From a virus (Duplodnaviria; Heunggongvirae; Uroviricota; Caudoviricetes), in the IMG/VR virus record IMGVR_UViG_3300023174_000034: a DNA stretch of 64,000 nucleotides; one strand, 5' to 3'. The notes beneath the pieces are model-generated. The model was not told where the DNA came from. It saw only the letters and a program-made list of their open reading frames with translations, and did not search any database. Both the position numbers and the translations under genes were made by a program. The number at the start of each line of letters is the position of its first letter. Within the stretch, counting starts at the first letter, position 1. This document shows, piece after piece, positions 1-64,000 of the stretch.

Positions 1-8748: not shown

Positions 8749-10941
8749 ATGATCATCAGTAACGCACCAGCCCACGAAGCTGTCCTGTCTAATGTAGGCG
8801 AAATCGGCGAGTTCCGTATCCGCAACTCAGCCAAGGCCTTTAATATTCTTAGCTCTGGCCTTTACGCCAACAAGATCCGTGCCATCGTGCGCGAGCTCTC
8901 TTGCAATGCAGTAGATAGCCATACAGCCGCAGGCCGCCAAGACACACCCTTTGATGTACACTTGCCCAACCAGCTGGACCCTACCTTTAGCATCCGTGAC
9001 TATGGCACTGGCCTGACTCATGCACAGGTGCAGAACATCTACACCACCTACTTTGAGTCAACCAAGACCGAAAGCAATGCGTTCATTGGCGCACTTGGAC
9101 TGGGTAGCAAAAGCCCGTTCAGTTACACAGACAACTTCACTGTGACTGCTATCAAAGATGGTACCCGCGGTGTGTACAGTGCATTCATCAACGGCGAAGG
9201 CGTGCCTAGCATTGTGCTCATGCACTCAGAGCCCACAGATCAGCCTGCAGGTGTTGAGGTTAAATTTGCAGTAAACAGCCGCAATGACTTCCACAAGTTC
9301 GAAGAAGAAGCTCGCTATGTGTACACCTACTTTGCTCTGCGCCCTGTGGTGTCAGGTGGTGACAGCGACTTCCGTTTCCGCGACGTTGACTACAAGGAAA
9401 AGAACATTATCCCGGGTGTGCATTACACTGACAGTCGTTCCAGCCGTGCTGTGATGGGCAATATTTCCTATCCGATCGATGTGCCCAATGCAGAAACCGC
9501 ACTAGGCGATCTCCACAGGCTCTTGGACTGTGGATTGGAAATGCATTTTGACATTGGCGAACTGGACTTCCAGGCCAGCCGCGAAGGCTTGAGCTACATT
9601 CCGCAGACCGTGAATGCTATCCGTGCCAAGCTAGAAGCACTCAACGCTCAGTTGGCTGTTCACGTGCAACTGGAAGCAGACATCATTGCCAATGATTGGG
9701 AAAAAGTTTACTTCTTGCAAAAGAAAGCCAACGAAACCCTGTTCAAGTCAGCGGCTGTGAAGTATGCACAGGATACCAAATTTGATCTGATTGACACTGC
9801 CAACAGCTACTACATGCGTGGTGTGCCACTCAAGTTTGATATCAAAGACTTGGCCAGCAAGTACAACATCGAGATATTGGCTTTCCAAAAGAGCCGTCAC
9901 GGTGCCACTTGCTCTGAGATCAAACCCAGCAAGGTGTATCCAACTGCTACGATTATCGCCGCAACAGATATCAATCAAGTGTGGGAATTTACCATTGACC
10001 CTAGCAACATCTTTGTGGTCAATGATACCCGTATTGGTGCGTTGAGCCGTGCCAAGTATCACTGGCGCAATGCCGAAGCCAAAGGTATCGCTTTGCCAAG
10101 CAAGAGCCATACCAATAATGTGTACGTTTTGAGTCCTGCTACTAAAGGCAAGGTCATGGATACCATTGGCTTCTTTGCTGACATGCGTGACCCTCCTGTG
10201 ATTCAGCGCATGGTAGCCAGCGAGCTCATGCTCAAAGATCGCAAGACTGGCGCCGCAGGCATGGGTGCTAATGTAAGTATCCTGCGCCTGGCTCAACGTG
10301 GCTACGGTGGCTATCACAAAGAGCGTGAACTAGTCTGGAAGGATGCAGGCAAGGCTGATCAATTTGATGACAGCGAAACCTACTACTACCTGCCACTCAG
10401 TGGTTTTACTGTGATATCAAATGGTACGCCTATCACACAAAACATGCGTCACTTCAGTGATCTGGTTACCGAATCAGGCATCCCAGGTTTGCAAGGTATC
10501 AACATTCTTGGTGTGCGTAAAACGGACATTGAGTACATCAAGACTCAATCCAATTGGATCAATGTGCAAGATCACATTCGCACAGTTTTGGCAAAGTTGG
10601 ATCCAAAAGTTGTACAACAATGTGCGTTGAAACAGATTGACACGAACAAGTATTTCCGCTACAATAAGGTTATTGCAAAACTAGTGTCGCCTAACAGTGC
10701 ATATTCAAAGTTTTTGGCTCAGTTCAAATTCGTTGACAATGTTACAGTTAACAAGCACAGTTTGCAAAAATTGTGCTGTGACTATGCAACACCAGTTGAC
10801 GTGGACACGGTTGTCCAGGGCCTTACGGATCAATTGACTGCCATCCGTAATCGCTATCCACTCTTGAGCAGTTTGCGTGACTACGACATCAATGCAGATG
10901 CTGTGGCACAGTACATTAACTTGATTGACAAAGAGGCTTAA
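8749..10941 (+). CDS. rIIA: rIIA membrane-associated protector protein (GHKL/HATPase_c-like N-terminus).
   Basis: 730 aa. ELSCNAVDS...IRDYGTGL...GALGLGSKSPF resemble Bergerat-fold ATPase motifs. Size and position immediately upstream of a clear rIIB. Confidence 0.8.
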   Translation: MIISNAPAHEAVLSNVGEIGEFRIRNSAKAFNILSSGLYANKIRAIVRELSCNAVDSHTAAGRQDTPFDVHLPNQLDPTFSIRDYGTGLTHAQVQNIYTTYFESTKTESNAFIGALGLGSKSPFSYTDNFTVTAIKDGTRGVYSAFINGEGVPSIVLMHSEPTDQPAGVEVKFAVNSRNDFHKFEEEARYVYTYFALRPVVSGGDSDFRFRDVDYKEKNIIPGVHYTDSRSSRAVMGNISYPIDVPNAETALGDLHRLLDCGLEMHFDIGELDFQASREGLSYIPQTVNAIRAKLEALNAQLAVHVQLEADIIANDWEKVYFLQKKANETLFKSAAVKYAQDTKFDLIDTANSYYMRGVPLKFDIKDLASKYNIEILAFQKSRHGATCSEIKPSKVYPTATIIAATDINQVWEFTIDPSNIFVVNDTRIGALSRAKYHWRNAEAKGIALPSKSHTNNVYVLSPATKGKVMDTIGFFADMRDPPVIQRMVASELMLKDRKTGAAGMGANVSILRLAQRGYGGYHKERELVWKDAGKADQFDDSETYYYLPLSGFTVISNGTPITQNMRHFSDLVTESGIPGLQGINILGVRKTDIEYIKTQSNWINVQDHIRTVLAKLDPKVVQQCALKQIDTNKYFRYNKVIAKLVSPNSAYSKFLAQFKFVDNVTVNKHSLQKLCCDYATPVDVDTVVQGLTDQLTAIRNRYPLLSSLRDYDINADAVAQYINLIDKEA

Positions 10942-10942
10942 A

Positions 10943-11770
10943 ATGGCATTTCCATATCTGATCCAGGGCAAGAACATTGTTGTAATCATCGACAATCAGC
11001 CACACACAGTAACTTCGACTCATATTGGATATGAGAAGATCAAACAGGCAATCAAGGACAATGACTGGGATTCAGTCAAGGACGTGATTGATCCTAAAAA
11101 GCAGATCCTTGAGTACGGCGCAGGTAATGTGGCCATCCAGGGTAGCAAAGTGTTCTGGAAAGAACGTGAGATGCACGGTGTGCTCACAAACCGCTTGATT
11201 GAAATGTATCAAGATGGTTTTCCAATCGAGCCGCTAATTGCGTTCATGGAGAACTTGATGAGCAATCCCAGCAAGCGAGCAGTTGAAGAACTCTACGGCT
11301 TCCTGGAAAAAGGCAACTTGCCACTCACACCAGATGGCTACTTCTTGGCCTACAAGAAGGTACGTGCAGACTTCCGGGACTGCCACACTGGCACCATGGA
11401 TAACTCCGTGGGACAGATTGTGGAAATGGAACGCAATGCTGTAGATGACGATCAAAATCGTACCTGTAGCGCAGGCCTGCATTTCTGCTCCAAGGAGTAC
11501 CTGAGCCACTTTGGTGGCAGCGACAGCCGCACAGTGATCTTGAAGATCAACCCTGCAGATGTTGTGAGCATTCCAACTGACTACAACAACGCCAAGGGTC
11601 GTGCATGCCGCTACGAAGTGATTGGTGAACTGGGTGTACATCCAGACCAAGCCTTTGTTGCACCTGTACAAACAGAAGCCGCAAAGAGCAACGACACTGA
11701 GGCTTTGATCCGAGTCGCAGTTGAAGCCGCAGTCAAGGCCGCATTGGCCGCACAAGCTGACAACAAGTAA
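10943..11770 (+). CDS. rIIB: rIIB protein.
   Basis: ENLMSNPSKRAVEELYGFLEKGNLPLTPDGYFLAYKKV...RTCSAGLHFCSKEYLSHFGGSDSRTVILKINPADVVSIPTDYNNAKGRACRYEV aligns by eye with T4 rIIB (ENLLENPSQKAV...EDGYFYAWKVV...CSRGLHVCSKSYIRHFG...VVSIPIDYNDAKMRTCQYEV). Confidence 0.85.
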   Translation: MAFPYLIQGKNIVVIIDNQPHTVTSTHIGYEKIKQAIKDNDWDSVKDVIDPKKQILEYGAGNVAIQGSKVFWKEREMHGVLTNRLIEMYQDGFPIEPLIAFMENLMSNPSKRAVEELYGFLEKGNLPLTPDGYFLAYKKVRADFRDCHTGTMDNSVGQIVEMERNAVDDDQNRTCSAGLHFCSKEYLSHFGGSDSRTVILKINPADVVSIPTDYNNAKGRACRYEVIGELGVHPDQAFVAPVQTEAAKSNDTEALIRVAVEAAVKAALAAQADNK

Positions 11771-11811
11771 TATGAACCTGGGGGCTGAGGCCCCCACATT
11801 GAAAGCATAAA

Positions 11812-12888
11812 ATGAGCTATTTTATCAAGAGCGGCAACACGTTCAAGGTTGCTGACAAAGACTCACTGGACATCAAAGACCACCTGCCTGCTGGCAACTA
11901 CATTGTGAAGCAGGATCAGTTTGGCAACTTCTTCTTGGAAGTTGTAGACAGTTTTGAAATCCGGGGCAAGGTGTATGGTGATGCTCTGCGCCACCGTGAT
12001 CGTATCTTCAATACCTTTACGGATCGTGCAGTAAGCACAGGCGTCATGCTCACAGGAGAGAAGGGTTCAGGCAAAACCATGCTGGCCAAGAGCTTGAGCA
12101 TCAAGTGTGCAGAGGCAGGCATTCCTACCCTGCTGATCAATCAACCTTGGCGTGGAGAGACCTTCAACAGTCTCCTGCAGGACATCAGCCAGCCTTGCAT
12201 GATCTTGTTTGACGAGTTTGAAAAGGTCTACGACAGCGACGAGCAGGAAGAAATGCTGACCTTGCTGGACGGTGTGTTTCCTTCAAAGAAACTGTTTTTG
12301 ATCACCTGCAACGACAAGTGGCGTGTGAACCAACACATGCGTAACCGTCCGGGTCGTATCTTCTACATGCTGGACTTTAAGGGTCTGGATCAGGCGTTCA
12401 TCCGTGAGTACTGCATGGACAATCTGCAGGATGCCAGCTTGAAAAACATCGATGGTGTTTGTACCGTGGGTTCATTGTTTGCTGAGTTCAACTTTGACAT
12501 GCTCAAGGCCTTGGTTGAAGAAATGAACCGCTACAACGAGTCTGCACAGGAAGCCATGCAGATGCTGAACGCCAAGCCAGAGTTTGACGACGGTAGCCTG
12601 TACAAGATCACCGTGGTACCTGTGGGTGAAACTGAGCCATTGACTGAGCGCCAGCTGGAAGGTAGTGTTCAGTGGAAGGGTAACCCAATGACAGAGAAAA
12701 ACTGGAACTACGGTTACGACCCAGAGCCAGACAACGACGATGGTGATTGGTACTACATGACCTTCAATCAACGCGATTTGAAGAAGGTTGAGCCCACTGA
12801 AGGTAAGTTTGTGTTCGTCAACGCCAAAGGCGATCAACTGGTGCTAGTACGTGAAAAGGAAAAGCCTTTTAACTACTACGCATTCTAA
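11812..12888 (+). CDS. P-loop NTPase (AAA+-like).
   Basis: Walker A LTGEKGSGKTMLAKSL, Walker B ILFDEFE. Confidence 0.55.
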   Translation: MSYFIKSGNTFKVADKDSLDIKDHLPAGNYIVKQDQFGNFFLEVVDSFEIRGKVYGDALRHRDRIFNTFTDRAVSTGVMLTGEKGSGKTMLAKSLSIKCAEAGIPTLLINQPWRGETFNSLLQDISQPCMILFDEFEKVYDSDEQEEMLTLLDGVFPSKKLFLITCNDKWRVNQHMRNRPGRIFYMLDFKGLDQAFIREYCMDNLQDASLKNIDGVCTVGSLFAEFNFDMLKALVEEMNRYNESAQEAMQMLNAKPEFDDGSLYKITVVPVGETEPLTERQLEGSVQWKGNPMTEKNWNYGYDPEPDNDDGDWYYMTFNQRDLKKVEPTEGKFVFVNAKGDQLVLVREKEKPFNYYAF

Positions 12889-12905
12889 AACAAAAGTACT
12901 ACAAA

Positions 12906-12940
12906 AAGCCCTTGTAAATCAAGGGCTTTTTTGTGGTTTT
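12906..12940 (+). terminator. Rho-independent terminator (AGCCCTTGtaaatCAAGGGCT + TTTTTTGTGGTTTTTTT).
   Basis: Second copy of the terminator+promoter cassette. Confidence 0.6.
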
Positions 12941-12959
12941 TTTACAACAAATAAAACGG

Positions 12960-12988
12960 TTGACCAGAAATGCCCATTTTGCTATACT
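12960..12988 (+). promoter_or_regulatory. Sigma70-like promoter, family copy 3 (TTGACC-N17-TATACT).
   Basis: Conserved context, AAGGAG, ATG at 13019. Confidence 0.6.
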
Positions 12989-13018
12989 AGTGGCTAAGTT
13001 AAACAAAAGGAGCAAGTG

Positions 13019-13279
13019 ATGAAAGAACTCAAAGCCTACGTGGAACAGAAAAACAAGTGGAACGCAATCTTCAAAGGTCGACAGTTTGAACTGCAAACTG
13101 CCCAAGGTCGCCAGGAAGTGGCCAACAGTCTGGACAGTGATCTCAGCCCTGAGAACTTGACCTGCGATGGCGAACTGCCACGTTCACAGGTGCAAGCAAA
13201 ATACCGCCAGCTGACCCGTGCCGCAGAGCAGTTGATCAGCATTGACCCTGGCGTTAAATTCTACGAATTCAGCGTATAA
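13019..13279 (+). CDS. Hypothetical small early protein.
   Basis: Promoter/RBS-driven ORF. Confidence 0.5.
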   Translation: MKELKAYVEQKNKWNAIFKGRQFELQTAQGRQEVANSLDSDLSPENLTCDGELPRSQVQAKYRQLTRAAEQLISIDPGVKFYEFSV

Positions 13280-13284
13280 AACGG

Positions 13285-13313
13285 TTGACCCAAACGGTCC
13301 ATTTTGCTACAAT
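13285..13313 (+). promoter_or_regulatory. Sigma70-like promoter, family copy 4 (TTGACC-N17-TACAAT).
   Basis: Conserved context. AAGGAG and ATG at 13344. Confidence 0.55.
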
Positions 13314-13343
13314 AATGACATACTGAACAACAAGGAGCTCAAC

Positions 13344-13598
13344 ATGCGTCAACCACGTCTTATTACCGGTTTCAATAACAGCCAACGCATCCGCGTGATT
13401 GTGGATGGTGTTGGGTTTTTTACCACAGTGGGTGGTACCTCAGACATCATGACTCGCAAGCACCGCATGGCTGTGCAACTGGCACTGATGAATCTGCATG
13501 CCAATGGCGGCACTGGTTTTGCCTTCAATTACAATTACTACGAAGGCACTACCGACAACAATGCCTGCACCGTGCCTGTGCAAGTGGACCTGCTGTAA
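13344..13598 (+). CDS. Hypothetical small protein.
   Basis: Promoter/RBS-driven ORF. Confidence 0.5.
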   Translation: MRQPRLITGFNNSQRIRVIVDGVGFFTTVGGTSDIMTRKHRMAVQLALMNLHANGGTGFAFNYNYYEGTTDNNACTVPVQVDLL

Positions 13599-13615
13599 TA
13601 CCTGAACATTTTTGA

Positions 13616-13644
13616 TTGACCAAAAAGTCCATTTCGCTTATACT
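13616..13644 (+). promoter_or_regulatory. Sigma70-like promoter, family copy 5 (TTGACC-N17-TATACT).
   Basis: AAGGAG and ATG at 13674. Confidence 0.55.
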
Positions 13645-13673
13645 TGTTGTATTGTAATTAAAAGGAGTTCAAA

Positions 13674-14147
13674 ATGGGTACACGTAGTCGCATTGCAGTC
13701 ATGCATGGTACAGTTTGCAAATCAGTCTATTGTCATTGGGATGGCTATCTGTCATTCAACGGACGCCTGTTGCAAGCAAACTATGACAGCTCAAAGGCCA
13801 ATCAGCTGGTAGCACTTGGCGACTTGTCAAGCCTGCGAGCCAACATTGGCGAGAAACATGCGTTCAGCAAATTTGAACTGCCTGCCGAACAGCAGGATGC
13901 GTTCGAAACAGCCACTGAAGACATGTGTACCTTTTATGGTCGCGATCGTGGCGAAACTGGCATCGAGTACAAAGTAGATCACACTTTCGAACAGTTCCTC
14001 GAACGTGCCGAAGGCTCGTACGCAGAGTATTACTATGTGATGGAAAACGGTCAATGGTACTGTGGCAGTATGCACGAGAACAGCCCGTTCTACAAGCGCC
14101 TGGTGCTCCTGAGTGAAGCACTTGCAACCGAAGCAGTGGAGGCCTAA
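13674..14147 (+). CDS. Hypothetical protein (157 aa).
   Basis: Promoter/RBS-driven ORF. Confidence 0.5.
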   Translation: MGTRSRIAVMHGTVCKSVYCHWDGYLSFNGRLLQANYDSSKANQLVALGDLSSLRANIGEKHAFSKFELPAEQQDAFETATEDMCTFYGRDRGETGIEYKVDHTFEQFLERAEGSYAEYYYVMENGQWYCGSMHENSPFYKRLVLLSEALATEAVEA

Positions 14148-14148
14148 C

Positions 14149-14271
14149 ATGAACTTCATAATGGGAGTCATTGTTGGTATTGTGTTGTCCACAGTGGGCG
14201 CATCTGGTTTGGCCAAGTGGTTGGACAAAGGTGTTGCTGTGGTCAAGCAAGAAGCCGCTCAACTCAAATGA
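14149..14271 (+). CDS. 40-aa hydrophobic peptide (MNFIMGVIVGIVLSTVGASGLAKWLDKG...).
   Basis: ATG overlaps the upstream stop. Single predicted TM helix. Confidence 0.3.
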   Translation: MNFIMGVIVGIVLSTVGASGLAKWLDKGVAVVKQEAAQLK

Positions 14272-14306
14272 AAAAAGAATTTGGTAAGACTGCTACCAAA
14301 AACTGG

Positions 14307-14335
14307 TTGACTCCAGTTCAAAAATGCAGTACAAT
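14307..14335 (+). promoter_or_regulatory. Sigma70-like promoter (TTGACT-N17-TACAAT).
   Basis: GGTTGAC context shared with the family. RBS AGGAG and ATG at 14389. Confidence 0.5.
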
Positions 14336-14388
14336 AACGGTATGGTACACGGTGTATCATATTTCTAAACTAAACAGGAGTATTCCGA

Positions 14389-14724
14389 ATGTCTGACAAA
14401 TCTTTCAAAATCGCTGGTGTTTCTAAACTCAAAGGCTCTTACAAAGTTCGCTTTGCTAATGATATGACTCGTGTCAAGGTGCTGGCTAAAACTGGCCACT
14501 CTGAGATTGAGCTCATTGAGCTTCCCAAGGCCATGACCAAGCCTGAGTTGGTTACACATCTCAAGTCAACTGAACTGTACAACCGTGCAGAGTTCAAGCA
14601 GGCTATCGACGCCGCTGACGAGAAGTACAACGGTTCCACAACTGTCAAGGTTGCTGGTGTTACTGTTAAATCGCCTGCCAAGGCTCCAGTTAAAGCGTCT
14701 ACTAAGGCAACTGCTACTGCCTAA
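14389..14724 (+). CDS. Small protein with a lysine/alanine-rich tail.
   Basis: Good RBS. Followed by a terminator. Confidence 0.5.
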   Translation: MSDKSFKIAGVSKLKGSYKVRFANDMTRVKVLAKTGHSEIELIELPKAMTKPELVTHLKSTELYNRAEFKQAIDAADEKYNGSTTVKVAGVTVKSPAKAPVKASTKATATA

Positions 14725-14747
14725 GCGATCACGCTGTCGCACTGAAG

Positions 14748-14776
14748 GCCCACTCTATGCAGTGGGCTTTCTTTTG
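14748..14776 (+). terminator. Rho-independent terminator (GCCCACTctatgcAGTGGGC + TTTCTTTT).
   Basis: 7-bp GC stem followed by a T-run. Confidence 0.6.
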
Positions 14777-14803
14777 ACTGATTCGTGCAAGTGTGCGGCA
14801 TTG

Positions 14804-15418
14804 TTAATTTTTAACATAATCTTGCAGTTCTTTCTTTTGTTGATCAGCACGTTCCTTGGCCTGCCTTCTTAGAACTAAATTGCGGTCTGCTACCTTTTGT
14901 TCATAAATTCTTTTTTCTTCCATCTGACCGTACACACCAATGCCAACCATGACAAATGCAAACACCACAACAGAGCCTGCTAGAAAATACATGGCCATCA
15001 TACCCATGTCTGCCATTTTTTTCTTGTGCGCCAGTTGACGTTCTTCTTCTGCACGTTGGGCTTCTGCACGTTCCTTGAACAGTCTGGTGCGTTCTTTGAT
15101 CATGTGTTCCCACAGTTCAGGCTTGCCCAATTGCCAAAGAATCATGTCTTTGAGATCACGTTCGGCTTGACGTAGAGCATCACTGTGCATGGCAATTTGC
15201 AGGGCTTCGTGGCCTAGTTCTGCATCTGTTTTGCCTTGTATACTAGCTTTGGCTTTTAACTTTGTTCGTTCACGATGTATGGAATCTGAACTTTCAAAAA
15301 ACTTGCTGAACTGCCCTGCAAGACTATTGATATCTTTGCCCAAGGCTATGGCTTGCTTTATGTGACTGACCGCAGATTGTGCGGCCGCGAAGGCAAGCCC
15401 GATAGTGATTGGATCCAT
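14804..15418 (-). CDS. Membrane-anchored coiled-coil protein.
   Basis: 204-aa ORF with a hydrophobic segment (MMAMYFLAGSVVVFAFVMVGIGVY) and a charged, EERQ-rich region. Confidence 0.5.
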   Translation of the reverse strand: MDPITIGLAFAAAQSAVSHIKQAIALGKDINSLAGQFSKFFESSDSIHRERTKLKAKASIQGKTDAELGHEALQIAMHSDALRQAERDLKDMILWQLGKPELWEHMIKERTRLFKERAEAQRAEEERQLAHKKKMADMGMMAMYFLAGSVVVFAFVMVGIGVYGQMEEKRIYEQKVADRNLVLRRQAKERADQQKKELQDYVKN

Positions 15419-15442
15419 AAAAATACTTATCTAAAGATTCGC

Positions 15443-15471
15443 TTGACAACAGGTGCAAATAAATATATACT
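15443..15471 (+). promoter_or_regulatory. Sigma70 promoter (TTGACA-N17-TATACT) for the tmRNA precursor.
   Basis: Near-consensus boxes about 7 nt upstream of the tRNA-like acceptor piece. Confidence 0.55.
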
Positions 15472-15477
15472 GTAGGT

Positions 15478-15543
<66 letters not shown>

Positions 15544-15725
15544 AAGGAAATTTGTGAAAAGTAAGAGTAAGTTCAGTCGTTATAATCTTAAAGGCAATAT
15601 TATGTGGTGCCTAAATTTGCGTAACGGATGGGTAAGAATTTACAACACTATGATTCGTTGGAATACCGATTGGACAACTAATTATAGATACTTTTCAATA
15701 GAACAAATAAAAGTTTCTTTATGAT

Positions 15726-15978
15726 GGGGGTGACCTGGCTTTCGACAGGGCAAAGAGTAAACAAGTGGACAGCACGGTAAGGCAGAAACCGTAGGGTTGG
15801 GGGAACTCGGCCGTAGACGCAAAAAACGTAAATGCAAAAGCAAATACAACATCTGGTGTTAAAGTAACAGTAGGCAAAGGTTTCCGTTTCGGCGGTTCCA
15901 AGTCTGCTCGCACTGAGGCAGCTTTCGCCTAAACAGCGAAACCAGCGGGGTAGGACTTACCTTGTAAAATAAACAACC
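15726..15978 (+). ncRNA. ssrA: tmRNA coding piece: 5' acceptor strand, tag reading frame 15819-15932 and 3' helices.
   Basis: Starts GGGGGUGACCUGGCUUUCGACAGGG (compare E. coli GGGGCUGAUUCUGGAUUCGACGGG). GGGGGUG pairs with CACCUCC of the upstream piece, giving a G3:U70 wobble. Resume context UAGAC-GCA (E. coli UAGUC-GCA). The frame stays open to TAA. Confidence 0.7.
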
Positions 15979-16001
15979 ATGGGCCTCCGGGCCCATTTTT
16001 C
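15979..16001 (+). terminator. Rho-independent terminator (ATGGGCCtccgGGCCCAT + TTTTT) ending the tmRNA precursor.
   Basis: 7-bp stem followed by a T5 run. Confidence 0.65.
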
Positions 16002-16002
16002 T

Positions 16003-16251
16003 ATGCTAGAATATATCTTAACCTTCCTTGCCGTGTTCTTACTGGACGTGGTCTACACATACTATCTGCGATGCGTCAAAGATGGTCGTGTGTTGATGGC
16101 CAGCGGCTGGAGTGTGGCCTGTTACATTGGTGGAAGTGTGGCAGTTATCAATTATACATCGGACCACTGGATGCTGATACCTGCGGCAATAGGCGCCTTT
16201 TGCGGAACCTATGTGGGCATGAAGATCAACGTCGCATCAGTTGATCAGTAA
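16003..16251 (+). CDS. Small membrane protein (about 82 aa).
   Basis: Two predicted TM helices. The ORF track starts at 15979 inside the terminator, so the ATG at 16003 is more plausible. Confidence 0.4.
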   Translation: MLEYILTFLAVFLLDVVYTYYLRCVKDGRVLMASGWSVACYIGGSVAVINYTSDHWMLIPAAIGAFCGTYVGMKINVASVDQ

Positions 16252-16960
16252 ATTCCAACAGTAACTCATGATGTCTACGCTCATGCCAGTGTGGCTTGAG
16301 ATAATTGTAATTGTACCAAAACTGTTCGCTTTCGGGATGGCAACCAATTATGCCAATCCTTTTCTGATATATAGCCATGGCGTCACCATTGGCATAGGTG
16401 GCAACTGTTTGATACCGTCCGGGTCCTACCAAAGCGCATCCGTCATAAAAAAACATCCTTTCGGATGTGCCGTTCCATGTCACTGCCAGTGCCTTTGCAT
16501 GTGGGCGGCGTGTGTCTGTGCCGGGCTGTGTGATGTACTGCACAGCATCTACTCCATCTAGTATGTTGAAGTAGTTTGACCCTGCCCAGTAGGCACCCAT
16601 ACAGATTCCCAAATAATAGCCGCCACGACCAACAAAGTCCAACACTTTCTTTTTGTTGGGTTTTAATATCTTGTGCCAGCTGTCCGAATCGCCGATGCCG
16701 CCCGGAAATGCCACCATGTCCACATCATCAAAAAACACATCTTCGACTTCATTTTTGCTGAATACTTTGAAGTGATAATACTGCCCAAGCGCCTGCATCA
16801 TTCCATTTCCACACTGGACTGAGCACTTGGGATCATTGATATACAGGGCAATAGTGGGCTTCACAAGCGTATTTATAAAAGCAAATGTTACAAGCCGTGT
16901 AATATTACGGATTCCTTTTTTACAGCCCGAATGCTTAAATAATAAAAAGGGCGCCTTCAA
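16226..16960 (-). CDS. Class-I glutamine amidotransferase-like / peptidase C26-like hydrolase.
   Basis: Nucleophile elbow GGYYLGICMGAYWAG (G-x-C-x-G) and GCHPE His-Glu motif. Confidence 0.5.
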   Translation of the reverse strand: MKAPFLLFKHSGCKKGIRNITRLVTFAFINTLVKPTIALYINDPKCSVQCGNGMMQALGQYYHFKVFSKNEVEDVFFDDVDMVAFPGGIGDSDSWHKILKPNKKKVLDFVGRGGYYLGICMGAYWAGSNYFNILDGVDAVQYITQPGTDTRRPHAKALAVTWNGTSERMFFYDGCALVGPGRYQTVATYANGDAMAIYQKRIGIIGCHPESEQFWYNYNYLKPHWHERRHHELLLEFTDQLMRR

Positions 16961-16963
16961 TCT

Positions 16964-17791
16964 ATGGATCCATTAACACTCTTTGCACTTGCCAACGGAG
17001 CTGTCTCTGCTGTTAAGGCTGGCTGTAAACTCTACAAAGACATCAAGGGTGCGGCTGGGGAAGTAAATGATGTTCTCAAAGACCTTGATAAACAATTCCA
17101 TAAAATATATGATGCCAAGCCCGGCGGTGCTCCCCCTGCGGCGATCAAACAGCTGAACGAAGAAAAAGCCCGAGTCAAAGAGCTGAATAAAAAAGCCAAC
17201 GCAGAAGAACACACTGGTATCTATCAAGAAATTGGCGAGCACCTGGGCGCATATTATGACAACCTACACAAGTGTATGGCAGTGTTTGAAAACGAAGAAC
17301 GACGTAGCAGGAACGAAATTTACACAGGCGATGCCAGCCTAGGCAAACGTGCGCTACAACGTGTGCTGATGAAAAAGCAACTGGAACAAATGGGTACAGA
17401 ATTGCGTGAGATAATGATTTATCAATCGCCACCTGAACTGGGTGCGCTGTATACCGAAGTAGAAGAAATGATGACAAAGCTGGGCGATCAACAAAAAGTT
17501 CTGCTCAACCGTCAGCTCAACATCGAGCATGCCAGATCAGTGCAACGTGCCAAGCAAATGGCAAAACTCAAGAACAAGCTGTGGGGTGTGGGCGGAATAC
17601 TTGTGGTACTGTTATTTTGGATTTTTTGCATGTGGTGGGTGGCAGAAAGACGCATAGAAGACTATCCTGAATACGGAACTGGCTTTTTCCCACGCCTGGT
17701 GTCTGACCATGATCGTATTGTGGCAGAAAGAAATAAAAAATACTGGGATGCAAAAGCCGCCGAATATCGCAACCGTCAGAACAACCGATAA
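16964..17791 (+). CDS. Coiled-coil protein with a C-terminal TM segment.
   Basis: 275 aa. Hydrophobic WGVGGILVVLLFWIFCMWWV. Confidence 0.5.
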   Translation: MDPLTLFALANGAVSAVKAGCKLYKDIKGAAGEVNDVLKDLDKQFHKIYDAKPGGAPPAAIKQLNEEKARVKELNKKANAEEHTGIYQEIGEHLGAYYDNLHKCMAVFENEERRSRNEIYTGDASLGKRALQRVLMKKQLEQMGTELREIMIYQSPPELGALYTEVEEMMTKLGDQQKVLLNRQLNIEHARSVQRAKQMAKLKNKLWGVGGILVVLLFWIFCMWWVAERRIEDYPEYGTGFFPRLVSDHDRIVAERNKKYWDAKAAEYRNRQNNR

Positions 17792-18000
17792 CAAATATAA
17801 TATTATGATCACAGCTATTTTTTTAGTATTCCAGTTAACAGCCGTACAGTATGAATGTGTCAGATGGAGATGGACCGGTGATGTGTTTGATCGCAAGGTC
17901 TACTGCGTGGAGTGGCGAGTAAAAGATTGTTCTAATAGACTGCACAAAGAACTGTGCGAAAAGAGCAGTTAGATAAATACTTGTTCAGGAGGACTCAACC

Positions 18001-18159
18001 ATGAAACAGAAAAAGCTACTAGCTGAACTGTACAGGGCTTGCGTCGACCACGATGCCAAAAAGATTGCGGAGCTTCGTCAAGAAGAATTCCGCAAGATTG
18101 CGAAACACAAGGCCGAAGGTAAGCACTTTACAACCAAGTGGACTTTGGTAAGGATCTAA
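18001..18159 (+). CDS. Small basic protein (52 aa).
   Basis: AGGAGG RBS 7 nt upstream of the ATG. Not in the ORF track because it is under 60 aa. Confidence 0.35.
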
Positions 18160-18300
18160 TATGATGGAATATATTGGTCAATTTATAGGATTAGGTGTAT
18201 TGAGTTTCATTGTTTATTTGATTGTTGAAGAACAAATCCGTAAACAAAAAAAGTAATACAACTGTAATCTTTGTAACACGGTGCTACGATAAATACTGCT

Positions 18301-19185
18301 ATGCAGAAAACTTATCGTAGCATTTTTATTTCTGACGTACACCTTGGCACTCGAGACTGCAAGGCCGAGGCTCTCAACAATTTCCTTAAACACAATTCAT
18401 GTGAATCGCTTTATCTAGTGGGTGACATCATTGATGCCTGGAAGATACAGCAAAACAAATGGCGGTGGAAACAGAGCCATACCAATGTTGTGCGTAGGGT
18501 GCTAGGTCATGCCAAACGCGGTACTCGAGTTATCTATGTAGCTGGCAACCACGATGAGTTTTTACGCCCAATGATACCATATGGTTTTTCATTTGGCATG
18601 ATAGAGATACACAATCAGATAGAACACATAGGTGCAGACGGTCGGCACTATCTTGTGGTACACGGCGACTTGTTTGACGGTATCACTAGACTGGCCCCTT
18701 GGCTCAGCTTTTTAGGAGACAAAGCATATGATATCATTCTTGCGCTCAATTCAAAATTTAATTGGATCCGTCACAGACTGGGTTTTGGGTACTTTAGTCT
18801 TAGTCGTTATCTTAAGCACCGAGTAAAAAAAGCAGTAGACTTCATATTCAAATTTGAAGAAAATCTAGCAGGCTACTGCAAAAAGCGTGGCTTTGACGGT
18901 GTGATATGTGGACACATACATCATGCTGAGATCAAAGACATCAACGGTATAGTATACATGAACGATGGCGACTGGGTAGAAAGCTGTACAGCACTGGTAG
19001 AGCATCACGATGGTCGTTGGGAGATTGTGACATGGACACAGGAGAAAGACAATGTGGCTGATGATCCTGATAGCAGTACACATCAACGACCCGCAAGATC
19101 AACCCGGAAGAGTAGAAATGCAGTTTCCGGATCAGCCAACATGCCAAGCGGCATTGAGCACAATCAAGTGGCAACTAAAGTTTAA
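18301..19185 (+). CDS. Calcineurin-like metallophosphoesterase of the LpxH (UDP-2,3-diacylglucosamine hydrolase) type.
   Basis: SDVHLG, GDIIDAW (LpxH GDLFEAW), GNHDEFL and HGDLFDG blocks in LpxH order. Confidence 0.55.
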   Translation: MQKTYRSIFISDVHLGTRDCKAEALNNFLKHNSCESLYLVGDIIDAWKIQQNKWRWKQSHTNVVRRVLGHAKRGTRVIYVAGNHDEFLRPMIPYGFSFGMIEIHNQIEHIGADGRHYLVVHGDLFDGITRLAPWLSFLGDKAYDIILALNSKFNWIRHRLGFGYFSLSRYLKHRVKKAVDFIFKFEENLAGYCKKRGFDGVICGHIHHAEIKDINGIVYMNDGDWVESCTALVEHHDGRWEIVTWTQEKDNVADDPDSSTHQRPARSTRKSRNAVSGSANMPSGIEHNQVATKV

Positions 19186-19206
19186 GAGTTTCAAGGTGGT
19201 AGGCGA

Positions 19207-20211
19207 ATGCAAAAAACAATCTTAGTAGTTACTGACAACTTACCGGAGCAGATCAATGGTGTGGTTACGACCTACAAAAATATTGAGGCGTGTGCTGTTC
19301 GTGACGGTTATAACTTTGTGGTGTTGGATCCCGGGCGGTTCAGCTACATTGATTGCCCTGGCTACAACGAAGTCAAGATTGCCTATCCGCGGAACTTGGG
19401 CGAGAAGATTAAGGAGATATCTCCGGATTATATCCACGTCGCCACAGAGGGTCCTCTTGGTCTGTGGGCTAGAGCATATCTTTCACTGGCTGGTATTCGC
19501 CACAATACCGCTTATCATACTAAGTTTCCTGAAGGCCTGAAAAAGTTATTTGGTATTCCAGAATGTATTACCTGGCGTTTTGTACGCTGGTTTCACAAGC
19601 ACTCGGGCAAGGTACTGACCACAACGGACAGCATGGTAACAGAGTTGCAAGCACATGGTTTTGACGGCGAAGTTATTCCCTGGACACGTGGTGTTGACCG
19701 TGACATATTCCATCCAGCACACAGGGTACAAACAACCAGCCGATATCTCTTGTGTGTGAGCAGAGTAAGCAAGGAAAAGAATCTAGAAGCATTCTTTGAA
19801 ATGGACTTTCCTGGCTATCTCAAAATCATGGTAGGCGATGGTCCCATGCTAGAAACATATCGTAAACGCTATCCTGATGTGCATTTCACAGGATTCAAAA
19901 CAGGTGTAGATCTAGCACGTTATTATGCCAACGCAGAAGTGTTTGTGTTTCCCAGTGAATGGGAAACTTTTGGTATTGTGATGATTGAAGCCATGGCCTG
20001 TGGCACACCTGTTGCGGCTTTTCCTGTGCAAGGACCAGAAGATGTGGTTGATGAAGGTGTAACAGGTTGCCTAAATGACAACCTAAAGCAAGCAGTCCGT
20101 GATGCTCTCATGCTGGACCGTAGACTTGTCTGGAACGGCAGTGCTCGATGGTCGTGGGAACGTGCCTGGGATATTTTCCGAAATAATTTGGTCTCAGTAA
20201 CAAAACCGTAA
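19207..20211 (+). CDS. Family GT4 (GT-B fold) glycosyltransferase.
   Basis: EWETFGIVMIEAMACGTPV (E-x7-E motif). Confidence 0.75.
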   Translation: MQKTILVVTDNLPEQINGVVTTYKNIEACAVRDGYNFVVLDPGRFSYIDCPGYNEVKIAYPRNLGEKIKEISPDYIHVATEGPLGLWARAYLSLAGIRHNTAYHTKFPEGLKKLFGIPECITWRFVRWFHKHSGKVLTTTDSMVTELQAHGFDGEVIPWTRGVDRDIFHPAHRVQTTSRYLLCVSRVSKEKNLEAFFEMDFPGYLKIMVGDGPMLETYRKRYPDVHFTGFKTGVDLARYYANAEVFVFPSEWETFGIVMIEAMACGTPVAAFPVQGPEDVVDEGVTGCLNDNLKQAVRDALMLDRRLVWNGSARWSWERAWDIFRNNLVSVTKP

Positions 20212-20280
20212 CACTAGCGGTGTTAAATAATGTAACCGACCACAAGGATTGAGTGGCGCTGGAACTCGTAACCAGCAGGC

Positions 20281-20307
20281 AAGACAACTTCGGTTGTCTT
20301 TCTTTTG
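20281..20307 (+). terminator. Rho-independent terminator (AAGACAACttcgGTTGTCTT + TCTTTTG).
   Basis: 8-bp stem with a UUCG loop, followed by a T-run. Confidence 0.55.
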
Positions 20308-20333
20308 ACTAGTCACTGCACACAATATATAAT
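20305..20333 (+). promoter_or_regulatory. Sigma70-like promoter (TTGACT-N17-TATAAT) overlapping the terminator T-tract.
   Basis: Consensus boxes with 17-nt spacing, upstream of the OMP gene. Confidence 0.5.
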
Positions 20334-20377
20334 TGTGCAAGTGATAATAATCACTGTTTTTTCAAAAAGGAAATTAA

Positions 20378-20824
20378 ATGAAGAAGTTAATTGCAATGGC
20401 CCTAATTTTGGCCGCAGGCGCCGCAAGCGCATTTGAAGTTGGTGTAACAGGCACACGTGACTATTCTGGTACAGACCGCAATGGTGGTGGTATCACCATT
20501 GGTGAAAAAGTCGGTAGCATTGGTGTTACAGCAGGCTTTGAGCGTTTTACATCTGGTTCAAACGACCAAGACCGTTACAGCGTTGTGGCCGGCTATGATG
20601 TTGCCAAATTTGGTCCAGTCACTGTTACTCCAAAAGTTGGCGTAGCATACTTGAACAACCAAACTGGTTCTGATGGTTATGCACTAACTGTTGGTGTTGG
20701 TGCCAGCGTTCCTGTGGCACAGAAGATTAGCCTAGGCCTAGACTATGCACGTCAATATGGTCAAGACCGTGTTAATTCATTCGACGGCAATCGCGTTACT
20801 GTCAGCGCACGTTACGCATTCTAA
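20378..20824 (+). CDS. Small outer-membrane beta-barrel protein (OmpW/Ail/OmpX-like) with a signal peptide.
   Basis: Signal MKKLIAMALILAAGAASA. Alternating hydrophobic strands. C-terminal ARYAF ending in Phe. Confidence 0.5.
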   Translation: MKKLIAMALILAAGAASAFEVGVTGTRDYSGTDRNGGGITIGEKVGSIGVTAGFERFTSGSNDQDRYSVVAGYDVAKFGPVTVTPKVGVAYLNNQTGSDGYALTVGVGASVPVAQKISLGLDYARQYGQDRVNSFDGNRVTVSARYAF

Positions 20825-20845
20825 TCTCAACTTGATTAGTCCAAA

Positions 20846-20870
20846 GGCCCTTGACGGGGCCTTTCTTTTT
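20846..20870 (+). terminator. Rho-independent terminator (GGCCCttgacGGGGCC + TTTCTTTTT).
   Basis: GC stem followed by a T-run. Confidence 0.5.
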
Positions 20871-20879
20871 GTGTATAAT
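20851..20879 (+). promoter_or_regulatory. Sigma70-like promoter (TTGACG-N17-TATAAT) embedded in the terminator.
   Basis: The -35 box lies in the hairpin loop. The -10 box is 17 nt downstream. Precedes rubrerythrin. Confidence 0.45.
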
Positions 20880-20902
20880 ATCTACTATCGAAGGAGAATC
20901 AA

Positions 20903-21367
20903 ATGCCATTAGAAAAATCATCAATCACATTGGAAAACCTTGCCAGTGCCCTGGCCGGTGAAAGCCAAGCACACATCAAGTATCGCTACTTTGCAAAAAT
21001 TGCCAGAGAAGAAGGCCACGAAGAAGTAGCCCAGCACTTTGAGCACACCGCAGATCAAGAACTGTTACATGCCTGGGGACATTTGGAATTGCTAGTTGGC
21101 AAGCCAGATACTCGCAAGTGCCTGGAAATGGCCATTGAAGGTGAGACATATGAGTTCACCACTATGTATCCAGGATTTGAACAGCAGGCACGTGCCGAAA
21201 ACGATCGTACTGCACAGTATGAGTTTCGCAATCAGATTGTTGAAAGCACAGAACATGCTGAACAGTTCAAGTCAGTGCTGGCCAAAGCTGAAAAGCGTTT
21301 TGCCGCACTCAAGCGAGTTGAACAGCGTCATGCCAACGCATACACACAAGTATTGGAGAGTCTATAA
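20903..21367 (+). CDS. Rubrerythrin-like ferritin-fold diiron protein without a fused rubredoxin domain.
   Basis: ExxH-type motifs (GESQAHIKY, ELLHAWGH, EGETYEF, EHAEQF). Confidence 0.6.
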   Translation: MPLEKSSITLENLASALAGESQAHIKYRYFAKIAREEGHEEVAQHFEHTADQELLHAWGHLELLVGKPDTRKCLEMAIEGETYEFTTMYPGFEQQARAENDRTAQYEFRNQIVESTEHAEQFKSVLAKAEKRFAALKRVEQRHANAYTQVLESL

Positions 21368-21501
21368 TGCCTGAAACACACGTATGCGTGGTATGTGGCC
21401 ACGAACATGATGAAGCACTAGAAGGTGCATGGAACGATCTGCCCGAGGACTTTGTTTGCCCTGAGTGCGGTTGTGGCAAAGAAGACTACGAGGCACTATA
21501 A
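21367..21501 (+). CDS. Rubredoxin (44 aa).
   Basis: VCVVCGHEHDE...FVCPECGC gives two CxxC knuckles. TAATG overlap with rubrerythrin. Absent from the ORF track because it is under 60 aa. Confidence 0.7.
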   Translation: MPETHVCVVCGHEHDEALEGAWNDLPEDFVCPECGCGKEDYEAL

Positions 21502-21920
21502 TGTTAGAATGCTTGATACTTGGAGATTCAATAGCAGTAGGCACATCACAGGCTAGACCTGAGTGTGTGAGTTATAGCAAAGGCGGATGGAATAGCTGGC
21601 AATGGAATAAAGACTATCTTGTCAAAGCATCAACTCAATTAGCTAAAACTGTGATTATCAGCCTCGGCGCCAATGACCATAAGGGTGTAAAGACTGAGCA
21701 AGAACTACGTAAGATGCGCGAAGCTATCAATGGCGATCGTGTGTACTGGATTGATCCGGGACAGGATCGTAAACCTATTCCACACGATGCAATCGTTCGT
21801 ATTGCTAAAGAGTACGGGGATACAATCATTGCTCGACCTAAAAATCACATGAGTGCTGACGGTGTACATCCTACCGGTACCGGATACAAAATGATTGCTG
21901 AGCAAACAAAAGGCAAGTGA
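21501..21920 (+). CDS. SGNH/GDSL-family hydrolase.
   Basis: Block I LILGDSIAVG, GANDH, block V DGVHPTGTGY. Confidence 0.55.
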   Translation: MLECLILGDSIAVGTSQARPECVSYSKGGWNSWQWNKDYLVKASTQLAKTVIISLGANDHKGVKTEQELRKMREAINGDRVYWIDPGQDRKPIPHDAIVRIAKEYGDTIIARPKNHMSADGVHPTGTGYKMIAEQTKGK

Positions 21921-22141
21921 TGCAAATGAGAGTAAAAGAAAACCCCAGTGATGTTGGCCGTTGTGGCTGTGGTCGTAGCCCAAGTGGCTACTGCTGTGGG
22001 TGGCATGGCCTTACAGAAGCAGAATACAAAAACGAACTTGCGTTGTATGAATACAAGAAGCAAGCACAAGCATTATGGAATGACAGTTGCACCAGCCCAA
22101 GGGCAGAACCACCTGTTGAGAGTGAAGGCGGAGAAATCTAA
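21917..22141 (+). CDS. Small Cys-rich protein (RCGCGRSPSGYCCGWHG).
   Basis: ORF coupled to the previous gene by an ATGA overlap. Confidence 0.4.
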   Translation: MMQMRVKENPSDVGRCGCGRSPSGYCCGWHGLTEAEYKNELALYEYKKQAQALWNDSCTSPRAEPPVESEGGEI

Positions 22142-22371
22142 TGCCATACAATTTCAAGATAGCAATGAACGCAACCATTAGTCCTGTAGTAGTTGAAGAA
22201 ATGATTCGTGCCGCAGTCGAGAATCAAACAGGTAAAAAGATTACCAAAGTTGAAATCCAAATGGACGATGATGGCAAATTTGCTGGCTATGCTGTGAACT
22301 TTGATGAGGTCAGCGCCAAGCACGTCATTGCCGGAATCCCTGACAGGACCTTTGTTCCGGACACCTACTAA
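22141..22371 (+). CDS. Hypothetical small protein.
   Basis: Coupled ORF (ATGA overlap). Confidence 0.4.
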   Translation: MPYNFKIAMNATISPVVVEEMIRAAVENQTGKKITKVEIQMDDDGKFAGYAVNFDEVSAKHVIAGIPDRTFVPDTY

Positions 22372-22483
22372 TGGTTATTACTAACACAGAATCATGAAAT
22401 TCAGTATGTGATTTTTCCATTTTTACCTGTACACTAGGCATACATACATTAGACATCACGGTATGTTCAACTAGGAGAAAATT

Positions 22484-22558
22484 ATGAAATGGTCTACACC
22501 AACTGCAAGCGACATGCGTTTCGGGTTCGAAATCACTATGTACATTGCAAATCGTTAA
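22484..22558 (+). CDS. pqqA: PqqA-like precursor peptide (24 aa: MKWSTPTASDMRFGFEITMYIANR).
   Basis: AGGAG RBS 7 nt upstream. Matches the PqqA family pattern W-x-x-P...D-[LM]-R-x-G-F-E-[VI]-T-[LM]-Y-x-[AS]-N-R with the Glu-x3-Tyr crosslink pair. Terminator follows. Confidence 0.5.
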   Translation: MKWSTPTASDMRFGFEITMYIANR

Positions 22559-22583
22559 TCAGTTAACAAAAGTACTACCAGGA

Positions 22584-22611
22584 AAACCCTTGTTGATCAA
22601 GGGTTTTTTTG
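22584..22611 (+). terminator. Rho-independent terminator (AAACCCTTGttgatCAAGGGTTT + TTTTT), cassette copy 3.
   Basis: Same stem family as the hairpins at 8093 and 12906. Confidence 0.6.
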
Positions 22612-22624
22612 TGGCCTAAAACGG

Positions 22625-22653
22625 TTGACCAAGAATGCCCATTTTGCTATAAT
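22625..22653 (+). promoter_or_regulatory. Sigma70-like promoter, family copy 6 (TTGACC-N17-TATAAT).
   Basis: Conserved AAAACGGTTGACCAAGAATGCCCATTTTGCTATAAT. Confidence 0.6.
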
Positions 22654-22682
22654 AGCGACATGTTCAATAAAAAGGTGTTGAC

Positions 22683-23132
22683 ATGACCCTGCTTGTTTTT
22701 CTTGTTGCATTTGCAATCTTTTGCGTTCGCAGTAATTCGGGCTATTGGCTACTGGTACTGCCCGGCACGATTGTACACGAAAGTCTACATTATTTCACAG
22801 GCAAACTTTTGTTTGCAGGTCCGCAGACTTTTAACATTGTGCCACAACATCACGAGAACGGCACCTGCTACGGCTCTGTGGACTTTGACAATTTGAATGA
22901 GTTCAATGCGCCGCCCACTGCACTTGCACCCTTGCTAGGTGTGCCTTTGGTTTACTATGTGTGGCCCTACTTGCAAACAACACAAAATGGCTGGGCTCAG
23001 ATTGCTATCATTTGGGCCTTGGCCGCGATTGTTGCACAAAGCTGGCCTAGCTCAACTGACTGGGCTGTGGCACTAAAGCATCCGTTGGGACTAGTACTTT
23101 GGACTGTCTTTATCGGCTGGATTTTGTTGTGA
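22683..23132 (+). CDS. Small membrane protein with an HExxH motif (GTIVHESLHYFTG), a possible minimal zinc peptidase.
   Basis: 149 aa. Hydrophobic N- and C-terminal segments. Confidence 0.45.
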   Translation: MTLLVFLVAFAIFCVRSNSGYWLLVLPGTIVHESLHYFTGKLLFAGPQTFNIVPQHHENGTCYGSVDFDNLNEFNAPPTALAPLLGVPLVYYVWPYLQTTQNGWAQIAIIWALAAIVAQSWPSSTDWAVALKHPLGLVLWTVFIGWILL

Positions 23133-23152
23133 AAATACAACAAATAAAACGG

Positions 23153-23181
23153 TTGACCATAAATGCCCGTTTTGCTATACT
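23153..23181 (+). promoter_or_regulatory. Sigma70-like promoter, family copy 7 (TTGACC-N17-TATACT).
   Basis: Conserved context. AAGGAG and ATG at 23212. Confidence 0.6.
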
Positions 23182-23211
23182 ATAGGCTAAGTTAAACAAA
23201 AGGAGCTGAAA

Positions 23212-23538
23212 ATGATCGCACTAGACAACCTTGAATCTATTTGCAATACTGCTAAATCTGCCGCAGAACGTGCAGAAGCAGAATTCCGTGCCAAGCACGG
23301 TGAACCTGGTTACTGTGGCTTTGCGTGGGTGCATGTGAGCGAAAAGGCCAGCACCAAGCTGGGTCGTGCGCTGAAGAATGTGGGTTTCCGCAAAGAGTAC
23401 GGTGGCGGCTTGAGCTTGTGGAATCCCGGTGGTAGCTTCACGCAAAGCATGGACATCAAAGAAGCAGGCGCACAAGCCTACGCTGATGTACTTCGCCAAC
23501 ATGGCATTGATGCGTACATGAGCTCACGTGCAGACTAA
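23212..23538 (+). CDS. Hypothetical protein (108 aa).
   Basis: Promoter/RBS-driven ORF. Confidence 0.5.
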   Translation: MIALDNLESICNTAKSAAERAEAEFRAKHGEPGYCGFAWVHVSEKASTKLGRALKNVGFRKEYGGGLSLWNPGGSFTQSMDIKEAGAQAYADVLRQHGIDAYMSSRAD

Positions 23539-23547
23539 GGAACAACT

Positions 23548-23922
23548 GTGAAAGCATTTTTAGAAACTACTGTGTGGGAAGGTGCCGAAGGCAAAAACTA
23601 CAATCATGTGTACTGGCTGAACAACAGCAAGGAAAAGATGTATGCCTATGCCAAGTTCGGCAACCCAGCAGAAGTTACTACGTTCAAGACTCCGATCCAG
23701 ATTGACACCCGTGGACGCAAGTTTGAAGTGGTACGCAATGACATCTATGGTTGGGTTGATGAGGACGAGGCAGTGATTTCAGCAAACCCAACCTGGACAA
23801 TTACGGGCAGTAAGGGCGACAAGTATGTTGTAGAAAAAGATGGTTCAGTGTATAATTGCACTTGTTCAGGTTTCAAATTCCGCGGTGATTGCCGCCATAT
23901 CCAAGAGGTACAAAATGCTTAA
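23548..23922 (+). CDS. SWIM zinc-finger protein.
   Basis: CTCSGFKFRGDCRHIQ gives a CxC...CxH signature. Apparent GTG start. Confidence 0.5.
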   Translation: MKAFLETTVWEGAEGKNYNHVYWLNNSKEKMYAYAKFGNPAEVTTFKTPIQIDTRGRKFEVVRNDIYGWVDEDEAVISANPTWTITGSKGDKYVVEKDGSVYNCTCSGFKFRGDCRHIQEVQNA

Positions 23923-25222
23923 ACCATGGGAAGTGATTGCAGAGCTGGAAGGTGACAACAGCCGCTTGATCAAAGAAGCAGTGATACGCCGTGAAAGTGA
24001 AAACAGCAACGACGAACTGTTCCGTGGCTTCCGTGCCGCATATGATGCCATGATCACCTTTGGTGTCAAAAAGGTAGAGCCCAAGACAGGCAACGGCAAA
24101 GGACTCAAAGCAGAACGTTTCTGGCGTGTGGCTCAGGAATTGAGTGAGCGCCGATTGACTGGCAATGCCGCACAGACTGAAATCAATGCCATGCGACAAG
24201 ATGCCACACAAGCAGAATGGAACGACTGGTATCGACGCATCCTGATCAAGGACATGCGCTGTGGTACCAGCGACAGCACCATCAACAAACATGCACAAGA
24301 AAAATATCATGTGCCTGTGTTTTCCTGTCAGCTGGCACACGACGGCGCCAATCACGAAAGCAAGGTGTCGGGCGAAAAACTGATTGAAGTCAAGCTGGAT
24401 GGTGTGCGTGTGATTACCATTGTGTATCCAAATGGACAAGTGGATCAGTACAGCCGCAATGGCAAAGAGCTGGCGAACTTTCCGCATGTGAAAGAACAAT
24501 TGAGCAAGCATGCCGCGCTGTTTGCAGAACCCATGGTACTGGATGGTGAGATCATGAGTAGCAGTTTCCAAGACTTAATGAAGCAAGTGCATCGCAAGAG
24601 TGATGTCAAAGCCAATGATGCCATGCTCAACCTGTTTGACATGATCACGCTTCGTGAGTTTCAAGCAGGTGCAGGCACTCAGCGGCAGATTGATCGTAGT
24701 ACTACTCTTAAGGCCTGGTATGACAGCATTGAAGCACACATGCCAGATGTCACTGTGGTAGGACAAGAGCTGGTGGACCTGGGTACTGCAAAAGGTGCCG
24801 CACGTTTTGCAAAGATCAACACAGATGCAGTGGCACATGGCTACGAAGGCATCATGATCAAAGATCCTGAAGCTGTGTACGAAACCAAGCGAAGTGTGGC
24901 CTGGCTCAAGCAAAAGCCCTTTATCGAAGTGAGCTTGACTGTGGTAGGCTTTGAAGAAGGCACAGGCAAGAACGCAGGCCGCCTGGGTGCCTTGATCGTG
25001 GAAGGTGTGGATGACGGCAAGACTATCCGTACCAATGTGGGCTCAGGACTCACTGATGCCTTGCGTGAAGCTATCTGGAGCAGTCAGTCCAAGGTGCTGG
25101 GTAGCGTGGTTGAAGTGCGAGCAGATGCCGCAACACAGAACCAAGACTCGGATGGTGAATGGAGCCTGCGCTTTCCACGATTCAAGGGTTTCCGTGGATT
25201 TGCAGTAGGAGAGAAACTGTGA
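23915..25222 (+). CDS. ATP-dependent DNA ligase.
   Basis: Adenylation motif I KLDG (LIEVKLDGVRVI). Nucleotidyltransferase and OB regions of appropriate length. Confidence 0.75.
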   Translation: MLKPWEVIAELEGDNSRLIKEAVIRRESENSNDELFRGFRAAYDAMITFGVKKVEPKTGNGKGLKAERFWRVAQELSERRLTGNAAQTEINAMRQDATQAEWNDWYRRILIKDMRCGTSDSTINKHAQEKYHVPVFSCQLAHDGANHESKVSGEKLIEVKLDGVRVITIVYPNGQVDQYSRNGKELANFPHVKEQLSKHAALFAEPMVLDGEIMSSSFQDLMKQVHRKSDVKANDAMLNLFDMITLREFQAGAGTQRQIDRSTTLKAWYDSIEAHMPDVTVVGQELVDLGTAKGAARFAKINTDAVAHGYEGIMIKDPEAVYETKRSVAWLKQKPFIEVSLTVVGFEEGTGKNAGRLGALIVEGVDDGKTIRTNVGSGLTDALREAIWSSQSKVLGSVVEVRADAATQNQDSDGEWSLRFPRFKGFRGFAVGEKL

Positions 25223-25383
25223 CAGTTGAACGCACAGAAATAGACTGCCCACGATGTGGTGGTGGCTGGTACATGGACCTAGACGAAAGTGGTTGTCCAT
25301 ACACCTGCTACCATTGTTGCAACGGTACCGTGAAATGTTACGAAGATGAGCTAGAGAATGAACATGAACAAGACAACAAATGA
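25219..25383 (+). CDS. Small zinc-ribbon protein (CPRCGG...CYHCCNG).
   Basis: GTGA overlap with the ligase stop. Confidence 0.35.
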   Translation: MTVERTEIDCPRCGGGWYMDLDESGCPYTCYHCCNGTVKCYEDELENEHEQDNK

Positions 25384-25645
25384 AGTGATGGACATCCTGC
25401 AGGAAGAGTGTGCAGAAGTGATCCAAGCAGTGAGCAAGATCCGGCGCTTTGGTATCGATAATCACAAGCCCGGTCGGATGAATCCCAAGACCAACAGAGA
25501 GCACCTGGAAGAAGAACTGGGTGATTTGTATGCCATGATTGATATCCTGCAGGAACTGGATATTGTGAGCTGGGCTGGTATTGAAAAGGCCGCAGAAGCC
25601 AAACGTGAGAAACTAAAGACCTGGAGTACTATATTTCATGTCTAG
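25358..25645 (+). CDS. mazG: MazG-like nucleotide pyrophosphohydrolase domain protein.
   Basis: Two EExxE-type helices (LQEECAEVIQAV and EEELGDLYAMIDILQEL). Confidence 0.55.
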   Translation: MNMNKTTNEVMDILQEECAEVIQAVSKIRRFGIDNHKPGRMNPKTNREHLEEELGDLYAMIDILQELDIVSWAGIEKAAEAKREKLKTWSTIFHV

Positions 25646-26363
25646 GATTGTAGTGTGTGGAGACAGCTTCAACACCTACGACACCAGATACCCAGGCCTG
25701 CACTGGGCAGATCAATTGGCGCCACATGAAGTTTATAGACTGGCTCGTGCCGGCGCCAGTAACTTTTCAATCTGGCATCAGGTCGTGCAAAGCAAAAAGT
25801 TCAATCCCGATGTGGTGTTGGTGTCATTTACCAGCTGTCCCAGGGTAGAATTTGCCATTGCAGAGCCAGACTTTTTTAGTGATATTCTTGTGCCGTGGGT
25901 GCAAAGCACAGGGCGTGTGGTGTGGAATAACATTGTTAACATCAAGTATGTGGAAAAGCCCACAGCAAACCTACGCGAACTTGAAGCCAAGCTAAGGAAG
26001 AAAATGGAAGAGTCAATCGACCATGCCATTCCAGCTGGTTACAAGACTGAAGTGTTCAATGACTGGGCACGTAAGTTTTACATAGAACCATTTGAAGTAC
26101 TTAAAAACTATCTGTACATCAAGGCCACCTTGGATTATTTGGAACAAGCCGGCATCCGGTACTATGCAACTCTTGGCGGGTACACAGACTTTGTTGGAAC
26201 TGCAACTCAAGAGATCTGCATCGAATTTGAAAAATATGCAAGTGTGCTAAAACTGCCAAACGGTTGGGACCACGAACAGAAACTTGCTGATCCTTATTTC
26301 CATATTGAAGATCCTGTATACCACAAGAACCATGCAGATCTTGTGCTAAAGCTATTGTCATGA
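25638..26363 (+). CDS. Possible second SGNH-type hydrolase.
   Basis: N-terminal VVCGDSF (GDS block). Confidence 0.4.
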   Translation: MSRIVVCGDSFNTYDTRYPGLHWADQLAPHEVYRLARAGASNFSIWHQVVQSKKFNPDVVLVSFTSCPRVEFAIAEPDFFSDILVPWVQSTGRVVWNNIVNIKYVEKPTANLRELEAKLRKKMEESIDHAIPAGYKTEVFNDWARKFYIEPFEVLKNYLYIKATLDYLEQAGIRYYATLGGYTDFVGTATQEICIEFEKYASVLKLPNGWDHEQKLADPYFHIEDPVYHKNHADLVLKLLS

Positions 26364-27091
26364 TCCCCAAGCTATTGATACAAACTTCGCCAAATGCCAG
26401 GCCTGATCCTGCGTTACGCAGGCACCTGGTGGCTCAGCTTGGTCCGGGCTGGACCTATAGGTATTTCACTGATGCAGATATACTGGAATACTTCCGTGAC
26501 AATCCATTGGTTGGATACGAAAACATTGAACGCCGTTGGCATGCCATGCCATCCGGTCCACTCAAGGCAGACTTGTTTAGGTATTATTTTCTCTATGTCA
26601 ACGGCGGCGTATTTTTAGACTATGATGCCATGATCTACACAGGCCTATCCGGGTACTGTGAGCAATATGACTTGTTCTCAGTAGCAACCAATGATGCCAA
26701 GATGTTCAACGGGTTCGTTGGATGCAGGCCACTCAGCCCAATTATGAAAACCATGTTACACGATGCGTATTGGGTGAATGTTGTTGTGTTGTCCAATCGA
26801 CATCATCTGCTACTTGAGAATATGAACAAGATTGTGCGTGGGCACACAGGATCCGAAAAAATATTCCTTTTTGGTGAGCATGTAAACGACACTCAAGGAA
26901 TTGTAGTTGACAACAATACCCAGGTTGCTGTACACTACTACAAGCACAAAGTGATCCCAAACCCAGGAGTAATAAAATTATGGAAATTGTATATAACACA
27001 GCCCCAGATGATCTGGATGTGGACAGTCGCAATCGTGAAATCCGTCTCATGTTACATCACGGCGTGTGTGAAATCACCTTTACCAAGGTAA
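26360..27091 (+). CDS. Glycosyltransferase with a DXD sugar-binding region (Och1/TcdA-like Gly_transf_sug).
   Basis: DADILEYFRD...ADLFRYYFLYVNGGVFLDYD. Confidence 0.55.
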   Translation: MIPKLLIQTSPNARPDPALRRHLVAQLGPGWTYRYFTDADILEYFRDNPLVGYENIERRWHAMPSGPLKADLFRYYFLYVNGGVFLDYDAMIYTGLSGYCEQYDLFSVATNDAKMFNGFVGCRPLSPIMKTMLHDAYWVNVVVLSNRHHLLLENMNKIVRGHTGSEKIFLFGEHVNDTQGIVVDNNTQVAVHYYKHKVIPNPGVIKLWKLYITQPQMIWMWTVAIVKSVSCYITACVKSPLPR

Positions 27092-27436
27092 ACGGTGAAA
27101 CACGTACCATGCCCTGTACCTTGGACAGTGCCTTGCTACCACCACAGCCACTGAAAGAGTTTCATGAGACTCGTGCGTACAAGCCCGAGACCTTGAGTGT
27201 GTGGTGCCTGGACAAGATGGAATGGCGATCATTCCGTGTGGCCAATGTAACACGGATTGTGCGCACACAATGAACGACACACAGCATTGGCAGTTGATGA
27301 CCTTGTTGGTGCCACCTGCAGAGCTGGCCGCGATAATCCAGCGAGTGGAAGATGGCACCATCAGTCACGCCAGTGCTAGGATTGTGTTCAACGAGATCTA
27401 CGAAACCAATCGTGCCAGGTTATTAGGAGTTGAACG

Positions 27437-27637
27437 ATGACACTAGAAGATTTGCAATATATCTTTGATCGCCAGATAGAAGAAGGTACTGAGAAACTGT
27501 ACTTCATGCTGGTAGATGGTGATCGCTTGCCTGTGGTTCAGCGTCACCCTAGTACGGATCTGGCTGGACTGTTGCCCATGTTATCTAGTTTTGAATACGC
27601 TGGCTCACCTGCTGGCATGCCGAGGTTTACTAAATGA
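27437..27637 (+). CDS. Hypothetical small protein.
   Basis: Coupled ORF. Confidence 0.35.
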   Translation: MTLEDLQYIFDRQIEEGTEKLYFMLVDGDRLPVVQRHPSTDLAGLLPMLSSFEYAGSPAGMPRFTK

Positions 27638-27864
27638 ACGAACGAATTACTCAACTTGCTGAACAGGCTGTGCGTTATGCCTTGGATAAAGCAAATGAAG
27701 GTGAGGATGAAGATTATGAATATTCCTTTGATGATGACTTTCAAGAAAAGTTTGCCGAGTTGATTGTGAGAGAATGTGGCGTAGCATTGAGTCCGATGTT
27801 GCGTGATATGGTCAGTAGAGGGAAGGCATACGATATGATTAAACAACATTTTGGAGTTGAATGA
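27634..27864 (+). CDS. MNERI-family small acidic protein, paralog 1.
   Basis: MNERITQLAEQA...FAELIVRECG...IKQHFGVE. Confidence 0.5.
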   Translation: MNERITQLAEQAVRYALDKANEGEDEDYEYSFDDDFQEKFAELIVRECGVALSPMLRDMVSRGKAYDMIKQHFGVE

Positions 27865-28030
27865 TGTGCGAAGAAATGAGTGACTTGATTAGACAATACA
27901 TCAAAGACAATTTACGGCTTGAGGTTAGGACAGATTCCATATACAATGGTGGCAGTGACGGTCCCATGTACACCGACTGTCACAGTATTCAACTAATCCT
28001 TGATGGCGAAATAATTAGTGAGGTATCATT

Positions 28031-28372
28031 ATGAACGAACGAATTCTAAAACTTGCTAGAAAGTCCGGTGCTACTGTAAACGAAGGTTATGACGGCACCA
28101 AAAGTTTTGTTTATGGCATTACAATGAGTCCAGAAGAATTGGAAAAGTTCGCTGAGTTGATGGTCGTTGAATTCACTGAAACGGTCAAGCAAACTGCCAA
28201 CGAACTTGCCGAATCTGGATTCCGACAAGGACAATCCGAGGAAGAAGTTATGAAAAGTGTCAACGGTGCTTTGGCTGTGTTGAAAGTTATGCGTGAGAGG
28301 TTCGAAGTCGGTATGACTACAGAAGACAAGAAGACCCTAATCAAAGAATTATTAGGAGTGAAGAATGATTGA
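28031..28372 (+). CDS. MNERI-family paralog 2.
   Basis: MNERILKLARK...FAELMVVEF. Confidence 0.45.
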   Translation: MNERILKLARKSGATVNEGYDGTKSFVYGITMSPEELEKFAELMVVEFTETVKQTANELAESGFRQGQSEEEVMKSVNGALAVLKVMRERFEVGMTTEDKKTLIKELLGVKND

Positions 28373-28676
28373 TTACTACGAAGCCCTACGAGAAATGAAC
28401 ACAGGAAAAGTTGTGAAGTATGTGGGCACGGTCAATGGCAATGTATGGTCGGACAATGGTGCCAGTTTTTGTATGTGTCGCGGATGTATCTTTCTCTATG
28501 ATGATGGTGTAATCAAATGGAACAAGTTGGGATATATGGTCTACGATCCAGACTTTCGTTATGAACTAACTGGTGAAACAGTTGATCCAAGAGCGTGGAA
28601 ACCAGAAAAGAACCGAGATCGTAAAGATATTAAAAGCAAGTTGGGTTATAGTAGAGTTGGAAGGAACAATGTATGA
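28365..28676 (+). CDS. Hypothetical small protein.
   Basis: Coupled ORF. Confidence 0.4.
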   Translation: MIDYYEALREMNTGKVVKYVGTVNGNVWSDNGASFCMCRGCIFLYDDGVIKWNKLGYMVYDPDFRYELTGETVDPRAWKPEKNRDRKDIKSKLGYSRVGRNNV

Positions 28677-28888
28677 GTAAGATACCAATGTTAGAAAAGT
28701 TTGCCGCACAAAGTCTTGTCGAGTATGACGGTGAATTGATTTTTAGTAAGGAACGATTCGCCGAGTTGATTGTGCGGGAATGTGTTGCTATTTGTCAAGA
28801 TGTGGATGGCGAAGATAACATTGATGCTAAGTCAGGTAGGCAGGATTGTGCTGTAGAGATTAAACAACATTTCGGAATTGAACGATGA
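28673..28888 (+). CDS. MNERI-family paralog 3.
   Basis: FAELIVRECVAICQD...IKQHFGIE. Confidence 0.45.
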   Translation: MSKIPMLEKFAAQSLVEYDGELIFSKERFAELIVRECVAICQDVDGEDNIDAKSGRQDCAVEIKQHFGIER

Positions 28889-29253
28889 CCAATGAAATCA
28901 CTGTGGAGATGCTGGACCGCAAGATTGCATGGTGTGAACAACAGCTAGCGGACGCCAAGGCAGCGACCATACACCGTATGCAGGATTTCTACTTTGAAAA
29001 AACTCGCGCCAGTGTAGCCGAGGACTGGCCTGAAGCATTCACATTGCAGGAACTGGCTGACACTTTGGGTGTAGATCAAGTGCGGTATAGGATCTACTAC
29101 AGCCAGGATAATCTCACCTGCCGACTGTTTGTGTTCCGTGCCCATTGCACCAAGTCTGAAGAGCAAAAGATGTTGGCGTTGGGATTTGTACTGGCACAAG
29201 ACGGCGATACTGAAAATATTCCTGATCAGCCCGTAGAGGAAGTAGAAGAATGA
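28885..29253 (+). CDS. Hypothetical acidic protein.
   Basis: Coupled ORF. Confidence 0.4.
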   Translation: MTNEITVEMLDRKIAWCEQQLADAKAATIHRMQDFYFEKTRASVAEDWPEAFTLQELADTLGVDQVRYRIYYSQDNLTCRLFVFRAHCTKSEEQKMLALGFVLAQDGDTENIPDQPVEEVEE

Positions 29254-29530
29254 AAATATACAAACACAGCACAGGCAAGACCAGTATCTTCCCTGAGCAT
29301 ATTCCCAAGGGTTGGGAAGTACTGATTCGACCAGATACATTTGAAGTAGTATGGCGCAAGATTAAGGGTAGACATGTGGGCTCGTGAACAAAGTTATGTG
29401 TATCTCAAGCAGTACATACAGTGCCGCAACAACACGCCCTGGCCCATGGCAGTACCGCAAGCACATGACCGTGCTAGATGGACCCTACACTATCTAGGTG
29501 GCCTAGGCAGCAGTTGGGACATACGCCGTA

Positions 29531-29818
29531 GTGACTGCACCTACTATTATCCACAGAGGACAACTGATGAACAAACGGATCCAAGAACTAGCTGAACAAG
29601 CCCGTGCCAGTGTTCCGCCCGGATTGGTTGTGGAAGAATGGATTCGAGTATACAATATCAAGCTGGGTGAATTGATTGTGCAAGAGTGCGTGGGCGTCGT
29701 AGAAAATCTGAGCCCGGGCTATGAAGACTATCGCAACCAGATTGAAGATGCTTTCCGTAGAGATTGTGTAGAACAGCTTAAACAACATTTTGGAGTTGAA
29801 GATGAAACTGTCAGCTGA
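29531..29818 (+). CDS. MNERI-family paralog 4.
   Basis: MNKRIQELAEQA...ELIVQECVG...LKQHFGVE. Confidence 0.45.
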   Translation: MTAPTIIHRGQLMNKRIQELAEQARASVPPGLVVEEWIRVYNIKLGELIVQECVGVVENLSPGYEDYRNQIEDAFRRDCVEQLKQHFGVEDETVS

Positions 29819-30394
29819 CGGAGTAGAAGGACATTTATTGCACACAGGTGATGGTCGCTATGTGTTTAGAGTCTACGCAGATAACTTTGAGTTTACTGAT
29901 TATGACTTGCTACACAGTGATTTGTGTGTTACAATAACAGACAAGGACGCTACCTTTTACTCCGACGAGGGCGGTAACAGGTTAGATCACAGCCCAGCAA
30001 CACTAGGAATAGAACATGGCAAAGAAGAAAACTGAACTCACTCCGCGCAACGACATGATTGTGCTCACACGTAAGCAGATACTTGATATGGCCACGCTGG
30101 TCAATCACTTTACAGAAGTAGAGCTGTTTACGATTGTAGAAACCCACGAAAGTGGTATTGGTCCCAGCGTTTATGTAAAGTGTACCTTGTTTGAAAAACC
30201 CACTACTGTGGATATAACTGATGTGGAGAATTGGTAATGAACTACAAAATCAAATGGTCACAGCCCTACACCCAGTGGGAAGGTGATCGCATCATCAAGC
30301 AAATGGAACAGCTCAAAGCTGACCTAGTTGAACGTGTGTTGGACCACGAAGACTTTACTGAAGCAAAACAAGAACTTGCCCGGATTATGGCCAA

Positions 30395-30790
30395 ATGAAA
30401 CTCACTGTATACAGCCACAATCGTCTACTAGACACTGCCCGCCGGTGGGACGTGCCCAGAGACTTTGCTGACCCCATGCTGAACTATCTAGTGTATGGAT
30501 ACGAGCCTGGCTCATGTTTCACTGCGGTACTGGCCAATGACTTTTTCCGGGCCGTTGCATCCAGTCATCCCAGCAATACTGTAGAAGCGTTCAAGAACTT
30601 GACAGGGTGGATAAACGAACACTTCTCTCGACAAGCATATGGCAGCTATGACTCAGTGAGTTATTGGCTTGATCTTGCGCCTGCTCAGCGCAGAACAATC
30701 CTTGAGCGTGATAACTTGATCTATACTGAACAAGAAGAGATCATTATGACTCTTAAGAACGAGCCCGACCGCGAACCGGTATTATATTAG
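30395..30790 (+). CDS. Hypothetical protein.
   Basis: 131-aa ORF. Confidence 0.4.
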   Translation: MKLTVYSHNRLLDTARRWDVPRDFADPMLNYLVYGYEPGSCFTAVLANDFFRAVASSHPSNTVEAFKNLTGWINEHFSRQAYGSYDSVSYWLDLAPAQRRTILERDNLIYTEQEEIIMTLKNEPDREPVLY

Positions 30791-30949
30791 GAAACCACAT
30801 GAACACTGAATTGAAAAAACTAGCACAACAAGCCGGCGCACCCCAAGAGGTGCTGGATGAGCTTTGGTTTGGTCTATTCTGCATGAAATTTGCAGATGTG
30901 ATCCTTACCAACGCAGAACAAGAAATGATCAAGATCAAAGCCAGGATGT

Positions 30950-31162
30950 ATGAATATGAACAAAAATCTTAAAATCAATCTAGTTGGTGTGGATAATCTT
31001 TCCGAGGAACTGTTAGGCACGTTGATCGACAATCTTGTGGAACTTTACACAGTCAAATTTGGATTGAAGATTGATCTCGACGAACCTGAAAAACCCGAGT
31101 ACGATGCAGAAGACATAGACTTTGCAAAAAACTACTTGAAGAAATACAGGTTACAAAAGTGA
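30950..31162 (+). CDS. Hypothetical small acidic protein.
   Basis: 70-aa ORF. Confidence 0.35.
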   Translation: MNMNKNLKINLVGVDNLSEELLGTLIDNLVELYTVKFGLKIDLDEPEKPEYDAEDIDFAKNYLKKYRLQK

Positions 31163-31422
31163 TTAAAAAACGAGCCCTAAGTGCCAGTCGCGATCCTAGC
31201 TTTCCAGGCACGGTTGTGGCCTTGCGTGGTAACGAACCCGAGGAAGGTAATATTGTGTTTCATTCGGGCACAGACCTTGACGCAAGTGAAATGCTCAAGA
31301 TCACCCGAACGGGCTTTTATGTTCGTGGAAAGCTGGTTGATCAGGATGACAAAGAAGCAGAAATAGTTTATAATGCTTTTAAGGAGTGGATGGTCTACTC
31401 TGCTCTAACCAGGAGATACTGA
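31159..31422 (+). CDS. Hypothetical small protein.
   Basis: Coupled ORF. Confidence 0.35.
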   Translation: MIKKRALSASRDPSFPGTVVALRGNEPEEGNIVFHSGTDLDASEMLKITRTGFYVRGKLVDQDDKEAEIVYNAFKEWMVYSALTRRY

Positions 31423-31598
31423 TGATTAGACTTTGGTTGGTATTTGCTATTCTTGCTGTGTTAATTCACCTAGGCATCACTGCCTGGAGAAACTTGAATG
31501 GCCGGGAACGTTGGACTTTGACCAAGTCCGTGACGTATAGTGTGAGTGTTGCATTGCTGGCTGTTCTGGTAATGACTGTGATTGTAATTTTATTTTAA
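31386..31598 (+). CDS. Small two-TM membrane protein.
   Basis: Hydrophobic 70-aa ORF. Confidence 0.35.
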   Translation: MDGLLCSNQEILMIRLWLVFAILAVLIHLGITAWRNLNGRERWTLTKSVTYSVSVALLAVLVMTVIVILF

Positions 31599-31607
31599 GG
31601 AAACATA

Positions 31608-32405
31608 ATGCGTATTTTGACTCTTTCCGTCCTTGCCGCGGCTGTGCTAGCAACAGGTTGTACTCGTATTGAAACTGGTGAAGTTGGTCTCCGTGTGGGT
31701 TTTGACAAGCAGGTCAAAACTGAGGAACTGCTCCCAGGCTCTTTTAATCAAACTATCATTGGTGATGTTATCACATTCCCAACCAAAGAGATCACTGTTA
31801 AAGTTGAAGACATGACTCCACTGGCCAAGGATAACAGCACAATGAAAGACTTTGATGCTATGATCACATACAACATCAATCAAGCACAAGTGGCTGAGAT
31901 CTACAACAGCAAGAACAAAAGTTTCCATGCCAAACACGATGGCGATGTTTACTTGATGTACAACTATGTGTTCAATGCCACACGCAATGCCATCTACAAG
32001 AGTGCTCGCAAGTTCGAAGCATTGGAAATGGGCGATGCTCGTCAAGCAATGGAAACTGAAATCAAAGAGCAAGTGATCAAGACCCTAGCAGAGGAAAAGC
32101 TAGACGGTACTATCATTATCAGCCAAGTGTTGATTCGTAACATTGTGCCTGCTGACAGTGTGGTGCTGAGTGCCAACGAATTGGTCAAGGCCAAGAACGA
32201 GTACAAGACTGAAGAAGTCAAAGTAGCCACTGCTCGCAAGCGCAACGAGTCCATGCAGGCCAACCCAATGGCAATTCCATTGCTCAAAGCCGAAGCTGAA
32301 GCAGACGCCATGCGAGCCTTGCCAAATGCCATCGCGGCCTTCAAAGGGCAGACCCTGGTGATCAATGGTGTGGTGACTCCAACTGTACAAACTAATAGCA
32401 AATAA
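31608..32405 (+). CDS. SPFH/band-7 (prohibitin/HflKC-like) lipoprotein.
   Basis: Lipobox LATGC after a signal peptide. IETGEVGLRVGF resembles the SPFH N-terminal strand. Confidence 0.55.
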   Translation: MRILTLSVLAAAVLATGCTRIETGEVGLRVGFDKQVKTEELLPGSFNQTIIGDVITFPTKEITVKVEDMTPLAKDNSTMKDFDAMITYNINQAQVAEIYNSKNKSFHAKHDGDVYLMYNYVFNATRNAIYKSARKFEALEMGDARQAMETEIKEQVIKTLAEEKLDGTIIISQVLIRNIVPADSVVLSANELVKAKNEYKTEEVKVATARKRNESMQANPMAIPLLKAEAEADAMRALPNAIAAFKGQTLVINGVVTPTVQTNSK

Positions 32406-33108
32406 ATGACCGATGAAGCAATCAAAGCATTCCTTGCCAATGGTGGTGCTATACAAAAAATTCCGGCAGGTGTAAGTGGCATCCCAGAAGGATCGACCTT
32501 CAATCCATGGGGTGCACCACGCAAAGCGGGTAGGCCGCCTGCCGCAGATAAACCTGTGGTAGTAGAGCTCGATGAACTCGACGACGGAACTCCAGGACCT
32601 GCTTAACGAAGAAGCCATACTCTCTAACATAGGGCGTGGCGACTCTCGAGAACGTGCGGAACTGCATACAGTCATACGTTTGATGCGAGATGAAACTCAC
32701 CGTCCTGGTTGCTTTGGCCAGGACGATTGTAGTACAATAATGTTGTCTCAATGCCCGTGGAGGATGGATTGTGGTAGCTGAAATATTTTTATATGGATTT
32801 ATAAGTGCGTTTGGTTGGTGGAGTGCAAATCATTATGTGATTGAGCCACATTTCCCGGATCCCATTGAAAAGAAGGTAAAGAATGACCAAGACAAAAGAA
32901 ACACCCATACACTTCGATGTGTTGGGAAATCCACTGGAACTGGGAACGACTGTGGCAGTGAGCCATCACGGAATGCAAATCTGCCAGATAACAAAGATAA
33001 ACCCTAAGATGTTACGTGTGCAACCTGTTCGCCCCAAGTATCGCGGCGACGGGTACTTGAAGTATGCCATGGACATGATTGCAGTGGATCCGCACCTGGT
33101 GACGCTGT

Positions 33109-33537
33109 ATGTGCTCAAACAAGAGTAAGGAACTAAAAATGAAAAGCAATGAATTTACAACCCTTTCAGTTGAGCAACTTGCTCACATTTCAGACGAAGC
33201 TCTGGATAACGCATATCATTATGGCCGTAGCACACCGGGCGCCAGTTTTGGCTGGATGGCCAATTTGGAATCTGCTCGGGCCGCTAAAAGGCTAATTGAC
33301 AGCGGCGAGACAGATGTAGAGGCAATCAGTGACGCGATCCATGATGGATGGAACATCACTGCCATGGCAGACTATAATGGGCAGTTAAAACTAGACGCAC
33401 CCACACCTGATGAAAAGAAGGCCAAGCGTTTTGCACTGGCCAGAAAAAGCTATGCACAGTTGCCCGAAGATGAAAAAGAAAAAGATCGTGTGGTAGCACG
33501 AGCACTATTAAAGGCCATTCATGGAAAACCCAACTGA
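33109..33537 (+). CDS. Hypothetical protein.
   Basis: 142-aa ORF. Confidence 0.4.
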   Translation: MCSNKSKELKMKSNEFTTLSVEQLAHISDEALDNAYHYGRSTPGASFGWMANLESARAAKRLIDSGETDVEAISDAIHDGWNITAMADYNGQLKLDAPTPDEKKAKRFALARKSYAQLPEDEKEKDRVVARALLKAIHGKPN

Positions 33538-33747
33538 AACACACTGGATTGTTGAACTAGAAGAAGATCCTGAAACTGGTGATCTAGTCATGCCTTTGCC
33601 CCCTGCCATGCTAGAAGCCATGGGCTGGAAAATTGGTGATGATCTAACCTGGAACATCGACGAAGTCACAAGAGAAGTCAGTTTAACCAAAAATGTCAAC
33701 GGAAAAGCTGAGCCAGGCGTTGTATATACAAGCAAGTAAATTCTTGC

Positions 33748-34023
33748 TTGAGTTTCAAAATAACCCTAATGGAGAATCAAATGAAACAACTTATCGCCGT
33801 AATCGCAACAGTATTCGCAGTATCCGTATTTGCCGCAGACGTGGCCAAGCCAGTTGGTCCGGCCGCAACACCAGCAGTGGCAACACCAGCAGTGACCAAA
33901 GCTGATGCACCCAAGCCTGCTGTCAAGAAAGACGAGAAGAAGCACAACAAAAGTCCCGCAAAAAAGGACGCAAAAGCACCTGTTGCAACAGCTACACCAG
34001 CAACAGTACCGGCCAGCAAGTGA
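33748..34023 (+). CDS. Secreted Ala/Pro/Lys-rich small protein.
   Basis: Signal peptide MKQLIAVIATVFAVSVFA followed by ATPAVATPAV repeats. Confidence 0.5.
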   Translation: MSFKITLMENQMKQLIAVIATVFAVSVFAADVAKPVGPAATPAVATPAVTKADAPKPAVKKDEKKHNKSPAKKDAKAPVATATPATVPASK

Positions 34024-34357
34024 TATCGATGACAGTGATGACGACGGCTACGATGACATTGATTTACATGTAGCCTATCGTCGTCCTGAACTCGTTCACG
34101 ACAAAACAAAACTAAACGACAGTGATCTCAGTGAACACATCAAGTTTAGGCTGTGGCTTGCAAGACAACTTGCAATGGCCAAGTACCAGGAAAAATGGGG
34201 CTGATGATGCCTTGTTTTTCTTGGATACACAACGCAATCTACAATGCGAAATACGCCAGTATTTGGAACGCAATCTAGATGCTGATCAAATAGCACACCG
34301 GTTGAAGTTAGACCCAGGTATTGTAGATAAATATCTGAGCACTTTAAGGAGCCGGTT

Positions 34358-34549
34358 ATGAAATATCTATTATCAGCCATTGCCCTGATGTTCGCCTTGA
34401 GCGCACATGCAGAAGCAGAAACAAAGAAGGTTTGCCACCCTGACGAGAAGACCAAGAAGGAAGTGTGCAAGACCATCAAGGTTCACAAAAAAGCAGAGAA
34501 AGTTACCACTGGTAGCCCAACTGATCCAGAACCTAAAAAGAAGAAATAA
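34358..34549 (+). CDS. Secreted small lysine-rich protein.
   Basis: Signal MKYLLSAIALMFALSAHA. Confidence 0.5.
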   Translation: MKYLLSAIALMFALSAHAEAETKKVCHPDEKTKKEVCKTIKVHKKAEKVTTGSPTDPEPKKKK

Positions 34550-34553
34550 TTTA

Positions 34554-34575
34554 GCCCCGCAAGGGGCTTTGTTAT
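34554..34575 (+). terminator. Rho-independent terminator (AGCCCCgcaaGGGGCT + TTTGTT).
   Basis: GNRA-loop hairpin followed by a T-run. Confidence 0.5.
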
Positions 34576-34604
34576 AAATATTCATGTAGCAACAGCTACA
34601 GCTC

Positions 34605-34865
34605 GTGTTAAACACACATACACACAAGGAGAAAAATATGAGCAAAACACCTTACGAGATTCGTCTCGAACTACTCAAGATGGCCAACGAGATTCTTGTT
34701 ACACCCGTCTTTCAAAAGCGCCAGGCACTAAGCGACGAATATCATTCCAAGCTAACAGATGCCAATCGCGGAACTCTTCCATTCCCAACCATGCCTGATT
34801 TTCCGTCCAGCACCGACGTGGTCAGCAAGGCCGAGGAACTGAAGAAGTTTGTTGACCAAGCATAA
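34605..34865 (+). CDS. Hypothetical small protein.
   Basis: GGAG RBS. Followed by inverted repeat GCAAGCAAGA...TCTTGCTTG. Confidence 0.4.
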   Translation: MLNTHTHKEKNMSKTPYEIRLELLKMANEILVTPVFQKRQALSDEYHSKLTDANRGTLPFPTMPDFPSSTDVVSKAEELKKFVDQA

Positions 34866-34975
34866 CGGTTGACAAACTGCAAGCAAGATTGCCAAACAGT
34901 CTTGCTTGTTTCATAGTTTCTTGCTATACTTAGACCATGCTGTTGTTACAGCTACTTTATAGAGGAAACTTAAAA

Positions 34976-35272
34976 ATGACACATCAAACTAAAGCAATTC
35001 GCAATTTCGACCTAACTACCAAGCAAGGTAAACTATTCCAAGCCCTGGTCATGAAAGGCGAAACAATGAGCGAAGCTGAAATCAGCAAGCGTTTCGGCAT
35101 CAAGAACCCAACTGCAACTATCAGCGTTATTCGTAACCGTGGTTATGCAGTTTACGCAAAAAGCCGCAAAGCCGGTAATGGCGTTCAGGTAACTGAGTAC
35201 CGTCATGGTGAAGCCAGCCGTAAGTTGGTTGCACTTGCATACAAAGCACAGTCTTTGGGCATCACAGTCTAA
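34976..35272 (+). CDS. Small protein, a possible DNA-binding regulator.
   Basis: Follows a TTTGCTATACT -10-like element with a weak -35. Confidence 0.4.
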   Translation: MTHQTKAIRNFDLTTKQGKLFQALVMKGETMSEAEISKRFGIKNPTATISVIRNRGYAVYAKSRKAGNGVQVTEYRHGEASRKLVALAYKAQSLGITV

Positions 35273-35350
35273 TTGATTTTGGACAGATCAAAGGTGCTTT
35301 TGGGCACCTTTTTTCTTGACCTTTTTTGTTTATCACACTATAATAGTCAT

Positions 35351-36172
35351 ATGAGAGTAAATGTAATTTCCGATCTTCATCTTGAGTTTGGTGACCTAGA
35401 GTTGCCGGGCGGAGACGTGCTGATTTTGTCAGGCGATGTGTGCGAAAGCCGAACCTTGACCAAGTACAAGTATGACCCAATGAACGTCATGACTGAAGTA
35501 GGCAATCCCAAACGCATGGATCGTGCTCAGCGTTTCTTCTTTGAAGAATGCACCAAGTATCGCGAAGTAATCTATGTCATGGGCAACCACGAACACTATC
35601 ACGGACGCTATGACAAAACTGTGCATGAGCTCAAGGCCATGGTGCCAGACAATGTGAGTGTGCTGGAGAATGAACACATTGTGATTGACGATGTGCTTTT
35701 CCTAGGTGCCACGCTATGGACAGACTGCAACAAAGGCAACCCCATGTGTCTGCAGGTTCTCAAACATAGTATGCAAGATTACAATGCTATTACCAACAAG
35801 TATCACAACATTTATCGCAAGCTGATTCCACAAGATACCATGGAAACTCACATGCGTACCAAGGAATACTTCAAGACCATACTTGAACTAAACCGCGATA
35901 AAAAGGTTGTGGTGTGTACGCATCATGCTCCTAGTTACAAGAGTGTGCATGAGCACTATGTTCATGACGTGGATATGAACGGTGGCTATGCCAGTGACTT
36001 GAGTGAGTTCATACTTGATCACGAAAACATCAAGTTTTGGACACATGGTCACATGCACGACCCAAGTGACTACGAAATTGGTCAGTGCCGTGTGATCTGT
36101 AATCCACGTGGTTACAAAGGTTACGAGCAACAGGTAAATCTATTTGACCCCACTGTGGGATTTGATATATAA
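35351..36172 (+). CDS. Calcineurin-like metallophosphoesterase.
   Basis: VISDLHLEFG, LSGDVCE and MGNHEHY blocks. Confidence 0.65.
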   Translation: MRVNVISDLHLEFGDLELPGGDVLILSGDVCESRTLTKYKYDPMNVMTEVGNPKRMDRAQRFFFEECTKYREVIYVMGNHEHYHGRYDKTVHELKAMVPDNVSVLENEHIVIDDVLFLGATLWTDCNKGNPMCLQVLKHSMQDYNAITNKYHNIYRKLIPQDTMETHMRTKEYFKTILELNRDKKVVVCTHHAPSYKSVHEHYVHDVDMNGGYASDLSEFILDHENIKFWTHGHMHDPSDYEIGQCRVICNPRGYKGYEQQVNLFDPTVGFDI

Positions 36173-36189
36173 ATTTAAGGAAGATAAAA

Positions 36190-36765
36190 ATGGCAATTAA
36201 AATTACACTTCGCAAAGCAAACGCTATCCAGCAAAACATGAACGATCTGTTGAAAACTGTTCAGGTCAAAGCAACTGTGGAACTGAACGAATTTCAGGAT
36301 GTGGTACAGACCCTGCAGGCTGCAAATGATGCAGTCATGGCCGCTGATGTGCGCCGCAGTGATCTGTTGATGGCCTTGTACAGCATTCGTGCCACTGTTG
36401 GTGTGGCCAACTTCCAGTGTGGAATTGGTAACCGACTGAGCCACTTGGCCTACATCGACAAGCGACTGCACCAGCTGGAAAGCCTAGTATCAGAAACTGC
36501 CAAATTGAAAGACCTGGCAGTGGTCACTGGTCAGCTGGACAAGATCCGTAACCGCCGCGAAGAACATCGCATGTACGGCTACGAAAGTAACGTGACCACA
36601 GGTGTGTTGCAACAGCAACAGATTGACAGCATCGCAGGTATCATGCGCGAGCTGAAAAAACAAAAGCAGAAGCTCAACGATGAAGTGTTGGAACTAAACG
36701 TTCGCACTGAAATTGAGCTGACTGATGATGTGGAAGCTGTTCTTGTAAAAGAAGGCATCCTGTAA
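36190..36765 (+). CDS. Coiled-coil protein.
   Basis: 191-aa ORF with AAGGAAG RBS. Confidence 0.5.
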   Translation: MAIKITLRKANAIQQNMNDLLKTVQVKATVELNEFQDVVQTLQAANDAVMAADVRRSDLLMALYSIRATVGVANFQCGIGNRLSHLAYIDKRLHQLESLVSETAKLKDLAVVTGQLDKIRNRREEHRMYGYESNVTTGVLQQQQIDSIAGIMRELKKQKQKLNDEVLELNVRTEIELTDDVEAVLVKEGIL

Positions 36766-37123
36766 AGAGTAGTGCAGGCTGAAGAAGCAAGTAAAATTCT
36801 CGGCGCAATCCGGGCCAATGAACGTGGGCACAGCTGAATCTATAGGGCAGTTAGATTGCTAATTGTCCTTGACGGGCGTGTGGAGGGTGAGAGTGGCGAT
36901 TGTATGATGTACCTCTTCCAAAAGAAGATTGTGCATGATACGAAACTTAACTGGCTAACCCGCAAGGGTTTCCAACCGTATCCTAGTGCAGGTGGAGTAA
37001 GTCATAGGGGCTGTGTCCTTTGTTTTCCACCAAATAGTAGGATCTCTGTTTGTTGTTGATCGTCTATTGTTGCAAGAGTAGCTTGTATGTTATTTGTCCT
37101 GCCATGACTTGGCCACACACCGA

Positions 37124-37432
37124 CTAAATTTCTTCAGTGGTAATCTGTTCAGTCCATCCACCTGGATGAGTTGCAATACCTTGAGCATTAGAAAACTGTT
37201 CCTGAGACATTAGTTTTACTAGGAATCTATTGGCTGATTGCTTATCGTCGAAATCTCGTGTGAACACGGCATCTGTATCTGTATAAGTAACATCGTTCAC
37301 AACATCCAATCCGTTGCTTTTGCACAAAGCAATTTTTTGAGCAGTAGCCTCATCAAGTTCGGATCCAAGAAACCACCAAGGATTGGTATCAGTTTTGGTA
37401 AGTTTAATTGTTATGCGATATGCCATTGTCAT
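37124..37432 (-). CDS. Hypothetical protein.
   Basis: Minus-strand 102-aa ORF. Confidence 0.45.
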   Translation of the reverse strand: MTMAYRITIKLTKTDTNPWWFLGSELDEATAQKIALCKSNGLDVVNDVTYTDTDAVFTRDFDDKQSANRFLVKLMSQEQFSNAQGIATHPGGWTEQITTEEI

Positions 37433-37459
37433 TGACTCCTATGTTGTATTTATGTTAAA

Positions 37460-37852
37460 GTGTGTGTTATGGCATATCAAATTTATTCTAACTCTGCATC
37501 CACGCTAGGCAATGTAACTATCAATCCTTATCAAGGCGCTGGGCTATATCAAGTGACCGGGACCGGCGGGTACACACTGGCAACTGGTAACAGTAATGGC
37601 ACCTGGGCCAGCGTGGTAAGCTCTGGCACTACCACACCATCAATTCAAGTAAAAGGTGATGCCGAATTTGAAGGCAACGTTACCATAAATGGTGCTAACT
37701 TGGCCGAAACCCTACAGCGAATACAAGAGAGACTGGCCATCTTGGTTCCTGATCCCAAGCTCTTGGACAAATACGACGCCTTGCAACAAGCATACGAACA
37801 CTACAAAATTCTAGAGGCCCTGTGTGTTGAACAATATAATCCTGACAAATAG
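37460..37852 (+). CDS. Hypothetical protein.
   Basis: 130-aa ORF. Confidence 0.4.
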   Translation: MCVMAYQIYSNSASTLGNVTINPYQGAGLYQVTGTGGYTLATGNSNGTWASVVSSGTTTPSIQVKGDAEFEGNVTINGANLAETLQRIQERLAILVPDPKLLDKYDALQQAYEHYKILEALCVEQYNPDK

Positions 37853-38036
37853 CGGAGATTCGTGGTACCTAAATGTGGGTAGAGTCACACGCGAACAACG
37901 AGAACAAATGATTGCCTGGTGTTACGAATGTTGGGGAACCTGGTGGGGCGAAGTGGATACCAGTTTGGACACAACCGTTTTTATTTTTCCCCGATTGAGC
38001 CATGCAAATTGGTTCATGTTAAAATGGGTAGATTGA
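37824..38036 (+). CDS. FxLKW-family small protein (variant C-terminus ANWFMLKWVD).
   Basis: Trp-rich. Family C-terminal motif. Confidence 0.4.
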   Translation: MLNNIILTNSGDSWYLNVGRVTREQREQMIAWCYECWGTWWGEVDTSLDTTVFIFPRLSHANWFMLKWVD

Positions 38037-38066
38037 CATAGTGTAAATAATATGCTATACTAAATC

Positions 38067-38255
38067 ATGACTACTATAACATTAACTGATCCAAATCGAG
38101 CAACTGCGGCCGGAGCATGGGCAGTGAAAAACATTGGCTATAAACATTGGACACTAAATGTTCCTGCTGAAGCTGTGTTTACCAAAAACCCTCGTTATGA
38201 GTTTACTTTTGATCGTAAAAAAGATGCAGTATTATTTTCTCTAAAATGGATATGA
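38067..38255 (+). CDS. FxLKW-family small protein.
   Basis: C-terminus KKDAVLFSLKWI. Confidence 0.5.
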   Translation: MTTITLTDPNRATAAGAWAVKNIGYKHWTLNVPAEAVFTKNPRYEFTFDRKKDAVLFSLKWI

Positions 38256-38264
38256 CAAACGGGC

Positions 38265-38474
38265 ATGAAGATCGTAACCCTACCATTCCGTGAAGGCACT
38301 TCAGAACAAGAATCACATCGTGGCGTGATGATTTCTCGTTGGCTCAAGGAACAGGGTATTATCATGGGCAAGGATTATACTTGGCGTGTGGATCAACATG
38401 CTCGTGAACTACAATTTATGTTTAACGGTGATGCAGAATCATGGGCAACCATGCTGACTATAAAAGAACTATGA
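38265..38474 (+). CDS. Small protein, a weak FxLKW-family member (…SWATMLTIKEL).
   Basis: Tandem position within the array. Confidence 0.4.
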   Translation: MKIVTLPFREGTSEQESHRGVMISRWLKEQGIIMGKDYTWRVDQHARELQFMFNGDAESWATMLTIKEL

Positions 38475-38689
38475 TTACCATACCCGTTGAACCCTACTAC
38501 GACAAACTGCAAGAGTATCATCGTGACCACAAGATTGATGTGGACTTTTGGGAGTGGATTAAAACTGAGTACGGTGCTTACCAAGTTTGGATCAAAACTA
38601 ATCCCACAGCAGTGGGCGAAAAGGAAGCGTCGGGGCTGATGTTTGGTGAAGACGAAGAAGCCACGCTGTTTACATTGAAATGGTCATAG
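38471..38689 (+). CDS. FxLKW-family small protein.
   Basis: C-terminus EEATLFTLKWS. ATGA overlap with the previous gene. Confidence 0.5.
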   Translation: MITIPVEPYYDKLQEYHRDHKIDVDFWEWIKTEYGAYQVWIKTNPTAVGEKEASGLMFGEDEEATLFTLKWS

Positions 38690-38931
38690 AACGATCAGAA
38701 GGGCGTGTGTATGGTGCAAGATATTGGACTGTGCATCCAGTGATGGAGCCAAATTGGGTGTACGAACATCAGCGCAGTTGGGACGAAATGCTGGCATGGG
38801 TGATTGATACATTTGGTCCTACTGCCAAGGATGGTGTGTGGACTCCTAGTCAACGATGGTATGTGAACAATGCAAAGTTTTGGTTCCGTGAAGAAAAAGA
38901 TCTACTGGTATTTTTATTGAAGTGGCAATGA
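38680..38931 (+). CDS. FxLKW-family small protein.
   Basis: C-terminus EKDLLVFLLKWQ. Confidence 0.5.
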   Translation: MVIERSEGRVYGARYWTVHPVMEPNWVYEHQRSWDEMLAWVIDTFGPTAKDGVWTPSQRWYVNNAKFWFREEKDLLVFLLKWQ

Positions 38932-39164
38932 TCAAAGACGAAACTTTTCCGTTTCCTAACAATTGGACACAGGTATTTGTGTCTTGGGAACGCATGATGG
39001 AGCAACAACCCAATTGCCAAGACGTGACCAATTGGGTAGAAAATGAGTATACGGGGTTTGGTAGGTACCAGTTGCGTGGACCAGACTGGTGTCCAACGTC
39101 AGGTTTTTTGTTTTACTTTGAAGACGAACGAGACGCAATTACTTTTATTCTCAAATGGTTATGA
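38922..39164 (+). CDS. FxLKW-family small protein.
   Basis: C-terminus ERDAITFILKWL. The true ATG is probably at 38928. Confidence 0.5.
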   Translation: MAMIKDETFPFPNNWTQVFVSWERMMEQQPNCQDVTNWVENEYTGFGRYQLRGPDWCPTSGFLFYFEDERDAITFILKWL

Positions 39165-39415
39165 ACTCAGCACAAAAGCGCAGACACAATCGTGGGCTAA
39201 GAAAACTAGATCACGAAATACTAATAGATGCACACAAACATCGTGATGCTGGTGCATGGTGCCAGGCGCAGTTTGGCAAGCGTTGGGAAGCAATAGGCAA
39301 GAACACCGACGGAGACTGGTGTATGTTTTGGGCCGGCAGAGAAGCTCATGACAAGTATAGATTTTGTTTTGCACAGGAGGCAGACGCAATCGTGTTTGCA
39401 CTGAAATGGGTATGA
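39155..39415 (+). CDS. FxLKW-family small protein.
   Basis: C-terminus EADAIVFALKWV. Confidence 0.5.
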   Translation: MVMNSAQKRRHNRGLRKLDHEILIDAHKHRDAGAWCQAQFGKRWEAIGKNTDGDWCMFWAGREAHDKYRFCFAQEADAIVFALKWV

Positions 39416-39597
39416 GACACACAGTAACACTACCTTTTATCTACGAATGGCATCCAGGTACCTGGGCTAAAGAACACTGCCTAAGTTATCTGTCGGCTAC
39501 TGCTTATTGGGATGTAGAAGATCCAGACACCAGCATAGTCGAGTATCATTTTGAGAATGAAAAAGACGCGGCAATTTTTACACTAAGGTGGATATAA
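39412..39597 (+). CDS. FxLKW-family small protein.
   Basis: C-terminus EKDAAIFTLRWI. ATGA overlap. Confidence 0.5.
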   Translation: MRHTVTLPFIYEWHPGTWAKEHCLSYLSATAYWDVEDPDTSIVEYHFENEKDAAIFTLRWI

Positions 39598-39690
39598 AAT
39601 GATTAAAAAACTATGGCAACGGATTGTAATGGAAATACGCTATCGTAAAAGACTGCGTGAGTTACGCAAAAAAGATCCGTTTATATACAA

Positions 39691-40635
39691 ATGATACACT
39701 GGGGGATCAACGCACTCAATCACGGCACTAGCCTGGCTGTGATCAAAGACAGCAGACTGGTACAGTTTGATTACTCACCAGCTGAACATGCTTTTGACGA
39801 ACTGAAACGACAGGCCTTGGATCATGGCGCACCAGATGTCATGTACTGGTACGAACGTCCTTGGATCAAAAAAGCACGACAACTACGTGCCGGGCAGTAC
39901 AGCGCGGCCATGGACATGAGCGTGTTGCCCAGTCAGTGGCTCAAACAACACAGACTTGGCTATGCCGGCCTGCGCTACACGCCACATCATGCTAGCCATG
40001 CCGCGGCAGGTTACTATACTAGTCCTTTCAATCACTGTGCCATTGTTGTGCTTGATGCCATTGGCGAGTTTGAATGTGCAACCATCTGGGAAGGCCTGCA
40101 TGGAGAAATGCGTAAGGTCTGGAGTGCCAGCTATCCGCACAGTCTAGGCTTGTTCTACAGCGCATTTACAAAACTGCTAGGGCTAGAGCCTATCAAGCAA
40201 GAACACATCTTGCAACAGATGTCTGCACAAGGCGACCCTGAACGTTTTTATCATGCGGTCAAACGCTACATAGACTTCACAGTTGACCTTAAGTATAATC
40301 TACATGCAGGTGTTCCAGACTGGCCACATGAGATCGAATCAGTCCAGGATGAATCGGACCTGGCGGCGGCTGTGCAACGAGTGTTTGAAGAACAGGTGTC
40401 AGCAGTGATGCTGAAAGCACGGCAACTGATAAACAGTGATTGTCTAGTGTACATGGGTGGCTGTGCCATGAACAGCCAGGCAAACGAATACGAAGTCAAG
40501 GCTTGGAAGTATGTGTGGTCGTTGCCTAACCCAGGCGACCCTAGCAGTGCAATTGGTGCTGTGCTGTATCACACCAAAGAAAGAATATGGAATTGGCAAT
40601 GGGATCCAGTAAAGCACATACAGATCAAGGTTTAG
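39691..40635 (+). CDS. Carbamoyltransferase N-terminal (NodU/CmcH, Kae1/ASKHA-like) domain protein lacking the C-terminal domain.
   Basis: HHASHAAAGYYTSPF, IVVLDAIGE, GGCAMNS and NPGDPSSAIGA match Carbam_trans_N blocks. Confidence 0.5.
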   Translation: MIHWGINALNHGTSLAVIKDSRLVQFDYSPAEHAFDELKRQALDHGAPDVMYWYERPWIKKARQLRAGQYSAAMDMSVLPSQWLKQHRLGYAGLRYTPHHASHAAAGYYTSPFNHCAIVVLDAIGEFECATIWEGLHGEMRKVWSASYPHSLGLFYSAFTKLLGLEPIKQEHILQQMSAQGDPERFYHAVKRYIDFTVDLKYNLHAGVPDWPHEIESVQDESDLAAAVQRVFEEQVSAVMLKARQLINSDCLVYMGGCAMNSQANEYEVKAWKYVWSLPNPGDPSSAIGAVLYHTKERIWNWQWDPVKHIQIKV

Positions 40636-40931
40636 AAGATTACATAGCAGAATTGATCGCACAAGAAATATCTGAAGAAATTGATCGCAACATAATAGAC
40701 AGTATCATTTGGGAGGCAACTTTGAAGAACAATGCTACGTGGCACCTGGTACAATTAAAATGGGAAAAAGGCAAAGACACCGCCTACTTTTGGAACGAAG
40801 CATGTGCCTGGGCCGTGGAAAATTTTGGGCTTCCTGGCGACAATTATGTGACACATCCTACCGAAAACTACATGGACTTCTTGTTCAAGAATGAAAAAGA
40901 TGCTATACTAATGACACTTAAATGGATCTAG
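40587..40931 (+). CDS. FxLKW-family protein (114 aa).
   Basis: C-terminus EKDAILMTLKWI. Start uncertain because it overlaps the end of the previous gene. Confidence 0.45.
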   Translation: MELAMGSSKAHTDQGLEDYIAELIAQEISEEIDRNIIDSIIWEATLKNNATWHLVQLKWEKGKDTAYFWNEACAWAVENFGLPGDNYVTHPTENYMDFLFKNEKDAILMTLKWI

Positions 40932-40932
40932 C

Positions 40933-41172
40933 ATGAAACACCATGAGCTCACACATGCAGAATGGAATCGTATCCGCGAACAAATTCGCACTGAGTTTGG
41001 TAACAGTATGATCATGCTACGAAGCAGGATGCGTGACGAACTGGGATTCATGCCTCGTGAACACCGTTCATGGGTGCCAAAAATGGATGGCGGGCACTGG
41101 GGTGAAACAGAGATCCATATTGACTTTTACACGGAGCAGGCCAGGACTTGGTTCCTACTGAAATTTGTATGA
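40933..41172 (+). CDS. FxLKW-family variant (…EQARTWFLLKFV).
   Basis: Coupled ORF at the end of the array. Confidence 0.45.
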   Translation: MKHHELTHAEWNRIREQIRTEFGNSMIMLRSRMRDELGFMPREHRSWVPKMDGGHWGETEIHIDFYTEQARTWFLLKFV

Positions 41173-41600
41173 CGATGACTGAAGAACAAATTCGCGAACT
41201 TGCTGGCATATTTGATGACATCATCACCAGTGACAGCGATGCTGTAAAAAGTGCATTTCACAGATTGGCATTCCTAAGTTCTCTAGCACAACACACAAAG
41301 GAAGAACCCGGACCGTTCATTGACATGGTAACAAGGCTGGACTGGATGGAACGTGAAATGATAGAGATGAAACGTGACATACAGATACTGCAAAACAATG
41401 GTCAGAGTGATATGTTCACTGATTCAGATAGTCCAGCTGATATAACAATAAATTATGGTGCGGTCAATCTCACTGGCAGTGGCGGCACAATGCTTGGCGG
41501 ACATAACTATGTTAACATTGCTCCACTGACATCAAATGACATTGTAAGTCTTACCCCTGTGGACTTTGGCACAATTAAATTAACCAACGGAGCAACCTAG
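41148..41600 (+). CDS. Hypothetical protein.
   Basis: 150-aa coupled ORF. Confidence 0.4.
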   Translation: MVPTEICMTMTEEQIRELAGIFDDIITSDSDAVKSAFHRLAFLSSLAQHTKEEPGPFIDMVTRLDWMEREMIEMKRDIQILQNNGQSDMFTDSDSPADITINYGAVNLTGSGGTMLGGHNYVNIAPLTSNDIVSLTPVDFGTIKLTNGAT

Positions 41601-42449
41601 ATGGCACAACATTCTCAATACTGGAGCAACACTAAATTCGCCGGGTGGATCCGCGGTGTAGTAAAACCACATGCCCTGACCAGCGAAGGTTGGGATGCGT
41701 GGAATGATTCTGCACAAAAAGCATTCCCTGTTCGCTACTGGATTGCTGAAGAAGCACTGGACTGGCTACAGGACTTTGTGACATGGCCTGTTAGGAAAAT
41801 TTATGACATCAAGTATTACATCAACAATCGCTGGGTCACTGGGACTCATCGTCTTACTGCACACCCTCGAAACATCAAGCCTGGCGACTGGTGCGATGTT
41901 GGCAATCGCTTCCTTCCTTGTCTTTTCAATGAGCTTGTGGACTTTGTTGAAATAGAACAAGCCTGGCATCACATTGCCTGGGGTGACGAAGAAGTTCGTG
42001 CAAAGTACAAGCCTCCATTCTGGGCCTCTGGTTGGTTCCGCTGGAGAACCTGGCGCTGTGCTGAAGCAGGACTAGACAGTCTTGAATGGCAAAGTCGTCT
42101 GACCAAGGGCACAGATGGCTGGAACAAAAACGAAGAAGATGCAGATGACCCAACACCACAGGCTGTGAAAGCACAGGAAATCATGGACCTGTACAACTGG
42201 TGGACAAAGGTCTACCCAAACCGACCGGACCCATATGAAGCCAGCGGGTGGACAGCAGTGTGCGAAGAAGAACGAGCAGCCAATGGTGGTAAACTACACA
42301 TAGGCAGTCTTGGCAAAAGTAGCCCAGCATTGCGTAAGCGCATAGACCAGGCGCACAAGATGATTAACAAAATGGAAAAAGACAACGAAAAAGAAGACGA
42401 AGTCATGATGATCCGTTTGATCAAAGTTAGGCAAGGTCTATGGACTTGA
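41601..42449 (+). CDS. Hypothetical Trp-rich protein (282 aa).
   Basis: ORF immediately after the previous stop. Confidence 0.45.
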   Translation: MAQHSQYWSNTKFAGWIRGVVKPHALTSEGWDAWNDSAQKAFPVRYWIAEEALDWLQDFVTWPVRKIYDIKYYINNRWVTGTHRLTAHPRNIKPGDWCDVGNRFLPCLFNELVDFVEIEQAWHHIAWGDEEVRAKYKPPFWASGWFRWRTWRCAEAGLDSLEWQSRLTKGTDGWNKNEEDADDPTPQAVKAQEIMDLYNWWTKVYPNRPDPYEASGWTAVCEEERAANGGKLHIGSLGKSSPALRKRIDQAHKMINKMEKDNEKEDEVMMIRLIKVRQGLWT

Positions 42450-42645
42450 AGTGCATACATTGTGGTTCAGGCCAGGGCTACAACGAACAGTACGATGCCT
42501 ACTACTGTGCTCCCTGCAATGCATGGATGGAAGAACCATGCACTGATCCAGATTGTGAATTCTGTGCTAATCGCCCGGAAAAGCCTGTGGTTGACAACAA
42601 AACCCAGAATAATGTATAATTAAACATAAACATTGAGGATTCTGA

Positions 42646-42987
42646 ATGAGTGAGATCTTTACATTTATAGGCGTAGTTTGGTTTGTTCTTTTGTGCTTGC
42701 GTTTTGTTGCAGAACGTGCTAGTATCAAAAATGAAATAAACAAGGTTAGAGAATTTGCTGACGCACGTATTCGTGTGGTGCAATTGGAGCCTGTGGCCGA
42801 AAAAGGACTGATACTTGCATACGACGGTGAAAACCACAATTTCCTAGGGCAAGGGCTTGACATTGATGATGTAAAATCTCGCATCATGGAACGGTATCCA
42901 GAAAAGATTTTTCTACTAGATGACAAAGTATTTTCTGCACTCAATGTAAATCTAGAGGTCAAACTTGAAAACTCAACTACCCGCTGA
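42646..42987 (+). CDS. Hypothetical membrane-anchored protein.
   Basis: N-terminal TM helix. GAGGA RBS. Confidence 0.4.
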   Translation: MSEIFTFIGVVWFVLLCLRFVAERASIKNEINKVREFADARIRVVQLEPVAEKGLILAYDGENHNFLGQGLDIDDVKSRIMERYPEKIFLLDDKVFSALNVNLEVKLENSTTR

Positions 42988-43324
42988 AGGTATCTTACTA
43001 CACAAGGACTTTGGAGATGCCAAGTATTACATCGTACCGTGTGACTGCTGTTCAACCGATTGTGCCCACACCGTCTGTGTTGAAGCAGAAGACACCGGCG
43101 TTACTGTTACCACCTATACGCAACAAAAAACCAAATGGTGGCAACTCAACAGATGGCAAATCATTTGGCGACTGCTTACAAGAGGTTATGTCGAATACGA
43201 AGCCTCGATCATAATGACTCGACAACAGGCTGTTAATTATGCAGGTGTGCTACAAAGTGCCAGCCAGGACGTAGAAACATTCCGTAAACAACGCCAAGCT
43301 AAAAATGATCAATCTAAAATTTGA
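42965..43324 (+). CDS. Hypothetical protein.
   Basis: 119-aa ORF. Confidence 0.35.
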   Translation: MKTQLPAEGILLHKDFGDAKYYIVPCDCCSTDCAHTVCVEAEDTGVTVTTYTQQKTKWWQLNRWQIIWRLLTRGYVEYEASIIMTRQQAVNYAGVLQSASQDVETFRKQRQAKNDQSKI

Positions 43325-43924
43325 TATAGGCAATCCCTGGAGCGACACATGCAGATGGGTTGTACTTTGGAACAAAAGTGGTTTGTTTACCAAGCATAAG
43401 GCTTGGGAATTTAATGGTTACCAGACAAGTCGGGTGGTTGATATAGAATTTGATTTAAGACTCAGAGGTGATCATGCAGGCGCTAGAATCATGTTAGGGT
43501 TGTTTGGCCATGAAGTTGAACTACACATCTACGATGTTCGGCACTGGAATCACGATACCAACACCTGGGCAACTCATGATTGAAATTTTTATACCTGTGT
43601 TGTTTATCTGTGTGGGTAACAACTGCGAGTTCATGCAGGCACAGGCTCACTATATGTCAGACGCACAATGCAGATCCAGTTTGGACATGCAAAAGAAACA
43701 CATGCGAGATCTGATCAAACAAGCAGGACAAGAAGTCAAAAGCATGGAAGGTACCTGTATACAGGCAACTGTCAATGCTAGATCAAAAACGGAAAAAGAT
43801 ATATGATCGAATTTTGGCATGCTGTTGAATGGTTTGCGTACGGTGCGATTGTGGGATATTTTGCACACCCTGTTTGGCAACTGTTGACAAGAATTGTCGA
43901 AGAAGCTAAAATAGCTAAAACTGA

Positions 43925-44317
43925 GTGGAGAAACCCCAAATGACCATGCACCTTGTACACCCTAGCTTGAGTCTTACTGGCAAAAAGCGTGGTAAGAAAA
44001 AGTTTGCATCAGCGGCTCATGCGTCCAAAGCACGTGAGCTTGATGCAGACTGGGCGGCACTCATGGTCAAATGGGGCCCTGGCAAGGTCGCACCTGCTCC
44101 AAAGAAACAAAAACTTGAATACAAACTAGAGATTCCCGAAGGGCGTAGCACACGACACATTCCCAGTAGAGACACTGGTGGTAATGCTGTACTGGCACCT
44201 GCCAAGGTCTATACAGGAACCATGGTAAAAGGCATTGCCACCATGCACAAGTCAAATGCGGTGCCTGTGTTTTCGGACCAAGAAGCAATTGACATAAGTA
44301 AAATGCGCCGTGGATAA
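43925..44317 (+). CDS. Hypothetical basic protein.
   Basis: 130-aa ORF. Confidence 0.4.
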   Translation: MEKPQMTMHLVHPSLSLTGKKRGKKKFASAAHASKARELDADWAALMVKWGPGKVAPAPKKQKLEYKLEIPEGRSTRHIPSRDTGGNAVLAPAKVYTGTMVKGIATMHKSNAVPVFSDQEAIDISKMRRG

Positions 44318-44345
44318 CGGCTAATATATAGGAGATCATGCCCCT

Positions 44346-44567
44346 GTGGCCAAAGAAGAATTTGTTAACATGACTGGTATTGTGGAAGAAGTACTTCCCA
44401 ATGCCACGTTCCGAGTTGTGCTAAAAGACACACAACACAAGATTATTGCATACCTTGGCGGCAAACTGCGCCAAAACAACATCAAAGTGCTCATGGGAGA
44501 TACCGTAGAGCTTGAAATGAGTCCATACGATTTAAGTCGTGGGCGCATTACGTATCGCAATAAATAG
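44346..44567 (+). CDS. infA: Translation initiation factor IF-1.
   Basis: VAKEEFVNMTGIVEEVLPNATFRVVLKDTQHKIIAYLGGKLRQNNIKVLMGDTVELEMSPYDLSRGRITYRNK aligns along its whole length with E. coli IF1 ([69 protein letters not shown]). GTG start after AGGAG. Confidence 0.8.
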   Translation: MAKEEFVNMTGIVEEVLPNATFRVVLKDTQHKIIAYLGGKLRQNNIKVLMGDTVELEMSPYDLSRGRITYRNK

Positions 44568-45137
44568 TTGATGCAAGACCTACGTCAACTCGTTACCCTG
44601 GTAGAATCTGTCAAAGACGATCGTCGTCTAGAACAAACAGAACTGCCTTATGGGAAAAAAGACCTATACCCGGCCATAAGCGAAGACACTATCAACTATC
44701 ACTATGGCAAGCTCTACAAGGGCTATGTTGACCGTTACAACAAAGGCGAAGGCGATCCTGACTTTAACGAAGCAGGCGCCTTCTTACACGACCTGTACTT
44801 TACTCAGCTACAGGAAGTAGGCGGAGCAAATAAACCAGATGGTGCCAGCGAAGCATTGATCAACAGACGCTTTGGCAGTTTCGACAAGTTCAAGGATCAG
44901 CTTGCTGAAGAAGCCATGAAGATACAAGGCTCTGGGTGGATCTACTTGAGTCGTTCAGGCGACATCAAAACAATTAAAAATCATGAAATTAAAAAGGACA
45001 TTGCTCTGCTGATAGACTGGTGGGAGCATGCCTGGGCATTAGATTACCAAGCCGATAAGGCCAAGTACTTGAAAAACTTTTGGCGCATTATCAATTGGGA
45101 AGTTATCAATCGAAGAATTTACGGCGGAGCAAAATGA
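44568..45137 (+). CDS. Fe/Mn superoxide dismutase-like protein (divergent).
   Basis: N-terminal [29 protein letters not shown] resembles LPYAYDALEPHIS...HHxKHHxxYV. C-terminal [34 protein letters not shown] resembles [28 protein letters not shown]. Metal ligands appear retained (His in HYGK, FLHD, D/H in DWWEH). The HHxKHH block is degenerate. Confidence 0.6.
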
Positions 45138-45466
45138 CATATATTGTAGACGGTGCTTGCATCAAGTGCAAGTACCAGGACTGCGTGGTAGTCTGCCCTG
45201 TTGACTGTTTCAAAGAAGGACCAGAGTTCTTGATCATCAACCCAGACGAATGTATTGACTGTGGCGTGTGCGAACCCGAATGTCCAGCAGGTGCTATACA
45301 TCCTGATACTTACATGACTCCAGATCTGGAATATTGGGCCCGGATCAACGTTGACCTAAATAAAACATACCAACCTATCACTCGCAAAGGAGCTGTGCCA
45401 GCAGATGCTGATCATTGGAATCCCAAGTTAAATACAAGTGTAGGTAACAAAAAGGATCTATTATGA
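45134..45466 (+). CDS. fdxA: 7Fe (3Fe-4S + 4Fe-4S) ferredoxin of the Azotobacter FdxA type.
   Basis: [54 protein letters not shown] is almost motif-for-motif FdxA. ATGA overlap with the previous gene. Confidence 0.8.
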
Positions 45467-45786
45467 TCAGTCTAAAGCCCAGTGCTGTTGAAAAAATACG
45501 TGACCTAATTGCAGAAGAAAATAATCCTGATCTAAAACTACGCATATTTGTGCAAGGTGGCGGTTGTTCAGGTTTCAGTTACGGCTTTACATTTGACGAA
45601 ATGGTCAATGAAGATGACTTTGATCTAGACTTCCAAGGTGTGCATTTACTTGTAGACAGCATGAGTAACCAGTATCTAGACGGCGCAGAAGTGGATTATG
45701 TAGAAGAACTCATGGGATCTCAGTTCAAGATAAACAACCCAAATGCTGCCACGAGTTGTGGTTGTGGCAGTAGTTTCAGCGTCTAA
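45463..45786 (+). CDS. IscA/ErpA/HesB-type A-type Fe-S cluster carrier.
   Basis: [12 protein letters not shown]...[16 protein letters not shown] (Cys-x(n)-CGCG signature). Confidence 0.8.
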
Positions 45787-45842
45787 ACAGCCAAATTCCT
45801 TTATCCTTTAACCTTCATAAATATCAAATATGAGGGTGGATA

Positions 45843-48800
45843 ATGTCTCAGCAAATAATCAATATTGGTACTAGTGCAGGCGCAGGTGACGGAGACGAAC
45901 TTCGTCAAGCGTTTGATAAAGTAAACGAAAATTTCACAGAAATTTACAGTGGTAACGTTGCCGCTGGAAATTTACTTGTAACGTCTGTGGCTGGCCGCCA
46001 AGGTGCTGTTGAGCTGACCTGGCTTGATATTGCAGGTGTTGCGAACCAGGGCAATGTTACCCAATTAAAACAGTACATTACGTCCAATCTGGCGGCGTCT
46101 TATGCCTACACTGATACTGCAATCAACAACTTGGCAAGTGTCAACAATATAACTGTTGCAGGTGGTACATTATCCAATGTAAACATCACCGGTAACAGTA
46201 CAGGTACATTCACCACTGTTTCAGTAACAAGCACACTGACAGCAAATGCTTTAATCATTGGTACTGGTGGGCTTTCGCTTCCAAATGGTAACTTTGTTCT
46301 AGCAAACGGTAGTTTAGTAGCAAACACCATTGTGTTTGGCGATGCTACCACAATGACCACAACACCAAACTTTGCGCCAACCAACACAGCTATTGCTGGC
46401 CTACGTGCCAACATTACTGCGGCCAATGCCAGTGTTGTGGCGGCCAATCTAAGAGTTGATGCAGCCAATGCCAGCATTACCACTGCAACCAATCGTATTT
46501 CAACACTTGAGGCAAATGCTACCACTCAAGCACTAAGCATCATTACATTGACCTCTGCCAACAGTATCCAGTCTGGGCAAATCAATACTCTGTCTGCCAA
46601 TGCAGGAACACAGGCAGGACAGATCATTGCGCTACGTGCCAATATCACTGCGGCCAATGCACAAATTGACAGCAACTATGCAAGCCTGACATCCAACGCC
46701 AGCACACAGCAAACACAGATCAATGTGTTGCAAAGCAACGTTGTGTCGCTCAATGCGGCAGTGGCCAGTATCAATGCAGGCAACGGTTTGACCTCAGCCA
46801 ATACTGAAATTGACAAACTACGTGCCAACCTTACTGCGGCAAATACTGCAATCAGTACCCTGTCGTCTGTGACCACAGGCAATGCTGTTGCACAAGCGCA
46901 GGCCATCGGAGTGTTACAAACCAATGCAGTCACACAACATTTTCAAATTACCAGCTTGCAGGCCAATGTCGCTGCCGCTAATGTTTTAATTGCTGCCGCC
47001 AATCTAACTGTTGCCAACATACAGATATCAGAACTTCGTGCCAACATCATTGCAGCCAACACAGCCATTGCGGCTGTTACTGTGGCCTGGACTGCCAATG
47101 CAGGAACACAAGCAGGTCTAATAACCGGCTTGACATCCAATGCGGCATCCCAGTCTGTGGCACTCACAGCACTGGTTGCCAATGACGTTGCCCAGCACAC
47201 TTCCATTACTAGCCTACGTGCCAATATTGCGGCAGCTAATGCGGCTATTGCGGCCATTCCAAATGTCAACTCATTGCCAGGCGCAAATATCATTGGACAA
47301 GTTGCCAACTCTGTTGTGTCTGGCACAGTATACAATCCTATACAATCAAACATCACTCGAGTTGGCAATCTGACTGCACTGACAGTTGATGGCAATGCTC
47401 AAATTGACAACCTAACTGCCAGTGCTATCTTTGGACCAGTACGAACACCAGCACAACCATATATCACCAGCGTCGGAAACTTGACTGCCTTGACAGTGAT
47501 CGGAAACGTCACCACAGGTAATGTGAGCGGAGCCAAAGGTACATTTACCAACATTCAAGGCACACTATTAACTCCGGTCCAGACCAACATTACCAATGTT
47601 GGCACCTTGACTGCTCTAACCGTTGCAGGTAATCTAGATGCCGGTAATGTTGTTACTGGTAACGTTTCTGCCAGTCGTATGACTGCCGGCAACATAGTCG
47701 GTACCATACTAACACCAAGCCAAACCAACATTACTCGTGTGGGCACACTCAGCAACTTGGCTGTGACTGCCAACACTGTGGTTGGTAACCTGATAGCAAC
47801 TGGTACTGTCAGTGGAGCAAATTTAACCGGTACACTAAACACAGCCGCACAAACAAACATTACCGCAGTAGGAACACTGGCTAATTTAACAGTTGCTGGC
47901 ACTGTCACAGCAGGTAATATTTCGACCACGGCCGATTTGTGGCTAGGAAATATTTACCCTACCAGGGTCAATGCTCCGATCATTGACTCAGCTGACATCC
48001 GTGGTAACTTAACCACTGCCGCGCAACCATACATCACCAGTGTTGGTACATTGACCAGCCTGACTGTGTCTGGTACCACAACCCTTGCTAATGCAACGCT
48101 GACTGGCACACTAACAGTTAAAGAAGTTGTTGCCAATCTAACAGCACATAACATTTCAGTTTACTCTAATGTATTGGTTGGAAACCTTAACGCTAGTTTC
48201 ATTAGATCCAACGGCAACATACAGACTGGCAATATACTAGTAACTGGAAATATTGTTTCAACCGGTGCATTTGGTGTTGTGCATGCCACAACTGGTGACT
48301 TTGCTAACGTATTTGGAACAGTCAAAACCAATGCACAGCCATTCATTACTAGTGTAGGTACACTGTCAGCATTGACAGTTGATGGCCCTGTTAACATCAC
48401 TGGTAGCCAATTTGTTGCACAAGACTTTTATGTAACAGGCAACTTGTTTGTTAATGGCAACACAACAACTGTGAGTGCTGGCAACGTCACAACCAGCGAC
48501 AAAGACCTAACACTGGCCAATGGTGCAGTGAACTCAACAGCCGCACGTGGCGCCGGACTGTTAATTGGTCAAGGCGGTGCATACGGTAATCTAACCATTT
48601 ATGATGGTGTATGGACCACACCAAACGCATTTGCCATTGCAGGCAATGTTTCGACAGGTAATGTAAGTGGTACCAAAGGCACATTTACCACTGTGGGCGG
48701 CACATTACAAACTGCAAGCCAACCTAATATCACCACAGTTGGCACATTGGGCAATCTGGCAGTTGGCGGAAATATCACAGGTACCATTGCAACAGGCAAC

Positions 48801-51800
48801 CAACCATTCATCACAAACGTGGGTACACTGGGTAACATTACTATTACTGGTACTGCACGAGTTGGTAGTTTGGAATTGCTAGGCGGCGCTGGATCTACTC
48901 TAAACATCGACAACTTATATTTGACAGCCAATGCCTCTGTTGCAAACATCAACGTGAGTGGCACTGCCAATTTGGGCCGTATCAGTGGAACACTGATTAC
49001 CAATGCCCAGCCAAATATTAACAGTGTTGGTACATTGGCTTCATTGACAGTGACTGGTGCTGTTACCACAGCAAACATCACAGCAAATGGTGCAGTGATC
49101 CGAGACCTAAACGTAACCAATGCCAACCTAAGTGTTCTAAGAGTTTCTGGTAATGTTACCACAGGCAACGTGAGTGGCACAACTGGTACGTTCACAAACA
49201 TCTCAGCTGGTTTTGCCAGCTTGACTGGCAATATCAATGTTGCCGCAGTTAATGCAACAAACGGAACATTTGTTGAAATGCAAGGTCGTGTGCTGACAAA
49301 TGCACAACCATACATTACCAGCGTTGGTACACTGACAGCATTGTCTGTGACTGGCAACGTTACTACAGGTAACGTAAGTGGTACAACAGGTGCGTTCACC
49401 AATGTAACTGGTACCCTACAAACTGCAAGTCAAACCAATATCACAGCAGTTGGCACACTAGGAGCACTGGCAGTCACAGGCAACGTTACTACAGGTAACG
49501 TGAGTGGTACAACTGGTGCATTCACCAATGTAACAGGTACCCTACAAACTGCAAGTCAAACCAATATCACAGCAGTTGGCACACTAGGCAACTTAACTGT
49601 TACTGGTACAACCACAGCGGCAAATATTTCTGCCAATGGTGTAACAGTCAAAGATCTAAATGCAACCTATGCCAACATTGGCGCAACTGCTAGTATTACA
49701 GGCAATGTCACAACAGGCAATGTAAGTGGTACAACTGGTGCATTCACCAATGTAACAGGTACGCTAAGAACCAATGCACAACCGCATATTACCAGTGTGG
49801 GTACACTAGGTAATTTAACTGTTACTGGTAATATCAGCGGCAACGTAGTGGCCACACTGATCTATGGTGGTATACTAACAGCATCATCGCAACCAAACAT
49901 CACAGTAGTCGGTACATTGGTGTCGTTGGGTGTGACAGGCAATGTCACAACAGGCAATGTAAGTGGTACAACTGGTGCATTCACCAATGTAACAGGTACG
50001 CTAAGAACCAATGCACAACCCTTTATTACCAGTACCGGCACTCTAACAACATTAGCTGTTACAGGTAATGCAAGCACAGGCAACGTAAGTGGCACTACTG
50101 CTACATTTACTGAAGTGCAAGGCACGGTGTTAACCAATGCTCAACCTTACATTACCAGTGTTGGTACTTTAACATCATTATCTGTCACAGGCAACGTCAG
50201 CGCAGCCGATGTAAATGCCACAGCTACACACACCACTGGTAACTCTGTATCATCAAACACGCAAGTGACTGGAACCGCGCAGGTTGCCAACTTGACTGTA
50301 ACTGGTAATACTGCTCTCACAAACAATGTCAATGCTTTGAGTAGCATAAACATCACCAACCAATTGGTTGTGTTGGGCGCCAACGTCAATGCAATAAATG
50401 CCAACGTGCAAGCAAGCTCGGCACTGATTACAAATGTATTTGTTGGCACCATGAGAGCCAGTAGCACTACAGAAGCCGAATCATCAGTTACTGGCGCAAT
50501 CGTAACTCCTGGTGGTATTAGTGCTTCCAAGCAAATCTACTCCGGTGGTAACTTGATTGCAGACGGTAACGTTATTTCTGGTGGTAATATTATTGCTCTC
50601 ACCAACGTTAGAGTTGGTGGCGACATGTACTTCTTTGGTACACAACCATCTGTGGACTTTATCAGCAACAGAGCAAACGTGTCAATGTTTGATAGTAGCG
50701 TTACAACTATCAGTATTGGCGGTGAAGCAACAACTGTAAACATTGGTGCAATTTCTGGATTTGGTAATACCACGATCCGTAATGACCTGACACTAAAAGG
50801 TGGTTTGTTTCCAGAAGGTGGATTTGGTCTACCTGGACTTGGCAATGTTATTGTCAACAATGACCTGAATGTTGCTGCCAGCATTTATGCTCCTTACATC
50901 ACTGTTGGTGCTCGTACTATCACAGGCAACGGTTTTGCCAATGCACGTACCACAGCAACCAATATCAACAGCGGTGCGCTACAAGTACGTGGCGGCACTG
51001 GTATCAGTGGTAACCTAGTGGTTGGTGCTCCAAGCAACAGCAACAGCACAGTCTACATCAACAGCATTGCTACAACAACAAGCAGTAGTACAGGTGCGTT
51101 ACAAGTCACAGGCGGTATTGCTACCAAAGGTAACTTGTGGGTGGAAGGCGAAGCAACCATCGTTGGTAACGTGAACTTTACAGCGTTTTTGGCAGCATCC
51201 ATCAACGGTACACCAATTGGTAACGCAACACCAAGCACTGGTGTGTTTACTGCAATAGCCACATCCAATAGTACCCCAAGCATTCGTCCAAGTATCAACT
51301 TTGACTTTGCAAACAATCCAAACTTGCCACAGAGCATTACCTACTCACGCACAGGACCAGCAACGTACTACGATGTTCGTGGTAACTTACGTGTAGCACC
51401 TGCATATGCTCCTCGCTTTACCCATGACCCATCAACAGGTGTTTGCTTGGGATTGATGATTGAAGAAACTCGTCAAAACTTGTATCGTGAGTCCAACAGC
51501 TTTGCTAACACTGCTGTGTATGCAACAACCAATGCAACTGTGTCGGTTGTGTCAAGTGCAACACCCAGCCCAGACGGCAACTACAATGCCTACAAACTAG
51601 TCGACAATGCCACACTCAACATCCACGGCATTGCACAACAAGCACCATACTCTCCAACTGTATCACTTGGTGCTATCTACACAGCCAGCGCCTTTGCCAA
51701 GGCAGGTGAAAAAGATCAAGTGTCGTTGATCTTCCAAGGCGAAGGCGATCCAACTATATTTGACTTGACCAACGGCGTGGTTGATCACGAAGGTACAGGA

Positions 51801-52610
51801 GCACCAGCACATAGAAGTACCATTGAACTGCAAGCCAACGGTTGGTACAGAATTTCTAGTACAGTGACCAAAACCAATACTGACGGTACAGTGACACTGG
51901 CATTGGCTGATGGTGGACTTGTCACTTACACAGGTACAGGCACTGCTGGTGCTTATGTATACGGTCTCCAGCTGGAACCTGGTGGTTTTGCAACCAGCTA
52001 TGTTCCAAACACAACTGTTGCCAACACCCGTGGCACAGATACTGTTACTATTACTTCAGCTGAATTTACTCGCAAGTATGTGTCATCCCAGACCAGTGTC
52101 ATGGTTGATGCACGTTTGAACTATCGTCCGACTACACTGACTGGTGTACAACGTTCAACATTGGTCAGCTTCAATGACGGCACAGTCAACAATCGCGTGA
52201 GCATTGTGGCAGAAAATAAAACTTCAAGCCCAGTAGCACGTTTTGCTAATTTGGTAATTTACTCAAGTGGTGTATTGCAAAGCAACGTCTCGTTGAACAG
52301 CAATATTTCAGTACCTGTTGCCAACTTGACTTCAAGTGCATTGCGTGGGTATGTATCAACCAGTGAAGTTGGCAAGGTGGCAGCATACTTTAGCCGCACT
52401 GGCCTAATTGGTCGTGCTTACAACAACGTAGGCAACGTTTATGCCAGCTCTGGCAACGTCAGCCAATCAATCACGCAAATACAAATTGGTGCCGGTCCGG
52501 GCACCAGCGTACTGAATGGCACAATTTCTAAATTGCAAATCTTCTCAGCTGTGGTAACTGGTAACGAATTGCAAACACTAACACGGGTTCGAGCCGAAGG
52601 GGCAACATAA
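45843..52610 (+). CDS. Giant tail-fibre protein (2255 aa) built of beta-helix-like repeats.
   Basis: N-terminus QIINIGTSAGAGDGDELRQAFDKVNENFTEIY. Dozens of units of about 30-35 aa (TGNVSGTTGAFTNVTGTLQTASQTNITAVGTLGxLxVTGN). Confidence 0.7.
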   Translation: MSQQIINIGTSAGAGDGDELRQAFDKVNENFTEIYSGNVAAGNLLVTSVAGRQGAVELTWLDIAGVANQGNVTQLKQYITSNLAASYAYTDTAINNLASVNNITVAGGTLSNVNITGNSTGTFTTVSVTSTLTANALIIGTGGLSLPNGNFVLANGSLVANTIVFGDATTMTTTPNFAPTNTAIAGLRANITAANASVVAANLRVDAANASITTATNRISTLEANATTQALSIITLTSANSIQSGQINTLSANAGTQAGQIIALRANITAANAQIDSNYASLTSNASTQQTQINVLQSNVVSLNAAVASINAGNGLTSANTEIDKLRANLTAANTAISTLSSVTTGNAVAQAQAIGVLQTNAVTQHFQITSLQANVAAANVLIAAANLTVANIQISELRANIIAANTAIAAVTVAWTANAGTQAGLITGLTSNAASQSVALTALVANDVAQHTSITSLRANIAAANAAIAAIPNVNSLPGANIIGQVANSVVSGTVYNPIQSNITRVGNLTALTVDGNAQIDNLTASAIFGPVRTPAQPYITSVGNLTALTVIGNVTTGNVSGAKGTFTNIQGTLLTPVQTNITNVGTLTALTVAGNLDAGNVVTGNVSASRMTAGNIVGTILTPSQTNITRVGTLSNLAVTANTVVGNLIATGTVSGANLTGTLNTAAQTNITAVGTLANLTVAGTVTAGNISTTADLWLGNIYPTRVNAPIIDSADIRGNLTTAAQPYITSVGTLTSLTVSGTTTLANATLTGTLTVKEVVANLTAHNISVYSNVLVGNLNASFIRSNGNIQTGNILVTGNIVSTGAFGVVHATTGDFANVFGTVKTNAQPFITSVGTLSALTVDGPVNITGSQFVAQDFYVTGNLFVNGNTTTVSAGNVTTSDKDLTLANGAVNSTAARGAGLLIGQGGAYGNLTIYDGVWTTPNAFAIAGNVSTGNVSGTKGTFTTVGGTLQTASQPNITTVGTLGNLAVGGNITGTIATGNQPFITNVGTLGNITITGTARVGSLELLGGAGSTLNIDNLYLTANASVANINVSGTANLGRISGTLITNAQPNINSVGTLASLTVTGAVTTANITANGAVIRDLNVTNANLSVLRVSGNVTTGNVSGTTGTFTNISAGFASLTGNINVAAVNATNGTFVEMQGRVLTNAQPYITSVGTLTALSVTGNVTTGNVSGTTGAFTNVTGTLQTASQTNITAVGTLGALAVTGNVTTGNVSGTTGAFTNVTGTLQTASQTNITAVGTLGNLTVTGTTTAANISANGVTVKDLNATYANIGATASITGNVTTGNVSGTTGAFTNVTGTLRTNAQPHITSVGTLGNLTVTGNISGNVVATLIYGGILTASSQPNITVVGTLVSLGVTGNVTTGNVSGTTGAFTNVTGTLRTNAQPFITSTGTLTTLAVTGNASTGNVSGTTATFTEVQGTVLTNAQPYITSVGTLTSLSVTGNVSAADVNATATHTTGNSVSSNTQVTGTAQVANLTVTGNTALTNNVNALSSINITNQLVVLGANVNAINANVQASSALITNVFVGTMRASSTTEAESSVTGAIVTPGGISASKQIYSGGNLIADGNVISGGNIIALTNVRVGGDMYFFGTQPSVDFISNRANVSMFDSSVTTISIGGEATTVNIGAISGFGNTTIRNDLTLKGGLFPEGGFGLPGLGNVIVNNDLNVAASIYAPYITVGARTITGNGFANARTTATNINSGALQVRGGTGISGNLVVGAPSNSNSTVYINSIATTTSSSTGALQVTGGIATKGNLWVEGEATIVGNVNFTAFLAASINGTPIGNATPSTGVFTAIATSNSTPSIRPSINFDFANNPNLPQSITYSRTGPATYYDVRGNLRVAPAYAPRFTHDPSTGVCLGLMIEETRQNLYRESNSFANTAVYATTNATVSVVSSATPSPDGNYNAYKLVDNATLNIHGIAQQAPYSPTVSLGAIYTASAFAKAGEKDQVSLIFQGEGDPTIFDLTNGVVDHEGTGAPAHRSTIELQANGWYRISSTVTKTNTDGTVTLALADGGLVTYTGTGTAGAYVYGLQLEPGGFATSYVPNTTVANTRGTDTVTITSAEFTRKYVSSQTSVMVDARLNYRPTTLTGVQRSTLVSFNDGTVNNRVSIVAENKTSSPVARFANLVIYSSGVLQSNVSLNSNISVPVANLTSSALRGYVSTSEVGKVAAYFSRTGLIGRAYNNVGNVYASSGNVSQSITQIQIGAGPGTSVLNGTISKLQIFSAVVTGNELQTLTRVRAEGAT
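49361..49600 (+). repeat. Near-identical tandem coding repeat of about 120 nt inside the giant fibre gene.
   Basis: aacgttactacaggtaacgt(a/g)agtggtacaac(a/t)ggtgc(g/a)ttcaccaatgtaac(t/a)ggtaccctacaaactgcaagtcaaaccaatatcacagcagttggcacactagg occurs twice in tandem. A further near-identical pair lies at about 49690-49780 and about 49930-50020. Confidence 0.7.
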
Positions 52611-52613
52611 TAA

Positions 52614-53027
52614 ATGACAACAGTTAATTTAATTGGTAACGCACCAAATCAAATTCCAACCAATGCCGATCTAGGCACAATGGCATTTACGGACGTTGAT
52701 CCGTTTGTTTCTACTAGAAGCATAAATGTTGCTGTTCCCAGTGCTACCACACAGATACTAGATACATTTGGACTACAGCAATATCGCACAGCCAAATATG
52801 TTGTACAAGCAACATATTCCACTGTGGTTTATGCCAGTGAGTTTTTGCTAACACATGACGGCACTTATGTGTACACAACCGAGTTTGCCCGATTAACCAA
52901 CCAACCCACAAGTTTACTAGCAACATTTGACGCTGTGATCAGCGGTGATGCTATTAACTTTAGATTTACCAACAACGTAGGGCAAGATGTTACGGTTACA
53001 GCCACACGTATTGCCATTAACTCTTAA
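52614..53027 (+). CDS. Small protein between fibre genes, a possible fibre chaperone or assembly protein.
   Basis: 137-aa ORF immediately after the giant fibre gene. Confidence 0.4.
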   Translation: MTTVNLIGNAPNQIPTNADLGTMAFTDVDPFVSTRSINVAVPSATTQILDTFGLQQYRTAKYVVQATYSTVVYASEFLLTHDGTYVYTTEFARLTNQPTSLLATFDAVISGDAINFRFTNNVGQDVTVTATRIAINS

Positions 53028-53073
53028 TTTGGACGGTACACACAGCACTAAATATGACAAATAGGAAATAAAA

Positions 53074-53988
53074 ATGGCGATACAAGACATAGATGTTGGC
53101 TCGGTACCAAACGATGGCACAGGCGACTCGATACGCGATGCCTTTGTAAAAGCCAACGACAACTTCCTGTTCTTGGACCTGGCTCGCCAAAATCTCACAA
53201 CAGGCAATTTAGTCGCAACTGGTAATGTTAGTTTGCAAGCAAGTTCTCCAAGCTATTGGTCGGGCGGCCCATACTACATTGACGGTATTGAAATTGCCAC
53301 AGTTGGTACAACGTTCTCGGGCGGTACTGTTGCTAACCCAACCACGTTTGTGGCCACTACACCAAGTTCCAGTAACGTAACTGGTGCTGTGGTTGTAACT
53401 GGTGGTCTAGGCGTTGGTGGTACTGCTTATCTAAGCTCGGCATACGCCAAGGCCTTGAACGTGGAGGGTTCAATTACTGCCGCTACGCTACAAGTTGGCG
53501 GCGTGGTGCAGTTAGATGCCGCAGTTGCAACAGGTAACGTGACCACAACAGGTTTTAACAACACCAGCGGTAACGTCACTGCTGGTAGTGCTGCCAATCC
53601 AGCTCTGAAGCGTAGTGTCATAAGTTATTTTGGTGCATTCACTGAAGTCACCGGAACCATACAAACGGCAGCGCAACCCAATATTACCAGCACAGGCACA
53701 TTGTCTGCACTTGCTATCTCGGGCAACTTGATTGCCAACAATGTCACAGCAAACATCAATTTGCAAGCACTAACATTATCAGTCAGTGCAAATGCTAAAG
53801 TTAATGCTAATTTGGTAGTTGGCACCTATGCCAACGTTGGCGGCAATGTAATATCTCAGCATGTGCAATCAGGAATTGGTACATTTGCCAACGTAACTGT
53901 ATCGTCAATTCCCACAGTTAAAAGCGTAACAACAAAAGAATACGTGACCGCCACAGTGGTTGGTTTCGCAATTGGATTAGGATCATAA
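53074..53988 (+). CDS. Tail-fibre-like protein (304 aa).
   Basis: N-terminus IDVGSVPNDGTGDSIRDAFVKANDNFLFL is the same motif as the giant fibre. G/T/N/V-rich repeats. Confidence 0.55.
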   Translation: MAIQDIDVGSVPNDGTGDSIRDAFVKANDNFLFLDLARQNLTTGNLVATGNVSLQASSPSYWSGGPYYIDGIEIATVGTTFSGGTVANPTTFVATTPSSSNVTGAVVVTGGLGVGGTAYLSSAYAKALNVEGSITAATLQVGGVVQLDAAVATGNVTTTGFNNTSGNVTAGSAANPALKRSVISYFGAFTEVTGTIQTAAQPNITSTGTLSALAISGNLIANNVTANINLQALTLSVSANAKVNANLVVGTYANVGGNVISQHVQSGIGTFANVTVSSIPTVKSVTTKEYVTATVVGFAIGLGS

Positions 53989-53989
53989 A

Positions 53990-56900
53990 ATGTCAAAGAA
54001 GCAAGTTAAAAAATACGTATATGTACCAGGCGGTGTGGGCACTGGCCATGCAGGTGTCGGCAGCGGCGATGGCAAAAACGGCTATATTATAGTCGAAGGA
54101 AAACAAGACTTGTACAAGTTGTTGTTGATTACCAACGTCACCCGAGGTACTATTCTTTACAACTTTGCCGACACATTAAACACAGGTGCAACAACATCAT
54201 TCTCTCCAGGCGGTATCAAAACCAGTACCGCAGATACATCTGTAGTAACCTACGATAATATTCCTCTTGGGTCATTGACAGTTGGAACTGCGTCTATTCA
54301 AAACACACCAGGATCTGGCGAAACAAGAATTTATCTCACAAGTATTGATACCAGCAGCCATGATCCAGCAGATAAACTAAGTATCTTCGTTGAGGAGCAA
54401 TACCAATTGGTGCGTACCTGGGGCGACTTCGGCACTGATGCGATTGAGCGTCAACGTGTGGCCAATCCACAATCACAAATTGACGCTGACTTTGAATACG
54501 GACTGCAAGCTACCAAATGGCAAGGCTTTGAATTGGTTAACCAATATCCAAGCGTGTACGAAGCAACAGGTGCCGAACTAGTCACCACTGCTCTTTCATC
54601 TAGCAACACTGATCCAAGTGTTATCACAGTCTACAGCACAGCACACGGCTTGGCCGTGAATGATCCTTTTACATTACAAGGCGCAGACGTTAACGCAACT
54701 GGCTTTACTCGAGCACAAGGTAGTTCTATTGTGTTCAGTGCCAATGCAAATGCATTCTCTTACTATGCAAAAGGTCAAGTTACTCCGTTAGCAGGCACAG
54801 CCAACGCAAGTATTTTAAGTCCACGTACTTTGATACGCAAAGGCGGATTCTACTCTGGTGCAGATTTGCCTGCTGTTCAGTTTAGCTCAAATGGTGCTAC
54901 TCCATCCAGCATCACCATCCACTTTAGCTCATCACATGGTTTTACGCCAGGCATGCCTCTTATGATTGGTGGAGACCCCACATTCAATACCAATCAATTC
55001 CAAAATTTAGTCGGTAGCTATTATGCCAATAGCATTCCAACTGCATACCAAGTTGAATTCACTGCACGTGGCCAAGTTATTACTTCTGGTAACGTTGCAC
55101 CCAACTCAGGCACAAACAAACTAAAAGTATACACACGCAATGACGGTTTCTTCCTGCATCGCCCAGGTGACGGCGGTGTACTAATGGGCACAGCCAGTGC
55201 GGCACATGGTGCTGCCGCTACTCGTCAAAGTAAGAAATATTTCCGATACCAGTCTGGTAAAGGCTTGTTGTACACCACCGGTGTGTTGTTTGCTCCCAAC
55301 TATGATGTTGTCAGTGTTGCTGTGAATAACTATCCACAGCAATCAGCAGGTTCTGCTATTTTGCGTATCACAACCAGCGTACCACATGGTTGCCAAATTG
55401 GCGCTGTGATTCGTATCACAGGATGTGTGGACTCAACTACCAGTTCTGGATTCAATGCACAATACACAGTTACTGGTATTGTGAGTGATGTATCACTGGA
55501 TGTTCTTGCTACCAACAACGTGGTTGGTACTGGCGCTGACGTGGCGGCTGTTCCAAAATTGTACATGTACCAGTGGCACGGTGCTTGTATTCGTACAGGC
55601 CCGCATGATGATGCCAATGGTATGTTCTACGAATACGACGGACAATACTTCAACGTTGTCAAACGTACATCAACACTACAACTTGCAGGTACTGCAACAT
55701 TTACCGCAGGCTCTAACACCATCGATGGTGTCAATACATTGTGGGCAAGTCAGTTGAAAATTGGCGATCGTATTGTTATCAAGGGCATGGTTCACAAGGT
55801 GAACTATATCACAAGCACAACACAAATTGCTGTTACACCTGACTTCCGTGGTGCATCAACCACGTCAGGTAATTACATTTGGAAAGTACAGGAAGTTCGA
55901 GTCAAACAAGCAAATTTCAACTACGATACAGCTGACGGAACTGGTCCAAGTGGTTACAAGATGGATCCAAACCACATGCAGATGATTGGTATTCAGTTTA
56001 CCTGGTACGGTGCCGGTTTTATGGACTTCATGGTACGTGGTCCAGATGGTAACTTTATTATCCTACATCGCATGAAACAAAACAACATCAACGTTACTGC
56101 TTCCATGCGTTCAGCTAACTTACCTATTCGTTATGAAGTTTCAAACGAAGCATCTAACGGTGTTGTACAGTTGAAGACCACAGGCGGCTTGACAACCAGC
56201 TCAACCAGCTGTGCTGTGAGCGATGTGACATTCTTACCAGACACTGGTTATATCTACATGAACTATGAATTGATCAAGTATTCAAGTATCAACCGTAACG
56301 ATACTCCATATCCAATTCTAAACGGATTGACTCGTTGTGCAGGTGCCAACGTGTTCATTGGTGGTTCTTACAGAACCATCCACGGCGTACCTGCTCCTAT
56401 TGCACACGGCCCAGGATCAGGTATTGAGCTTGTGTCATTGACAGCAAGTCCAAACATCAGTCACTGGGGTAGTTCATACATCATGGACGGCGGATTTGAC
56501 CTGGATCGTGGTTATGCGTTCTCATACTCATTCCAACCATCTCCTATTAGCAATACCTTAACTTCAAAATTTGGTATTCGATTGGCACCTAGTGCAAGTA
56601 ATGGATTAACTGGCGATTTGGGCGTTAAAGAATTGTTAAATCGTGCTCAGTTGTTGCTACAAAACATCGACGTAACAGTGGGCAATGCCGCAGTCACTGA
56701 CAGTGTGCGTACAGCATACAGCGCCACCTCGGTGATTGAAGCAAACTCTGCTATCCTTGTACAAGGTATCCTGAATCCAAGCAACTACTACGAAGCAAAC
56801 GAAGTATGGGCACCGCTAAACTCTGCAGGTTACGGCGCACAGCCTAGTTTTACACAAATTGCGGCAGCGCCAACATTTACTGCAAACACAGCGGCCATTG

Positions 56901-57121
56901 GAGGCGAAAAGATTTTTGAATTCCTTGCAAGTCCTGGACAGCTAAACCAGTTAGATTTGTCAGGTATCAAAGAACTTACGCAAAGTGCAGTGGGCGGACG
57001 TGGTACTTTCCCCAACGGATCTGACAGTTTGTACATTAACATACAACTTTATCCATCCACTGGTTCTCGAATCATGGGTAATGTGGGTATGACACTACGT
57101 TGGAACGAAGCGCAGGCCTAA
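53990..57121 (+). CDS. Large virion structural protein (1043 aa), a fibre or baseplate component.
   Basis: Long Ser/Thr/Gly/Asn-rich ORF within the fibre module. Abuts the previous gene's stop. Confidence 0.5.
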   Translation: MSKKQVKKYVYVPGGVGTGHAGVGSGDGKNGYIIVEGKQDLYKLLLITNVTRGTILYNFADTLNTGATTSFSPGGIKTSTADTSVVTYDNIPLGSLTVGTASIQNTPGSGETRIYLTSIDTSSHDPADKLSIFVEEQYQLVRTWGDFGTDAIERQRVANPQSQIDADFEYGLQATKWQGFELVNQYPSVYEATGAELVTTALSSSNTDPSVITVYSTAHGLAVNDPFTLQGADVNATGFTRAQGSSIVFSANANAFSYYAKGQVTPLAGTANASILSPRTLIRKGGFYSGADLPAVQFSSNGATPSSITIHFSSSHGFTPGMPLMIGGDPTFNTNQFQNLVGSYYANSIPTAYQVEFTARGQVITSGNVAPNSGTNKLKVYTRNDGFFLHRPGDGGVLMGTASAAHGAAATRQSKKYFRYQSGKGLLYTTGVLFAPNYDVVSVAVNNYPQQSAGSAILRITTSVPHGCQIGAVIRITGCVDSTTSSGFNAQYTVTGIVSDVSLDVLATNNVVGTGADVAAVPKLYMYQWHGACIRTGPHDDANGMFYEYDGQYFNVVKRTSTLQLAGTATFTAGSNTIDGVNTLWASQLKIGDRIVIKGMVHKVNYITSTTQIAVTPDFRGASTTSGNYIWKVQEVRVKQANFNYDTADGTGPSGYKMDPNHMQMIGIQFTWYGAGFMDFMVRGPDGNFIILHRMKQNNINVTASMRSANLPIRYEVSNEASNGVVQLKTTGGLTTSSTSCAVSDVTFLPDTGYIYMNYELIKYSSINRNDTPYPILNGLTRCAGANVFIGGSYRTIHGVPAPIAHGPGSGIELVSLTASPNISHWGSSYIMDGGFDLDRGYAFSYSFQPSPISNTLTSKFGIRLAPSASNGLTGDLGVKELLNRAQLLLQNIDVTVGNAAVTDSVRTAYSATSVIEANSAILVQGILNPSNYYEANEVWAPLNSAGYGAQPSFTQIAAAPTFTANTAAIGGEKIFEFLASPGQLNQLDLSGIKELTQSAVGGRGTFPNGSDSLYINIQLYPSTGSRIMGNVGMTLRWNEAQA

Positions 57122-57162
57122 GCCACTTTTGCAGTTCCATAAATACATAAAATGGAACAGAT

Positions 57163-60100
57163 ATGGCACAGATAACGTGGGTAACGCCTGAGGGTAATCT
57201 AGGCACCTATTCTGAAAATACACAAGTGGTGTTGTCGCTGGAAGTAGATAATCCAGTTACAACACCTGCGATCTTTACGCTACTGAGCGGTAGTTTACCA
57301 ACCAGCTTAACTTTGGCCGCCAACGGCACACTGGCAGGTACACCTCAAATTGACACTGTGGGTAGCAATGTTGCACGAGAATTTCGCTTTGCAGTTCGTG
57401 TCAGAAATACCGCCAACCAAATTGCAGACCGTACATTTAGCTTGTTCATCAACAGCATTATTCCTCCCACTATCCTGACCACAGGCATTCGTGGTGAAGG
57501 GGTAAGTTCTGGCTTTGGTAATATTTTATTAGACTTTACCAACCGTGGACTAGGATATTACAGTGCCAACGTTGTTGCGGCCATTGATGCTCCTGTTACC
57601 GCAGGTGGTGAGCTTGCATTGCCGGGCAAAGTATATTTGTTTGGCAATGGTGCAATCAAAAGCATTGGACTAACTCGTCCAGGCACAGGCTACACTCTTG
57701 CTCCTAATATTACAATCACTGGCGCCAATAGCACGCCAGCCGTTGCCAGCATCACGTCATTGACCAGCGACGGGCTGGAAGACCTAGGTCGTTACTTCGA
57801 CGGTGACTATGTTGAAATACAAATCTTAAAACAAGAGACAAGTCCAACTGGTGTATTAGAGTGGGCAATCATGCAAGGTCAATTGCCGCCTGGATTGGCT
57901 ATCAGTCAGGCTGGATTGATAACAGGATTTGCCGCGGCACCGCCTGCCGCTGGCGATCTAGGAACAGCGGCGTATGATGTTGGACGATATGATCAATTTG
58001 TATACGATTTTGAAGGAGCCAGTGATAGTCGAACTTATCAATTTACCATTAGGATATTTGATGGCATCAACTATGCTTACCAACGTTACCGCATTGGTAT
58101 CTATGCAAAAACTTTCTTCTTGATTGATAACATTTTGATCACTGCTGATTCAGCATTGTACACCGCGGACCGCGATGGCTATCAGTATCCCAGCATCACA
58201 ACTGTGGCAACCGATTTGCCGCCGGTTCGCCAATTGCAAAGCTATGCTTACCAATTCAAGGCATTTTATGCCAATCCAAATTACAAAGTCAAATGGAGTG
58301 TTAACGCCGGTGGCCCAGCAAGATTTGATCAAGGGGTTGCGCCGGTTCCAGACGACAACAACAATGTGTACACTATTGTACCATATGACGGCAAGAGTTT
58401 TGACCAAAGTGATTTAAGTTTGCCGAGTGGTATATTCATTGATCTGAATACTGGATGGTTGATTGGTACCCTAGGCACAACCACTTCATATGAATCAACA
58501 TACGAATTCACTGTCACAGCATATGTTGAAGTTCCTATCAGCACCACTGCATTCAGTCGACGTGCAAGCCAACCTGTTACATTCAGACTAAAAGTCTTGA
58601 GCGAAATAGAAGACATTATCACATGGGCAACAGGCAGTGATTTAGGCAGTATTGACAACGGAACTGTTAGTACTCTTAGAATTGAAGCTAGTTCACGTTC
58701 AGGCGCGGCACTTACCTATCGTGTCAAGAGTGGACAGTACGTGCGTATTCCGCAGGGTCTGAGTATTTTAAGCAACGGATTGATCTCCGGACGAACCAGC
58801 TTTGACGACTTGACATTGGATCGCAATAATTCAACAGTCACATATAATCCTGTGACCAAGACATACGACACCTATTATAAATTTACTATCATTGCTGAAA
58901 ATGCTGATGCAACCATATATGACGAAAAAGAGTTTACGCTGACCATTAGTAATATCAACGAGAAGCCATATGAGAACTTGTATCTCAAAGCTCTGCTACC
59001 TGCATCATTGCGCCAGGTGTTCCGTTCTATTGTGTCGGATCCAAACCTAGCAACCAGTGATGTTATCTATCGACAAAACGATCCTTACTTTGGTGTACAC
59101 CTGGACTTGACCATGTTAGTACAGCCTGGCATCAAGGCAGAGGCTGCGGCATTATATATTGATGCAATGAGTGCTCATCACTATGATAAAAAGATTGACT
59201 TTGGCACTATTCGCAAAGCAGTTGCACGTAATCGTGACGGCAGTGTCAAATATGAAGTACTGTATGTTGATGTATTAGATTACAACTCTTCCACCGAAAC
59301 TGGCGTAGAAATTATTTCAAACAACACTTTTGCACAAGTCAATTACGGACTAGTATCACAACCGGGTCTTGATCGCGATGACTTTCACGGTATCAATGAT
59401 CGTATATCTAGAAGCGACGACTTTGGATCAATCACTGGTAACGATGTGACATTTGAAGAAACTGTATTTTCAAATAGTTTTGCCAACATGGCAAATGACA
59501 TTTCTCAAGGTGTTGGGTACGAATTCCAAGGTGCATTACCGGACTGGATGTTAAGCGTACAACCCGACACTGGACAGCCGCTAGGTCTAGTGCGTGGACT
59601 GGTACTGGCCTATGCCAACCCAGGACAAGGCGATAAACTACTATATCGTTATCGTGCAAGTTTGTTACAATCAGGATATGCTGTGACAGATATTATGAAT
59701 ACGTTTAAGTTTGTTGCAGATCGTTATCAGTGGGATCGTACATTGAGTATTAACTTTAATCCTGATACTGGTGCATTTGAAACAAGCCGTGCCACAACGT
59801 TTGACTTGATACCAAGCACAGGAACCGTGGACAAGGGCGCATGGATTGCTCAGGCCAGCGGAACCAGTAACAACTTGCAATCTGTTGTGTATAAACCTGG
59901 CTATGGATATACCGCAGTGGGTGCAGGTAGTAGCATTTTATCTAGTACAGACGGAACCAATTGGACCGCTGAAGGACAGGCAATTGATTTTGGATACAGT
60001 TTTGGATTGTTAACCGATGTTGCAAACGGTGATGATAGATTGCCGTATGCTTATACCAGTAAGATTTCTATAGGCGACGAGGTGTTGCCAACAGCACAGT

Positions 60101-62724
60101 TTGTAACCAGTGCCAGAAGCTATGTCACTGCACTTGAATATACCTTGAGATTATCGGCCAATGTGGCAAATGCTATTCCATCTGGAACAACGCTACAGTT
60201 TATCTCGTGGACCAACGGGGACTTCATTTATGCAAATGTAACTACTGCGATTCCTGCAGGCAATCAAGAAATATATCTTGACACCATTGAATCAATTGAT
60301 CCTGGTTACGGAGTGGTTGTTAAAGGAATTGACATAGGAAATGCCAACGCCACTGTGGTAACTGCCAACGTCGGTAGTCAACTTACACTCAACAACCCGA
60401 CCACAAACTTGATACCAATTGGCACAAAAGTCACATTTGATGACTTGCGTGGAAACGTATACGTATTGACAACCAATGCGGCATCAGCGGCAGGATCAAC
60501 CACATTGAGTTTTGCTACAATTGGCAATGTAAGAGCCAATTATTATCCACGATTAACAGCAATTAACTCTGGCACAACTGTACGTGCTCGATTCACTTAT
60601 GCGGATATCAGTGAGCCAGTTACCCAATCAATTAACGCTGGCACAGAATTAGATTTTACTCATCGAATCACATCCAATGCACTTGCAGGATCTTATACCC
60701 TGAACATCAGCAATACCAGCCAGCTCACAGTCGGATCAGAAGTGTATTCTGTTGTCGCCACTGGTGACAGCAGTGATGTGACTTGGAATTTTATTTCCAA
60801 TGTTACTTTCGGCAATGCCACTGTACTGGACAGATTTGCACTCGGTAATGTCTATGCCGCTGTTACAAATTCAAACGTATTTGCTTACCAGACTGGCATG
60901 ACTATTCTTGCTCCTACCAATGTGGTTCCAGAAACTTTTGCAGTAGGACAAGCTATTGCAGGAACAAACATTCCAGCTGGTGCTGTGGTAGCCAATATTT
61001 CATCCAATGTAACTCTTGGAGTGGCAAATATCTATGTTACCTTTGCATCTGCTAATATTTCCGCAACTGCTAACAGCAACATTACATTTACTCGAACCAG
61101 CACTGAGTTGTATGTCAGCACAGCATTGAGCAGTATCAACGGCGAAATATTCCGTGGTATGAAAGTCATTGGACCAAACTTACCACTGAGTTCAACTGTT
61201 AGTGAATTTGTTGATAACGGAGTTACTGCTAATATTTCTATCAGGTTTGCAGATCCTACCACAATCGCTGGGGTGAGCAACATAGCACTAGCATTCTATA
61301 GTCCAACATTGGTCACCGGTGGCACTACTATTATCGGAAAGACTGATACCAGTGTTGTCCTCAGCAATCCACTGTTGGCCAATATCAACCTTGGAGAAGA
61401 TCGACTGATTGGTTACAGCTTGACAAACGTTGTGCTTAATCATATCGTTTATGCAGGCAATCAATGGGTTGCTGTTGGCGACAGAGGGTTGATCATTACC
61501 AAGACTACTGGCGTCAATGTTTGGACACAACGATTTGGTCTATTGTACGGTGACTTGAAGGCAGTGGGTGGCCGTAGCTATGCGTCTGGCACCGCAACAA
61601 ATTACACCTTTATTGCAGTTGGCAATGAGGGTACTATCATACGCAGTACAGATGCCGACACATGGTCGTTACCAATTGTATCTTTGGCCAACCGCACCTT
61701 GCGAGGTGTCGCCTATGCTGATGGTGCATGGATTGCTGTGGGTGATGAAGGTCAAATTATCACCAGCACCGATGATGGTCTGACATGGACTCTCGACAAT
61801 ACTACCACAACATTAAATCTCGGTGATGTTGGATATTTTGACGGCCAGTGGATTATTGTTGGTGACAAAGGTAATGTTTGGCTTAAAGACACCGTGGCAG
61901 ATGCATGGAAACGCTATAGCACAAGTATAACTGACAACTTGAAATCTGTTGCATACGTGAATAATTCGTATATTGCAGTTGGCGCACGAGGAGCTATTGC
62001 TTCTAGCTTGACTGGAACCAAATGGTCGATTGCTGATAGATTTACCGCATCAAAGATAAACGGTGTGTCACGAAACGCAAACATTCCTATAGTAGTTGGA
62101 GACACTGGAGTTATCCTAAGCGAAAGTCCTGGCTTTACTGTTGACTGGGCAGTGCGAGATATTGCATTTGATAGATTCAATTATGTGACACAAACCGAGT
62201 TGAATCTCCTGGGCTACAACGTACTGGACGGCGATACTGTTATCTTTGCAGACCAAGAAGGATTTGGCGGAGTCAATGATGGCTGGAACTTGTACAGCGA
62301 AACATTCGGCGACGAACCAGAGTCTGGACTAGGATACGATACAGCCGGCTACGATCAATTGACTGTGGTTCCGGGATATCTTGAATCATTGAATGATCCA
62401 ACAATTAGTAATCAACGTGCTGGTATTTGGAAAGTAAATGTTTCATCTGCTGGTATCGTTAACATGGAGTTTGTACGACAGATTCTGACAGGACAGGTAG
62501 TCACTGTTAAAAATGAGTCAAGCAAACTGTTCTACGACCCACTGGTCAAAACAGGAAAAACTGTTCCTGAATACAGTTTGTTGAGCTCACAAGCAACAAG
62601 CACCACAGATAACACTAGCTTCGACGGTACAGGCACCCGTTTTGCAAGCAATAGAGACAACTATAACCAGCCTGGAACGTTAGATAAATATCTAAAGTTC
62701 CCCAAAACCGGAGTATTTAGATAA
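57163..62724 (+). CDS. Very large structural protein (1853 aa) with a C-terminal BNR/Asp-box beta-propeller region.
   Basis: Repeated xAVGxxGxIxxSTDxGxTW units (STDADTWS, STDDGLTWT, STDGTNWTA, SLTGTKWSI) at about 59900-62100. Confidence 0.55.
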   Translation: MAQITWVTPEGNLGTYSENTQVVLSLEVDNPVTTPAIFTLLSGSLPTSLTLAANGTLAGTPQIDTVGSNVAREFRFAVRVRNTANQIADRTFSLFINSIIPPTILTTGIRGEGVSSGFGNILLDFTNRGLGYYSANVVAAIDAPVTAGGELALPGKVYLFGNGAIKSIGLTRPGTGYTLAPNITITGANSTPAVASITSLTSDGLEDLGRYFDGDYVEIQILKQETSPTGVLEWAIMQGQLPPGLAISQAGLITGFAAAPPAAGDLGTAAYDVGRYDQFVYDFEGASDSRTYQFTIRIFDGINYAYQRYRIGIYAKTFFLIDNILITADSALYTADRDGYQYPSITTVATDLPPVRQLQSYAYQFKAFYANPNYKVKWSVNAGGPARFDQGVAPVPDDNNNVYTIVPYDGKSFDQSDLSLPSGIFIDLNTGWLIGTLGTTTSYESTYEFTVTAYVEVPISTTAFSRRASQPVTFRLKVLSEIEDIITWATGSDLGSIDNGTVSTLRIEASSRSGAALTYRVKSGQYVRIPQGLSILSNGLISGRTSFDDLTLDRNNSTVTYNPVTKTYDTYYKFTIIAENADATIYDEKEFTLTISNINEKPYENLYLKALLPASLRQVFRSIVSDPNLATSDVIYRQNDPYFGVHLDLTMLVQPGIKAEAAALYIDAMSAHHYDKKIDFGTIRKAVARNRDGSVKYEVLYVDVLDYNSSTETGVEIISNNTFAQVNYGLVSQPGLDRDDFHGINDRISRSDDFGSITGNDVTFEETVFSNSFANMANDISQGVGYEFQGALPDWMLSVQPDTGQPLGLVRGLVLAYANPGQGDKLLYRYRASLLQSGYAVTDIMNTFKFVADRYQWDRTLSINFNPDTGAFETSRATTFDLIPSTGTVDKGAWIAQASGTSNNLQSVVYKPGYGYTAVGAGSSILSSTDGTNWTAEGQAIDFGYSFGLLTDVANGDDRLPYAYTSKISIGDEVLPTAQFVTSARSYVTALEYTLRLSANVANAIPSGTTLQFISWTNGDFIYANVTTAIPAGNQEIYLDTIESIDPGYGVVVKGIDIGNANATVVTANVGSQLTLNNPTTNLIPIGTKVTFDDLRGNVYVLTTNAASAAGSTTLSFATIGNVRANYYPRLTAINSGTTVRARFTYADISEPVTQSINAGTELDFTHRITSNALAGSYTLNISNTSQLTVGSEVYSVVATGDSSDVTWNFISNVTFGNATVLDRFALGNVYAAVTNSNVFAYQTGMTILAPTNVVPETFAVGQAIAGTNIPAGAVVANISSNVTLGVANIYVTFASANISATANSNITFTRTSTELYVSTALSSINGEIFRGMKVIGPNLPLSSTVSEFVDNGVTANISIRFADPTTIAGVSNIALAFYSPTLVTGGTTIIGKTDTSVVLSNPLLANINLGEDRLIGYSLTNVVLNHIVYAGNQWVAVGDRGLIITKTTGVNVWTQRFGLLYGDLKAVGGRSYASGTATNYTFIAVGNEGTIIRSTDADTWSLPIVSLANRTLRGVAYADGAWIAVGDEGQIITSTDDGLTWTLDNTTTTLNLGDVGYFDGQWIIVGDKGNVWLKDTVADAWKRYSTSITDNLKSVAYVNNSYIAVGARGAIASSLTGTKWSIADRFTASKINGVSRNANIPIVVGDTGVILSESPGFTVDWAVRDIAFDRFNYVTQTELNLLGYNVLDGDTVIFADQEGFGGVNDGWNLYSETFGDEPESGLGYDTAGYDQLTVVPGYLESLNDPTISNQRAGIWKVNVSSAGIVNMEFVRQILTGQVVTVKNESSKLFYDPLVKTGKTVPEYSLLSSQATSTTDNTSFDGTGTRFASNRDNYNQPGTLDKYLKFPKTGVFR

Positions 62725-62725
62725 T

Positions 62726-64000
62726 GGCCAGCTTAGTAAACCCGTTCAACATCAATGGTAATTACCCTATCGCAGGGCAAGACAATGACAGTCAAGGCTT
62801 TCGCGATAATTTTACCAACATCAAAAATAACTTCATCTTCATTAAACAAGAAGTTGAAGACATGCAATCCAAAGTAATTTTGAAGAGTGCGCTGTCAGGC
62901 AGCTCATTAGACAACAACTTCCTGGGATCACAAGTTAAAAACATTCAAACTAAAAACTTGACTGAAACTGTGTACGACTGGGGTGAAGTTGGTGCCGCTA
63001 CTGCAACTGAAATTCAGCTTGATCTGGCTCTTGGCAATATTCATAAATTGAATGCTACTGGCTCAATCAAAATCAATTCTGTTATTAAAAATTGGCCGTC
63101 TGCACTACAATATTCTCGTTTGGTGTTGTATATCAACATTGGTACTGTTACAAGTACATTAGAACTTCCTTCTACTTTAACTACAGACCTAGCAAGTATT
63201 CCTGGCCTACGTGAAATTGCTAGCTCTAAACTAATTACATTCACTGACGCTGGCAATTACATTTTTGAATTCTCTAGCGTTGACTCTGGTACAACTATTT
63301 TTGTGCGTGAACTAACTCGCGGCAATCCTGTGTTCCGTGATCCAAACTTCTACATGGCCGGTATTGGTACATATGAAGTACCGACCTTACGACTAGGTTG
63401 GGGCAATTTGTTTGCTGTGTCATCTAAAATTGATAGCAACACAAAAGCAGGCACTGACACATTCTCTGTTCGCGGTGGCGTTACATCTTATCAAAACTTT
63501 GCCGATGGCGGCAACAGCCCAGCACTGATGAAGACTGCTGGATTCTCTGTTGCTAAAAGCCGTACCGCAGATCCTGGCGCCGCTGGTGCCGCAACAATAA
63601 CCGATACAGTGGTCAACGCAAATGATTACCTTGGTTACTTCAACGGTCTAGGCTACACAAAGAACAAGGACGACAGCAACAACAGTTTCCAACAACTGGC
63701 TGTGATTGGTATGTATGCAACTGGTTCAAATACCAGTTACGGCCTTGGTGGTAATATCATCTTCGCTACCAAGCGAGATGGCGGTGTATTGACCTCAGCC
63801 ATGACCATTGACAACAATCAAGACATTGTCATGGCTGGTAATTTAACAGTTAATGGTGTGCAAACTATTATCAATTCAACTGTGATGACAGTCGACGACA
63901 AGAACATCATTATTGCCCAAGGTATTGGTAGTGCTACTCTTGCCAATTCATCTGGTATCTCTGTTGATACAGCATTTGCCAATATTGAATACGTCAACAG
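62726..64000 (+). CDS. Tail-fibre-like protein, 5' partial (continues beyond the window).
   Basis: N-terminus QGFRDNFTNIKNNFIFIKQE resembles the fibre N-terminal motif. Confidence 0.5.

Follow-up and report, generated by a model that had tools for sequence, protein, structure and literature searches.

The tags that tmRNAs append are usually viewed as short, near-universal degrons of the ...ALAA type, and the tmRNAs of phages are usually explained as additional ribosome-rescue capacity. Phage two-piece tmRNAs and tags with an A-F-A end (the latter in Mollicutes, where they are directed to Lon) are each already known. Among isolate phage genomes 53 two-piece tmRNAs have been recorded, of which 50 are marine or aquatic (PMC9004378), and a tmRNA database of 2025 lists 79 phage sequences and names 10 aa as the most frequent length of tags (PMC11915505). 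The ssrA of the OM43 phage Melnitz is of the alphaproteobacterial type and contains a glutamine riboswitch, and the paper on it describes no long or non-LAA tags (PMC9004378). The long tag of Mesoplasma florum, with its NYAFA end, is recognised by Lon and for the most part evades the proteases of E. coli (PMC9382460). No published account of long, module-bearing or AFA/LAV-ending phage tags was found in a literature survey of incomplete coverage.

The locus described here lies in a 64-kb stretch of viral DNA, referred to as the window. The window encodes rIIA, rIIB, an ATP-dependent DNA ligase and large virion proteins, which identify it as phage DNA, and two of its structural proteins are nearest to those of T4-like cyanophages (43% identity to S-CAM1, together with a short baseplate match). 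Its source is a large T4-like aquatic phage. No close relative was found among GenBank phages, no photosynthesis genes were found among the window ORFs scanned, and a blastn search of GenBank phage genomes with the window tmRNA matched only the T-arm of other phage tmRNAs. Auxiliary genes are present at 20903–21367, 31608–32405, 39691–40635, 44568–45137 and 45080–45466, the products at these five loci being a rubrerythrin, an SPFH/Band 7 protein, a carbamoyltransferase, an Fe/Mn superoxide dismutase and a 4Fe-4S ferredoxin; two calcineurin-like phosphoesterases are encoded at 18301–19185 and 35273–36172.

The sole gene that ARAGORN reports for the window is a permuted tmRNA (15450–16023) with the tag AKANTTSGVKVTVGKGFRFGGSKSARTEAAFA (32 aa). 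The Rfam family RF04321 (tmRNA_permuted) matches 15481–15932 over model positions 1–213 and scores 96.6 bits, where the gathering score is 47; it gives 96.8 bits when a sub-region of the window is scored. ARAGORN, Rfam and the sequence agree on the permuted order, in which the CCA end (15542) stands upstream of G1 (15726). The gene had been recognised as a tmRNA in the original prediction, in which its two-piece organisation went unnoticed. The acceptor stem of 7 bp pairs GGGGGUG (15726–15732) with CACCUCC (15532–15538) and contains the alanine identity pair G3:U70 (15728:15536); in two relatives (L203/L204) the stem reads GGGCCUG/CAGGUCC, a double compensatory CC/GG change that keeps G3:U70. 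With a sigma-70-type promoter from which transcription is expected to start near 15478, and with an intrinsic terminator at the other end, 15478–16000 (start approximate) is predicted to be transcribed as one unit that yields a circularly permuted tmRNA (ssrA) of the phage. The features of the locus are collected in Table 1.

Table 1. Predicted features of the permuted tmRNA gene, in window coordinates.
Feature	Position	Strand	Basis or remark
Promoter, sigma-70-type TTGACA-17-TATACT	15443..15471	+	11/12 consensus positions
Acceptor piece: 3' strands of P2, T-arm, 3' acceptor strand, ACCA	15481..15542	+	Rfam, ARAGORN
T-arm stem	15515-15519/15527-15531	+	Rfam alignment
Encoded ACCA	15539-15542	+	Rfam alignment, ARAGORN
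Intervening segment, 183 nt, presumably removed in maturation	15543..15725	+	Holds 56-aa ORF
Spacer ORF, 56 aa, GTG start	15554-15724	+	AAGGA at 15544-15548
Coding piece start: 5' acceptor strand and 5' strands of P2	15726..15772	+	Rfam, sequence
Structured region, PK1 position	15775..15812	+	Covariation, 10 sequences
4-bp helix, PK1 position	15775-15778/15788-15791	+	Covariation
7-bp hairpin, GGAA loop	15795-15801/15806-15812	+	Covariation
A-rich single-stranded linker, 21 nt	15813..15833	+	Includes frame-setting UAAAU 15829-15833, A at -4 = 15830
Tag reading frame: resume GCA 15834-15836, 32 codons AKANTTSGVKVTVGKGFRFGGSKSARTEAAFA, stop TAA 15930-15932	15834..15932	+	
Stop-codon hairpin: UUUCGC 15923-15928/GCGAAA 15936-15941, UAA in loop	15923..15941	+	
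Conserved hairpin GGGGUAGGACUUACCUU, then GUAA motif	15947..15963	+	
Intrinsic terminator, 7-bp stem and T run	15979..16000	+	Compensatory change in L203/L204

The two helices at the PK1 position are supported by comparison of 10 related sequences, in which 98% of the cells are paired (18–51% in slid controls) and four pairs have changed on both sides. A second stem that would complete a true PK1 pseudoknot was looked for in the window scaffold and not found; on the commoner phage tmRNA scaffold a GCGAU/AUC..GC pairing is possible for PK1, which is a replaceable element in E. coli (PMC2481249). Further downstream, covariation between the last codons of the tag and the equivalent of the stop-codon hairpin is seen across about 100 phage tmRNAs, and a minimum free energy fold of 15800–16000 gave no hairpins beyond those already found. 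A twister-P3 ribozyme match at 15885–15943 (+) reached 18.8 bits, where the gathering score is 39.9 (E 0.62 on 701 nt), and was judged to be due to chance; this weak match spans the GGSKS codons, and GCGGUUCCAAGUCUGC is near the consensus of that family.

Of the described systems, the two-piece tmRNA of beta-proteobacteria (formerly beta_tmRNA in Rfam, now in RF04321), seen here in Alcaligenaceae, is likewise permuted, with an encoded CCA and UGAUGGGG before G1, and its PK1-to-resume block is near-identical (GGUAGGCGAUGACCGUAAAUCAAGCAAA....UAAAUGCAAA), followed by a stop-codon hairpin and a terminator. The bacterial tag, however, is the 10-aa ANDESYALAA, whereas that of the window has 32 aa and ends in AAFA, and the window gene differs further in the extra hairpin that replaces the second PK1 stem and in its ORF-bearing spacer of 183 nt. 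Like the window phage, Melnitz and the pelagimyophages are large aquatic myophages in which an early-type promoter precedes a complete permuted ssrA (PMC9004378). The glutamine riboswitch (glnA RNA) of the Melnitz gene had no Rfam match in 15400–16100 of the window, either at the gathering threshold or at E<=1.

The reading frame that had been drawn from GCA 15819 is open as described, with 37 sense codons (AKNVNAKANTTSGVKVTVGKGFRFGGSKSARTEAAFA) before the TAA at 15930–15932 and the same translation. An open run of 37 codons has a chance of about 0.17 (3 stops among 64 codons); the length of the frame alone is thus not beyond chance, and its reality rests on the tmRNA context and on conservation of the frame in related phage contigs. 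This context agrees with the proposed messenger-like domain of a phage tmRNA, since the frame is located between the structured region and the stop-codon hairpin and outside any pseudoknot. The resume codon is placed elsewhere, as both ARAGORN and the Rfam alignment, in which the consensus UAAaUGCaAAC is aligned to 15828–15838, choose GCA 15834 over GCA 15819. Both codons share one frame and are preceded by U at -5 and A at -4, the latter being the main frame determinant of the resume codon in E. coli (PMC2481249), so that the window sequence alone is ambiguous and the relatives decide. Resumption at GCA 15819, which would add a 37-aa tag AKNVNAKANTT...AAFA, agrees with the frame in the window and with the preceding UAGAC, which resembles the UAGUC of E. 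coli with its A at -4 (PMC2481249), but is contradicted by the relatives. L203/L204, whose tag is identical but for one substitution (T6Q), have a 1-nt deletion between the two GCAs, as a result of which the upstream one reads GCA AAA AAG TAA and the 32-codon frame is intact; L432, L434 and L436 likewise have the upstream GCA out of frame, an in-frame TAA separates both GCA sites in L109, L114, L184, L162 and L196, and the GCA-to-GCA spacing is off by 1 nt in many other relatives. On the commoner scaffold, moreover, the base at -4 of the upstream GCA is U. Because the upstream GCA is out of frame or stopped in tag-bearing relatives, the tag is predicted to start at 15834 and to comprise 32 aa; resumption at 15819 as the main start is scarcely credible, and minor use of that codon may occur in the window phage.

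The motif GUAAAU-GCA (window 15828–15836), the best-conserved feature, is kept in more than 130 of about 140 phage relatives (exceptions: GCAAAU, CUAAAU, ACAAAU and GUAAAC), a proportion to be read with the fact that most of them were retrieved by a pattern requiring TAAATGCAAA; relatives retrieved independently mostly keep it as well. In relatives with ordinary tags this motif begins ANDEQFALAA, ANDSVYALAA and similar tags. The tag that had been called unusually long remains long at 32 aa, not 37, the first five codons (AKNVN, 15819–15833) being part of the non-coding linker; a resume codon much further downstream, with a short tag, had been named as the refuting outcome, and the shift by five codons still leaves 32 aa. 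Its Lys/Gly-rich composition and AAFA end were as stated. The tmRNA identity, the resume codon and the tag as given here can jointly be assigned with high confidence. For annotation the lesson is that rival resume codons which share a frame are separable only by comparing relatives.

Nine distinct tmRNAs of the AFA subtype were retrieved from viral contigs of up to 168 kb with degenerate DNA patterns for the core. Their tags conform to the consensus A(K/N)(A/T)(N/S)T.SG.KVTVAKGFRFGGSK(V/S)A.TEAAFA (31–33 aa), with a KGFRFGGSK core that is invariant in all nine, an AAFA end in eight (EFA in the other one) and indels that are all in frame. The codons of the core vary (GGT/GGC/GGA, CGT/CGC, AAG/AAA and TCC/TCT/AGC, the last including a switch between Ser codon families), and RNA-level constraint could lie behind part of the nucleotide conservation of KGFRFGGSK. 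The pN/pS ratio is 0.27 for the last six codons and 0.6–0.7 for the whole tag, which indicates that parts of the peptide evolve freely. In the sister class, represented by AKANTGEVTVSGKNVKFSARTAQRQSLAV and relatives ending in LAV, FAV or QLA, the core VTVSGKNVKF has a pN/pS of 0.25. An AlphaFold2 single-sequence model of the tag, examined for a beta-hairpin in the extension, showed no secondary structure.

Beyond this subfamily, an exact-pattern scan of viral contigs found at least 120 with a tmRNA of this type, nearly all permuted. Tag lengths are bimodal among the 82 unique phage tags listed, with 48 of 10–14 aa, 34 of 23–32 aa and none between, counts that depend on the search patterns, refer to the matches listed and do not represent population frequencies; the window tag is the longest of these. 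LAA, VAA, MAA or IAA forms the C-terminus of 68 of these 82 listed tags (LAA in 56), and the ends LAV, FAV, QLA and AFA are limited among them to the AFA subfamily and its sister class. In many long tags an extension precedes an ordinary tag that is itself complete, for instance ANDNAFDFTAMSFTGNTV-ANDSKFALAA, and the FDFSAMSFTGNTV extension of long tags has a pN/pS of 0.30. The window tag, which starts with AKANTT, lacks both the N-terminal A-N-D-E/D-x-Y/F segment and the canonical L/V/I/M-A-A C-terminus, and its local alignment with ANDESYALAA or ANDENYALAA is no better than that of shuffles (p 0.47–0.75).

These data bear on the view that the tag is functionless, ribosome release being sufficient and the long frame a drifting neutral template or part of a decaying tmRNA. 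Such a view agrees with the finding that alterations of the E. coli tag template can leave rescue little affected (PMC2481249) and with the ratio of 0.6–0.7 over the whole tag. It is nevertheless improbable in the light of the invariant core, the AAFA end, the synonymous variation with Ser family switches and the in-frame indels, to which the covariation of the last codons with their hairpin partner and the gap between the two length classes of the 82 listed tags can be added. The AFA-subfamily peptide, including its AAFA end, is, judging from these patterns, under selection and not in decay, and the purifying selection on this conserved hydrophobic C-terminus speaks for a signal that is recognised and against a neutral tail. 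That the locus is a functional two-piece tmRNA with a selected 32-aa tag starting at 15834 is likely.

The segment between the two pieces of the gene has its own coding content. The ORF in the window spacer begins 12 nt past the CCA, behind AAGGA, and encodes a conserved basic, Trp-rich protein, MKSKSKFSRYNLKGNIMWCLNLRNGWVRIYNTMIRWNTDWTTNYRYFSIEQIKVSL, of a type (56–62 aa) that is also present in L422–L427 and L157. At least six more phage tmRNA genes, which differ in tag and scaffold, have this ORF in their spacers, and it was seen inside tmRNA spacers only; no Pfam or PHROG family was found for it. Its pN/pS is 0.32, one indel of 6 nt is in frame, and variable columns are concentrated at third codon positions (18 vs 10 and 7 at the others). 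Small ORFs (>=20 aa) behind a Shine-Dalgarno-like motif occur in 22 of 99 unique phage tmRNA spacers, their TGA often overlapping the conserved UUUGAUGGGG before G1, and among the recurrent families (L082, L113 and L094; L120, L130 and L135; L118 and L119; L136) are small transmembrane peptides (MFENWHWVYMWGI..., MNDDLTPLAIGVVVVLVVFALVLL) and a Cys-rich protein of 86 aa.

When window 15440–16010 was aligned with L157, L077 and L204, the spacer of the window proved common to L157, whose tag is ANDEQFALAA on the other scaffold, and the mature RNA and tag of the window are found in L203/L204 with an unrelated spacer. This sharing suggests that the phage tmRNA gene is a mosaic of three modules (acceptor piece, spacer, and coding piece with its tag cassette) formed by modular recombination. 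Short and long tags alike occur on both RNA scaffolds, the one that has the extra hairpin and the one that lacks it. In L082 (4740–5580, -) a methionine aminopeptidase-like gene is located between a truncated duplicate of the acceptor piece and an intact tmRNA gene, and its insertion looks like one that duplicated its target. A metagenomic permuted tmRNA in L302 (418–795, -), with the tag ANNIVSFSRQRVPVAA, has an apparent complete tRNA gene in its intervening segment. Contig AG-345-P14 was examined for a tmRNA and had none, and a search of the flank of one relative's contig returned collagen-like repeats as the sole match.

Phages do acquire tRNA and tmRNA genes, and the locus might accordingly be a recently captured host ssrA that is passively carried, its tag being the host's own. 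A scan of the genomes of 185,579 bacterial species for the phage-type RNA sequence pattern makes this very improbable, as the permuted form, in every case with ANDESYALAA, was found only in Alcaligenaceae and a small number of unclassified Proteobacteria MAGs, and the one long-tag match was a short, phage-like contig binned as Bifidobacterium. Long-tag genes, furthermore, are spread over many viral contigs and show phage-type mosaicism. Alcaligenaceae loci (Advenella, Pelistega and Oligella; L205–L300, e.g., L210, L217 and L244) are the sole bacteria with a genus or family assignment that share the phage-type PK1-to-resume block, and the resemblance raises the question of possible gene flow between Alcaligenaceae and phages. 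Eight contigs from Thor-/Promethearchaeota MAGs also match the tmRNA-derived pattern (L206, L213, L220, L227, L233, L246, L270 and L274); these Asgard contigs share the frame A(N/K)F.PQ.GNRTQQ.GYDIYS, and ARAGORN finds no tmRNA there.

Capture from a host could also draw on the weak resemblance of LAV-class relatives to the tag ANNIVRFSRQAAPVAA, which we take to be that of the picocyanobacterial two-piece tmRNA. This tag, of 16 aa, is abundant in metagenomes; it contains the motif V(R/K)FS(A)R, in which it resembles LAV-class phage tags (VKFSAR vs VRFSR, shuffle p ~0.003–0.03), and its RNA is permuted, but the RNA scaffold is clearly different and has no encoded CCA. Mimicry of ANNIVRFSRQAAPVAA by the window tag was considered and is rejected as an explanation of that tag, the similarity being non-significant (p ~0.15); the likeness of the LAV class is suggestive. 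A tblastn search of GenBank phage genomes that used the 29-aa LAV-class tag of L198 as query, and not the AFA tag of the window, found no match. Tags of 21 aa ending in ...QAVAFA were seen in the genome scan in bacterial MAGs of Bacillales, Bacilli and Clostridia. These and the Mollicutes-type tags resemble the window tag in exceeding the 10-aa norm and in their A-F-A end; they differ in belonging to one-piece tmRNAs of unrelated sequence, and no similarity was seen in the remaining part of the tag.

As expected from membership of this RNA family, the precursor would be cut after the CCA (15542) and before G1 (15726), the acceptor and coding pieces would pair into an alanine-accepting tRNA-like domain, and the AlaRS, EF-Tu and SmpB of the host would bring the RNA into stalled ribosomes. 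Translation would then resume at GCA 15834, four bases past A 15830, and end at the UAA (15930) in the hairpin loop, so that AKANTTSGVKVTVGKGFRFGGSKSARTEAAFA would be appended, adding 33 residues when the tmRNA-borne Ala is counted with the 32 of the tag. The conserved non-polar ...EAAFA-COOH end could remain a C-terminal degron with an altered protease preference, by analogy with the ...YAFA tag of Mollicutes, which is read by Lon and not ClpXP, and the conserved strand-like aromatic/basic extension VKVTVGKGFRF could offer a protease or adaptor a further site of recognition. This combination, a degron of altered specificity with a second recognition element in its extension, is a serious candidate, to which we give somewhat less than an even chance.

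A different proposal is that the tag is a phage-specific signal other than a degron, which would protect rescued chains from the ClpXP of the host, jam a protease by means of a Gly-rich 'slippery' tract or hand the product over to a phage factor. Several traits fit such a signal, namely a C-terminus that is not LAA, an N-terminal part that is not of the AANDENY type, the richness in Gly and Lys, and the exchange of tags as cassettes on two RNA scaffolds, which suggests selection on tag identity. A dedicated partner, however, did not appear. Clustering of the ORFs within 4.5 kb of 125 loci revealed no gene (adaptor or protease) linked to long-tag tmRNAs, their neighbours being clade-specific only, and no genes for SmpB, an SspB-like adaptor, Clp or Lon were found among about 55 window ORFs scanned. 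Many long tags, moreover, end in a complete ...FALAA degron, which suggests that the extension adds to degradation, and a signal other than a degron is unlikely. Among the clade-specific neighbours at these 125 loci is a cold-shock protein, whose CspA-like gene adjoins the tmRNA about 0.5 kb upstream in 13 long-tag loci (L102 and 12 others) and in none with a short tag; it is probably a clade marker.

The preferred reading thus remains that of a degron with altered specificity. Given that a 32-residue tag is conserved in relatives and ends in AAFA instead of LAA, what becomes of unfinished proteins is probably determined by the phage in a manner of its own. A broader and more tentative proposal, which we consider possible but doubtful, is that three-module mosaic genes, with a micro-protein gene in the spacer and an exchangeable cassette for tags of the long class (23–33 aa, extension plus degron, here with an AAFA end), redirect rescued truncated proteins during infection, for example by a switch from ClpXP to Lon or to a partner of the phage's choice. 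If true, such reprogramming would be a so far undescribed form of viral control over host protein quality control.

Widespread phage tmRNAs bear selected long tags that form a separate length class, some of them with ends other than LAA (AAFA, LAV). If the tag does redirect or modulate proteolysis, it would provide a direct, testable handle on how stalled ribosomes and truncated proteins are managed by large phages once these have shut down host mRNA, and it could also yield new orthogonal degrons.

Follow-up and report, generated by a model that had tools for sequence, protein, structure and literature searches.

A predicted PlcP-Agt lipid renovation operon in a T4-like jumbo phage

Genes for a metallophosphoesterase, a glycosyltransferase and a small outer-membrane protein follow one another in a 64-kb stretch of viral DNA (IMG/VR record IMGVR_UViG_3300023174_000034; hereafter the window, meaning the whole stretch analysed), raising the question of which lipid such a virus might modify, and to what end. 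The sequence-only reading of this locus took these genes, together with others further downstream, for a coherent Gram-negative envelope toolkit built around an LpxH-like enzyme, which may remodel lipid A or lipopolysaccharide (LPS). Our analysis favours a different answer. Positions 18252–20300 probably hold an auxiliary operon of two phage genes whose orthologues make up the PlcP-Agt lipid renovation system of bacteria, and this operon would convert phospholipid to glycolipid under phosphate stress, a reading to which we assign a probability of about 0.78. In bacteria this pathway replaces membrane phospholipids with phosphorus-free glycolipids during phosphate starvation, and its members include P. 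aeruginosa PA3219/PA3218, S. meliloti SMc00171, SAR11 HTCC7211 PB7211_983/PB7211_960 and the A. tumefaciens Agt atu2297.

Gene content marks the window as DNA of a T4-like jumbo phage: it encodes RIIA, an ATP-dependent ligase, and tail and virion proteins, with one virion protein 43% identical to its counterpart in Synechococcus phage S-CAM1. A 373,949-bp contig carries an outer-membrane protein 100% identical to that of the window, and relatives of the phosphoesterase are found on contigs of 330–513 kb. Megablast of positions 16000–28000 against isolated phages returned no matches, and PHROGs contains no specific family for the phosphoesterase, outer-membrane protein, rubrerythrin or SGNH-like genes. 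The open reading frames named in the sequence-only reading are all intact, and the genes and motifs it described are present.

The first gene of the pair, plcP (18301–19185, + strand), encodes a 294-residue protein assigned, by similarity to PA3219 and SMc00171, as a putative metallophosphoesterase (MPE)-type phospholipase C of the PlcP family with an LpxH-like fold and, from about residue 250, a disordered, basic tail. The phosphoesterase motifs noted earlier, GDIIDAW and GNHDEF, are there, and the Pfam Metallophos score (37.9 bits) exceeds the cut-off of 21.5. Over ∼250 residues identity is 56% to the PlcP of P. aeruginosa (PA3219, E 1e-94) and 49% to that of S. meliloti (SMc00171, E 1e-86), both experimentally characterised phospholipases C; these two are less similar to each other (46.6% identity, reproducing the published 46%, PMC8528852) than the phage protein is to either. 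Direct sequence comparison with the bacterial pathway covered PA3219, PA3218 and SMc00171, with sequences taken from chromosome-derived records in a plasmid collection, where PA3219 was recognised by its neighbours PA3218 and cyaB, and SMc00171 by its neighbours sinR/sinI. The published search criterion for PlcP, a BLASTP E<1e-40 to MED193_17359, was applied via PA3219 and SMc00171, and similarity at this level is reached against both. Alignment of 35 diverse homologues reveals invariant D12, H14, D42, N83, H84, H121, H205 and H207, and the G41-D42 and G82-N83-H84-D85 segments are likewise among the invariant MPE residues, here and when the phage protein is aligned with PA3219 and SMc00171; the MPE motifs (DxH, GD, GNHD/E, H, GH and GHxH) are complete in the phage protein. 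In a neighbour-joining tree built without bootstrap, the phage proteins form a clade that falls among the PlcP sequences, far from the LpxH outgroup.

The proposed likeness to LpxH is upheld at the level of fold. An AlphaFold2 model of the phage protein (pLDDT 83.7) contains a helical lid at residues 122–195, and LpxH is the nearest solved structure, accounting for all of the top 10 Foldseek matches in the PDB (E 1.4e-10 to 1.8e-9); Mre11/SbcD follow at about 1e-6, weaker by four orders of magnitude, contrary to the DNA-repair-type MPE that the sequence-only reading had set against itself. The likeness does not extend to identity as LpxH: the score is 44.5 bits where NCBIfam NF003743 requires 134, and 34.2 where TIGR01854 requires 190.35; E. 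coli LpxH matches at 23% identity across 122 residues (33 bits), and the best E to LpxH sequences in the PDB is 4e-5. Since a helical lid is expected in PlcP as well, an LpxH-type fold does not discriminate between the two. The phage protein thus shares with LpxH, the UDP-2,3-diacylglucosamine diphosphatase of lipid A synthesis, an MPE core and a helical lid insertion, but differs in sequence (∼20–23% identity), partner gene and regulatory context. Neither a signal peptide nor a transmembrane segment is seen in its sequence or model.

The second gene, agt (19207–20211, + strand), begins after a 21 nt spacer containing an AAGGTGG ribosome-binding site, and its 334-residue product is assigned, by similarity to PA3218/Agt1, as a putative GT4 diacylglycerol glycosyltransferase of the Agt/GTcp clade. 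Its earlier identification as a GT4 enzyme is well founded, with both Pfam Glycos_transf_1 (86.5 bits) and Glyco_transf_4 (49.5 bits) above their cut-offs and the E-x7-E stretch, FPSEWETFGIVMIE, in place. Identity to PA3218/Agt1, a proven monoglucosyl-diacylglycerol synthase termed GTpa in PMC8231724, is 39.9% over 331 residues, the full length (E 7e-79); Agt-clade members reportedly share <25% identity with GT4 enzymes outside the clade. The phage protein equals HTCC7211 GTcp in length and, read against the published signatures of the GTcp/Agt clade (GRVAxEKN, FPSxTDTFG, a Gly-rich motif and a His104-Asp256 dyad), it carries His104 (HTKFPE), TEGPLG, SRVSKEKN and FPSEWETFG...E. The position of the GTcp catalytic Asp256 is taken by Glu, the general GT4 residue, a difference that weighs against our reading.

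A neighbouring gene for making non-phosphorus lipids (agt, a pgt-type GT or btaAB) is expected of plcP, and linkage of the two genes extends well beyond the window. Of 80 proteobacterial plcP loci, 55 have a GT4 gene immediately downstream, the ‘type 2’ arrangement of PMC4796936. Among related viral contigs, all 78 that extend far enough past plcP to tell have a glycosyltransferase gene after it (adjacent in 76, within about 1 kb in the other 2), while the genes around the pair otherwise shuffle. The viral partner is GT4 in 23 of these contigs and a non-homologous GT2 of 239 residues, replacing GT4 in most sister phages, in 55. No homologue of this GT2 adjoins plcP in the 80 bacterial loci, and family searches with it matched generic GT-A families only, with no lipid glycosyltransferase family among them. 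That most relatives pair plcP with this small GT2, whose part in lipid synthesis is putative, is an observation that counts against our reading. Phosphate genes also recur in the neighbourhood: pstS abuts plcP in several phage relatives, and homologues adjoin pstS in Pelagibacter phage Mosig. Those in Synechococcus phage S-SRM01 sit among clustered auxiliary genes for photosynthesis and redox functions.

Upstream of plcP, motif matching on the + strand identifies Pho-box-like direct repeats (18252–18277), namely AGTAAT (18252–18257), TGTAAT (18263–18268) and TGTAAC (18272–18277). AGTAAT and TGTAAT follow each other with a period of 11 bp, as do the TGTCAC units of the Pho box reported for PA3219. 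The repeat fits TGTMAY-N5-TGTMAY with one mismatch, in the first half-site (AGTAAT), and is the sole + strand match in the window. Of 71 unique plcP upstream regions from related phages, 40 carry this element between −58 and −35, and none of 436 control windows does; it also occurs 5′ of pstS at 12 of 14 phage loci (these pstS genes being identified by a PstS equivalog score of 398 bits, cut-off 339). Across the window the Pho-box pattern is not enriched (8 found, 9 expected), which argues against a general promoter element. The repeat, together with the same element upstream of pstS, suggests that PhoB may bind there and that expression is probably tied to the host PhoB/PhoR starvation signal; published work cautions that Pho-box predictions for phages cannot be relied on unless backed by binding assays (PMC10976474).

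Closer to the gene, 5 nt before the plcP ATG, is a TAAATA core resembling T4-type late promoters (18290–18295, + strand), recognised by the placement of this hexamer at gene starts: of just 18 copies on the + strand of the window, 10 precede a gene start by no more than 35 nt, where 0.7 would be expected, among them those of the structural genes at 45843, 53074 and 57163. Counted alone, ATAAATA is not enriched in the window (11 against 8). The distance from repeat to TAAATA is fixed in relatives at N11 or N21. The proximal element is of late type rather than a sigma-70 −10 box, which makes the action of a PhoB-type activator at this site hard to account for and counts against our reading. The plcP-agt unit is closed by an intrinsic terminator (20281–20300, + strand; AAGACAAC-TTCG-GTTGTCTT followed by TCTTTT).

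On this basis we propose that the phage PlcP, a phosphoesterase that depends on Mn/metal and binds lipid through an LpxH-like lid, would split the phosphodiester of host PE, PG or PC to give diacylglycerol and a soluble phospho-headgroup. Agt would then move glucose or glucuronate from a UDP-sugar to that diacylglycerol, and the resulting phosphorus-free glycolipids would keep the bilayer intact, while host phosphatases may dephosphorylate the headgroups to help supply the nucleotides of a ∼0.37-Mb phage genome. The phospholipid phosphorus pool is put at 0.5–2.6 million atoms per cell (PMC4796936), and by arithmetic with the figures of that paper about 0.75 million phosphorus atoms would go into a 374-kb genome; the phospholipid phosphorus of a cell thus corresponds to about one such phage genome, and the gain may be modest.

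The third gene is of a different kind. It encodes a 148-residue, small 8-stranded outer-membrane β-barrel protein (OMP; 20378–20824, + strand), identified by AlphaFold2 and Foldseek, and the MKK...ASA signal peptide, own promoter and C-terminal Phe (...RYAF) ascribed to it earlier are all present. The sequence-only reading staked its case here on a β-barrel prediction, and such a barrel is what the model (pLDDT 86.7) shows, with eight long strands and a single signal helix; Foldseek places it closest to NspA, Ail, OmpX and OmpA-TM, with E from 3e-6 (NspA) to 1e-4 and TM-scores of 0.6–0.7 to OmpA-TM and OmpX. The signal peptide, eight antiparallel strands and C-terminal aromatic residue are shared with these solved barrels, to which identity is at most 20%, and by sequence the protein falls below the Pfam OMP_b-brl cut-off (20.2 against 28.7 bits). 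A small outer-membrane barrel carried by a phage has a precedent in Lom of phage lambda. As a genuine β-barrel it points to a diderm host, in line with the earlier proposal, while putative host copies of the gene lie on phage-like contigs and so give no further clue to the host. A sigma-70-type promoter (TTGACT-17-TATAAT, 20305–20333, + strand) matching 11 of 12 consensus positions precedes the gene, and an intrinsic terminator (20843–20864, + strand) follows it, overlapping the next promoter (20851–20879), in a promoter-gene-terminator layout resembling that of a ‘moron’. Homologues at least 70% identical lie on other large phage contigs, and in relatives different OMP_b-brl genes fill the same position. 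The OMP gene is therefore a separate transcription unit, an independent early-promoter cassette, and joint action with plcP-agt is not supported.

Further downstream, the DXD glycosyltransferase proposed at 26360–27091 is confirmed (Pfam Gly_transf_sug, 33.9 bits; cut-off 23). Of the two SGNH hydrolases suggested, the gene at 21501–21920 is sub-threshold in Pfam (28.2 against 32.9), and that at 25638–26363 is rejected, having no family or PDB match beyond an N-terminal GDS motif. Between close relatives the OMP, antioxidant, SGNH-like and BPL_N genes vary in identity and position. The idea of a coherent toolkit consequently survives for the phosphoesterase-glycosyltransferase pair and falls away for the remaining neighbours.

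How else might the locus be read? That the phosphoesterase is LpxH making lipid X, with the GT4 enzyme and OMP joining in lipid A or LPS remodelling, is suggested by the fold with its helical lid, by weak matches to NCBIfam LpxH models, and by JGI and GenBank labels that name homologues LpxH or UDP-2,3-diacylglucosamine hydrolase. We consider it very improbable: scores are far under both equivalog cut-offs, identity is much higher to two proven phospholipases C than to E. coli LpxH, the GT4 enzyme is orthologous to a diacylglycerol glucosyltransferase and not to an LPS core transferase, no further lipid A gene occurs among the neighbours scanned, and the regulatory motif is held in common with pstS. 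Nothing, in short, ties the phosphoesterase to the lipid A or LPS remodelling first envisaged. A generic SbcD/Mre11- or PdeM-type nuclease for DNA repair, to which weak PHROG and NCBIfam matches (‘DNA repair exonuclease’, PdeM) over the N-terminal 90 residues alone could point, is effectively refuted by strong full-length PlcP orthology and by the fold ranking. Nor do we give much credence, about as little as to LpxH, to a lytic or membrane-attacking phospholipase acting in lysis or entry beside an unrelated glycosyltransferase, for example one modifying DNA or protein; a late-type promoter core directly upstream would suit such an enzyme, but the constant presence of a downstream glycosyltransferase in the viral loci and its frequency as GT4 in the bacterial ones, the lack of an export signal or membrane anchor in the phosphoesterase, and the orthology of the GT4 enzyme to a lipid glycosyltransferase all argue otherwise.

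Less easily set aside, though still unlikely, is that PlcP-Agt remodelling was selected for a change in the envelope itself (superinfection exclusion, receptor display or membrane stability during a long infection) rather than for phosphorus. The enzymology would be identical, a surface β-barrel gene adjoins the pair, and lipid remodelling is reported to alter membrane proteomes and aminolipids to affect phage attachment (PMC9804370, PMC9938194), effects that would fit this explanation. Against it, the OMP is a separate and interchangeable cassette, and the motif common to pstS, with pstS adjoining plcP in relatives and in Mosig, points to phosphate economy. We therefore retain PlcP-Agt lipid renovation for phosphorus as the preferred reading.

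Set beside its bacterial counterparts, the phage locus has in common with them orthology (49–56% for PlcP, 40% for Agt1), the order plcP then agt, catalytic and UDP-sugar motifs and a Pho-box-like upstream repeat, and differs in its T4-like jumbo phage carrier, the proximal late-type TAAATA, the Glu at GTcp Asp256, and the replacement of GT4 by GT2 in most sister phages. Cyanophages offer a second comparison: their pstS and phoA genes, and the PhoB-bound promoters of S-PM2d (PMC10976474), are likewise phage-carried genes of Pho-regulon type with Pho-box-like elements. The motif seen here is of the proteobacterial CTGTCAT type as opposed to the cyanobacterial PyTTAAPyPy(T/A) type, and the cyanophage genes import or scavenge external phosphate whereas plcP-agt would mobilise phosphorus of the host membrane. 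More tentatively, and at somewhat less than even odds, a widespread clade of jumbo phages may run a small Pho regulon through host PhoB, comprising pstS, plcP with its glycosyltransferase, and an ‘MRFEDL...’ gene, from a hybrid of Pho box and T4-type late core. In such phages GT4 and GT2 (the latter perhaps making another lipid) would be interchangeable, and membrane phosphorus would be stripped from phosphate-starved proteobacteria, with glycolipid as back-fill, to fund a genome of ∼0.37 Mb.

A limited literature search found no report of a phage-encoded plcP or lipid-remodelling auxiliary gene. Viral homologues are at present annotated as LpxH and counted among ‘LPS biosynthesis’ auxiliary genes, a label that would misstate their likely role in phosphorus-limited waters. 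The upstream motif common to plcP and pstS provides a directly testable regulatory hypothesis, and the exchange of GT4 for GT2 a natural test of which glycolipids will serve as replacements. Known phage phosphate-stress genes such as pstS and phoA act on external phosphate; if our reading is correct, plcP-agt would let the virus draw on phosphorus stored in the membrane of its host.

The reading frames named in the sequence-only reading of this region are all present and intact. The one at 18301–19185 (+) encodes a 294-residue metallophosphoesterase bearing the GDIIDAW and GNHDEF motifs, and its description as LpxH-type holds for the fold but not for the family. An AlphaFold2 model (pLDDT 83.7) has a metallophosphoesterase core with a helical insertion (residues 122–195), and LpxH structures take the top ten places among its PDB matches (E about 1e-10), with Mre11/SbcD well behind at about 1e-6, which argues against a generic DNA-repair enzyme. 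Scores against the two NCBIfam LpxH equivalogs, at 44.5 and 34.2 bits, lie far below the cut-offs of 134 and 190, and PDB LpxH chains match the sequence at E 4e-5 or worse.

Genes for two characterised PlcPs, PA3219 and SMc00171, were obtained by tblastn of a plasmid collection, in P. aeruginosa and S. meliloti records of chromosomal origin. The P. aeruginosa match adjoins a family-1 glycosyltransferase and cyaB, identifying the pair as PA3219/PA3218, while the S. meliloti match, identified as SMc00171, adjoins a LuxR/AHL-synthase pair that we take to be sinR/sinI. The extracted proteins are 46.6% identical, and agreement with the published 46% confirms the identification (PMC8528852). With the phage protein, PA3219 shares 56% identity (E 1e-94) and SMc00171 49% (E 1e-86), each being nearer to it than to the other, whereas E. 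coli LpxH reaches 23% over 122 residues (33 bits); with the low equivalog scores, this led us to reject LpxH identity. The metal-binding and catalytic residues are all invariant in alignments with homologues, PA3219 and SMc00171, and in a rough neighbour-joining tree, without bootstrap, the phage proteins form a monophyletic clade within the PlcPs, far from LpxH. On sequence comparison, the product is assigned as PlcP, a lipid-acting paralogue of LpxH, and not as LpxH. Its nearest relative outside viral collections (60% identity) comes from a ‘Pseudomonadota’ MAG, on a contig of 348,090 bp (JBCCBQ010000005.1), where a Pho box of bacterial type (CGTCATAAAACTCTCAT) is present and no glycosyltransferase adjoins; this contig may be either bacterial or a mis-binned jumbo phage.

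The GT4 enzyme claimed next to it is encoded at 19207–20211 (+) and, like the phosphoesterase, scores above its Pfam threshold. It is 39.9% identical to PA3218 (Agt1) over 331 residues (E 7e-79), a protein whose expression in E. coli suffices for monoglucosyl-diacylglycerol synthesis (PMC8528852). The Agt/GTcp clade reportedly shares less than 25% identity with other GT4 enzymes and is marked by GRVAxEKN, FPSxTDTFG and a His104-Asp256 dyad (PMC8231724). Set against these signatures, the phage enzyme, which at 334 residues equals HTCC7211 GTcp in length (PMC8231724), has His104 in HTKFPE, TEGPLG, SRVSKEKN and FPSEWETFG, and the sole difference noted is a Glu in the Asp256 position. The product can thus be put down as a predicted Agt.

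Among the 80 proteobacterial genome loci retrieved with the phosphoesterase as query, 55 have a GT4 homologue (37–46% identical) just 3′ of the phosphoesterase gene on the same strand, the plcP-agt ‘type 2’ order described as commonest by Sebastian et al. (PMC4796936). A glycosyltransferase also follows the phosphoesterase in every one of the 78 viral loci, out of 80 related ones, with enough downstream sequence to judge, immediately in 76 and within about 1 kb in two. This partner is GT4 in 23 and a non-homologous GT2 in 55. The GT2 protein (e.g. 8907–9626 of related locus L003, and 54 other viral loci) is a 239-residue GT-A enzyme unrelated to GT4, its top NCBIfam match being the TIGR04283 family, far under cut-off. 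Of the coherent envelope toolkit proposed earlier, the phosphoesterase-glycosyltransferase pair is conserved, but the remaining genes are not: the BPL_N gene, the OMPs, the peroxide-defence genes (rubrerythrin/rubredoxin or AhpC/AhpD) and the SGNH-like gene change identity or position among relatives. Since these genes shuffle, the conserved functional unit is the phosphoesterase and glycosyltransferase, and the wider set is unconserved. The downstream DXD glycosyltransferase does match Gly_transf_sug; as for the two SGNH hydrolases, the first gene is sub-threshold and the second has no support.

The 148-residue product of 20378–20824 (+) has the expected signal peptide and C-terminal Phe, and the barrel is borne out by an AlphaFold2 model (pLDDT 86.7) that combines a signal helix with eight long, antiparallel strands, best matched in Foldseek by NspA, Ail, OmpX and the OmpA transmembrane domain. 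We treat this OMP as an independent cassette because it has its own sigma-70-type promoter (TTGACT-17-TATAAT, 20305–20333) and bracketing intrinsic terminators (20281–20300 and 20843–20864), and because different barrel genes fill its position in relatives. Other large phage contigs bear homologues of at least 70% identity. Just downstream, preceded by a promoter (TTGACG-17-TATAAT, 20851–20879), are a rubrerythrin gene (20903–21367 (+), Pfam 60 bits) and one for a 44-residue rubredoxin with CVVC...CPEC (21367–21501 (+)). Sister phages have AhpC and AhpD/CMD instead, so the variable region holds one or other of two peroxide-defence pairs.

Upstream of plcP, related phages carry a direct repeat, TGTMAY-N5-TGTMAY, of 11-bp period, followed after 11 or 21 nt by TAAATA. 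The half-sites are one base off the proteobacterial Pho-box unit CTGTCAT, and the PA3219 promoter, for which a Pho box is reported (PMC8528852), has TGTCAC-type units of the same period. The repeat is exact in 28 of 71 unique plcP upstream regions and present with at most one mismatch in 40, always at −58 to −35, as against 0/436 control windows at that tolerance. The window has AGTAAT-N5-TGTAAT-N3-TGTAAC-N12-TAAATA-N5-ATG at 18252–18303 (+). Almost every other exact copy in these loci lies ahead of one of two genes. One is phage pstS (12 of 14 unique loci, among them some whose half-sites are the canonical TGTCAT/TGTCAC), whose full-length product matches the NCBIfam PstS equivalog (398 bits; cut-off 339). 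It occurs in related phages L106 (243–1250), L110, L118, L127, L129, L132, L133 and L146, often immediately 5′ of plcP and directly abutting it in L106, L110, L127, L132 and L133, and is divergently adjacent to the plcP homologue in Pelagibacter phage Mosig; the 64-kb window has no pstS. The Mosig intergenic region (L001 5842–5991) has repeated [TC]TTAAC units of 11-bp period, with ATAAATA five nt ahead of the plcP-homologue ATG, the same short distance from promoter to start as in the window. The other gene, with the same repeat and TAAATA in 5/5 loci, may belong with plcP and pstS to a phage Pho regulon as its third member. Its product, of 214–315 residues and starting MRFEDLAARL (L098 7990–8643; L107, L112, L123, L149), had no match in Pfam or NCBIfam searches.

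TAAATA itself is probably a general promoter core of the phage, resembling the T4 late promoter: it is rare, and 10 of 18 plus-strand copies in the window (e.g. 45818, 53049, 57140, 44561 and 5248) lie at most 35 nt 5′ of gene starts, those of the large structural genes included, where 0.7 would be expected. A PhoB-like activator would have to work together with this core, and the PhoB site is a prediction; published work cautions that Pho boxes predicted in phages call for experimental confirmation (PMC10976474). Shared descent accounts for part of the motif’s conservation among related phages, though flanking sequences have diverged.

The window is DNA of a T4-like jumbo phage, judging by its gene content and the sizes of contigs with relatives. 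It encodes RIIA (433 bits), an ATP-dependent DNA ligase, a tail protein of 2255 residues and a virion protein whose counterpart in Synechococcus phage S-CAM1 is 43% identical; related phages have an rIIB-like neighbour. A contig of 373,949 bp carries an OMP 100% identical to that of the window, phosphoesterases 80–85% identical are found on contigs of 330–513 kb and in a 359,563-bp IMG/VR genome, and more than 550 IMG/VR stretches are related. The OMP barrel does imply a diderm host, and a proteobacterial one is suggested by the proteobacterial-type repeat and by the closest relatives of PlcP, which belong to Alpha-, Beta- and Gammaproteobacteria. A phage-encoded permuted, two-piece tmRNA at 15481–15932 (+) (Rfam tmRNA_permuted, 96.6 bits; gathering score 47), with promoter TTGACA-17-TATACT (15443–15471), terminator (15979–15996) and ARAGORN-predicted tag AKANTTSGVKVTVGKGFRFGGSKSARTEAAFA*, may be a further hint. 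Such permuted forms are characteristic of Alphaproteobacteria, cyanobacteria and some Betaproteobacteria; the tmRNA is compatible with a proteobacterial host without discriminating. The tmRNA/BPL_N segment is bracketed by divergent genes, 14804–15418 (−) and 16964–17791 (+), whose products are homologous over their first 45 residues (40% identity, E 6e-7) and have, by eye, a hydrophobic stretch near each C-terminus. Between them, the BPL_N-like gene (16226–16960) is on the strand opposite to relatives L003–L006, suggesting local rearrangement.

The PlcP-Agt pathway is well known in bacteria, as are phosphate-stress genes in phages; in the literature searched, neither phage-encoded plcP nor a plcP-agt operon is reported. 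Public phage homologues are labelled LpxH, and a lake viral metatranscriptome filed lpxH under ‘lipopolysaccharide biosynthesis’ auxiliary genes, a transcript that may or may not be plcP-type. The operon would represent a known pathway that has found a new carrier, and its regulatory feature is open to testing. We infer that PlcP would cleave host PE, PG or PC to diacylglycerol and a phospho-headgroup, from which host phosphatases would free phosphate for nucleotide synthesis, while Agt would glycosylate the diacylglycerol from UDP-sugar, removing it and keeping the bilayer with a phosphorus-free glycolipid. By arithmetic a 374-kb duplex contains about 0.75 million P atoms; the phospholipid P reported per cell is 0.54 million atoms for Phaeobacter and 2.6 million for Dokdonia, and starvation mobilises a third to a half of it (PMC4796936). 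The gain, modest in scale, would be roughly one genome’s worth of phosphorus, which still counts for a jumbo phage whose host cell is starved.

Follow-up and report, generated by a model that had tools for sequence, protein, structure and literature searches.

The window, i.e., the 64-kb stretch of DNA analysed here, covers part of a jumbo phage genome of roughly 374 kb and carries two overlapping genes: rbr, encoding a predicted one-domain rubrerythrin, and rd, encoding a shortened rubredoxin (Table 1). The rbr stop codon (TAA, 21365-21367) and the rd start codon (ATG, 21367-21369) share one A, giving the sequence TAATG. A sequence-only reading of this DNA had described a rubrerythrin-like diiron protein lacking a rubredoxin domain, followed by a separate rubredoxin with two CxxC knuckles, and we recovered both ORFs as it described them. 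It had also stated that the pair falls below a 60-aa ORF cutoff, which is true of the 44-aa ORF but not of the 154-aa ORF.

Table 1 Features of the rbr-rd locus, in window coordinates.
Feature	Position	Strand	Basis
Terminator-like hairpin, AAAGGCCC-TTGA-CGGGGCCTTT then CTTTTTGT	20843..20864	+	9 pairs (5 G-C), loop of 4, T-rich tail
Sigma-70-type promoter-like TTGACG-17-TATAAT, overlapping the hairpin	20851..20879	+	11/12 consensus positions; consensus match only
Shine-Dalgarno-like AAGGAG	20891..20896	+	Read from sequence; 6 nt 5' of rbr ATG
rbr, one-domain rubrerythrin (predicted), 154 aa, ATG start	20903..21367	+	Pfam, PDB relatives, ligand conservation, AlphaFold2 models, dN/dS
Shine-Dalgarno-like GGAGAG within rbr 3' end	21355..21360	+	Read from sequence; 6 nt 5' of rd ATG
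rd, shortened rubredoxin (predicted), 44 aa, C7xxC10-(20 residues)-C31xxC34	21367..21501	+	Pfam, PDB match, Cys conservation
SGNH/GDSL-like ORF	21501-21920	+	Lipase_GDSL_2 28.7 bits, below 32.9 cut-off
74-aa ORF	21917-22141	+	ORF call; start/stop overlap
76-aa ORF	22141-22371	+	ORF call; start/stop overlap

The rbr protein matched the Pfam Rubrerythrin family (PF02915) at 60.2 bits (E 3.7e-16; cut-off 22.8), whereas its score against Ferritin (PF00210) was 21.3 bits, under the 24.5 cut-off. A ferritin or Dps identity, which the sequence-only reading had named together with incomplete ligands as the outcome that would count against it, was thus discarded. The candidate diiron ligands (E20, E53xxH56, E81xxE84 and E140xxH143) match, in sequence, the complete pattern of E in helix A, ExxH in helix B, ExxE in helix C and ExxH in helix D. 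All seven residues were invariant in 81 phage sequences and also across cyanobacterial relatives. A second cluster of residues (E107, Q111, E114, S115 and H118) was invariant as well. The nearest solved structures were one-domain rubrerythrins (E 1e-20 to 1e-22 in the PDB). The ORF is only 154 residues long and contains no Cys motifs (i.e., the C-terminal rubredoxin-like domain is absent), and the protein scored 74.5 bits against the classical rubrerythrin equivalog NF045767 (cut-off 200), with only profile positions 5-147 aligned. These results identify the rbr product as a member of the rubrerythrin family of diiron proteins, and its nearest relatives, proteobacterial one-domain and cyanobacterial fused proteins, place it in the proteobacterial one-domain clade of the group 5, or cyanobacterial-type, rubrerythrins (grouping of Cardenas 2016).

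The rd product matched Pfam Rubredoxin (PF00301) at 32.9 bits (E 6.6e-08; cut-off 23) and reached only 14.5 bits against PF21349, the short rubrerythrin-type domain. Its best PDB match was rubredoxin 2 (2v3b_B), and the matches point to a true rubredoxin rather than the short rubrerythrin-type domain. Canonical rubredoxins have 52-54 aa and a CxxC-29-CxxC arrangement; the score against the rubredoxin equivalog NF045768 was 38 bits (cut-off 90). The two knuckles of rd read C7xxC10G and C31PxC34G, and their four cysteines were invariant in 80 of 80 phage sequences. The spacing between knuckles was 20 residues in the phages (17 in nine of them), compared with 29 in all 75 of 75 cellular partners, so that the phage loop is shorter by 9-12 residues and the phage proteins span 41-44 residues, as against ~54 in the proteobacterial partners. 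In addition, 78 of 80 phage rubredoxins have His after CxxCG, where the cellular ones have Phe, Tyr or Trp. Because short natural rubredoxins exist (the 45-46-aa proteins 6rxn and 6nw0, both of which match rd), we regard the rd product as a size variant of rubredoxin.

Upstream of rbr, the predicted hairpin, a consensus match only, would close an outer-membrane-protein-like gene. The pair had been proposed to have its own promoter, and the near-consensus element that overlaps this hairpin is a putative one. Three more promoter-like sites with 11 of 12 consensus positions occur in the 6-kb region, all in intergenic gaps 5' of + strand genes. Among the 78 related phage loci scanned, only 8 had a strict match to TTGACN-16..18-TAnnnT upstream of rbr (background ~5%), and we thus make no claim that the promoter is conserved among related phages. 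Downstream, TAATG and GTGA overlaps chain rbr-rd to three more ORFs, and transcription probably extends beyond the two genes as one unit. These three ORFs, although probably co-transcribed with rbr-rd, lie outside the conserved module; the SGNH gene, for example, was present in just 9 of 80 related loci and at varying positions. The phage also has a permuted tmRNA. The locus is flanked on both sides by phage genes (RIIA, DNA ligase, tail and virion proteins), and Pfam scans of 20 neighbouring ORFs detected no other redox or iron genes, nor DUF3501 or an Fe-S oxidoreductase.

The pair is common on metagenomic viral contigs. Rubrerythrin relatives were present on at least 270 IMG/VR viral contigs, and the same proteins were found on contigs of 345-374 kb. 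Rubredoxin lay directly downstream of rbr in 79 of 80 fetched phage loci; in the single exception, the sequence ends 45 nt past the rbr gene. TAATG-type or ATGA-type overlaps joined the two genes in 70 of the 79 related loci that contain both, and the pair stayed intact while the flanking genes were shuffled from phage to phage. The phage genes were monophyletic in 200 of 200 bootstraps, with 72-97% identity within the clade, and the dN/dS ratio was about 0.1 (range 0.04-0.15), with synonymous sites mostly saturated. The number of contigs, the linkage, the invariant ligands and the dN/dS values take the pair well beyond chance; it is real, conserved and under purifying selection. Phage rbr was 57-66% identical to proteins of Burkholderiales and related Beta- and Gammaproteobacteria, and the tree did not single out a donor group (cellular monophyly in just 64 of 200 bootstraps). 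The sequence-only reading had called phage-borne rubrerythrin unusual. This is so for sequenced isolates, since only 8 of 50,697 GenBank phage records held a relative (all at ≤48% identity), but not for metagenomic viral contigs, where it is common and where database pipelines already label the copies rubrerythrin and rubredoxin. PHROGs contained no family for either protein, a megablast of 8 kb around rbr-rd against GenBank phages returned zero matches, and our literature search found nothing on rubredoxin in jumbo phages.

Having rubrerythrin and rubredoxin as two genes is not a phage novelty. Rubredoxin adjoined rbr in 76 of 80 cellular loci, so the pair is not a classical rubrerythrin that has been split, as had been proposed; separate genes are the native state in proteobacteria, and the partner is a true rubredoxin. 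A NorW/RubB-type reductase gene (best NCBIfam match NorW, flavorubredoxin reductase) followed in 67 of 70 scoreable cellular loci, and an OxyR-like LysR regulator gene lay upstream in 28 of 65. Dps was inserted in four cellular loci, and in Polynucleobacter an Fe-SOD and an OYE-type reductase are encoded close to rbr-rd; Pnuc_1376/1377 themselves have been listed among genes for oxidative stress (PMC3308952). The rbr-rd-reductase operon is widespread in Beta- and Gammaproteobacteria. The literature we found does not state that proteobacterial one-domain group 5 rubrerythrins nearly always adjoin their own rubredoxin and reductase, and a search for work linking rubrerythrin, rubredoxin reductase and OxyR yielded nothing. 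The phage version has neither the reductase nor the regulator. Scans built on short peptide patterns detected no reductase gene in the window (64 kb out of a genome of roughly 374 kb), in the 80 phage loci or in those IMG/VR contigs that belong to the lineage. A single-sequence scan of viral contigs for rubredoxin reductase gave no match, and a profile scan gave only 20-29% identical matches on unrelated contigs. A divergent phage reductase may lie elsewhere in the genome.

Comparison with known systems placed the phage pair closest to the proteobacterial group 5 operons (Polynucleobacter Pnuc_1376/Pnuc_1377, Aquabacterium, Undibacterium, Aromatoleum and Gallionella), which share the domain, the gene order and the extended C-terminal region that bears the two E/H motifs. 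The proteobacterial genes, however, lie 40-300 nt apart, whereas the phage genes overlap. Cyanobacterial RbrA (Alr1174 type, 237 aa) has the same diiron domain (44-51% identity, all ligands and the ESxEH motif conserved) and likewise pairs it with a true long-spaced-type rubredoxin. In RbrA this partner is fused C-terminally through a linker of ~13-25 residues (as in the homologue P0155 and more than 100 other cyanobacterial proteins), while the phage has two polypeptides; RbrA also has a longer helix B-C loop, and its reported reductant is FNR. Sulerythrin (1j30) and the Burkholderia pseudomallei rubrerythrin (4di0, 9onm), the nearest solved structures, also lack a rubredoxin domain, and their open, domain-swapped form is the one that the modelled phage protomer fits, with a TM of about 0.7. 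These proteins differ from the phage protein in having 140-144 aa, a canonical short C-D hairpin and one C-terminal ExxH, and the HMMER alignment of phage rbr to the Burkholderia protein ends near residue 100. Instead of rubredoxin, this aerobic type (sulerythrin/ferriperoxin group) has DUF3501 and an Fe-S oxidoreductase as its genomic partners (Cardenas 2016, PMC5114695).

Classical rubrerythrin, which is found mainly in anaerobes (PMC5114695), resembles the phage system in its diiron four-helix domain with the E/ExxH/ExxE/ExxH pattern and in its rubredoxin-type Fe(Cys)4 donor. In the Desulfovibrio vulgaris protein (1ryt/1b71), however, the donor is part of the same chain, as a short-spaced rubredoxin-like domain (PF21349), and the bundle is closed and not swapped (TM to the phage model 0.38). 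Other phage rubrerythrins, i.e., those of Pelagibacter phage Mosig and of reports on auxiliary metabolic genes from anaerobic digesters and fumaroles, have likewise been read as auxiliary oxidative-stress genes, but the rbr-rd pair is absent from all of these cases. The Mosig 'putative rubrerythrin' is a lone 141-aa aerobic-type protein with no adjoining rubredoxin, which aligns with the window rbr over residues 5-100 only (47.6% identity), and the anaerobic-digester proteins cluster with homologues from anaerobic bacteria.

Two AlphaFold models assign the last Glu/His pair to different helices. In the AlphaFold2 model of P0155 (pLDDT 90.7), the C-terminal ExxH is level with the helix-C ligands, whereas in that of the window rbr protein (pLDDT 76.5), as in HMMER alignments, S115 and H118 occupy the canonical positions instead. 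On the model of the window protein and HMMER, the helix with ESTEH would be the canonical fourth one, its Glu shifted; we downgraded this assignment because the P0155 model, which came from a deeper alignment, together with divergent relatives that lack the ESTEH motif, favours the C-terminal ExxH. The invariant polar cluster that overlaps this motif is predicted to sit close to the tip of a long C-D hairpin of helices, which is common to the lineage and absent from solved rubrerythrins. Both ESxEH and the C-terminal ExxH are present across the group 5 lineage (phage, proteobacterial and cyanobacterial), and this lineage-wide second invariant E/H motif does not appear in the literature found by our search.

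We consider it probable that rbr-rd is a host-derived auxiliary module for the last steps of a hydrogen-peroxide reductase that depends on NAD(P)H. The module is of an ordinary kind and not a new type of system. The rubrerythrin would reduce H2O2 to water, and the rubredoxin, through its Fe(Cys)4 centre, would act as its dedicated one-electron donor. The layout of the bacterial operon (i.e., rbr-rd-reductase, often beside an OxyR-like gene) leads us to propose that electrons in the bacterial relatives pass from NADH to the FAD reductase, then to rubredoxin, the diiron site and H2O2. The phage would have retained rbr and rd alone, coupled translationally behind a strong sigma-70-type promoter and with the rubredoxin loop trimmed, and electrons would presumably come from the host rubredoxin reductase or from another host reductase such as FNR. 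The loop deletion and the His substitution make the fit of rd with a host reductase an assumption. The payoff may be increased removal of peroxide in the infected cell, free of host OxyR control, during long jumbo-phage replication. Peroxidase chemistry is suggested by homology to RbrA of Anabaena, described in PMC6616624 (citing Zhao 2007) as a strong NADPH peroxidase that shields nitrogenase from H2O2. The same review reports that FNR can reduce RbrA directly at the diiron domain, without the rubredoxin centre, so the electron route in the phage may differ from the one we propose. The sequence-only reading had seen a peroxide-detoxifying unit here. The role is likely, given the RbrA homologue and the cellular context, but the unit is incomplete, as no reductase gene lies alongside.

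Could the diiron protein instead perform other ferritin-superfamily chemistry (O2 reduction, ferroxidase activity or iron sequestration, metal buffering), with the rubredoxin as a general donor? One-domain rubrerythrins are chemically versatile: structures of sulerythrin are available with Fe, Mn, Co and Ni, and promiscuous metal binding is reported in a preprint (10.1101/2025.06.01.657255) for the B. pseudomallei protein, the nearest solved relative by sequence. The extra invariant polar cluster and the Dps gene within the operon of some bacteria point the same way. We nevertheless find this unlikely, because the Ferritin profile score falls under its cut-off, the lone characterised member of the lineage is a peroxidase, and a one-electron donor plus a reductase beside an OxyR-like gene in many genomes suits catalytic turnover better than storage. 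Less probable still is that the pair protects or re-reduces a specific phage or host metalloenzyme needed for replication (for instance an Fe-S enzyme or a ribonucleotide reductase of the diiron type) rather than removing bulk peroxide, as the sequence-only reading had offered for phage Fe-S proteins. The shielding of one sensitive enzyme, nitrogenase, by RbrA (PMC6616624) and the placement of the lone Mosig rubrerythrin amid replication genes (gp59-like, ssDNA-binding protein) are in keeping with this idea, but near the pair the window showed no gene for a ribonucleotide reductase, an Fe-S protein or any further redox protein, and the neighbours vary between phages and thus indicate no fixed client. 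Such protection would in any case be a variant of peroxide removal rather than a real alternative to it.

It is very improbable that rbr and rd are unrelated neighbours and that the rubredoxin passes its electrons elsewhere, for instance to an alkane hydroxylase or an enzyme of the flavodiiron type. RubA/RubB-type rubredoxin/reductase pairs do serve alkane hydroxylases in Gammaproteobacteria, and the top NCBIfam match of the cellular reductase is the flavorubredoxin reductase NorW. However, the two genes are adjacent in nearly all phage and cellular loci despite shuffled surroundings, they overlap in most of the phages, their domains are fused in cyanobacteria, and no candidate for another acceptor lies near the pair. 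That the pair is mis-assembled host DNA or a decaying passenger, useless to the phage, is effectively refuted. Its bacterial origin is clear from the identity to Burkholderiales and related bacteria, but phage genes lie on either side, the same proteins recur on very large contigs, and the phage sequences form a separate, diverged clade under purifying selection with derived traits of its own (gene overlap, shortened rubredoxin).

A more elaborate version, in which the hairpin polar cluster is a second functional site and the phage rubredoxin a co-adapted minimal donor for a different host reductase, strikes us as doubtful. The second site could then be an inter-subunit metal site or a docking or electron-entry point for rubredoxin or reductase, and the system, if so built, would be mechanistically distinct from textbook rubrerythrins. 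Neither the second E/H motif nor the neighbouring rubredoxin and reductase genes alter the rubrerythrin mechanism as now understood. What the probable peroxide-reducing module does add is a clear and well-conserved case of an oxidative-stress module among the genes that large environmental phages carry, one in which the predicted terminal peroxidase and its donor were retained while the reductase and regulator were dropped. For biochemistry, the naturally short rubredoxins (41-44 residues) and the close coupling of the two genes also offer convenient minimal parts. As to the host, the microaerophilic lifestyle hinted at by the sequence-only reading is unsupported, since the lineage belongs to the group 5 rubrerythrins associated with aerobes and facultative bacteria (Cardenas 2016, PMC5114695); a weak clue to the host's identity comes from the strong resemblance of the pair to operons of the Burkholderiales type.

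The sequence-only reading had described a split rubrerythrin-rubredoxin pair in this region, and its core identification, a one-domain rubrerythrin with a separate rubredoxin, proved right. The 154-aa and 44-aa ORFs (rbr and rd) exist as claimed and are joined by a TAATG overlap, in which the last base of the rbr stop codon TAA (21365-21367) is the first base of the rd start. AAGGAG lies 6 nt ahead of the rbr ATG and GGAGAG 6 nt ahead of the rd ATG. The Pfam Rubrerythrin and Rubredoxin profiles both exceeded their cut-offs (60.2 bits against 22.8 for rbr; 32.9 against 23 for rd). The alternative that rbr is a generic ferritin or Dps lacking part of the ligand set was rejected because Pfam Ferritin scored 21.3 bits, under its cut-off of 24.5, and all the ligands are present. 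Scores against the NCBIfam equivalogs for classical rubrerythrin (74.5 bits, cut-off 200) and rubredoxin (38 bits, cut-off 90) fell far short, consistent with rbr having one domain and rd being undersized, and PF21349, the short rubrerythrin-type rubredoxin domain, gave rd just 14.5 bits. The solved structures closest to rbr (B. pseudomallei 4di0 and 9onm, and sulerythrin 1j30; E 1e-20 to 1e-22) are all rubrerythrins without a rubredoxin domain. The best structural match of rd was 2v3b_B, rubredoxin 2, which we take to be the P. aeruginosa rubredoxin crystallised together with its reductase. It also matched the natural 45-46-aa rubredoxins 6rxn and 6nw0, which provide a precedent for a shortened rubredoxin loop.

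The promoter previously proposed for the pair corresponds to a sigma-70-type candidate, identified by consensus match. Beyond the SGNH/GDSL-like ORF that follows rd, two small ORFs are chained by similar start/stop overlaps as far as 22371, and the transcription unit thus probably extends past the pair.

Features of the rbr-rd region and other window genes
Feature	Coordinates	Strand	Remarks
Permuted tmRNA (Rfam RF04321)	15481-15932	+	96.6 bits, gathering 47; full model
Permuted tmRNA (ARAGORN)	15450-16023		
Protein with biotin-protein-ligase N-terminal-like domain	16226-16960	-	
Calcineurin-like metallophosphoesterase	18301-19185	+	
GT4 glycosyltransferase	19207-20211	+	
Promoter-like site of 148-aa ORF	20305-20333		
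148-aa ORF	20378-20824	+	Directly 5' of rbr
Terminator-like hairpin	20843-20864		Within 78-nt gap 5' of rbr
Promoter-like site TTGACG-17-TATAAT	20851-20879		11/12 consensus positions; overlaps hairpin
rbr, 154 aa	20903-21367	+	ATG start; ORF read from window sequence
E107/Q111/E114/S115/H118 cluster	21221-21256		Within rbr
rd, 44 aa	21367-21501	+	ORF read from window sequence
SGNH/GDSL-like ORF	21501-21920	+	TAATG start overlap with rd stop; Pfam just under cut-offs
DXD-motif glycosyltransferase	26360-27091	+	
SPFH/Band-7 protein	31608-32405	+	

Phage rubrerythrins had been called unusual. This holds for GenBank, where homologues occur in just 8 of 50,697 phage records, each at 48% identity or less, but not for IMG/VR, where relatives lie on at least 270 contigs. 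GenBank phages gave four weak rubredoxin matches, and PHROGs contained no family matching either protein. One of the eight records, that of the cultured Pelagibacter phage Mosig (MT647606.1, 107716-108141), encodes a lone 141-aa 'putative rubrerythrin' without an adjoining rubredoxin, placed among replication genes between a gp59-like protein and an ssDNA-binding protein.

Across the phage lineage, rbr-rd is a conserved module under selection. A rubredoxin homologue lies immediately 3' of the rubrerythrin gene in 79 of 80 fetched phage loci, the sole exception being a contig that ends 45 nt past that gene. Of these 79 loci, 70 show a 1- or 4-nt overlap between rbr and rd. The four rubredoxin cysteines and rbr E20, E53, H56, E81, E84, E114, H118, E140 and H143 are invariant in the phage sequences. 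Measured against the window, dN/dS was 0.04-0.15 for the closest pairs, with medians of 0.11 (rbr) and 0.13 (rd), although synonymous sites are saturated in most pairs. The conserved unit is the pair itself: flanking genes vary, and the SGNH gene is present in just 9/80 loci, in one of which (L037, 4447-4856) it is inserted between rbr and rd.

What the phages carry is a truncated, phage-adapted version of an operon already known from bacteria. In a survey of one genome per bacterial species, Beta- and Gammaproteobacteria, including Aquabacterium, Polynucleobacter, Undibacterium, Noviherbaspirillum, Aromatoleum, Gallionella, Rhodoferax and Moraxellaceae, held the same 150-aa rubrerythrin type at 55-65% identity. 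In 76 of 80 cellular loci it is followed, after 40-300 nt, by the gene for a full-length rubredoxin (the other four stop 46-186 nt past the rubrerythrin gene and are unscoreable). The next gene encodes an FAD oxidoreductase, best matched in NCBIfam by flavorubredoxin reductase NorW, in 67 of 70 scoreable loci, and an OxyR-like LysR regulator lies 5' in 28 of 65, divergently in 23. Four Gallionella and Nitrosomonadales-type genomes (L094, L107, L114, L144) carry a Dps gene within the operon, between rubredoxin and reductase. In Polynucleobacter, where the pair (Pnuc_1376, Pnuc_1377) has been named among oxidative-stress genes (PMC3308952), Fe-superoxide dismutase and OYE-type reductase genes are also nearby. 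Remoter relatives (44-51% identity) are cyanobacterial proteins of 232-240 aa, with the same domain fused to a complete rubredoxin. The lineage corresponds to the 'group 5 / cyanobacterial-type' rubrerythrins described by Cardenas et al. 2016 (PMC5114695), which comprise a fused cyanobacterial and a one-domain proteobacterial clade; the passages searched make no mention of an adjacent free rubredoxin gene.

Several changes set the phage pair apart from this operon. The spacing between the CxxC knuckles is 29 residues in all 75 cellular rubredoxins scored, but 20 (71/80) or 17 (9/80) in phages, and CxxCG is followed by His in 78 of 80 phage proteins, where the cellular partners, with one exception, have Phe, Tyr or Trp. 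The intergenic gap is reduced to an overlap, and neither reductase nor regulator is present: tblastn detected no copy of either in the window or the 80 phage loci, and IMG/VR scans with one reductase and a reductase profile returned just 20-29% identical matches, on unrelated contigs. In a neighbour-joining tree, phage sequences formed one clade (200/200 bootstraps) apart from both cellular groups; the tree does not single out a bacterial donor group. Inside this clade falls a 20-kb contig from an 'uncultured Aquiluna sp.' MAG (CAZKLA010000025.1), whose pair is of the phage type (74% identity): its rubredoxin is short, with the 20-residue spacing, and a reductase is absent. This is probably a phage contig mis-binned into an actinobacterial MAG. 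In eleven homologues of 650-1957 aa (P0121-P0127, P0137, P0138, P0140, P0143), rubrerythrin-domain matches recur 3-8 times in tandem, with 35-43% identity to the query. We know of no such architecture, and these could be real multidomain proteins or artefacts of assembly or gene calling.

Two invariant E/H motifs follow helix C of rbr, and either could complete the diiron site. The first, E114-S-T-E-H118, is spaced from E84 exactly as are the fourth-helix ligands of sulerythrin; HMMER aligned H118 with sulerythrin H129 and S115 with E126, so that Ser occupies the canonical Glu position. The second, F133...E140-x-x-H143-A-N-x-Y147, is a perfect canonical motif. For the window protein (shallow alignment, pLDDT 76.5), AlphaFold2 predicted a turn at 99-101 and then a single 52-residue helix. 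For the cyanobacterial fused homologue P0155 (79 sequences, pLDDT 90.7, pTM 0.82), it predicted a 47-residue helix C, a turn corresponding to residues 110-112 of the window protein, and a final helix that is long; with residues counted from this turn, the C-terminal ExxH comes to the same height as the ligands on helix C, and a protruding hairpin carries the ESxEH motif near its tip. Because of this model, and because divergent relatives without the first motif retain the second, E140 and H143 are preferred, and we favour E20, E53, H56, E81, E84, E140 and H143, unchanged across the phage sequences, as the predicted ligands. Beside the canonical ExxH, the cluster E107, Q111, E114, S115 and H118 is invariant in all group-5 homologues, with a predicted position close to the end of an elongated C-D hairpin. 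Superposed on the open protomers of rubrerythrins that swap domains (P. furiosus, sulerythrin), both models reach a TM of about 0.7, but they do not fit closed D. vulgaris rubrerythrin (TM just 0.3-0.4). Together with the short B-C loop, only some 4 residues long, this suggests a domain-swapped dimer. We found no solved structure of this lineage spanning the region after helix C.

As summarised in a review (PMC6616624, which cites Zhao et al. 2007), Anabaena RbrA, a fused homologue, is a strong NADPH-dependent peroxidase that shields nitrogenase from H2O2, with FNR as its reductant. The cellular operon structure suggests a route in which electrons would pass from NADH through reductase, rubredoxin and diiron site to H2O2. 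From these two precedents we infer, by analogy, the peroxidase chemistry, electron route and benefit to the phage: in line with the peroxide-detoxifying unit first proposed, the pair would be the terminal part of such a chain, expressed from a strong host-type promoter (the candidate site) independently of OxyR, with a host reductase providing the electrons, and more peroxide would be removed in the infected cell. The suggestion of a microaerophilic host found no support, since the lineage is that of aerobes and facultative bacteria.

Published viromes from anaerobic digesters and fumaroles count rubrerythrin among the viral auxiliary genes (PMC13644194, PMC13436329); our literature search found no description of a phage rubrerythrin-rubredoxin pair. 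IMG and NCBI pipelines already label these genes or close relatives correctly. The interest of the pair is modest overall and lies mainly in a clean case of module minimisation and in the second E/H motif common to the whole lineage.

The genome is that of a jumbo phage. The exact rbr and rd sequences recur on a 373,949-bp contig, and contigs of 345-369 kb, including one labelled 'uncultured Caudovirales phage', carry close relatives; GenBank phage records held no DNA-level relative. Genes in the window include those for RIIA, an ATP-dependent DNA ligase and structural proteins of the tail and virion, among them ORFs of 2255, 1043 and 1853 aa. It also carries a permuted, two-piece tmRNA, found by both Rfam and ARAGORN. 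Such two-piece forms are known from Alphaproteobacteria and from some members of the Betaproteobacteria and Cyanobacteria, and the phage copy may therefore hint at the host. The 148-aa ORF next to rbr has a signal-peptide-like N-terminus, weak sub-threshold outer-membrane beta-barrel matches (OMP_b-brl, 20.2 bits; YfaZ), its own promoter-like site and a terminator-like hairpin, and may represent an outer-membrane protein cassette encoded by the phage. Further window genes encode an SPFH/Band-7 protein, a DXD-motif glycosyltransferase and a protein with a biotin-protein-ligase N-terminal-like domain. The metallophosphoesterase and GT4 glycosyltransferase co-occur in four fetched loci (L001, L026, L046, L059), in varying placement relative to rbr-rd.

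What the first reader, a model, noticed from the sequence alone, without database searches (positions are those of the whole stretch)
37824..41172. Translationally coupled tandem array of about 10 small paralogous genes sharing a C-terminal F-x-LKW motif
At least ten consecutive ORFs of 60-115 aa end in a shared motif. Seven share the full motif: F-[ED]-x-[ED]-[KR]-D-A-x-x-F-x-L-[KR]-W-[ILV/S/Q]-stop. Examples are KKDAVLFSLKWI, EEATLFTLKWS, EKDLLVFLLKWQ, ERDAITFILKWL, EADAIVFALKWV, EKDAAIFTLRWI and EKDAILMTLKWI. Three variants match only the terminal F-x-LK[WF] core: FMLKWVD, TWFLLKFV and the weak TIKEL member. The N-terminal two-thirds are highly diverged but uniformly Trp-rich. Most starts overlap the previous stop as ATGA. 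The array is interrupted once by a truncated carbamoyltransferase-N-domain gene. Tandem, rapidly diversifying small-protein families in phage accessory regions are typical of host-takeover or anti-defence loci. This family is not one I recognise.
Basis: seen in the sequence. Interest (0 to 1): 0.7.

Follow-up and report, generated by a model that had tools for sequence, protein, structure and literature searches.

The report
Tandem array of unknown small phage proteins
A large uncultured phage carries ten back-to-back copies of a small, tryptophan-rich protein domain that no database has named; the array is real and widespread in uncultured phages, but its function is still only a guess.

Summary
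Window 37824-41172 (+ strand) encodes ten small ORFs of 61-110 aa, all ending in F-x-F-x-x-E-x-D-A-x-x-F-x-L-[KR]-W or a degenerate form of it. Eight are secure paralogues, m3 is probable, and m10 is a weak, divergent member.

- **Family:** no Pfam, PHROG, NCBIfam or PDB relative. There are at least 425 clusters at 50% identity in metagenomes, none in 185,579 cellular species genomes for the commonest subfamily, and one cultured carrier, Sinorhizobium jumbo phage Phosso.
- **Arrays:** in 88 related loci, all 440 family ORFs lie on one strand, in arrays of up to 15 copies built from about 72 reshuffled subfamilies.
- **Evolution:** the paralogues are old and under purifying selection (dN/dS 0.08-0.38), not rapidly diversifying.

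My best reading is a set of early, co-translated, non-enzymatic binding modules acting on different host targets. That function is inferred, not shown. The family is new; the kind of locus (hyperplastic accessory region) is known.

The parts
37824..38036 (+). m1, 70 aa, GTG start overlapping the upstream gene by 29 nt; ends FMLKWVD
   Evidence: Leave-one-out E 0.0018; diverse HMM E 6.7e-10. Orthologs P0091, P0109 and P0113 at 73-77% identity.
38033..38061 (+). Sigma-70-type promoter TTGACA-N17-TATACT with TG before the -10; it ends 5 nt before the m2 ATG
   Evidence: 11 of 12 matches, the best in the region. Identical in L001-L003; other TTGACA..TATAAT sites lie inside the L005 array. Function inferred, not shown.
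38067..38255 (+). m2, 62 aa, full motif (FDRKKDAVLFSLKWI)
   Evidence: Leave-one-out E 1e-8; diverse HMM E 4.5e-10.
38265..38474 (+). m3, 69 aa, degenerate C-terminus (FMFNGDAESWATMLTIKEL); probable divergent member
   Evidence: Leave-one-out E 0.14; diverse HMM E 4.4e-4; hhalign of its ortholog group against the family gives 82% probability, E 1.1e-5.
38471..38689 (+). m4, 72 aa, ATGA-coupled to m3
   Evidence: Leave-one-out E 5.9e-4; diverse HMM E 6.5e-8.
38680..38931 (+). m5, 83 aa; the most widespread subfamily (GARYWTVHP...RWYxNNAKFWFRxE)
   Evidence: Diverse HMM E 5.6e-22. AF2 pLDDT 88.9 with beta-beta-alpha-beta-beta-alpha order. 195 IMG/VR loci and none in cellular genomes.
38928..39164 (+). 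m6, 78 aa, ATGA-coupled
39161..39415 (+). m7, 84 aa, ATGA-coupled, basic (pI 9.2)
39412..39597 (+). m8, 61 aa, ATGA-coupled
39599..39694 (+). 31-aa basic ORF (MIKKLWQRIVMEIRYRKRLRELRKKDPFIYK), ATGA-coupled to the carbamoyltransferase gene; not a family member; part of the inserted cassette
   Evidence: Identical in L001 and L004, and present only where the carbamoyltransferase gene is present.
39691..40635 (+). 314-aa carbamoyltransferase N-domain-only gene; the cassette that interrupts the array
   Evidence: Pfam Carbam_trans_N E 6e-25 covering profile positions 102-345 of 346; phrog_1601 positions 83-326 of 528. 95% aa identity and dN/dS 0.08 against L001. Replaced by other genes in L002 and absent in L005-8.
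40599..40931 (+). m9, 110 aa (114 aa from the alternative ATG at 40587); overlaps the carbamoyltransferase stop by 37 nt; N-terminal long helix plus core domain
   Evidence: Leave-one-out E 3.6e-9. AF2 pLDDT 81, with the core above 90. 78 orthologs among the listed hits. The 110-aa form is on record in the protein collection.
40933..41172 (+). m10, 79 aa, ends TWFLLKFV; weak, divergent member with an insert of about 17 residues
   Evidence: Leave-one-out E 3.8, not significant; diverse HMM E 7.7e-3; hhalign 47% probability, E 2e-4, in register over the whole domain. Always follows the m9 ortholog in relatives.

Best explanation
The region encodes ten stand-alone paralogues (eight secure, two divergent) of an undescribed small-protein family found so far only in phages.

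**The protein.** Each has a core of about 55-65 residues predicted to form a two-layer alpha/beta sandwich (beta-alpha-beta-beta-alpha), preceded in some members by an extra beta-hairpin or a long helix. The strongly conserved positions are W, G, W, F-x-F, D-A, F-x-L-[KR]-W. Almost all are core-forming aromatic or hydrophobic residues, and no catalytic constellation is present. Surface charge (pI 4.3-9.8) and N-terminal decorations differ from paralogue to paralogue.

**The locus.** The genes are co-oriented and overlap or abut. They follow sigma-70-type promoters and lack T4-type late promoter boxes. They are therefore most likely made early as one polycistronic, translationally coupled unit. 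The paralogues are ancient, each is kept by purifying selection, and they are reshuffled, gained and lost as cassettes. The same hyperplastic region also takes up metabolic cassettes: a carbamoyltransferase N-domain here, a peptide deformylase in relatives.

**Most likely mechanism.** These are non-enzymatic binding modules. They share a rigid Trp/Phe-packed scaffold but present different surfaces, and each binds a different host (or phage) macromolecule early in infection, for host takeover or counter-defence.

**Shown versus inferred.** Shown: family membership, the predicted fold, array architecture, distribution, and the selection regime. Inferred: early expression, translational coupling, the binding function and its targets.
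For: - **Family real and confined to the array:**
- **No curated family:** Pfam, PHROGs and NCBIfam give none. The scattered PHROG hits of database members fall on N-terminal extensions only. A profile against PDB sequences finds nothing.
- **Size of the family:** 425 clusters at 50% identity at E <= 1e-3. The best 150 are all 47-141 aa with the domain at the C-terminus and no fused known domain.
- **Conserved columns:** the ten most conserved are W35, G41, W48, F59, F61, D66, F70, L72, R/K73 and W74.
- **Variable properties:** pI and Trp content.
- **Arrays elsewhere:** 440 family ORFs in 88 loci, none on the opposite strand, up to 15 per array. About 72 subfamilies occur in permuted orders.
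- **Junctions:** 44% of family stops form ATGA against 22% of other + strand ORFs; window junctions are.
- **Promoters:**
- **Selection and mosaicism:** dN/dS 0.08-0.38 and mosaic identity to L001. Paralogue DNA identity is only 61-71% over 49 nt.
- **Phage-only so far:** no m5-type gene in 185,579 cellular species genomes against 195 IMG/VR loci.
Against: - There is no direct evidence for any binding partner, for expression timing, or for a phenotype.
- A conserved core with variable surfaces is what any old, diverged family shows, so it does not single out a binder role.
- Purifying selection and ancient paralogy fit poorly with a classical arms-race family.
- Tight translational coupling is equally expected for subunits of one complex.
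- The fold is also compatible with RNA binding or small-ligand binding.
- The promoter evidence is a consensus match only. The host, and therefore its promoter type, is unknown.
Confidence: 0.42

Rival explanations
1. The paralogues are subunits of one hetero-oligomeric assembly. The exposed beta-sheet edges and faces pair between neighbours, as in ACT or DCoH dimers and tetramers, and translational coupling sets the stoichiometry.
For: - ATGA coupling is enriched at family junctions.
- Some gene orders are stable within a lineage; for example the order B-C-A-D occurs in 16 loci.
Against: - Copy number runs from 1 to 15, and subfamily content and order differ widely between lineages. That is hard to square with a fixed complex.
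- Close relatives swap or lose members (L002 against the window).
- ATGA overlaps are also common among unrelated genes of these phages, at 22%.
Confidence: 0.15
2. They are small nucleic-acid-binding proteins with an RRM or ferredoxin-like topology. Aromatic residues on the strand before the last helix would contact RNA or DNA, and the proteins would regulate phage or host RNA or DNA early in infection.
For: - The last strand before the final helix is [KR]-F-[WYH]-F-[RK], so aromatic residues sit on both faces of that strand.
- Two members are basic, with pI 9.2-9.8.
- Translation-related genes lie nearby in several carriers: IF1-like, S21, PDF, RRF, ThrRS and tmRNA.
Against: - Most members are acidic, with pI 4.3-6.1.
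- No basic patch is conserved; the only conserved charged positions are D66 and R/K73.
- No Pfam RRM, KH or dsRBD signal appears in 150 diverse members.
Confidence: 0.13
3. They are virion-associated or assembly-related proteins, such as injected internal proteins, capsid decoration proteins or assembly helpers. The capsid-protein-like N-terminal helix of m9 hints at this.
For: - Residues 16-55 of m9 match the Pfam Gp23 model at positions 170-209 (E 9.5e-5), and residues 16-49 match phrog_138 major head protein (E 5.5e-4).
- Several m9 orthologs carry a precomputed PF07068 hit.
- T4-type internal-protein loci are likewise hypervariable (my own knowledge, not tested here).
Against: - The match is below Pfam's gathering score (22.4 against 24.4 bits), covers only one helix, and is limited to one subfamily.
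- There is no shared N-terminal targeting sequence; the N-termini are the variable part.
- The locus sits among early-type genes with sigma-70-like promoters and has no TATAAATA box nearby.
Confidence: 0.07
4. It is not a functional family. The ORFs are decaying fragments of one larger gene, or neutral ORFan filler.
For: The ORFs are small, have no database annotation, and lie in a region with remnants of other genes. For example, the m9 orthologs P0016 and P0031 carry an endolysin-like motif at their N-terminus.
Against: - Each ORF is a complete, confidently predicted domain.
- Boundaries are identical in independent contigs.
- dN/dS is 0.08-0.38.
- Orthologs of individual members occur as separate genes in other orders.
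- None of the 440 HMM hits lies on the wrong strand.
Confidence: 0.03

Closest known systems
Hyperplastic regions of T4-type phages, including PeSL-flanked ORF cassettes (PMC2839356, PMC4122927) and cyanophage 'ORFanage' regions (PMC4503421)
   Same: A block of small, early-oriented genes of unknown function lies between conserved genes. Close relatives differ by cassette gain, loss and reshuffling, and metabolic genes are inserted among them.
   Different: - Here the small genes are homologous to one another, a single domain family with about 72 subfamilies, rather than unrelated ORFans.
- They are fused by overlapping stop and start codons instead of being separated by repeated promoter/stem-loop (PeSL) motifs.
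- No repeated intergenic DNA motif was found.
Lineage-specific expansions of small domains in jumbo phages, for example about 35 zinc-ribbon copies in Bacillus phage G (PMC7824862)
   Same: Many copies of one small domain occur in a very large phage genome (source contig probably 374 kb), with a proposed binding or regulatory rather than enzymatic role.
   Different: - The fold is different: an alpha/beta sandwich with no metal ligands.
- The copies are ancient, are shared across many phage lineages and are recombined, rather than being a recent expansion in one lineage.
Phage anti-defence gene clusters (anti-CRISPR and other anti-defence loci)
   Same: Runs of small, early, accessory proteins without enzymatic motifs, variable between related phages.
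   Different: - Anti-defence loci usually hold unrelated proteins, often beside an HTH regulator (my own knowledge).
- Here all members share one fold, and no HTH gene lies within or beside the array.
DCoH/PCD and ACT-type two-layer alpha/beta sandwiches

Membership tests
Any curated protein family (Pfam-A, PHROGs v4, NCBIfam 20) | Significant HMM match of the conserved domain | tested here: not met
   - The ten members give no domain hit.
- 150 diverse homologs give no consistent Pfam family.
- PHROG hits fall only on N-terminal extensions.
DCoH / pterin-4a-carbinolamine dehydratase | beta-beta-alpha-beta-beta-alpha fold | tested here: inconclusive
DCoH / pterin-4a-carbinolamine dehydratase | Conserved active-site histidines and a sequence-family match (the histidine criterion is from my own knowledge) | tested here: not met
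   No conserved His among the informative columns. No Pfam hit.
ACT domain | beta-alpha-beta-beta-alpha-beta fold with a ligand-binding loop, and a Pfam ACT match | tested here: not met
RRM | Four-stranded beta1-alpha1-beta2-beta3-alpha2-beta4 fold with RNP1 and RNP2 motifs | tested here: not met
   No beta4, no Pfam RRM hit, and only an RNP1-like aromatic strand. RNA binding itself was not testable.
T4-type internal proteins | Shared N-terminal capsid-targeting sequence with a variable remainder (my own knowledge) | tested here: not met
   In this family the C-terminus is conserved and the N-termini are variable.
PeSL-flanked cassettes of T4-type hyperplastic regions (PMC2839356) | Each ORF flanked by a repeated early-promoter plus stem-loop motif | tested here: not met
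   Genes overlap or abut. One strong promoter lies inside the array and a weaker match lies upstream of it. The only DNA repeat spanning several genes is the 49-nt coding motif at 61-71% identity; the others are short two-copy matches.
Anti-defence (for example anti-CRISPR) locus | Demonstrated inhibition of a defence system; commonly an adjacent HTH regulator | not testable with these tools
   No HTH gene is adjacent to the array. Inhibition needs an experiment.
Gp23 major capsid protein (PF07068) | Full-length match above the gathering score | tested here: not met
   Only residues 16-55 of m9 match, to 40 of 376 profile positions, at 22.4 bits against a cut-off of 24.4.
NodU/CmcH carbamoyltransferase (the interrupting gene) | N-terminal Carbam_trans_N domain plus a C-terminal carbamoyltransferase domain | tested here: not met
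   The N-domain is present (E 6e-25). The protein ends at 314 aa, against a 528-position PHROG profile of which only positions 83-326 match. It is nevertheless conserved, with dN/dS 0.08.

The most novel reading that the evidence does not exclude
The family is a phage-encoded repertoire of binders built on one Trp-packed scaffold. Different subfamilies would neutralise different host defence sensors. The N-terminal grafts seen in some members would then act as decoys for host systems that detect those phage proteins. The grafts seen are a capsid-protein-like helix in the m9 type, tail-fibre-like segments in P0127 and P0144, and an endolysin-like motif in P0016 and P0031. Arrays would be combinatorial counter-defence kits reshuffled between phages.
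Probability: 0.08. Interest if true: 0.85.

Novelty: new variant of a known kind. Interest (0 to 1): 0.45.

Why it matters
This is one of the larger phage protein families still without a name. It has hundreds of sequence clusters, a confident and simple predicted fold, and arrays of up to 15 copies in large uncultured freshwater phages, some of them cyanophage-like. One cultured jumbo rhizobiophage also carries it.

If the members are binders of host factors or of defence proteins, the arrays would be a ready-made catalogue of inhibitors with one scaffold. The cultured carrier makes that testable. If instead they form a complex or bind RNA, they would mark an unknown early function common to a whole branch of large phages.

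The locus also shows gene shuffling in T4-type hyperplastic regions without the promoter/stem-loop cassettes described so far.

Tried and rejected
- **DNA search:** blastn of 37000-42000 against 50,697 GenBank phages found nothing.
- **Protein searches against GenBank phages:** tblastn of m5, m9 and m7 found nothing, even at E 0.1 for m9 and m7. Only the HMM consensus found Phosso.
- **Family libraries:** Pfam, PHROGs and NCBIfam on the members and on 150 homologs gave no family.
- **Solved structures by sequence:** the family profile against PDB sequences gave nothing credible.
- **Locus search with the 150-sequence alignment:** I used the m5 subfamily instead, so 'absent from cellular genomes' is shown for that subfamily only.
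- **Literature:** searches for a description of such a family found none.
- **Disrupted-larger-gene idea:** rejected.
- **Recent duplication or accordion idea:** rejected because DNA identity between paralogues is limited to 61-71% over the motif.
- **Recombination at the motif:** the conserved C-terminal coding motif is too short and too divergent to argue for homologous recombination at gene boundaries.
- **Terminase-like N-termini:** P0151, P0164 and P0224 looked terminase-like by eye but gave no PHROG hit, so that claim is dropped.
- **Site-wise tests of positive selection:** not attempted, because dS is saturated in most pairs.

Full report

Yes. Ten ORFs lie head to tail on the + strand between 37824 and 41172. 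With starts moved to the ATGs that overlap the preceding stops, the members are:
- m1 37824-38036
- m2 38067-38255
- m3 38265-38474
- m4 38471-38689
- m5 38680-38931
- m6 38928-39164
- m7 39161-39415
- m8 39412-39597
- m9 40599 (or 40587)-40931
- m10 40933-41172

A C-terminal [FML]-x-L-[KR]-[WF] occurs in 9 of 17 + strand ORFs of at least 50 aa in the region, against 1 of 511 elsewhere in the window.

Leave-one-out HMMs recover eight members at E <= 0.002. m3 scores 0.14 and m10 scores 3.8. An HMM made only from 149 diverse database sequences hits all ten and nothing else in 64 kb; m3 scores 4.4e-4 and m10 scores 7.7e-3. Profile-profile comparison of the m3 and m10 ortholog groups with the family gives 82% probability (E 1e-5) and 47% (E 2e-4), both aligned in register over the whole domain. 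I count eight secure members, one probable (m3) and one weak (m10).

Trp content is 4.3-10%, against 1.2% in the window's long ORFs.

Junctions from up130/m1 to m10/dn143:
- six ATGA overlaps
- three longer overlaps (10, 29 and 37 nt)
- two 1-nt gaps
- two gaps of 9 and 30 nt

The last gap holds a near-consensus sigma-70 promoter. 'Most are ATGA' is therefore a slight overstatement.

The interrupting gene is a 314-aa protein with only the carbamoyltransferase N-domain. A 31-aa basic ORF at 39599-39694 precedes it, and the two travel together.

**2. What carries it?**

The window is a phage. It has rIIA (8749-10941) and an ATP-dependent DNA ligase. The best cultured rIIA relatives are only 32-44% identical, and there is no DNA match among GenBank phages. 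The exact proteins occur on a metagenomic contig of 373,949 bp, so this is probably a jumbo phage.

**3. The family.**

No Pfam, PHROG or NCBIfam model matches the ten members or 150 diverse homologs. The scattered PHROG hits of some homologs fall on N-terminal extensions, not on the domain. A family profile finds nothing credible among PDB sequences.

A profile of the ten members finds 665 proteins in the word-indexed collection. It finds 425 clusters at 50% identity at E <= 1e-3 in the exhaustive search. The best 150 are all 47-141 aa, with the domain at the C-terminus and no known domain attached. All named ones are 'hypothetical protein'.

The consensus is W-C-x-E-x-F-G ... W ... F-x-F-x-x-E-x-D-A-x-x-F-x-L-[RK]-W. 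The ten most informative columns are W, G, W, F, F, D, F, L, R/K and W. Eight are core-type residues, and there is no catalytic set.

**4. Fold.**

AlphaFold2 gives two models.
- m9 (130-sequence alignment): a long N-terminal helix followed by beta-alpha-beta-beta-alpha. pLDDT is 81, with the core above 90.
- m5 (29 sequences): beta-beta-alpha-beta-beta-alpha. pLDDT is 88.9.

**5. Distribution and architecture elsewhere.**

The m5 subfamily has no relative in 185,579 bacterial and archaeal species genomes, but it has 195 loci in IMG/VR. I scanned 88 fetched loci and the window (1.16 Mb, six frames) with the diverse HMM. This gave 440 family ORFs, every one on the strand of the anchor gene and none on the other strand. 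They lie in tandem runs of up to 13-15 copies on contigs of 240-364 kb.

Clustering at 40% identity gives about 72 subfamilies. Arrays are different permutations of a shared pool:
- window: K-F-U-G-A-I-H-J ... B
- L005-L008: K-F ... I-Q ... A-N-G-B
- sixteen other loci: B-C-A-D

Across all arrays, 44% of family stop codons form ATGA with the next start, against 22% for other + strand ORFs.

Among cultured phages, only Sinorhizobium jumbo phage Phosso was found, using the HMM consensus. It has two clear members and two weaker candidates in one cluster, all annotated hypothetical. One carrier, L091, has heme oxygenase, bilin reductase, ClpS and HSP20 genes nearby, which suggests a cyanophage.

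**6. Evolution.**

The paralogues are old. The only DNA repeat spanning several genes is the 49-nt motif region at 61-71% identity. Each has its own orthologs at 50-94% aa identity. Pairwise Nei-Gojobori dN/dS, where dS is not saturated, is 0.08-0.38. Neighbouring genes give 0.02-0.28. This is purifying selection.

Variation is modular:
- Against L001, m3-m5 are 100% identical, whereas m6-m9 are 53-83% identical.
- L002 has three small genes, two of them family members, in place of the 31-aa-ORF/carbamoyltransferase cassette.
- L005-L008 carry a peptide deformylase inside the array and have a different gene order.

The 'fragments of one larger gene' idea is excluded.

**7. Expression (inferred).**

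A TTGACA-N17-TATACT site with an upstream TG lies at 38033-38061, five bases before the m2 ATG. It is identical in the close relatives, and other such sites lie inside the L005 array. Similar sites precede other + strand units of the window, including the tmRNA gene. The T4 late box TATAAATA is absent near the array. This suggests early transcription by host polymerase, but it rests on consensus matching only, and the host is unknown.

**8. Mechanism.**

The family looks like a rigid aromatic-packed scaffold without enzymatic residues. Charge, N-terminal decoration and surface residues vary between subfamilies. The proteins are made together, probably early, from a region that also collects host-directed metabolic genes.

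I therefore favour non-enzymatic binding modules, each aimed at a different host or phage macromolecule, for takeover or counter-defence (confidence about 0.4). The rivals are:
- a hetero-oligomeric assembly of paralogues (0.15)
- small nucleic-acid binders of RRM-like topology (0.13)
- virion or assembly proteins (0.07)
- non-functional remnants (0.03)

None can be settled without experiments. The cultured phage Phosso makes them feasible.

**9. Comparison with what is known, and novelty.**

The locus behaves like the hyperplastic regions of T4-type phages (PMC2839356, PMC4122927, PMC4503421). It also resembles the small-domain expansions noted in jumbo phages (PMC7824862). It differs in three ways:
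- it is a single homologous family
- it lacks PeSL-type intergenic cassettes
- its paralogues are ancient and shared across many lineages

The papers I searched or read for jumbo and T4-type phage accessory regions do not describe it. I rate it a new variant of a known kind, with interest 0.45. The family is a solid, sizeable, testable unknown, but the phenomenon itself is not surprising to a phage genomicist.

Noticed in passing
window 15481-15932 (+), promoter-like site 15443-15471: A permuted (two-piece) tmRNA gene matching Rfam RF04321 at 96.6 bits against a gathering score of 47; ARAGORN also calls it. A TTGACA-N17-TATACT site lies directly upstream. The permuted form may hint at the host group: from my own knowledge, such tmRNAs occur in alphaproteobacteria, some cyanobacteria and some betaproteobacteria.
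   Followed up: partly
window 39599-39694 (+): A 31-aa very basic ORF (MIKKLWQRIVMEIRYRKRLRELRKKDPFIYK) is ATGA-coupled to the carbamoyltransferase N-domain gene. It is 100% conserved in L001 and L004 and is found only together with that gene, so the two form one inserted cassette.
   Followed up: partly
window 40632-40751 (m9 residues 16-55, numbered from the ATG at 40587): The N-terminal helix of m9 (LEDYIAELIAQEISEEIDRNIIDSIIWEA) matches a 40-position stretch of the Pfam Gp23 major capsid model (E 9.5e-5, below the cut-off). It also matches phrog_138 major head protein (E 5.5e-4). Several orthologs carry the same precomputed hit. Its meaning is unknown: a captured fragment, a mimic, or chance.
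   Followed up: partly
P0016 and P0031 (m9 orthologs, e.g. L005 10001-10348); P0127 and P0144: Some family members begin with short pieces of other phage genes. P0031 matches endolysin phrog_181 at residues 2-16 (YRGRGLxQxTGR motif), and P0016 shows the same motif by eye without a PHROG hit. P0127 and P0144 have tail-fibre or virion-protein-like segments at residues 3-53. This suggests frequent illegitimate recombination at these loci.
   Followed up: partly
window 39691-40635 (+): The carbamoyltransferase gene has only the N-terminal (Kae1-like) domain. It is nevertheless 95% identical to its L001 ortholog with dN/dS 0.08, so it is maintained, not decaying.
   Followed up: partly
L001 versus window 38265-40931: Divergence between two close relatives is mosaic. 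m3-m5 are 100% identical (dS 0-0.06), while the adjacent m6-m9 are 53-83% identical (dS 0.7-1.2). Recombination breakpoints therefore lie inside the array.
   Followed up: partly
L005-L008 (e.g. L005 8192-8650, 13411-14857): Relatives carry a peptide deformylase inside the array. Downstream they have an IF1-like (eIF-1a) gene, Fe-superoxide dismutase, ferredoxin and an Fe-S assembly gene, ahead of the conserved giant ORF.
   Followed up: no
window 45843-52610, 53990-57121, 57163-62724 (+): Three very long ORFs of 2255, 1043 and 1853 aa. The first has no Pfam hit, and relatives have a matching ORF of about 2330 aa. They may be fibre or structural proteins.
   Followed up: no
L092 (Sinorhizobium phage Phosso PV764938, 406.8-408.4 kb): This is the only cultured phage found with the domain. 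It has two clear members (E 6.8e-12 and 4.7e-4) and two weaker candidates in one cluster. ClpS, small HSP, RRF and ThrRS genes lie nearby, and all members are annotated hypothetical.
   Followed up: partly

Follow-up and report, generated by a model that had tools for sequence, protein, structure and literature searches.

Why would a phage carry, immediately upstream of a tail-fiber gene, genes for a translation initiation factor, a superoxide dismutase (SOD), a ferredoxin, and an iron-sulfur (Fe-S) carrier? We addressed this question in a window of 64 kb (the whole stretch of DNA analyzed here), whose source is best explained as an uncultured jumbo phage from fresh water with a genome of about 350-375 kb; we call it T4-like because of its rIIA gene and clamp loader. 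The genes concerned and their immediate surroundings are as follows.

43884..43912, + strand: sigma-70-like promoter match (TTGACA-17-TAAAAT, 11/12), a pattern match only, 5' of the 130-aa gene
43925..44317, + strand: conserved small basic protein (phrog_27048, E 3.8e-27)
44346..44567, + strand: infA, encoding IF-1, 73 aa from a GTG start (TIGR00008, PF01176)
44571..45137, + strand: predicted compact Fe/Mn superoxide dismutase (SodFM) variant, 188 aa (Sod_Fe_N and Sod_Fe_C)
45134..45466, + strand: fdxA, Azotobacter-type 7Fe ([3Fe-4S][4Fe-4S]) ferredoxin, 110 aa (NF045490, Fer4, DUF3470)
45463..45786, + strand: erpA, ErpA-type (ATC-I) A-type Fe-S carrier, 107 aa (NF010147, PF01521)
45843..52610, + strand: giant repeat-rich tail/fiber protein, 2255 aa (phrog_5939 tail protein, E 6.7e-55)

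Gene order and authenticity of the cluster

The initial annotation described a tightly coupled cluster of four genes at 44346-45786, and all four open reading frames (ORFs) are indeed found there on the + strand. More specifically, a 3-nt spacer separates the IF-1 stop codon from the SOD ATG, the SOD/fdxA and fdxA/erpA junctions are ATGA overlaps, and no terminator-like site was found on the + strand from 44317 to 52689. The sequence thus shows the usual marks of an operon (same strand, minimal or overlapping junctions, and absence of an internal terminator), and the four genes are predicted to form one translationally coupled transcription unit. An AGGAGA stretch at 44330-44335 lies 10 nt upstream of the IF-1 GTG. 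The promoter match at 43884..43912 is a possible start of this unit, in a region where the total of promoter-like matches is not above shuffled expectation. Between this match and infA lies the gene for the small basic protein, which is 130 aa long from its GTG and 125 aa long from ATG 43940, the start called in relatives. This gene is always directly upstream of IF-1 in the relatives that have layout A. None of its 7937 homologs has a Pfam domain, searches with the 130-aa protein gave no Pfam, NCBIfam, or PDB sequence match, and its low-confidence AF2 model (pLDDT 61, pTM 0.27) was too poor for a fold search. At the other end, 56 nt separate erpA from the gene for the 2255-aa tail protein, in line with the placement of the cluster just upstream of a fiber gene. 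Synteny identifies the latter as the conserved downstream neighbor of the module and, as far as shown, it is a neighbor and not part of the module's function.

Since all four genes have close cellular families, they might represent host contamination or a chimeric assembly instead of phage DNA. Among cellular proteins, the nearest relatives of FdxA share 58-67% identity with it and are mostly from Alphaproteobacteria, in a sample biased by the pattern pre-filter. However, the same arrangement was recovered on 15 contigs that come from several independent samples, and the exact 188-aa SOD protein is present on 15 independent contigs. In addition, three contigs from independent assemblies match the window over 2-17.7 kb at an identity of 99.99% or more, and related lineages keep the cluster genes at 57-87% identity, so that the genes are not absent from all relatives, the outcome that the initial annotation had tied to contamination or mis-assembly. 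The GC content of each gene (0.41-0.45, against 0.453 for the window) and its GC3 match the surrounding DNA, and phage genes flank the cluster on both sides. Given the independent assemblies, the matching composition, and the phage flanks, we rejected contamination or mis-assembly as exceedingly improbable. All four genes are under purifying selection (dN/dS of 0 to 0.22). A megablast search of 50,697 phage records with the region returned no match; the deposited records contain no sequenced close relative of this phage. As to the host, it is possibly an alphaproteobacterium; this is a weak hint, given by the nearest cellular homologs of FdxA, with which the permuted tmRNA of the phage agrees.

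Family assignment of the four proteins

Each of the four proteins keeps the residues that its family needs. The first gene was called a bona fide IF-1, and our profile searches bear this out, with 75.6 bits against PF01176 (cutoff, 30.2) and 92.3 bits against the TIGR00008 infA equivalog (cutoff, 61.15; residues 3-71). Its translation carries an LPNxxFRV loop, a GKxRxNxI[KR] block, and a PYDLSxGRI block, which we take to be the conserved blocks of E. coli IF-1, and the protein is 100% identical at the amino acid level to that of locus L084, with a dS of 0.064. The statement that a phage infA is uncommon holds for deposited records, with 36 matches among 50,697, several of which are host contamination, but not for this clade, in which the gene is common. 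We found IF-1 in 82 IMG/VR relatives, and in 69 of 80 IF-1 loci SOD or ErpA is found within 4 kb of it. The tmRNA that had been mentioned alongside it is real as well (a permuted tmRNA, 96.6 bits), and the two might jointly remodel translation, as the initial annotation suggested.

The mechanically called SOD ORF (44568-45137) begins at a TTG, and the ATG at 44571, one codon later and called as the start in all relatives, is likely the true start. Whether this protein is structurally a SOD was a question raised by the initial annotation. The Sod_Fe_C profile scored 87.8 (cutoff, 20.9) and Sod_Fe_N scored 40 (cutoff, 27), although the latter match covers only profile positions 5-41 of 82. A profile search against the PDB gave 1e-36, and an AF2 model (pLDDT 86.3, pTM 0.83) produced more than 250 Foldseek matches to solved Fe/Mn-SODs at a TM of about 0.76-0.83, the best structural matches being archaeal tetrameric Fe-SODs. 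Hence the two-domain SOD fold is recovered by model and profile searches alike, and the ORF stays within the SOD family. It scored far below the NCBIfam equivalog cutoffs (SodB, 92.5 against 348; SodA, 53.2 against 363), which indicates that it is not orthologous to the usual bacterial enzymes.

The residues around the metal site give a similar picture. As had been described, the ligands are kept and the distal-His block is degenerate, reading H45-Y-G-K-L49-Y50 in place of H-x-x-x-H-H. The four ligands (H45, H74, D150, and H154) do not vary among 26 members of the family, nor in an alignment that also includes three reference SODs and the homologs from PA5oct and Vibrio phage. Y53, N138, H139, and E153 are also invariant in the phage SOD family, and the N138-H139 pair, which includes the water-coordinating residue, takes the place of N-Q in the alignment with E. 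coli and human MnSOD; an Ala stands at the position of FeSOD Gln69. Both distal His residues (His30 and His31) are lost, with L49 invariant in the phage family. In addition, the interface Tyr (Y163/166) is replaced by A157, ~26 residues are deleted at the hairpin between the two N-terminal helices, and the N-terminus carries a disordered 20-residue extension. Given the lost His30, His31, and interface Tyr, the deletion, and the low equivalog scores, the catalytic rate could be low or the role changed. On the basis of sequence and model, we predict a compact Fe/Mn-SOD variant that resembles the SodFM3/4 subfamilies at the motif level.

A changed role could mean a repurposed fold, in which the metal site is structural or sensing, dismutase activity is lost, and the protein serves as a structural or regulatory partner. 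There is a precedent in PAP4 and PAP9, which are FeSOD-derived subunits of the plastid RNA polymerase. The losses listed above, including that of a Tyr that acts across subunits, are compatible with this alternative, and so are the PDB matches, among which are subunits of the plastid polymerase (PAP4/FSD3). The genomic setting of the PA5oct-like and Vibrio homologs, among genes for ClpS, ClpX, IbpB, and FtsH or for IF-3 and S21, points the same way. Nevertheless, the ligands, Tyr34, the GSGW Trp, the bridging Glu, and the water-coordinating His are invariant out to these homologs, at 36-40% identity. Human MnSOD mutants with a substitution at His30 retain activity. Such mutants, studied for catalysis, are represented in the PDB (1luw), and SodFM4 proteins, which likewise do not have the distal His of the motif, include members tested for SOD activity (PMC10172142). 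We consider repurposing very unlikely and continue with a predicted dismutase.

The ferredoxin starts at ATG 45134 (110 aa) and not at TTG 45080. It scored 133.6 against FdxA_Protbact (NF045490; cutoff, 135; residues 1-98 of 104) and 26.8 against DUF3470 (cutoff, 23.2). With Fer4 and DUF3470 matches and the full 7Fe cysteine pattern, CxxCxxxxCxxxCP followed by CxxCxxCxxxCP (C9, C12, C17, and C21-P; C40, C43, C46, and C50-P), its description as an Azotobacter-type 7Fe ferredoxin stands. By analogy with Azotobacter FdI, C9, C17, and C50 presumably bind one cluster and C21, C40, C43, and C46 the other. The dN/dS of fdxA is 0.08-0.09.

The fourth product had been named IscA. It is an A-type Fe-S carrier (PF01521, 75 bits), but a comparison of NCBIfam equivalogs places it above the cutoff for ErpA (NF010147; 167.3 against 117) and below those for IscA (88.8 against 150.6) and SufA (83.9 against 136.2), and thus the carrier is ErpA-type (ATC-I), not IscA-type. 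Its cluster cysteines are C35 (GGGCSGF) and C99 and C101 (SCGCGSSF), and the dN/dS of erpA is 0.05-0.08.

Conservation of the island and its predicted role

We counted synteny over 245 related viral loci and found a conserved core consisting of SOD, a variable slot, ErpA, and the fiber gene. The order SOD-ErpA-fiber occurs in 66 loci, erpA adjoins the fiber gene in most relatives, and the SOD-ErpA pairing is kept in more than 100 loci, down to about 50-60% identity. FdxA occupies the slot in 6 loci, and at this locus it is confined to the lineage of this phage (L084-87, L168, and L408-412). Because FdxA is missing here in most relatives and sits in a replication/nucleotide module in L183 and L236, its link to SOD and ErpA is not obligate. 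IscU adjoins ErpA in 26 loci and lies between SOD and ErpA in three of these (L008, L073, and L272). The IscU of L073 contains an intein. Collectively, these data are best explained by a modular island with an old core of SOD and ErpA, and with IF-1, FdxA, or IscU swapped between lineages.

A simpler account would be a moron or insertion hot spot, where host-like genes were captured independently and stand together by position, each of them useful or neutral, with no shared pathway. The slot has at least six different contents, and it also takes unrelated genes (for an ADP-ribosyltransferase, a Zn-ribbon ORF, and unknown ORFs), which is the pattern expected of such a hot spot. Relative to ErpA, IF-1 has two alternative positions, related genomes carry FdxA elsewhere, and the SOD gene has a dS of 0.50 against 0.06-0.21 in its flanks, which suggests local recombination. 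On the other hand, three of the alternative slot contents or neighbors are Fe-S proteins (IscU, FdxA, and ErpA), and chance accretion would not enrich one theme so strongly. The persistence of the SOD-ErpA pair at the identities given above, and the recurrence of ferredoxin-ATC adjacency in unrelated viral contigs, also argue against a mere gathering by position. We therefore regard a mere hot spot as unlikely, though by no means negligible.

The explanation that we prefer, and judge reasonably probable, is a resident auxiliary island in which SOD would protect clusters, ErpA would supply them, and FdxA would donate electrons, with IF-1 as a separate addition. Judged by its sequence, the island looks like a conserved kit that protects and supplies Fe-S clusters during infection. 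The suggestion that the phage maintains Fe-S or redox homeostasis thereby gains support at the level of gene context, from the conserved SOD-ErpA pair, from FdxA or IscU between them, and from a further gene in the same genome:

20903..21367, + strand: rubredoxin-less rubrerythrin, a sulerythrin-like di-iron protein (PF02915, 3.7e-16)

Its product matches rubrerythrins and sulerythrins in the PDB at about E 1e-20, and the gene has 270 relatives in IMG/VR and is conserved in the clade. It shares the theme of the island (peroxide and iron) and is physically unlinked to it.

In the proposed mechanism, the compact SodFM would remove superoxide that would destroy solvent-exposed [4Fe-4S] clusters. 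ErpA would receive clusters from the ISC/SUF machinery of the host or, in sister lineages, from a phage IscU, and would insert them into apo-proteins. The 7Fe FdxA would be both a client of ErpA and a low-potential one-electron donor. IF-1 would be co-expressed and functionally separate, topping up a small initiation factor for the translation of phage mRNA; we know of no connection between IF-1 and Fe-S metabolism.

What might FdxA reduce? The initial annotation proposed that it supplies a phage enzyme elsewhere in the genome and called for a search for ferredoxin-dependent enzymes. No Fe-S client was detected within the window by Pfam searches of about 50 ORFs and a Cys-motif scan, but a candidate lies beyond it, about 24 kb downstream of the module and 6.2 kb past the end of the window. 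This is a radical-SAM gene that adjoins the clamp loader, and its SPASM/twitch-like product has a CxxxCxxC motif and a Cys-rich C-terminus. The protein has no sequence relative in the PDB, and its NCBIfam matches are weak and sub-threshold. We found the gene conserved on 61 viral contigs; IF1-SOD is present on two of these as well. Thus, the proposal has gained a conserved candidate enzyme, although FdxA adjoins the radical-SAM gene in none of the 61 loci. Such an enzyme would need a [4Fe-4S] cluster, SAM, and a reductant, and FdxA may be the last of these; a SAM synthetase gene, about 8 kb upstream of the window in the same genome, could serve the need for SAM. A second candidate acceptor is the rubrerythrin-like protein, which as a peroxidase would dispose of the H2O2 made by SOD.

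A bolder version, which we hold to be distinctly unlikely, would join SOD, FdxA or IscU, ErpA, and the SAM synthetase into a self-contained system for the maturation, reduction, and protection of the phage's oxygen-sensitive radical-SAM enzyme. If it were true, an aerobic freshwater host would be running phage-specific radical chemistry, such as nucleotide or DNA hypermodification, and the compact phage SodFM would be a virus-specific SOD lineage outside the five-subfamily scheme.

Comparison with known systems

Viromes have yielded Fe-S assembly genes of phages for more than a decade, mostly as scattered single genes. Every gene type of the island has already been seen in phages, and since the gene types are not new, the value of our analysis lies in their organization and in the hypothesis it suggests, with no new principle involved. 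Here, Fe-S genes form a conserved modular island, in which a compact SOD, IscU or ferredoxin, and ErpA stand together with IF-1 attached. The island is carried by an abundant clade of uncultured freshwater phages with genomes of ~350 kb, and the radical-SAM enzyme encoded elsewhere in the genome is a plausible client. On this view, a large phage might keep oxygen-sensitive cofactors functional even as it destroys its host.

Radical-SAM genes have been found in viruses together with genes for A-type carriers and IscU (Nishimura 2017, PMC5332604), and A-type carriers and IscU in marine viromes are credited there to earlier work (Sharon 2011, as cited in PMC5332604). A Lake Baikal virus has a ferredoxin together with an Fe-S assembly gene (PMC7678222). 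The authors of PMC5332604 and PMC7678222 read such genes as cluster supply during infection. Our phage resembles these cases in having an A-type carrier and/or IscU with putative phage-encoded clients, such as a radical-SAM enzyme. It differs in that its carrier is ErpA-type and fixed beside a compact SOD and a tail-fiber gene, its partner slot alternates between FdxA and IscU, IF-1 is linked, and the clade is one of freshwater jumbo phages.

The bacterial isc operon (iscRSUA-hscBA-fdx) is similar in that genes for a scaffold (IscU, in the sister lineages), an A-type carrier, and a ferredoxin lie together in the same orientation. Unlike this operon, the phage island is without cysteine desulfurase, HscBA, and IscR, its ferredoxin is a 7Fe FdxA instead of a [2Fe-2S] Fdx, and SOD and IF-1 have been added. 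The phage carrier is of the ATC-I (ErpA) type, unlike that of the isc operon, and bacterial ATC-I genes normally lie away from ISC/SUF genes (PMC2682760).

IF-1, IF-3, and tmRNA have already been reported from huge phages (Al-Shayeb et al. 2020, PMC7162821), and a phage-encoded IF-1 is likewise found in Lak megaphages and in Sinorhizobium phage Phosso. As in those genomes, the tmRNA of our phage is encoded elsewhere in the genome. Their IF-1 proteins are only 48-56% identical to the one described here and, unlike them, this clade has IF-1 physically tied to the SOD/ErpA island.

As for SOD, a C-terminal His combined with a degenerate HxxxHH motif is known from SodFM3/4, members of which were tested for activity, and loss of the distal (last) His of this motif is the hallmark of SodFM4 (PMC10172142). 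The phage protein shares with SodFM3 and SodFM4 a water-coordinating His, rather than Gln, in the C-terminal domain, and with SodFM4 the absence of the distal His; it differs from both in missing both distal His residues and in its ~26-residue deletion. Homologs exist in the jumbo phages PA5oct, Callisto, and MIJ3 (Wroclawvirus, annotated "sodB") and in Vibrio phage 2.275.O, at 36-40% identity. All are about 175-190 aa long and share the ligands, H-x-x-x-L-Y, the C-terminal His, and the hairpin deletion. Our literature search found no functional study of a characterized phage Fe/Mn-SOD or of the PA5oct SOD. The PA5oct-like and Vibrio genes are likewise embedded among host-like housekeeping or stress genes (those named above, with a ClpS-like gene next to IF-3 and S21), but without an adjacent ErpA, FdxA, or IF-1. 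The SodFM survey of Sendra et al. 2023 sampled no viruses (PMC10172142), and our comparison points to a compact, phage-specific Fe/Mn-SOD lineage that this clade shares with jumbo phages of Vibrio and of the PA5oct type and that was not sampled for the current classification of SODs.

The four coupled genes and their genomic setting

The stretch 44346-45786 contains four ORFs, all on the plus strand and in the same orientation.

Genes of the island
44346-44567, plus strand, infA (IF-1); GTG start, AGGAGA 10 nt upstream
44571-45137, plus strand, SOD gene, 188 aa; ATG start at 44571 according to relatives and gene callers
From ATG at 45134, plus strand, fdxA, 110 aa; FdxA-type ferredoxin
Fourth gene, plus strand, erpA; A-type carrier scoring as ErpA

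The junctions consist of one 3-nt spacer and two ATGA overlaps, in line with the tight coupling described in the initial annotation, which was also right to call the IF-1 bona fide (92.3 bits vs. a cutoff of 61.15 for the NCBIfam infA equivalog). Profile searches did not reassign the second ORF, which matches both Pfam SOD domains, and the 188-aa protein starting at 44571 is identical on 15 public contigs. The third product has the complete 7Fe cysteine pattern and DUF3470 tail of the Azotobacter-type 7Fe ferredoxin proposed for it (equivalog score 133.6 vs. a cutoff of 135). The fourth is indeed an A-type Fe-S carrier, but the label IscA did not hold, as it scores as ErpA (167.3 vs. a cutoff of 117) and not as IscA or SufA; by the classification of Vinella et al. 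it is therefore an ATC-I carrier, the class proposed to pass clusters to apo-targets (PMC2682760). The fibre module follows immediately, as had been noted: a 2255-aa tail protein with a PHROG tail-protein C-terminus begins 56 nt past erpA.

A pattern scan detected no terminator-like site on the plus strand before 52689 and, likewise by pattern match only, a sigma-70-like promoter (11/12) at 43884-43912. A perfect 12/12 sigma-70 consensus match (TTGACA-18-TATAAT) lies at 42591-42620 (+), upstream of the small-gene run leading into the island. Directly upstream of IF-1, in the window (43925-44317, +) and in every relative sharing its layout, is a gene for a basic 125-130-aa protein (phrog_27048), which has 7937 homologs and a C-terminal half common to Delftia phage PhiW-14 and Acidovorax phage ACP17; domain and structure searches gave no match for it.

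The window has no close relative among deposited phages. Host contamination and mis-assembly are excluded by contigs from other samples (≥99.99% identity across 2 to 17.7 kb, identical gene order), by a sister lineage with ~90% identical DNA that keeps all four genes, by the agreement of GC and GC3 of each island gene with the window (uniform GC, ~0.45), and by the phage gene context (rIIA, virion proteins, tail protein); we put the chance of an artefact close to nil. The island genes are under purifying selection (pairwise dN/dS, 0 to 0.22). Between the window and this sister lineage (L084), IF-1, FdxA, and ErpA are 97-100% identical at the amino acid level (dS 0.06-0.21) and the SOD gene (44571-45137 vs. 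L084 10001-10567) 87% (dS 0.50), which suggests local recombination or an exchange of alleles, limited to SOD.

Layouts of the island among related viruses

We gathered 245 related viral loci with SOD, FdxA, and IF-1 probes and scored them by tblastn. The commonest layout, found in 66 of them, is SOD, a gap, ErpA, and the fibre gene. IF-1 joins in two layouts, namely that of the window (the 130-aa protein gene, IF-1, SOD, optionally FdxA, ErpA, fibre) and one in which ErpA, optionally preceded by SOD and IscU, is followed after ~1.6 kb by IF-1 and after a further ~1 kb by the fibre gene. SOD or ErpA lies within 4 kb of IF-1 in 69 of the 80 IF-1 loci.

The variable slot is the one between SOD and ErpA. 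The two genes adjoin directly in 15 loci; in 47 they are ~340 nt apart, with a Zn-ribbon ORF on the minus strand; FdxA fills the slot in 6 loci, IscU in 3, and an ADP-ribosyltransferase or ORFs of unassigned function elsewhere. In L044 (6542-6829, -) and the 47 loci with the ~340-nt gap, the ORF in the position of fdxA encodes 95 aa with two CxxC pairs, Zn-ribbon-like and with no Pfam match; in one lineage (L040, 853-1644), the ADP-ribosyltransferase (PF03496, E 6e-15) takes this place. The IscU scaffold gene (NifU_N) adjoins ErpA in 26 loci overall, and in two of those it is split by a Hint/intein module (L073 5823-7235 and L273 341-1720); such a split gene lies between a compact SOD and an A-type carrier in a related phage.

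These arrangements suggest that SOD and ErpA are an old core and that IF-1, IscU, and FdxA were gained or lost between lineages. Such turnover might reflect a mere insertion hot spot, a reading to which we give a real but minor chance; our main argument for a shared Fe-S theme is that three different Fe-S proteins recur around one SOD. We consider it fairly probable that the island would serve Fe-S supply and protection against oxidative stress, with IF-1 as a co-expressed passenger. Gene identities, conserved residues, fold, coupling, synteny, and selection are direct results; enzymatic activity, cluster flow, the electron acceptor, timing, and the host are inferred.

FdxA is also widespread elsewhere in viral contigs (at least 598 stretches). 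In two ~356-kb relatives, L183 (3048-4749) and L236 (3090-5699), where neighbours were identified from N-terminal sequences only, it directly follows the clamp loader and is translationally coupled between it and dCMP deaminase or DHFR-ThyA, within a nucleotide-metabolism module. At a further locus (L239), a QueE-like radical-SAM gene is found about 3 kb away.

Candidate partners elsewhere in the genome

Within the 64-kb window, no Fe-S client besides FdxA was found. Independent assemblies extended the genome on both sides.

Genes bearing on function
20903-21367, plus strand, rubrerythrin without rubredoxin domain (sulerythrin-like di-iron protein), in the window
L413 1924-3024 and 6962-7585, in the same genome ~3-8 kb ahead of the window: SAM synthetase, ClpP, SprT-like protease, UvdE endonuclease
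6.2 kb past the window end, RFC-like clamp loader, followed by the radical-SAM gene with overlapping codons
L414 23083-24201, ~6.2 kb past the window end, same genome (99.99% identity): radical-SAM protein, 372 aa

Radical-SAM enzymes are oxygen-sensitive and depend on a [4Fe-4S] cluster, on SAM, and on an electron donor of low potential. The phage protein carries CNLDCTYC and a Cys-rich, SPASM/twitch-like C-terminus; it has no PDB relative, and its NCBIfam matches are all sub-threshold. Among its 61 viral relatives, 41 adjoin a clamp loader and two share large contigs with IF1-SOD. With a carrier, a ferredoxin, a SOD, and a SAM synthetase all encoded by the phage, it is a coherent hypothesis that these could serve the radical-SAM enzyme. 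The earlier proposal of an electron donor for a phage enzyme elsewhere thereby gains a candidate acceptor. The rubrerythrin shows conservation across 270 IMG/VR stretches (the best 80 are ≥72% identical) and may be SOD's partner in reducing peroxide.

The window's tmRNA (15481-15932, +) is of the permuted, two-piece type (Rfam RF04321, 96.6 bits vs. a gathering score of 47); the ARAGORN call spans 15450-16023, and its tag peptide of 32 aa is unusually long and perhaps mis-predicted. This permuted type is characteristic of Alphaproteobacteria, along with a few other groups. The closest relatives of FdxA, likewise alphaproteobacterial, agree with this, which may bear on the host. Other plus-strand genes encode an AMP-forming acyl-CoA ligase-like enzyme (6682-8064), a RIIA-like protein (8749-10941, E 9e-129), an ATP-dependent DNA ligase (23840-25222), an SPFH/Band-7 protein (31608-32405), and a carbamoyltransferase N-terminal domain protein (39691-40635).

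The compact SOD and comparison with known systems

The SOD family is large, with 3937 members at E ≤ 1e-5; the top 120 are 179-213 aa in length, and some of them come from contigs as long as 360 kb. H45, Y53, H74, W124, N138-H139, D150, E153, and H154 are invariant. In an alignment of the window's protein with PA5oct and Vibrio phage homologs and three reference SODs, the four metal ligands and Tyr34 coincide; H139 takes the place of MnSOD Gln146/143, and Ala that of FeSOD Gln69. As first described, the ligands are thus kept and the HHxKHH block is degenerate: His30 and His31 are replaced by Leu and Tyr. Interface Tyr163/166 is Ala, and ~26 residues are absent between the two N-terminal helices. 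Such losses would fit a repurposed fold, which we regard as improbable. The AF2 model is confident (pLDDT 86.3, pTM 0.83) except for a disordered 17-residue N-terminus and has the SOD fold, with TM ~0.8 to solved Fe/Mn-SODs, archaeal Fe-SODs ranking first.

In the survey by Sendra et al., whose sampling was without viruses, a C-terminal second-sphere His is a feature of SodFM3/4, the hallmark of SodFM4 is that HxxxHH lacks its distal His, and SodFM4 members were assayed for activity (PMC10172142). The phage protein has the same kind of second sphere, with a C-terminal His, and given this precedent its degenerate block is not alarming. The most fitting reading is a compact SodFM3/4-like enzyme, specific to jumbo phages and probably active. 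PA5oct-like phages and Vibrio phage 2.275.O carry an annotated homolog, on which our literature search found no study.

Several components have been published: IF-1 and tmRNA in huge phages (PMC7162821), viral A-type carriers and IscU, at times with viral radical-SAM genes (PMC5332604; PMC8940887), and a viral ferredoxin together with an Fe-S assembly gene (PMC7678222). As far as could be established, the novelty lies in the conserved modular island, in its fixed position ahead of the fibre gene, and in recognising that phages have a compact SodFM lineage.
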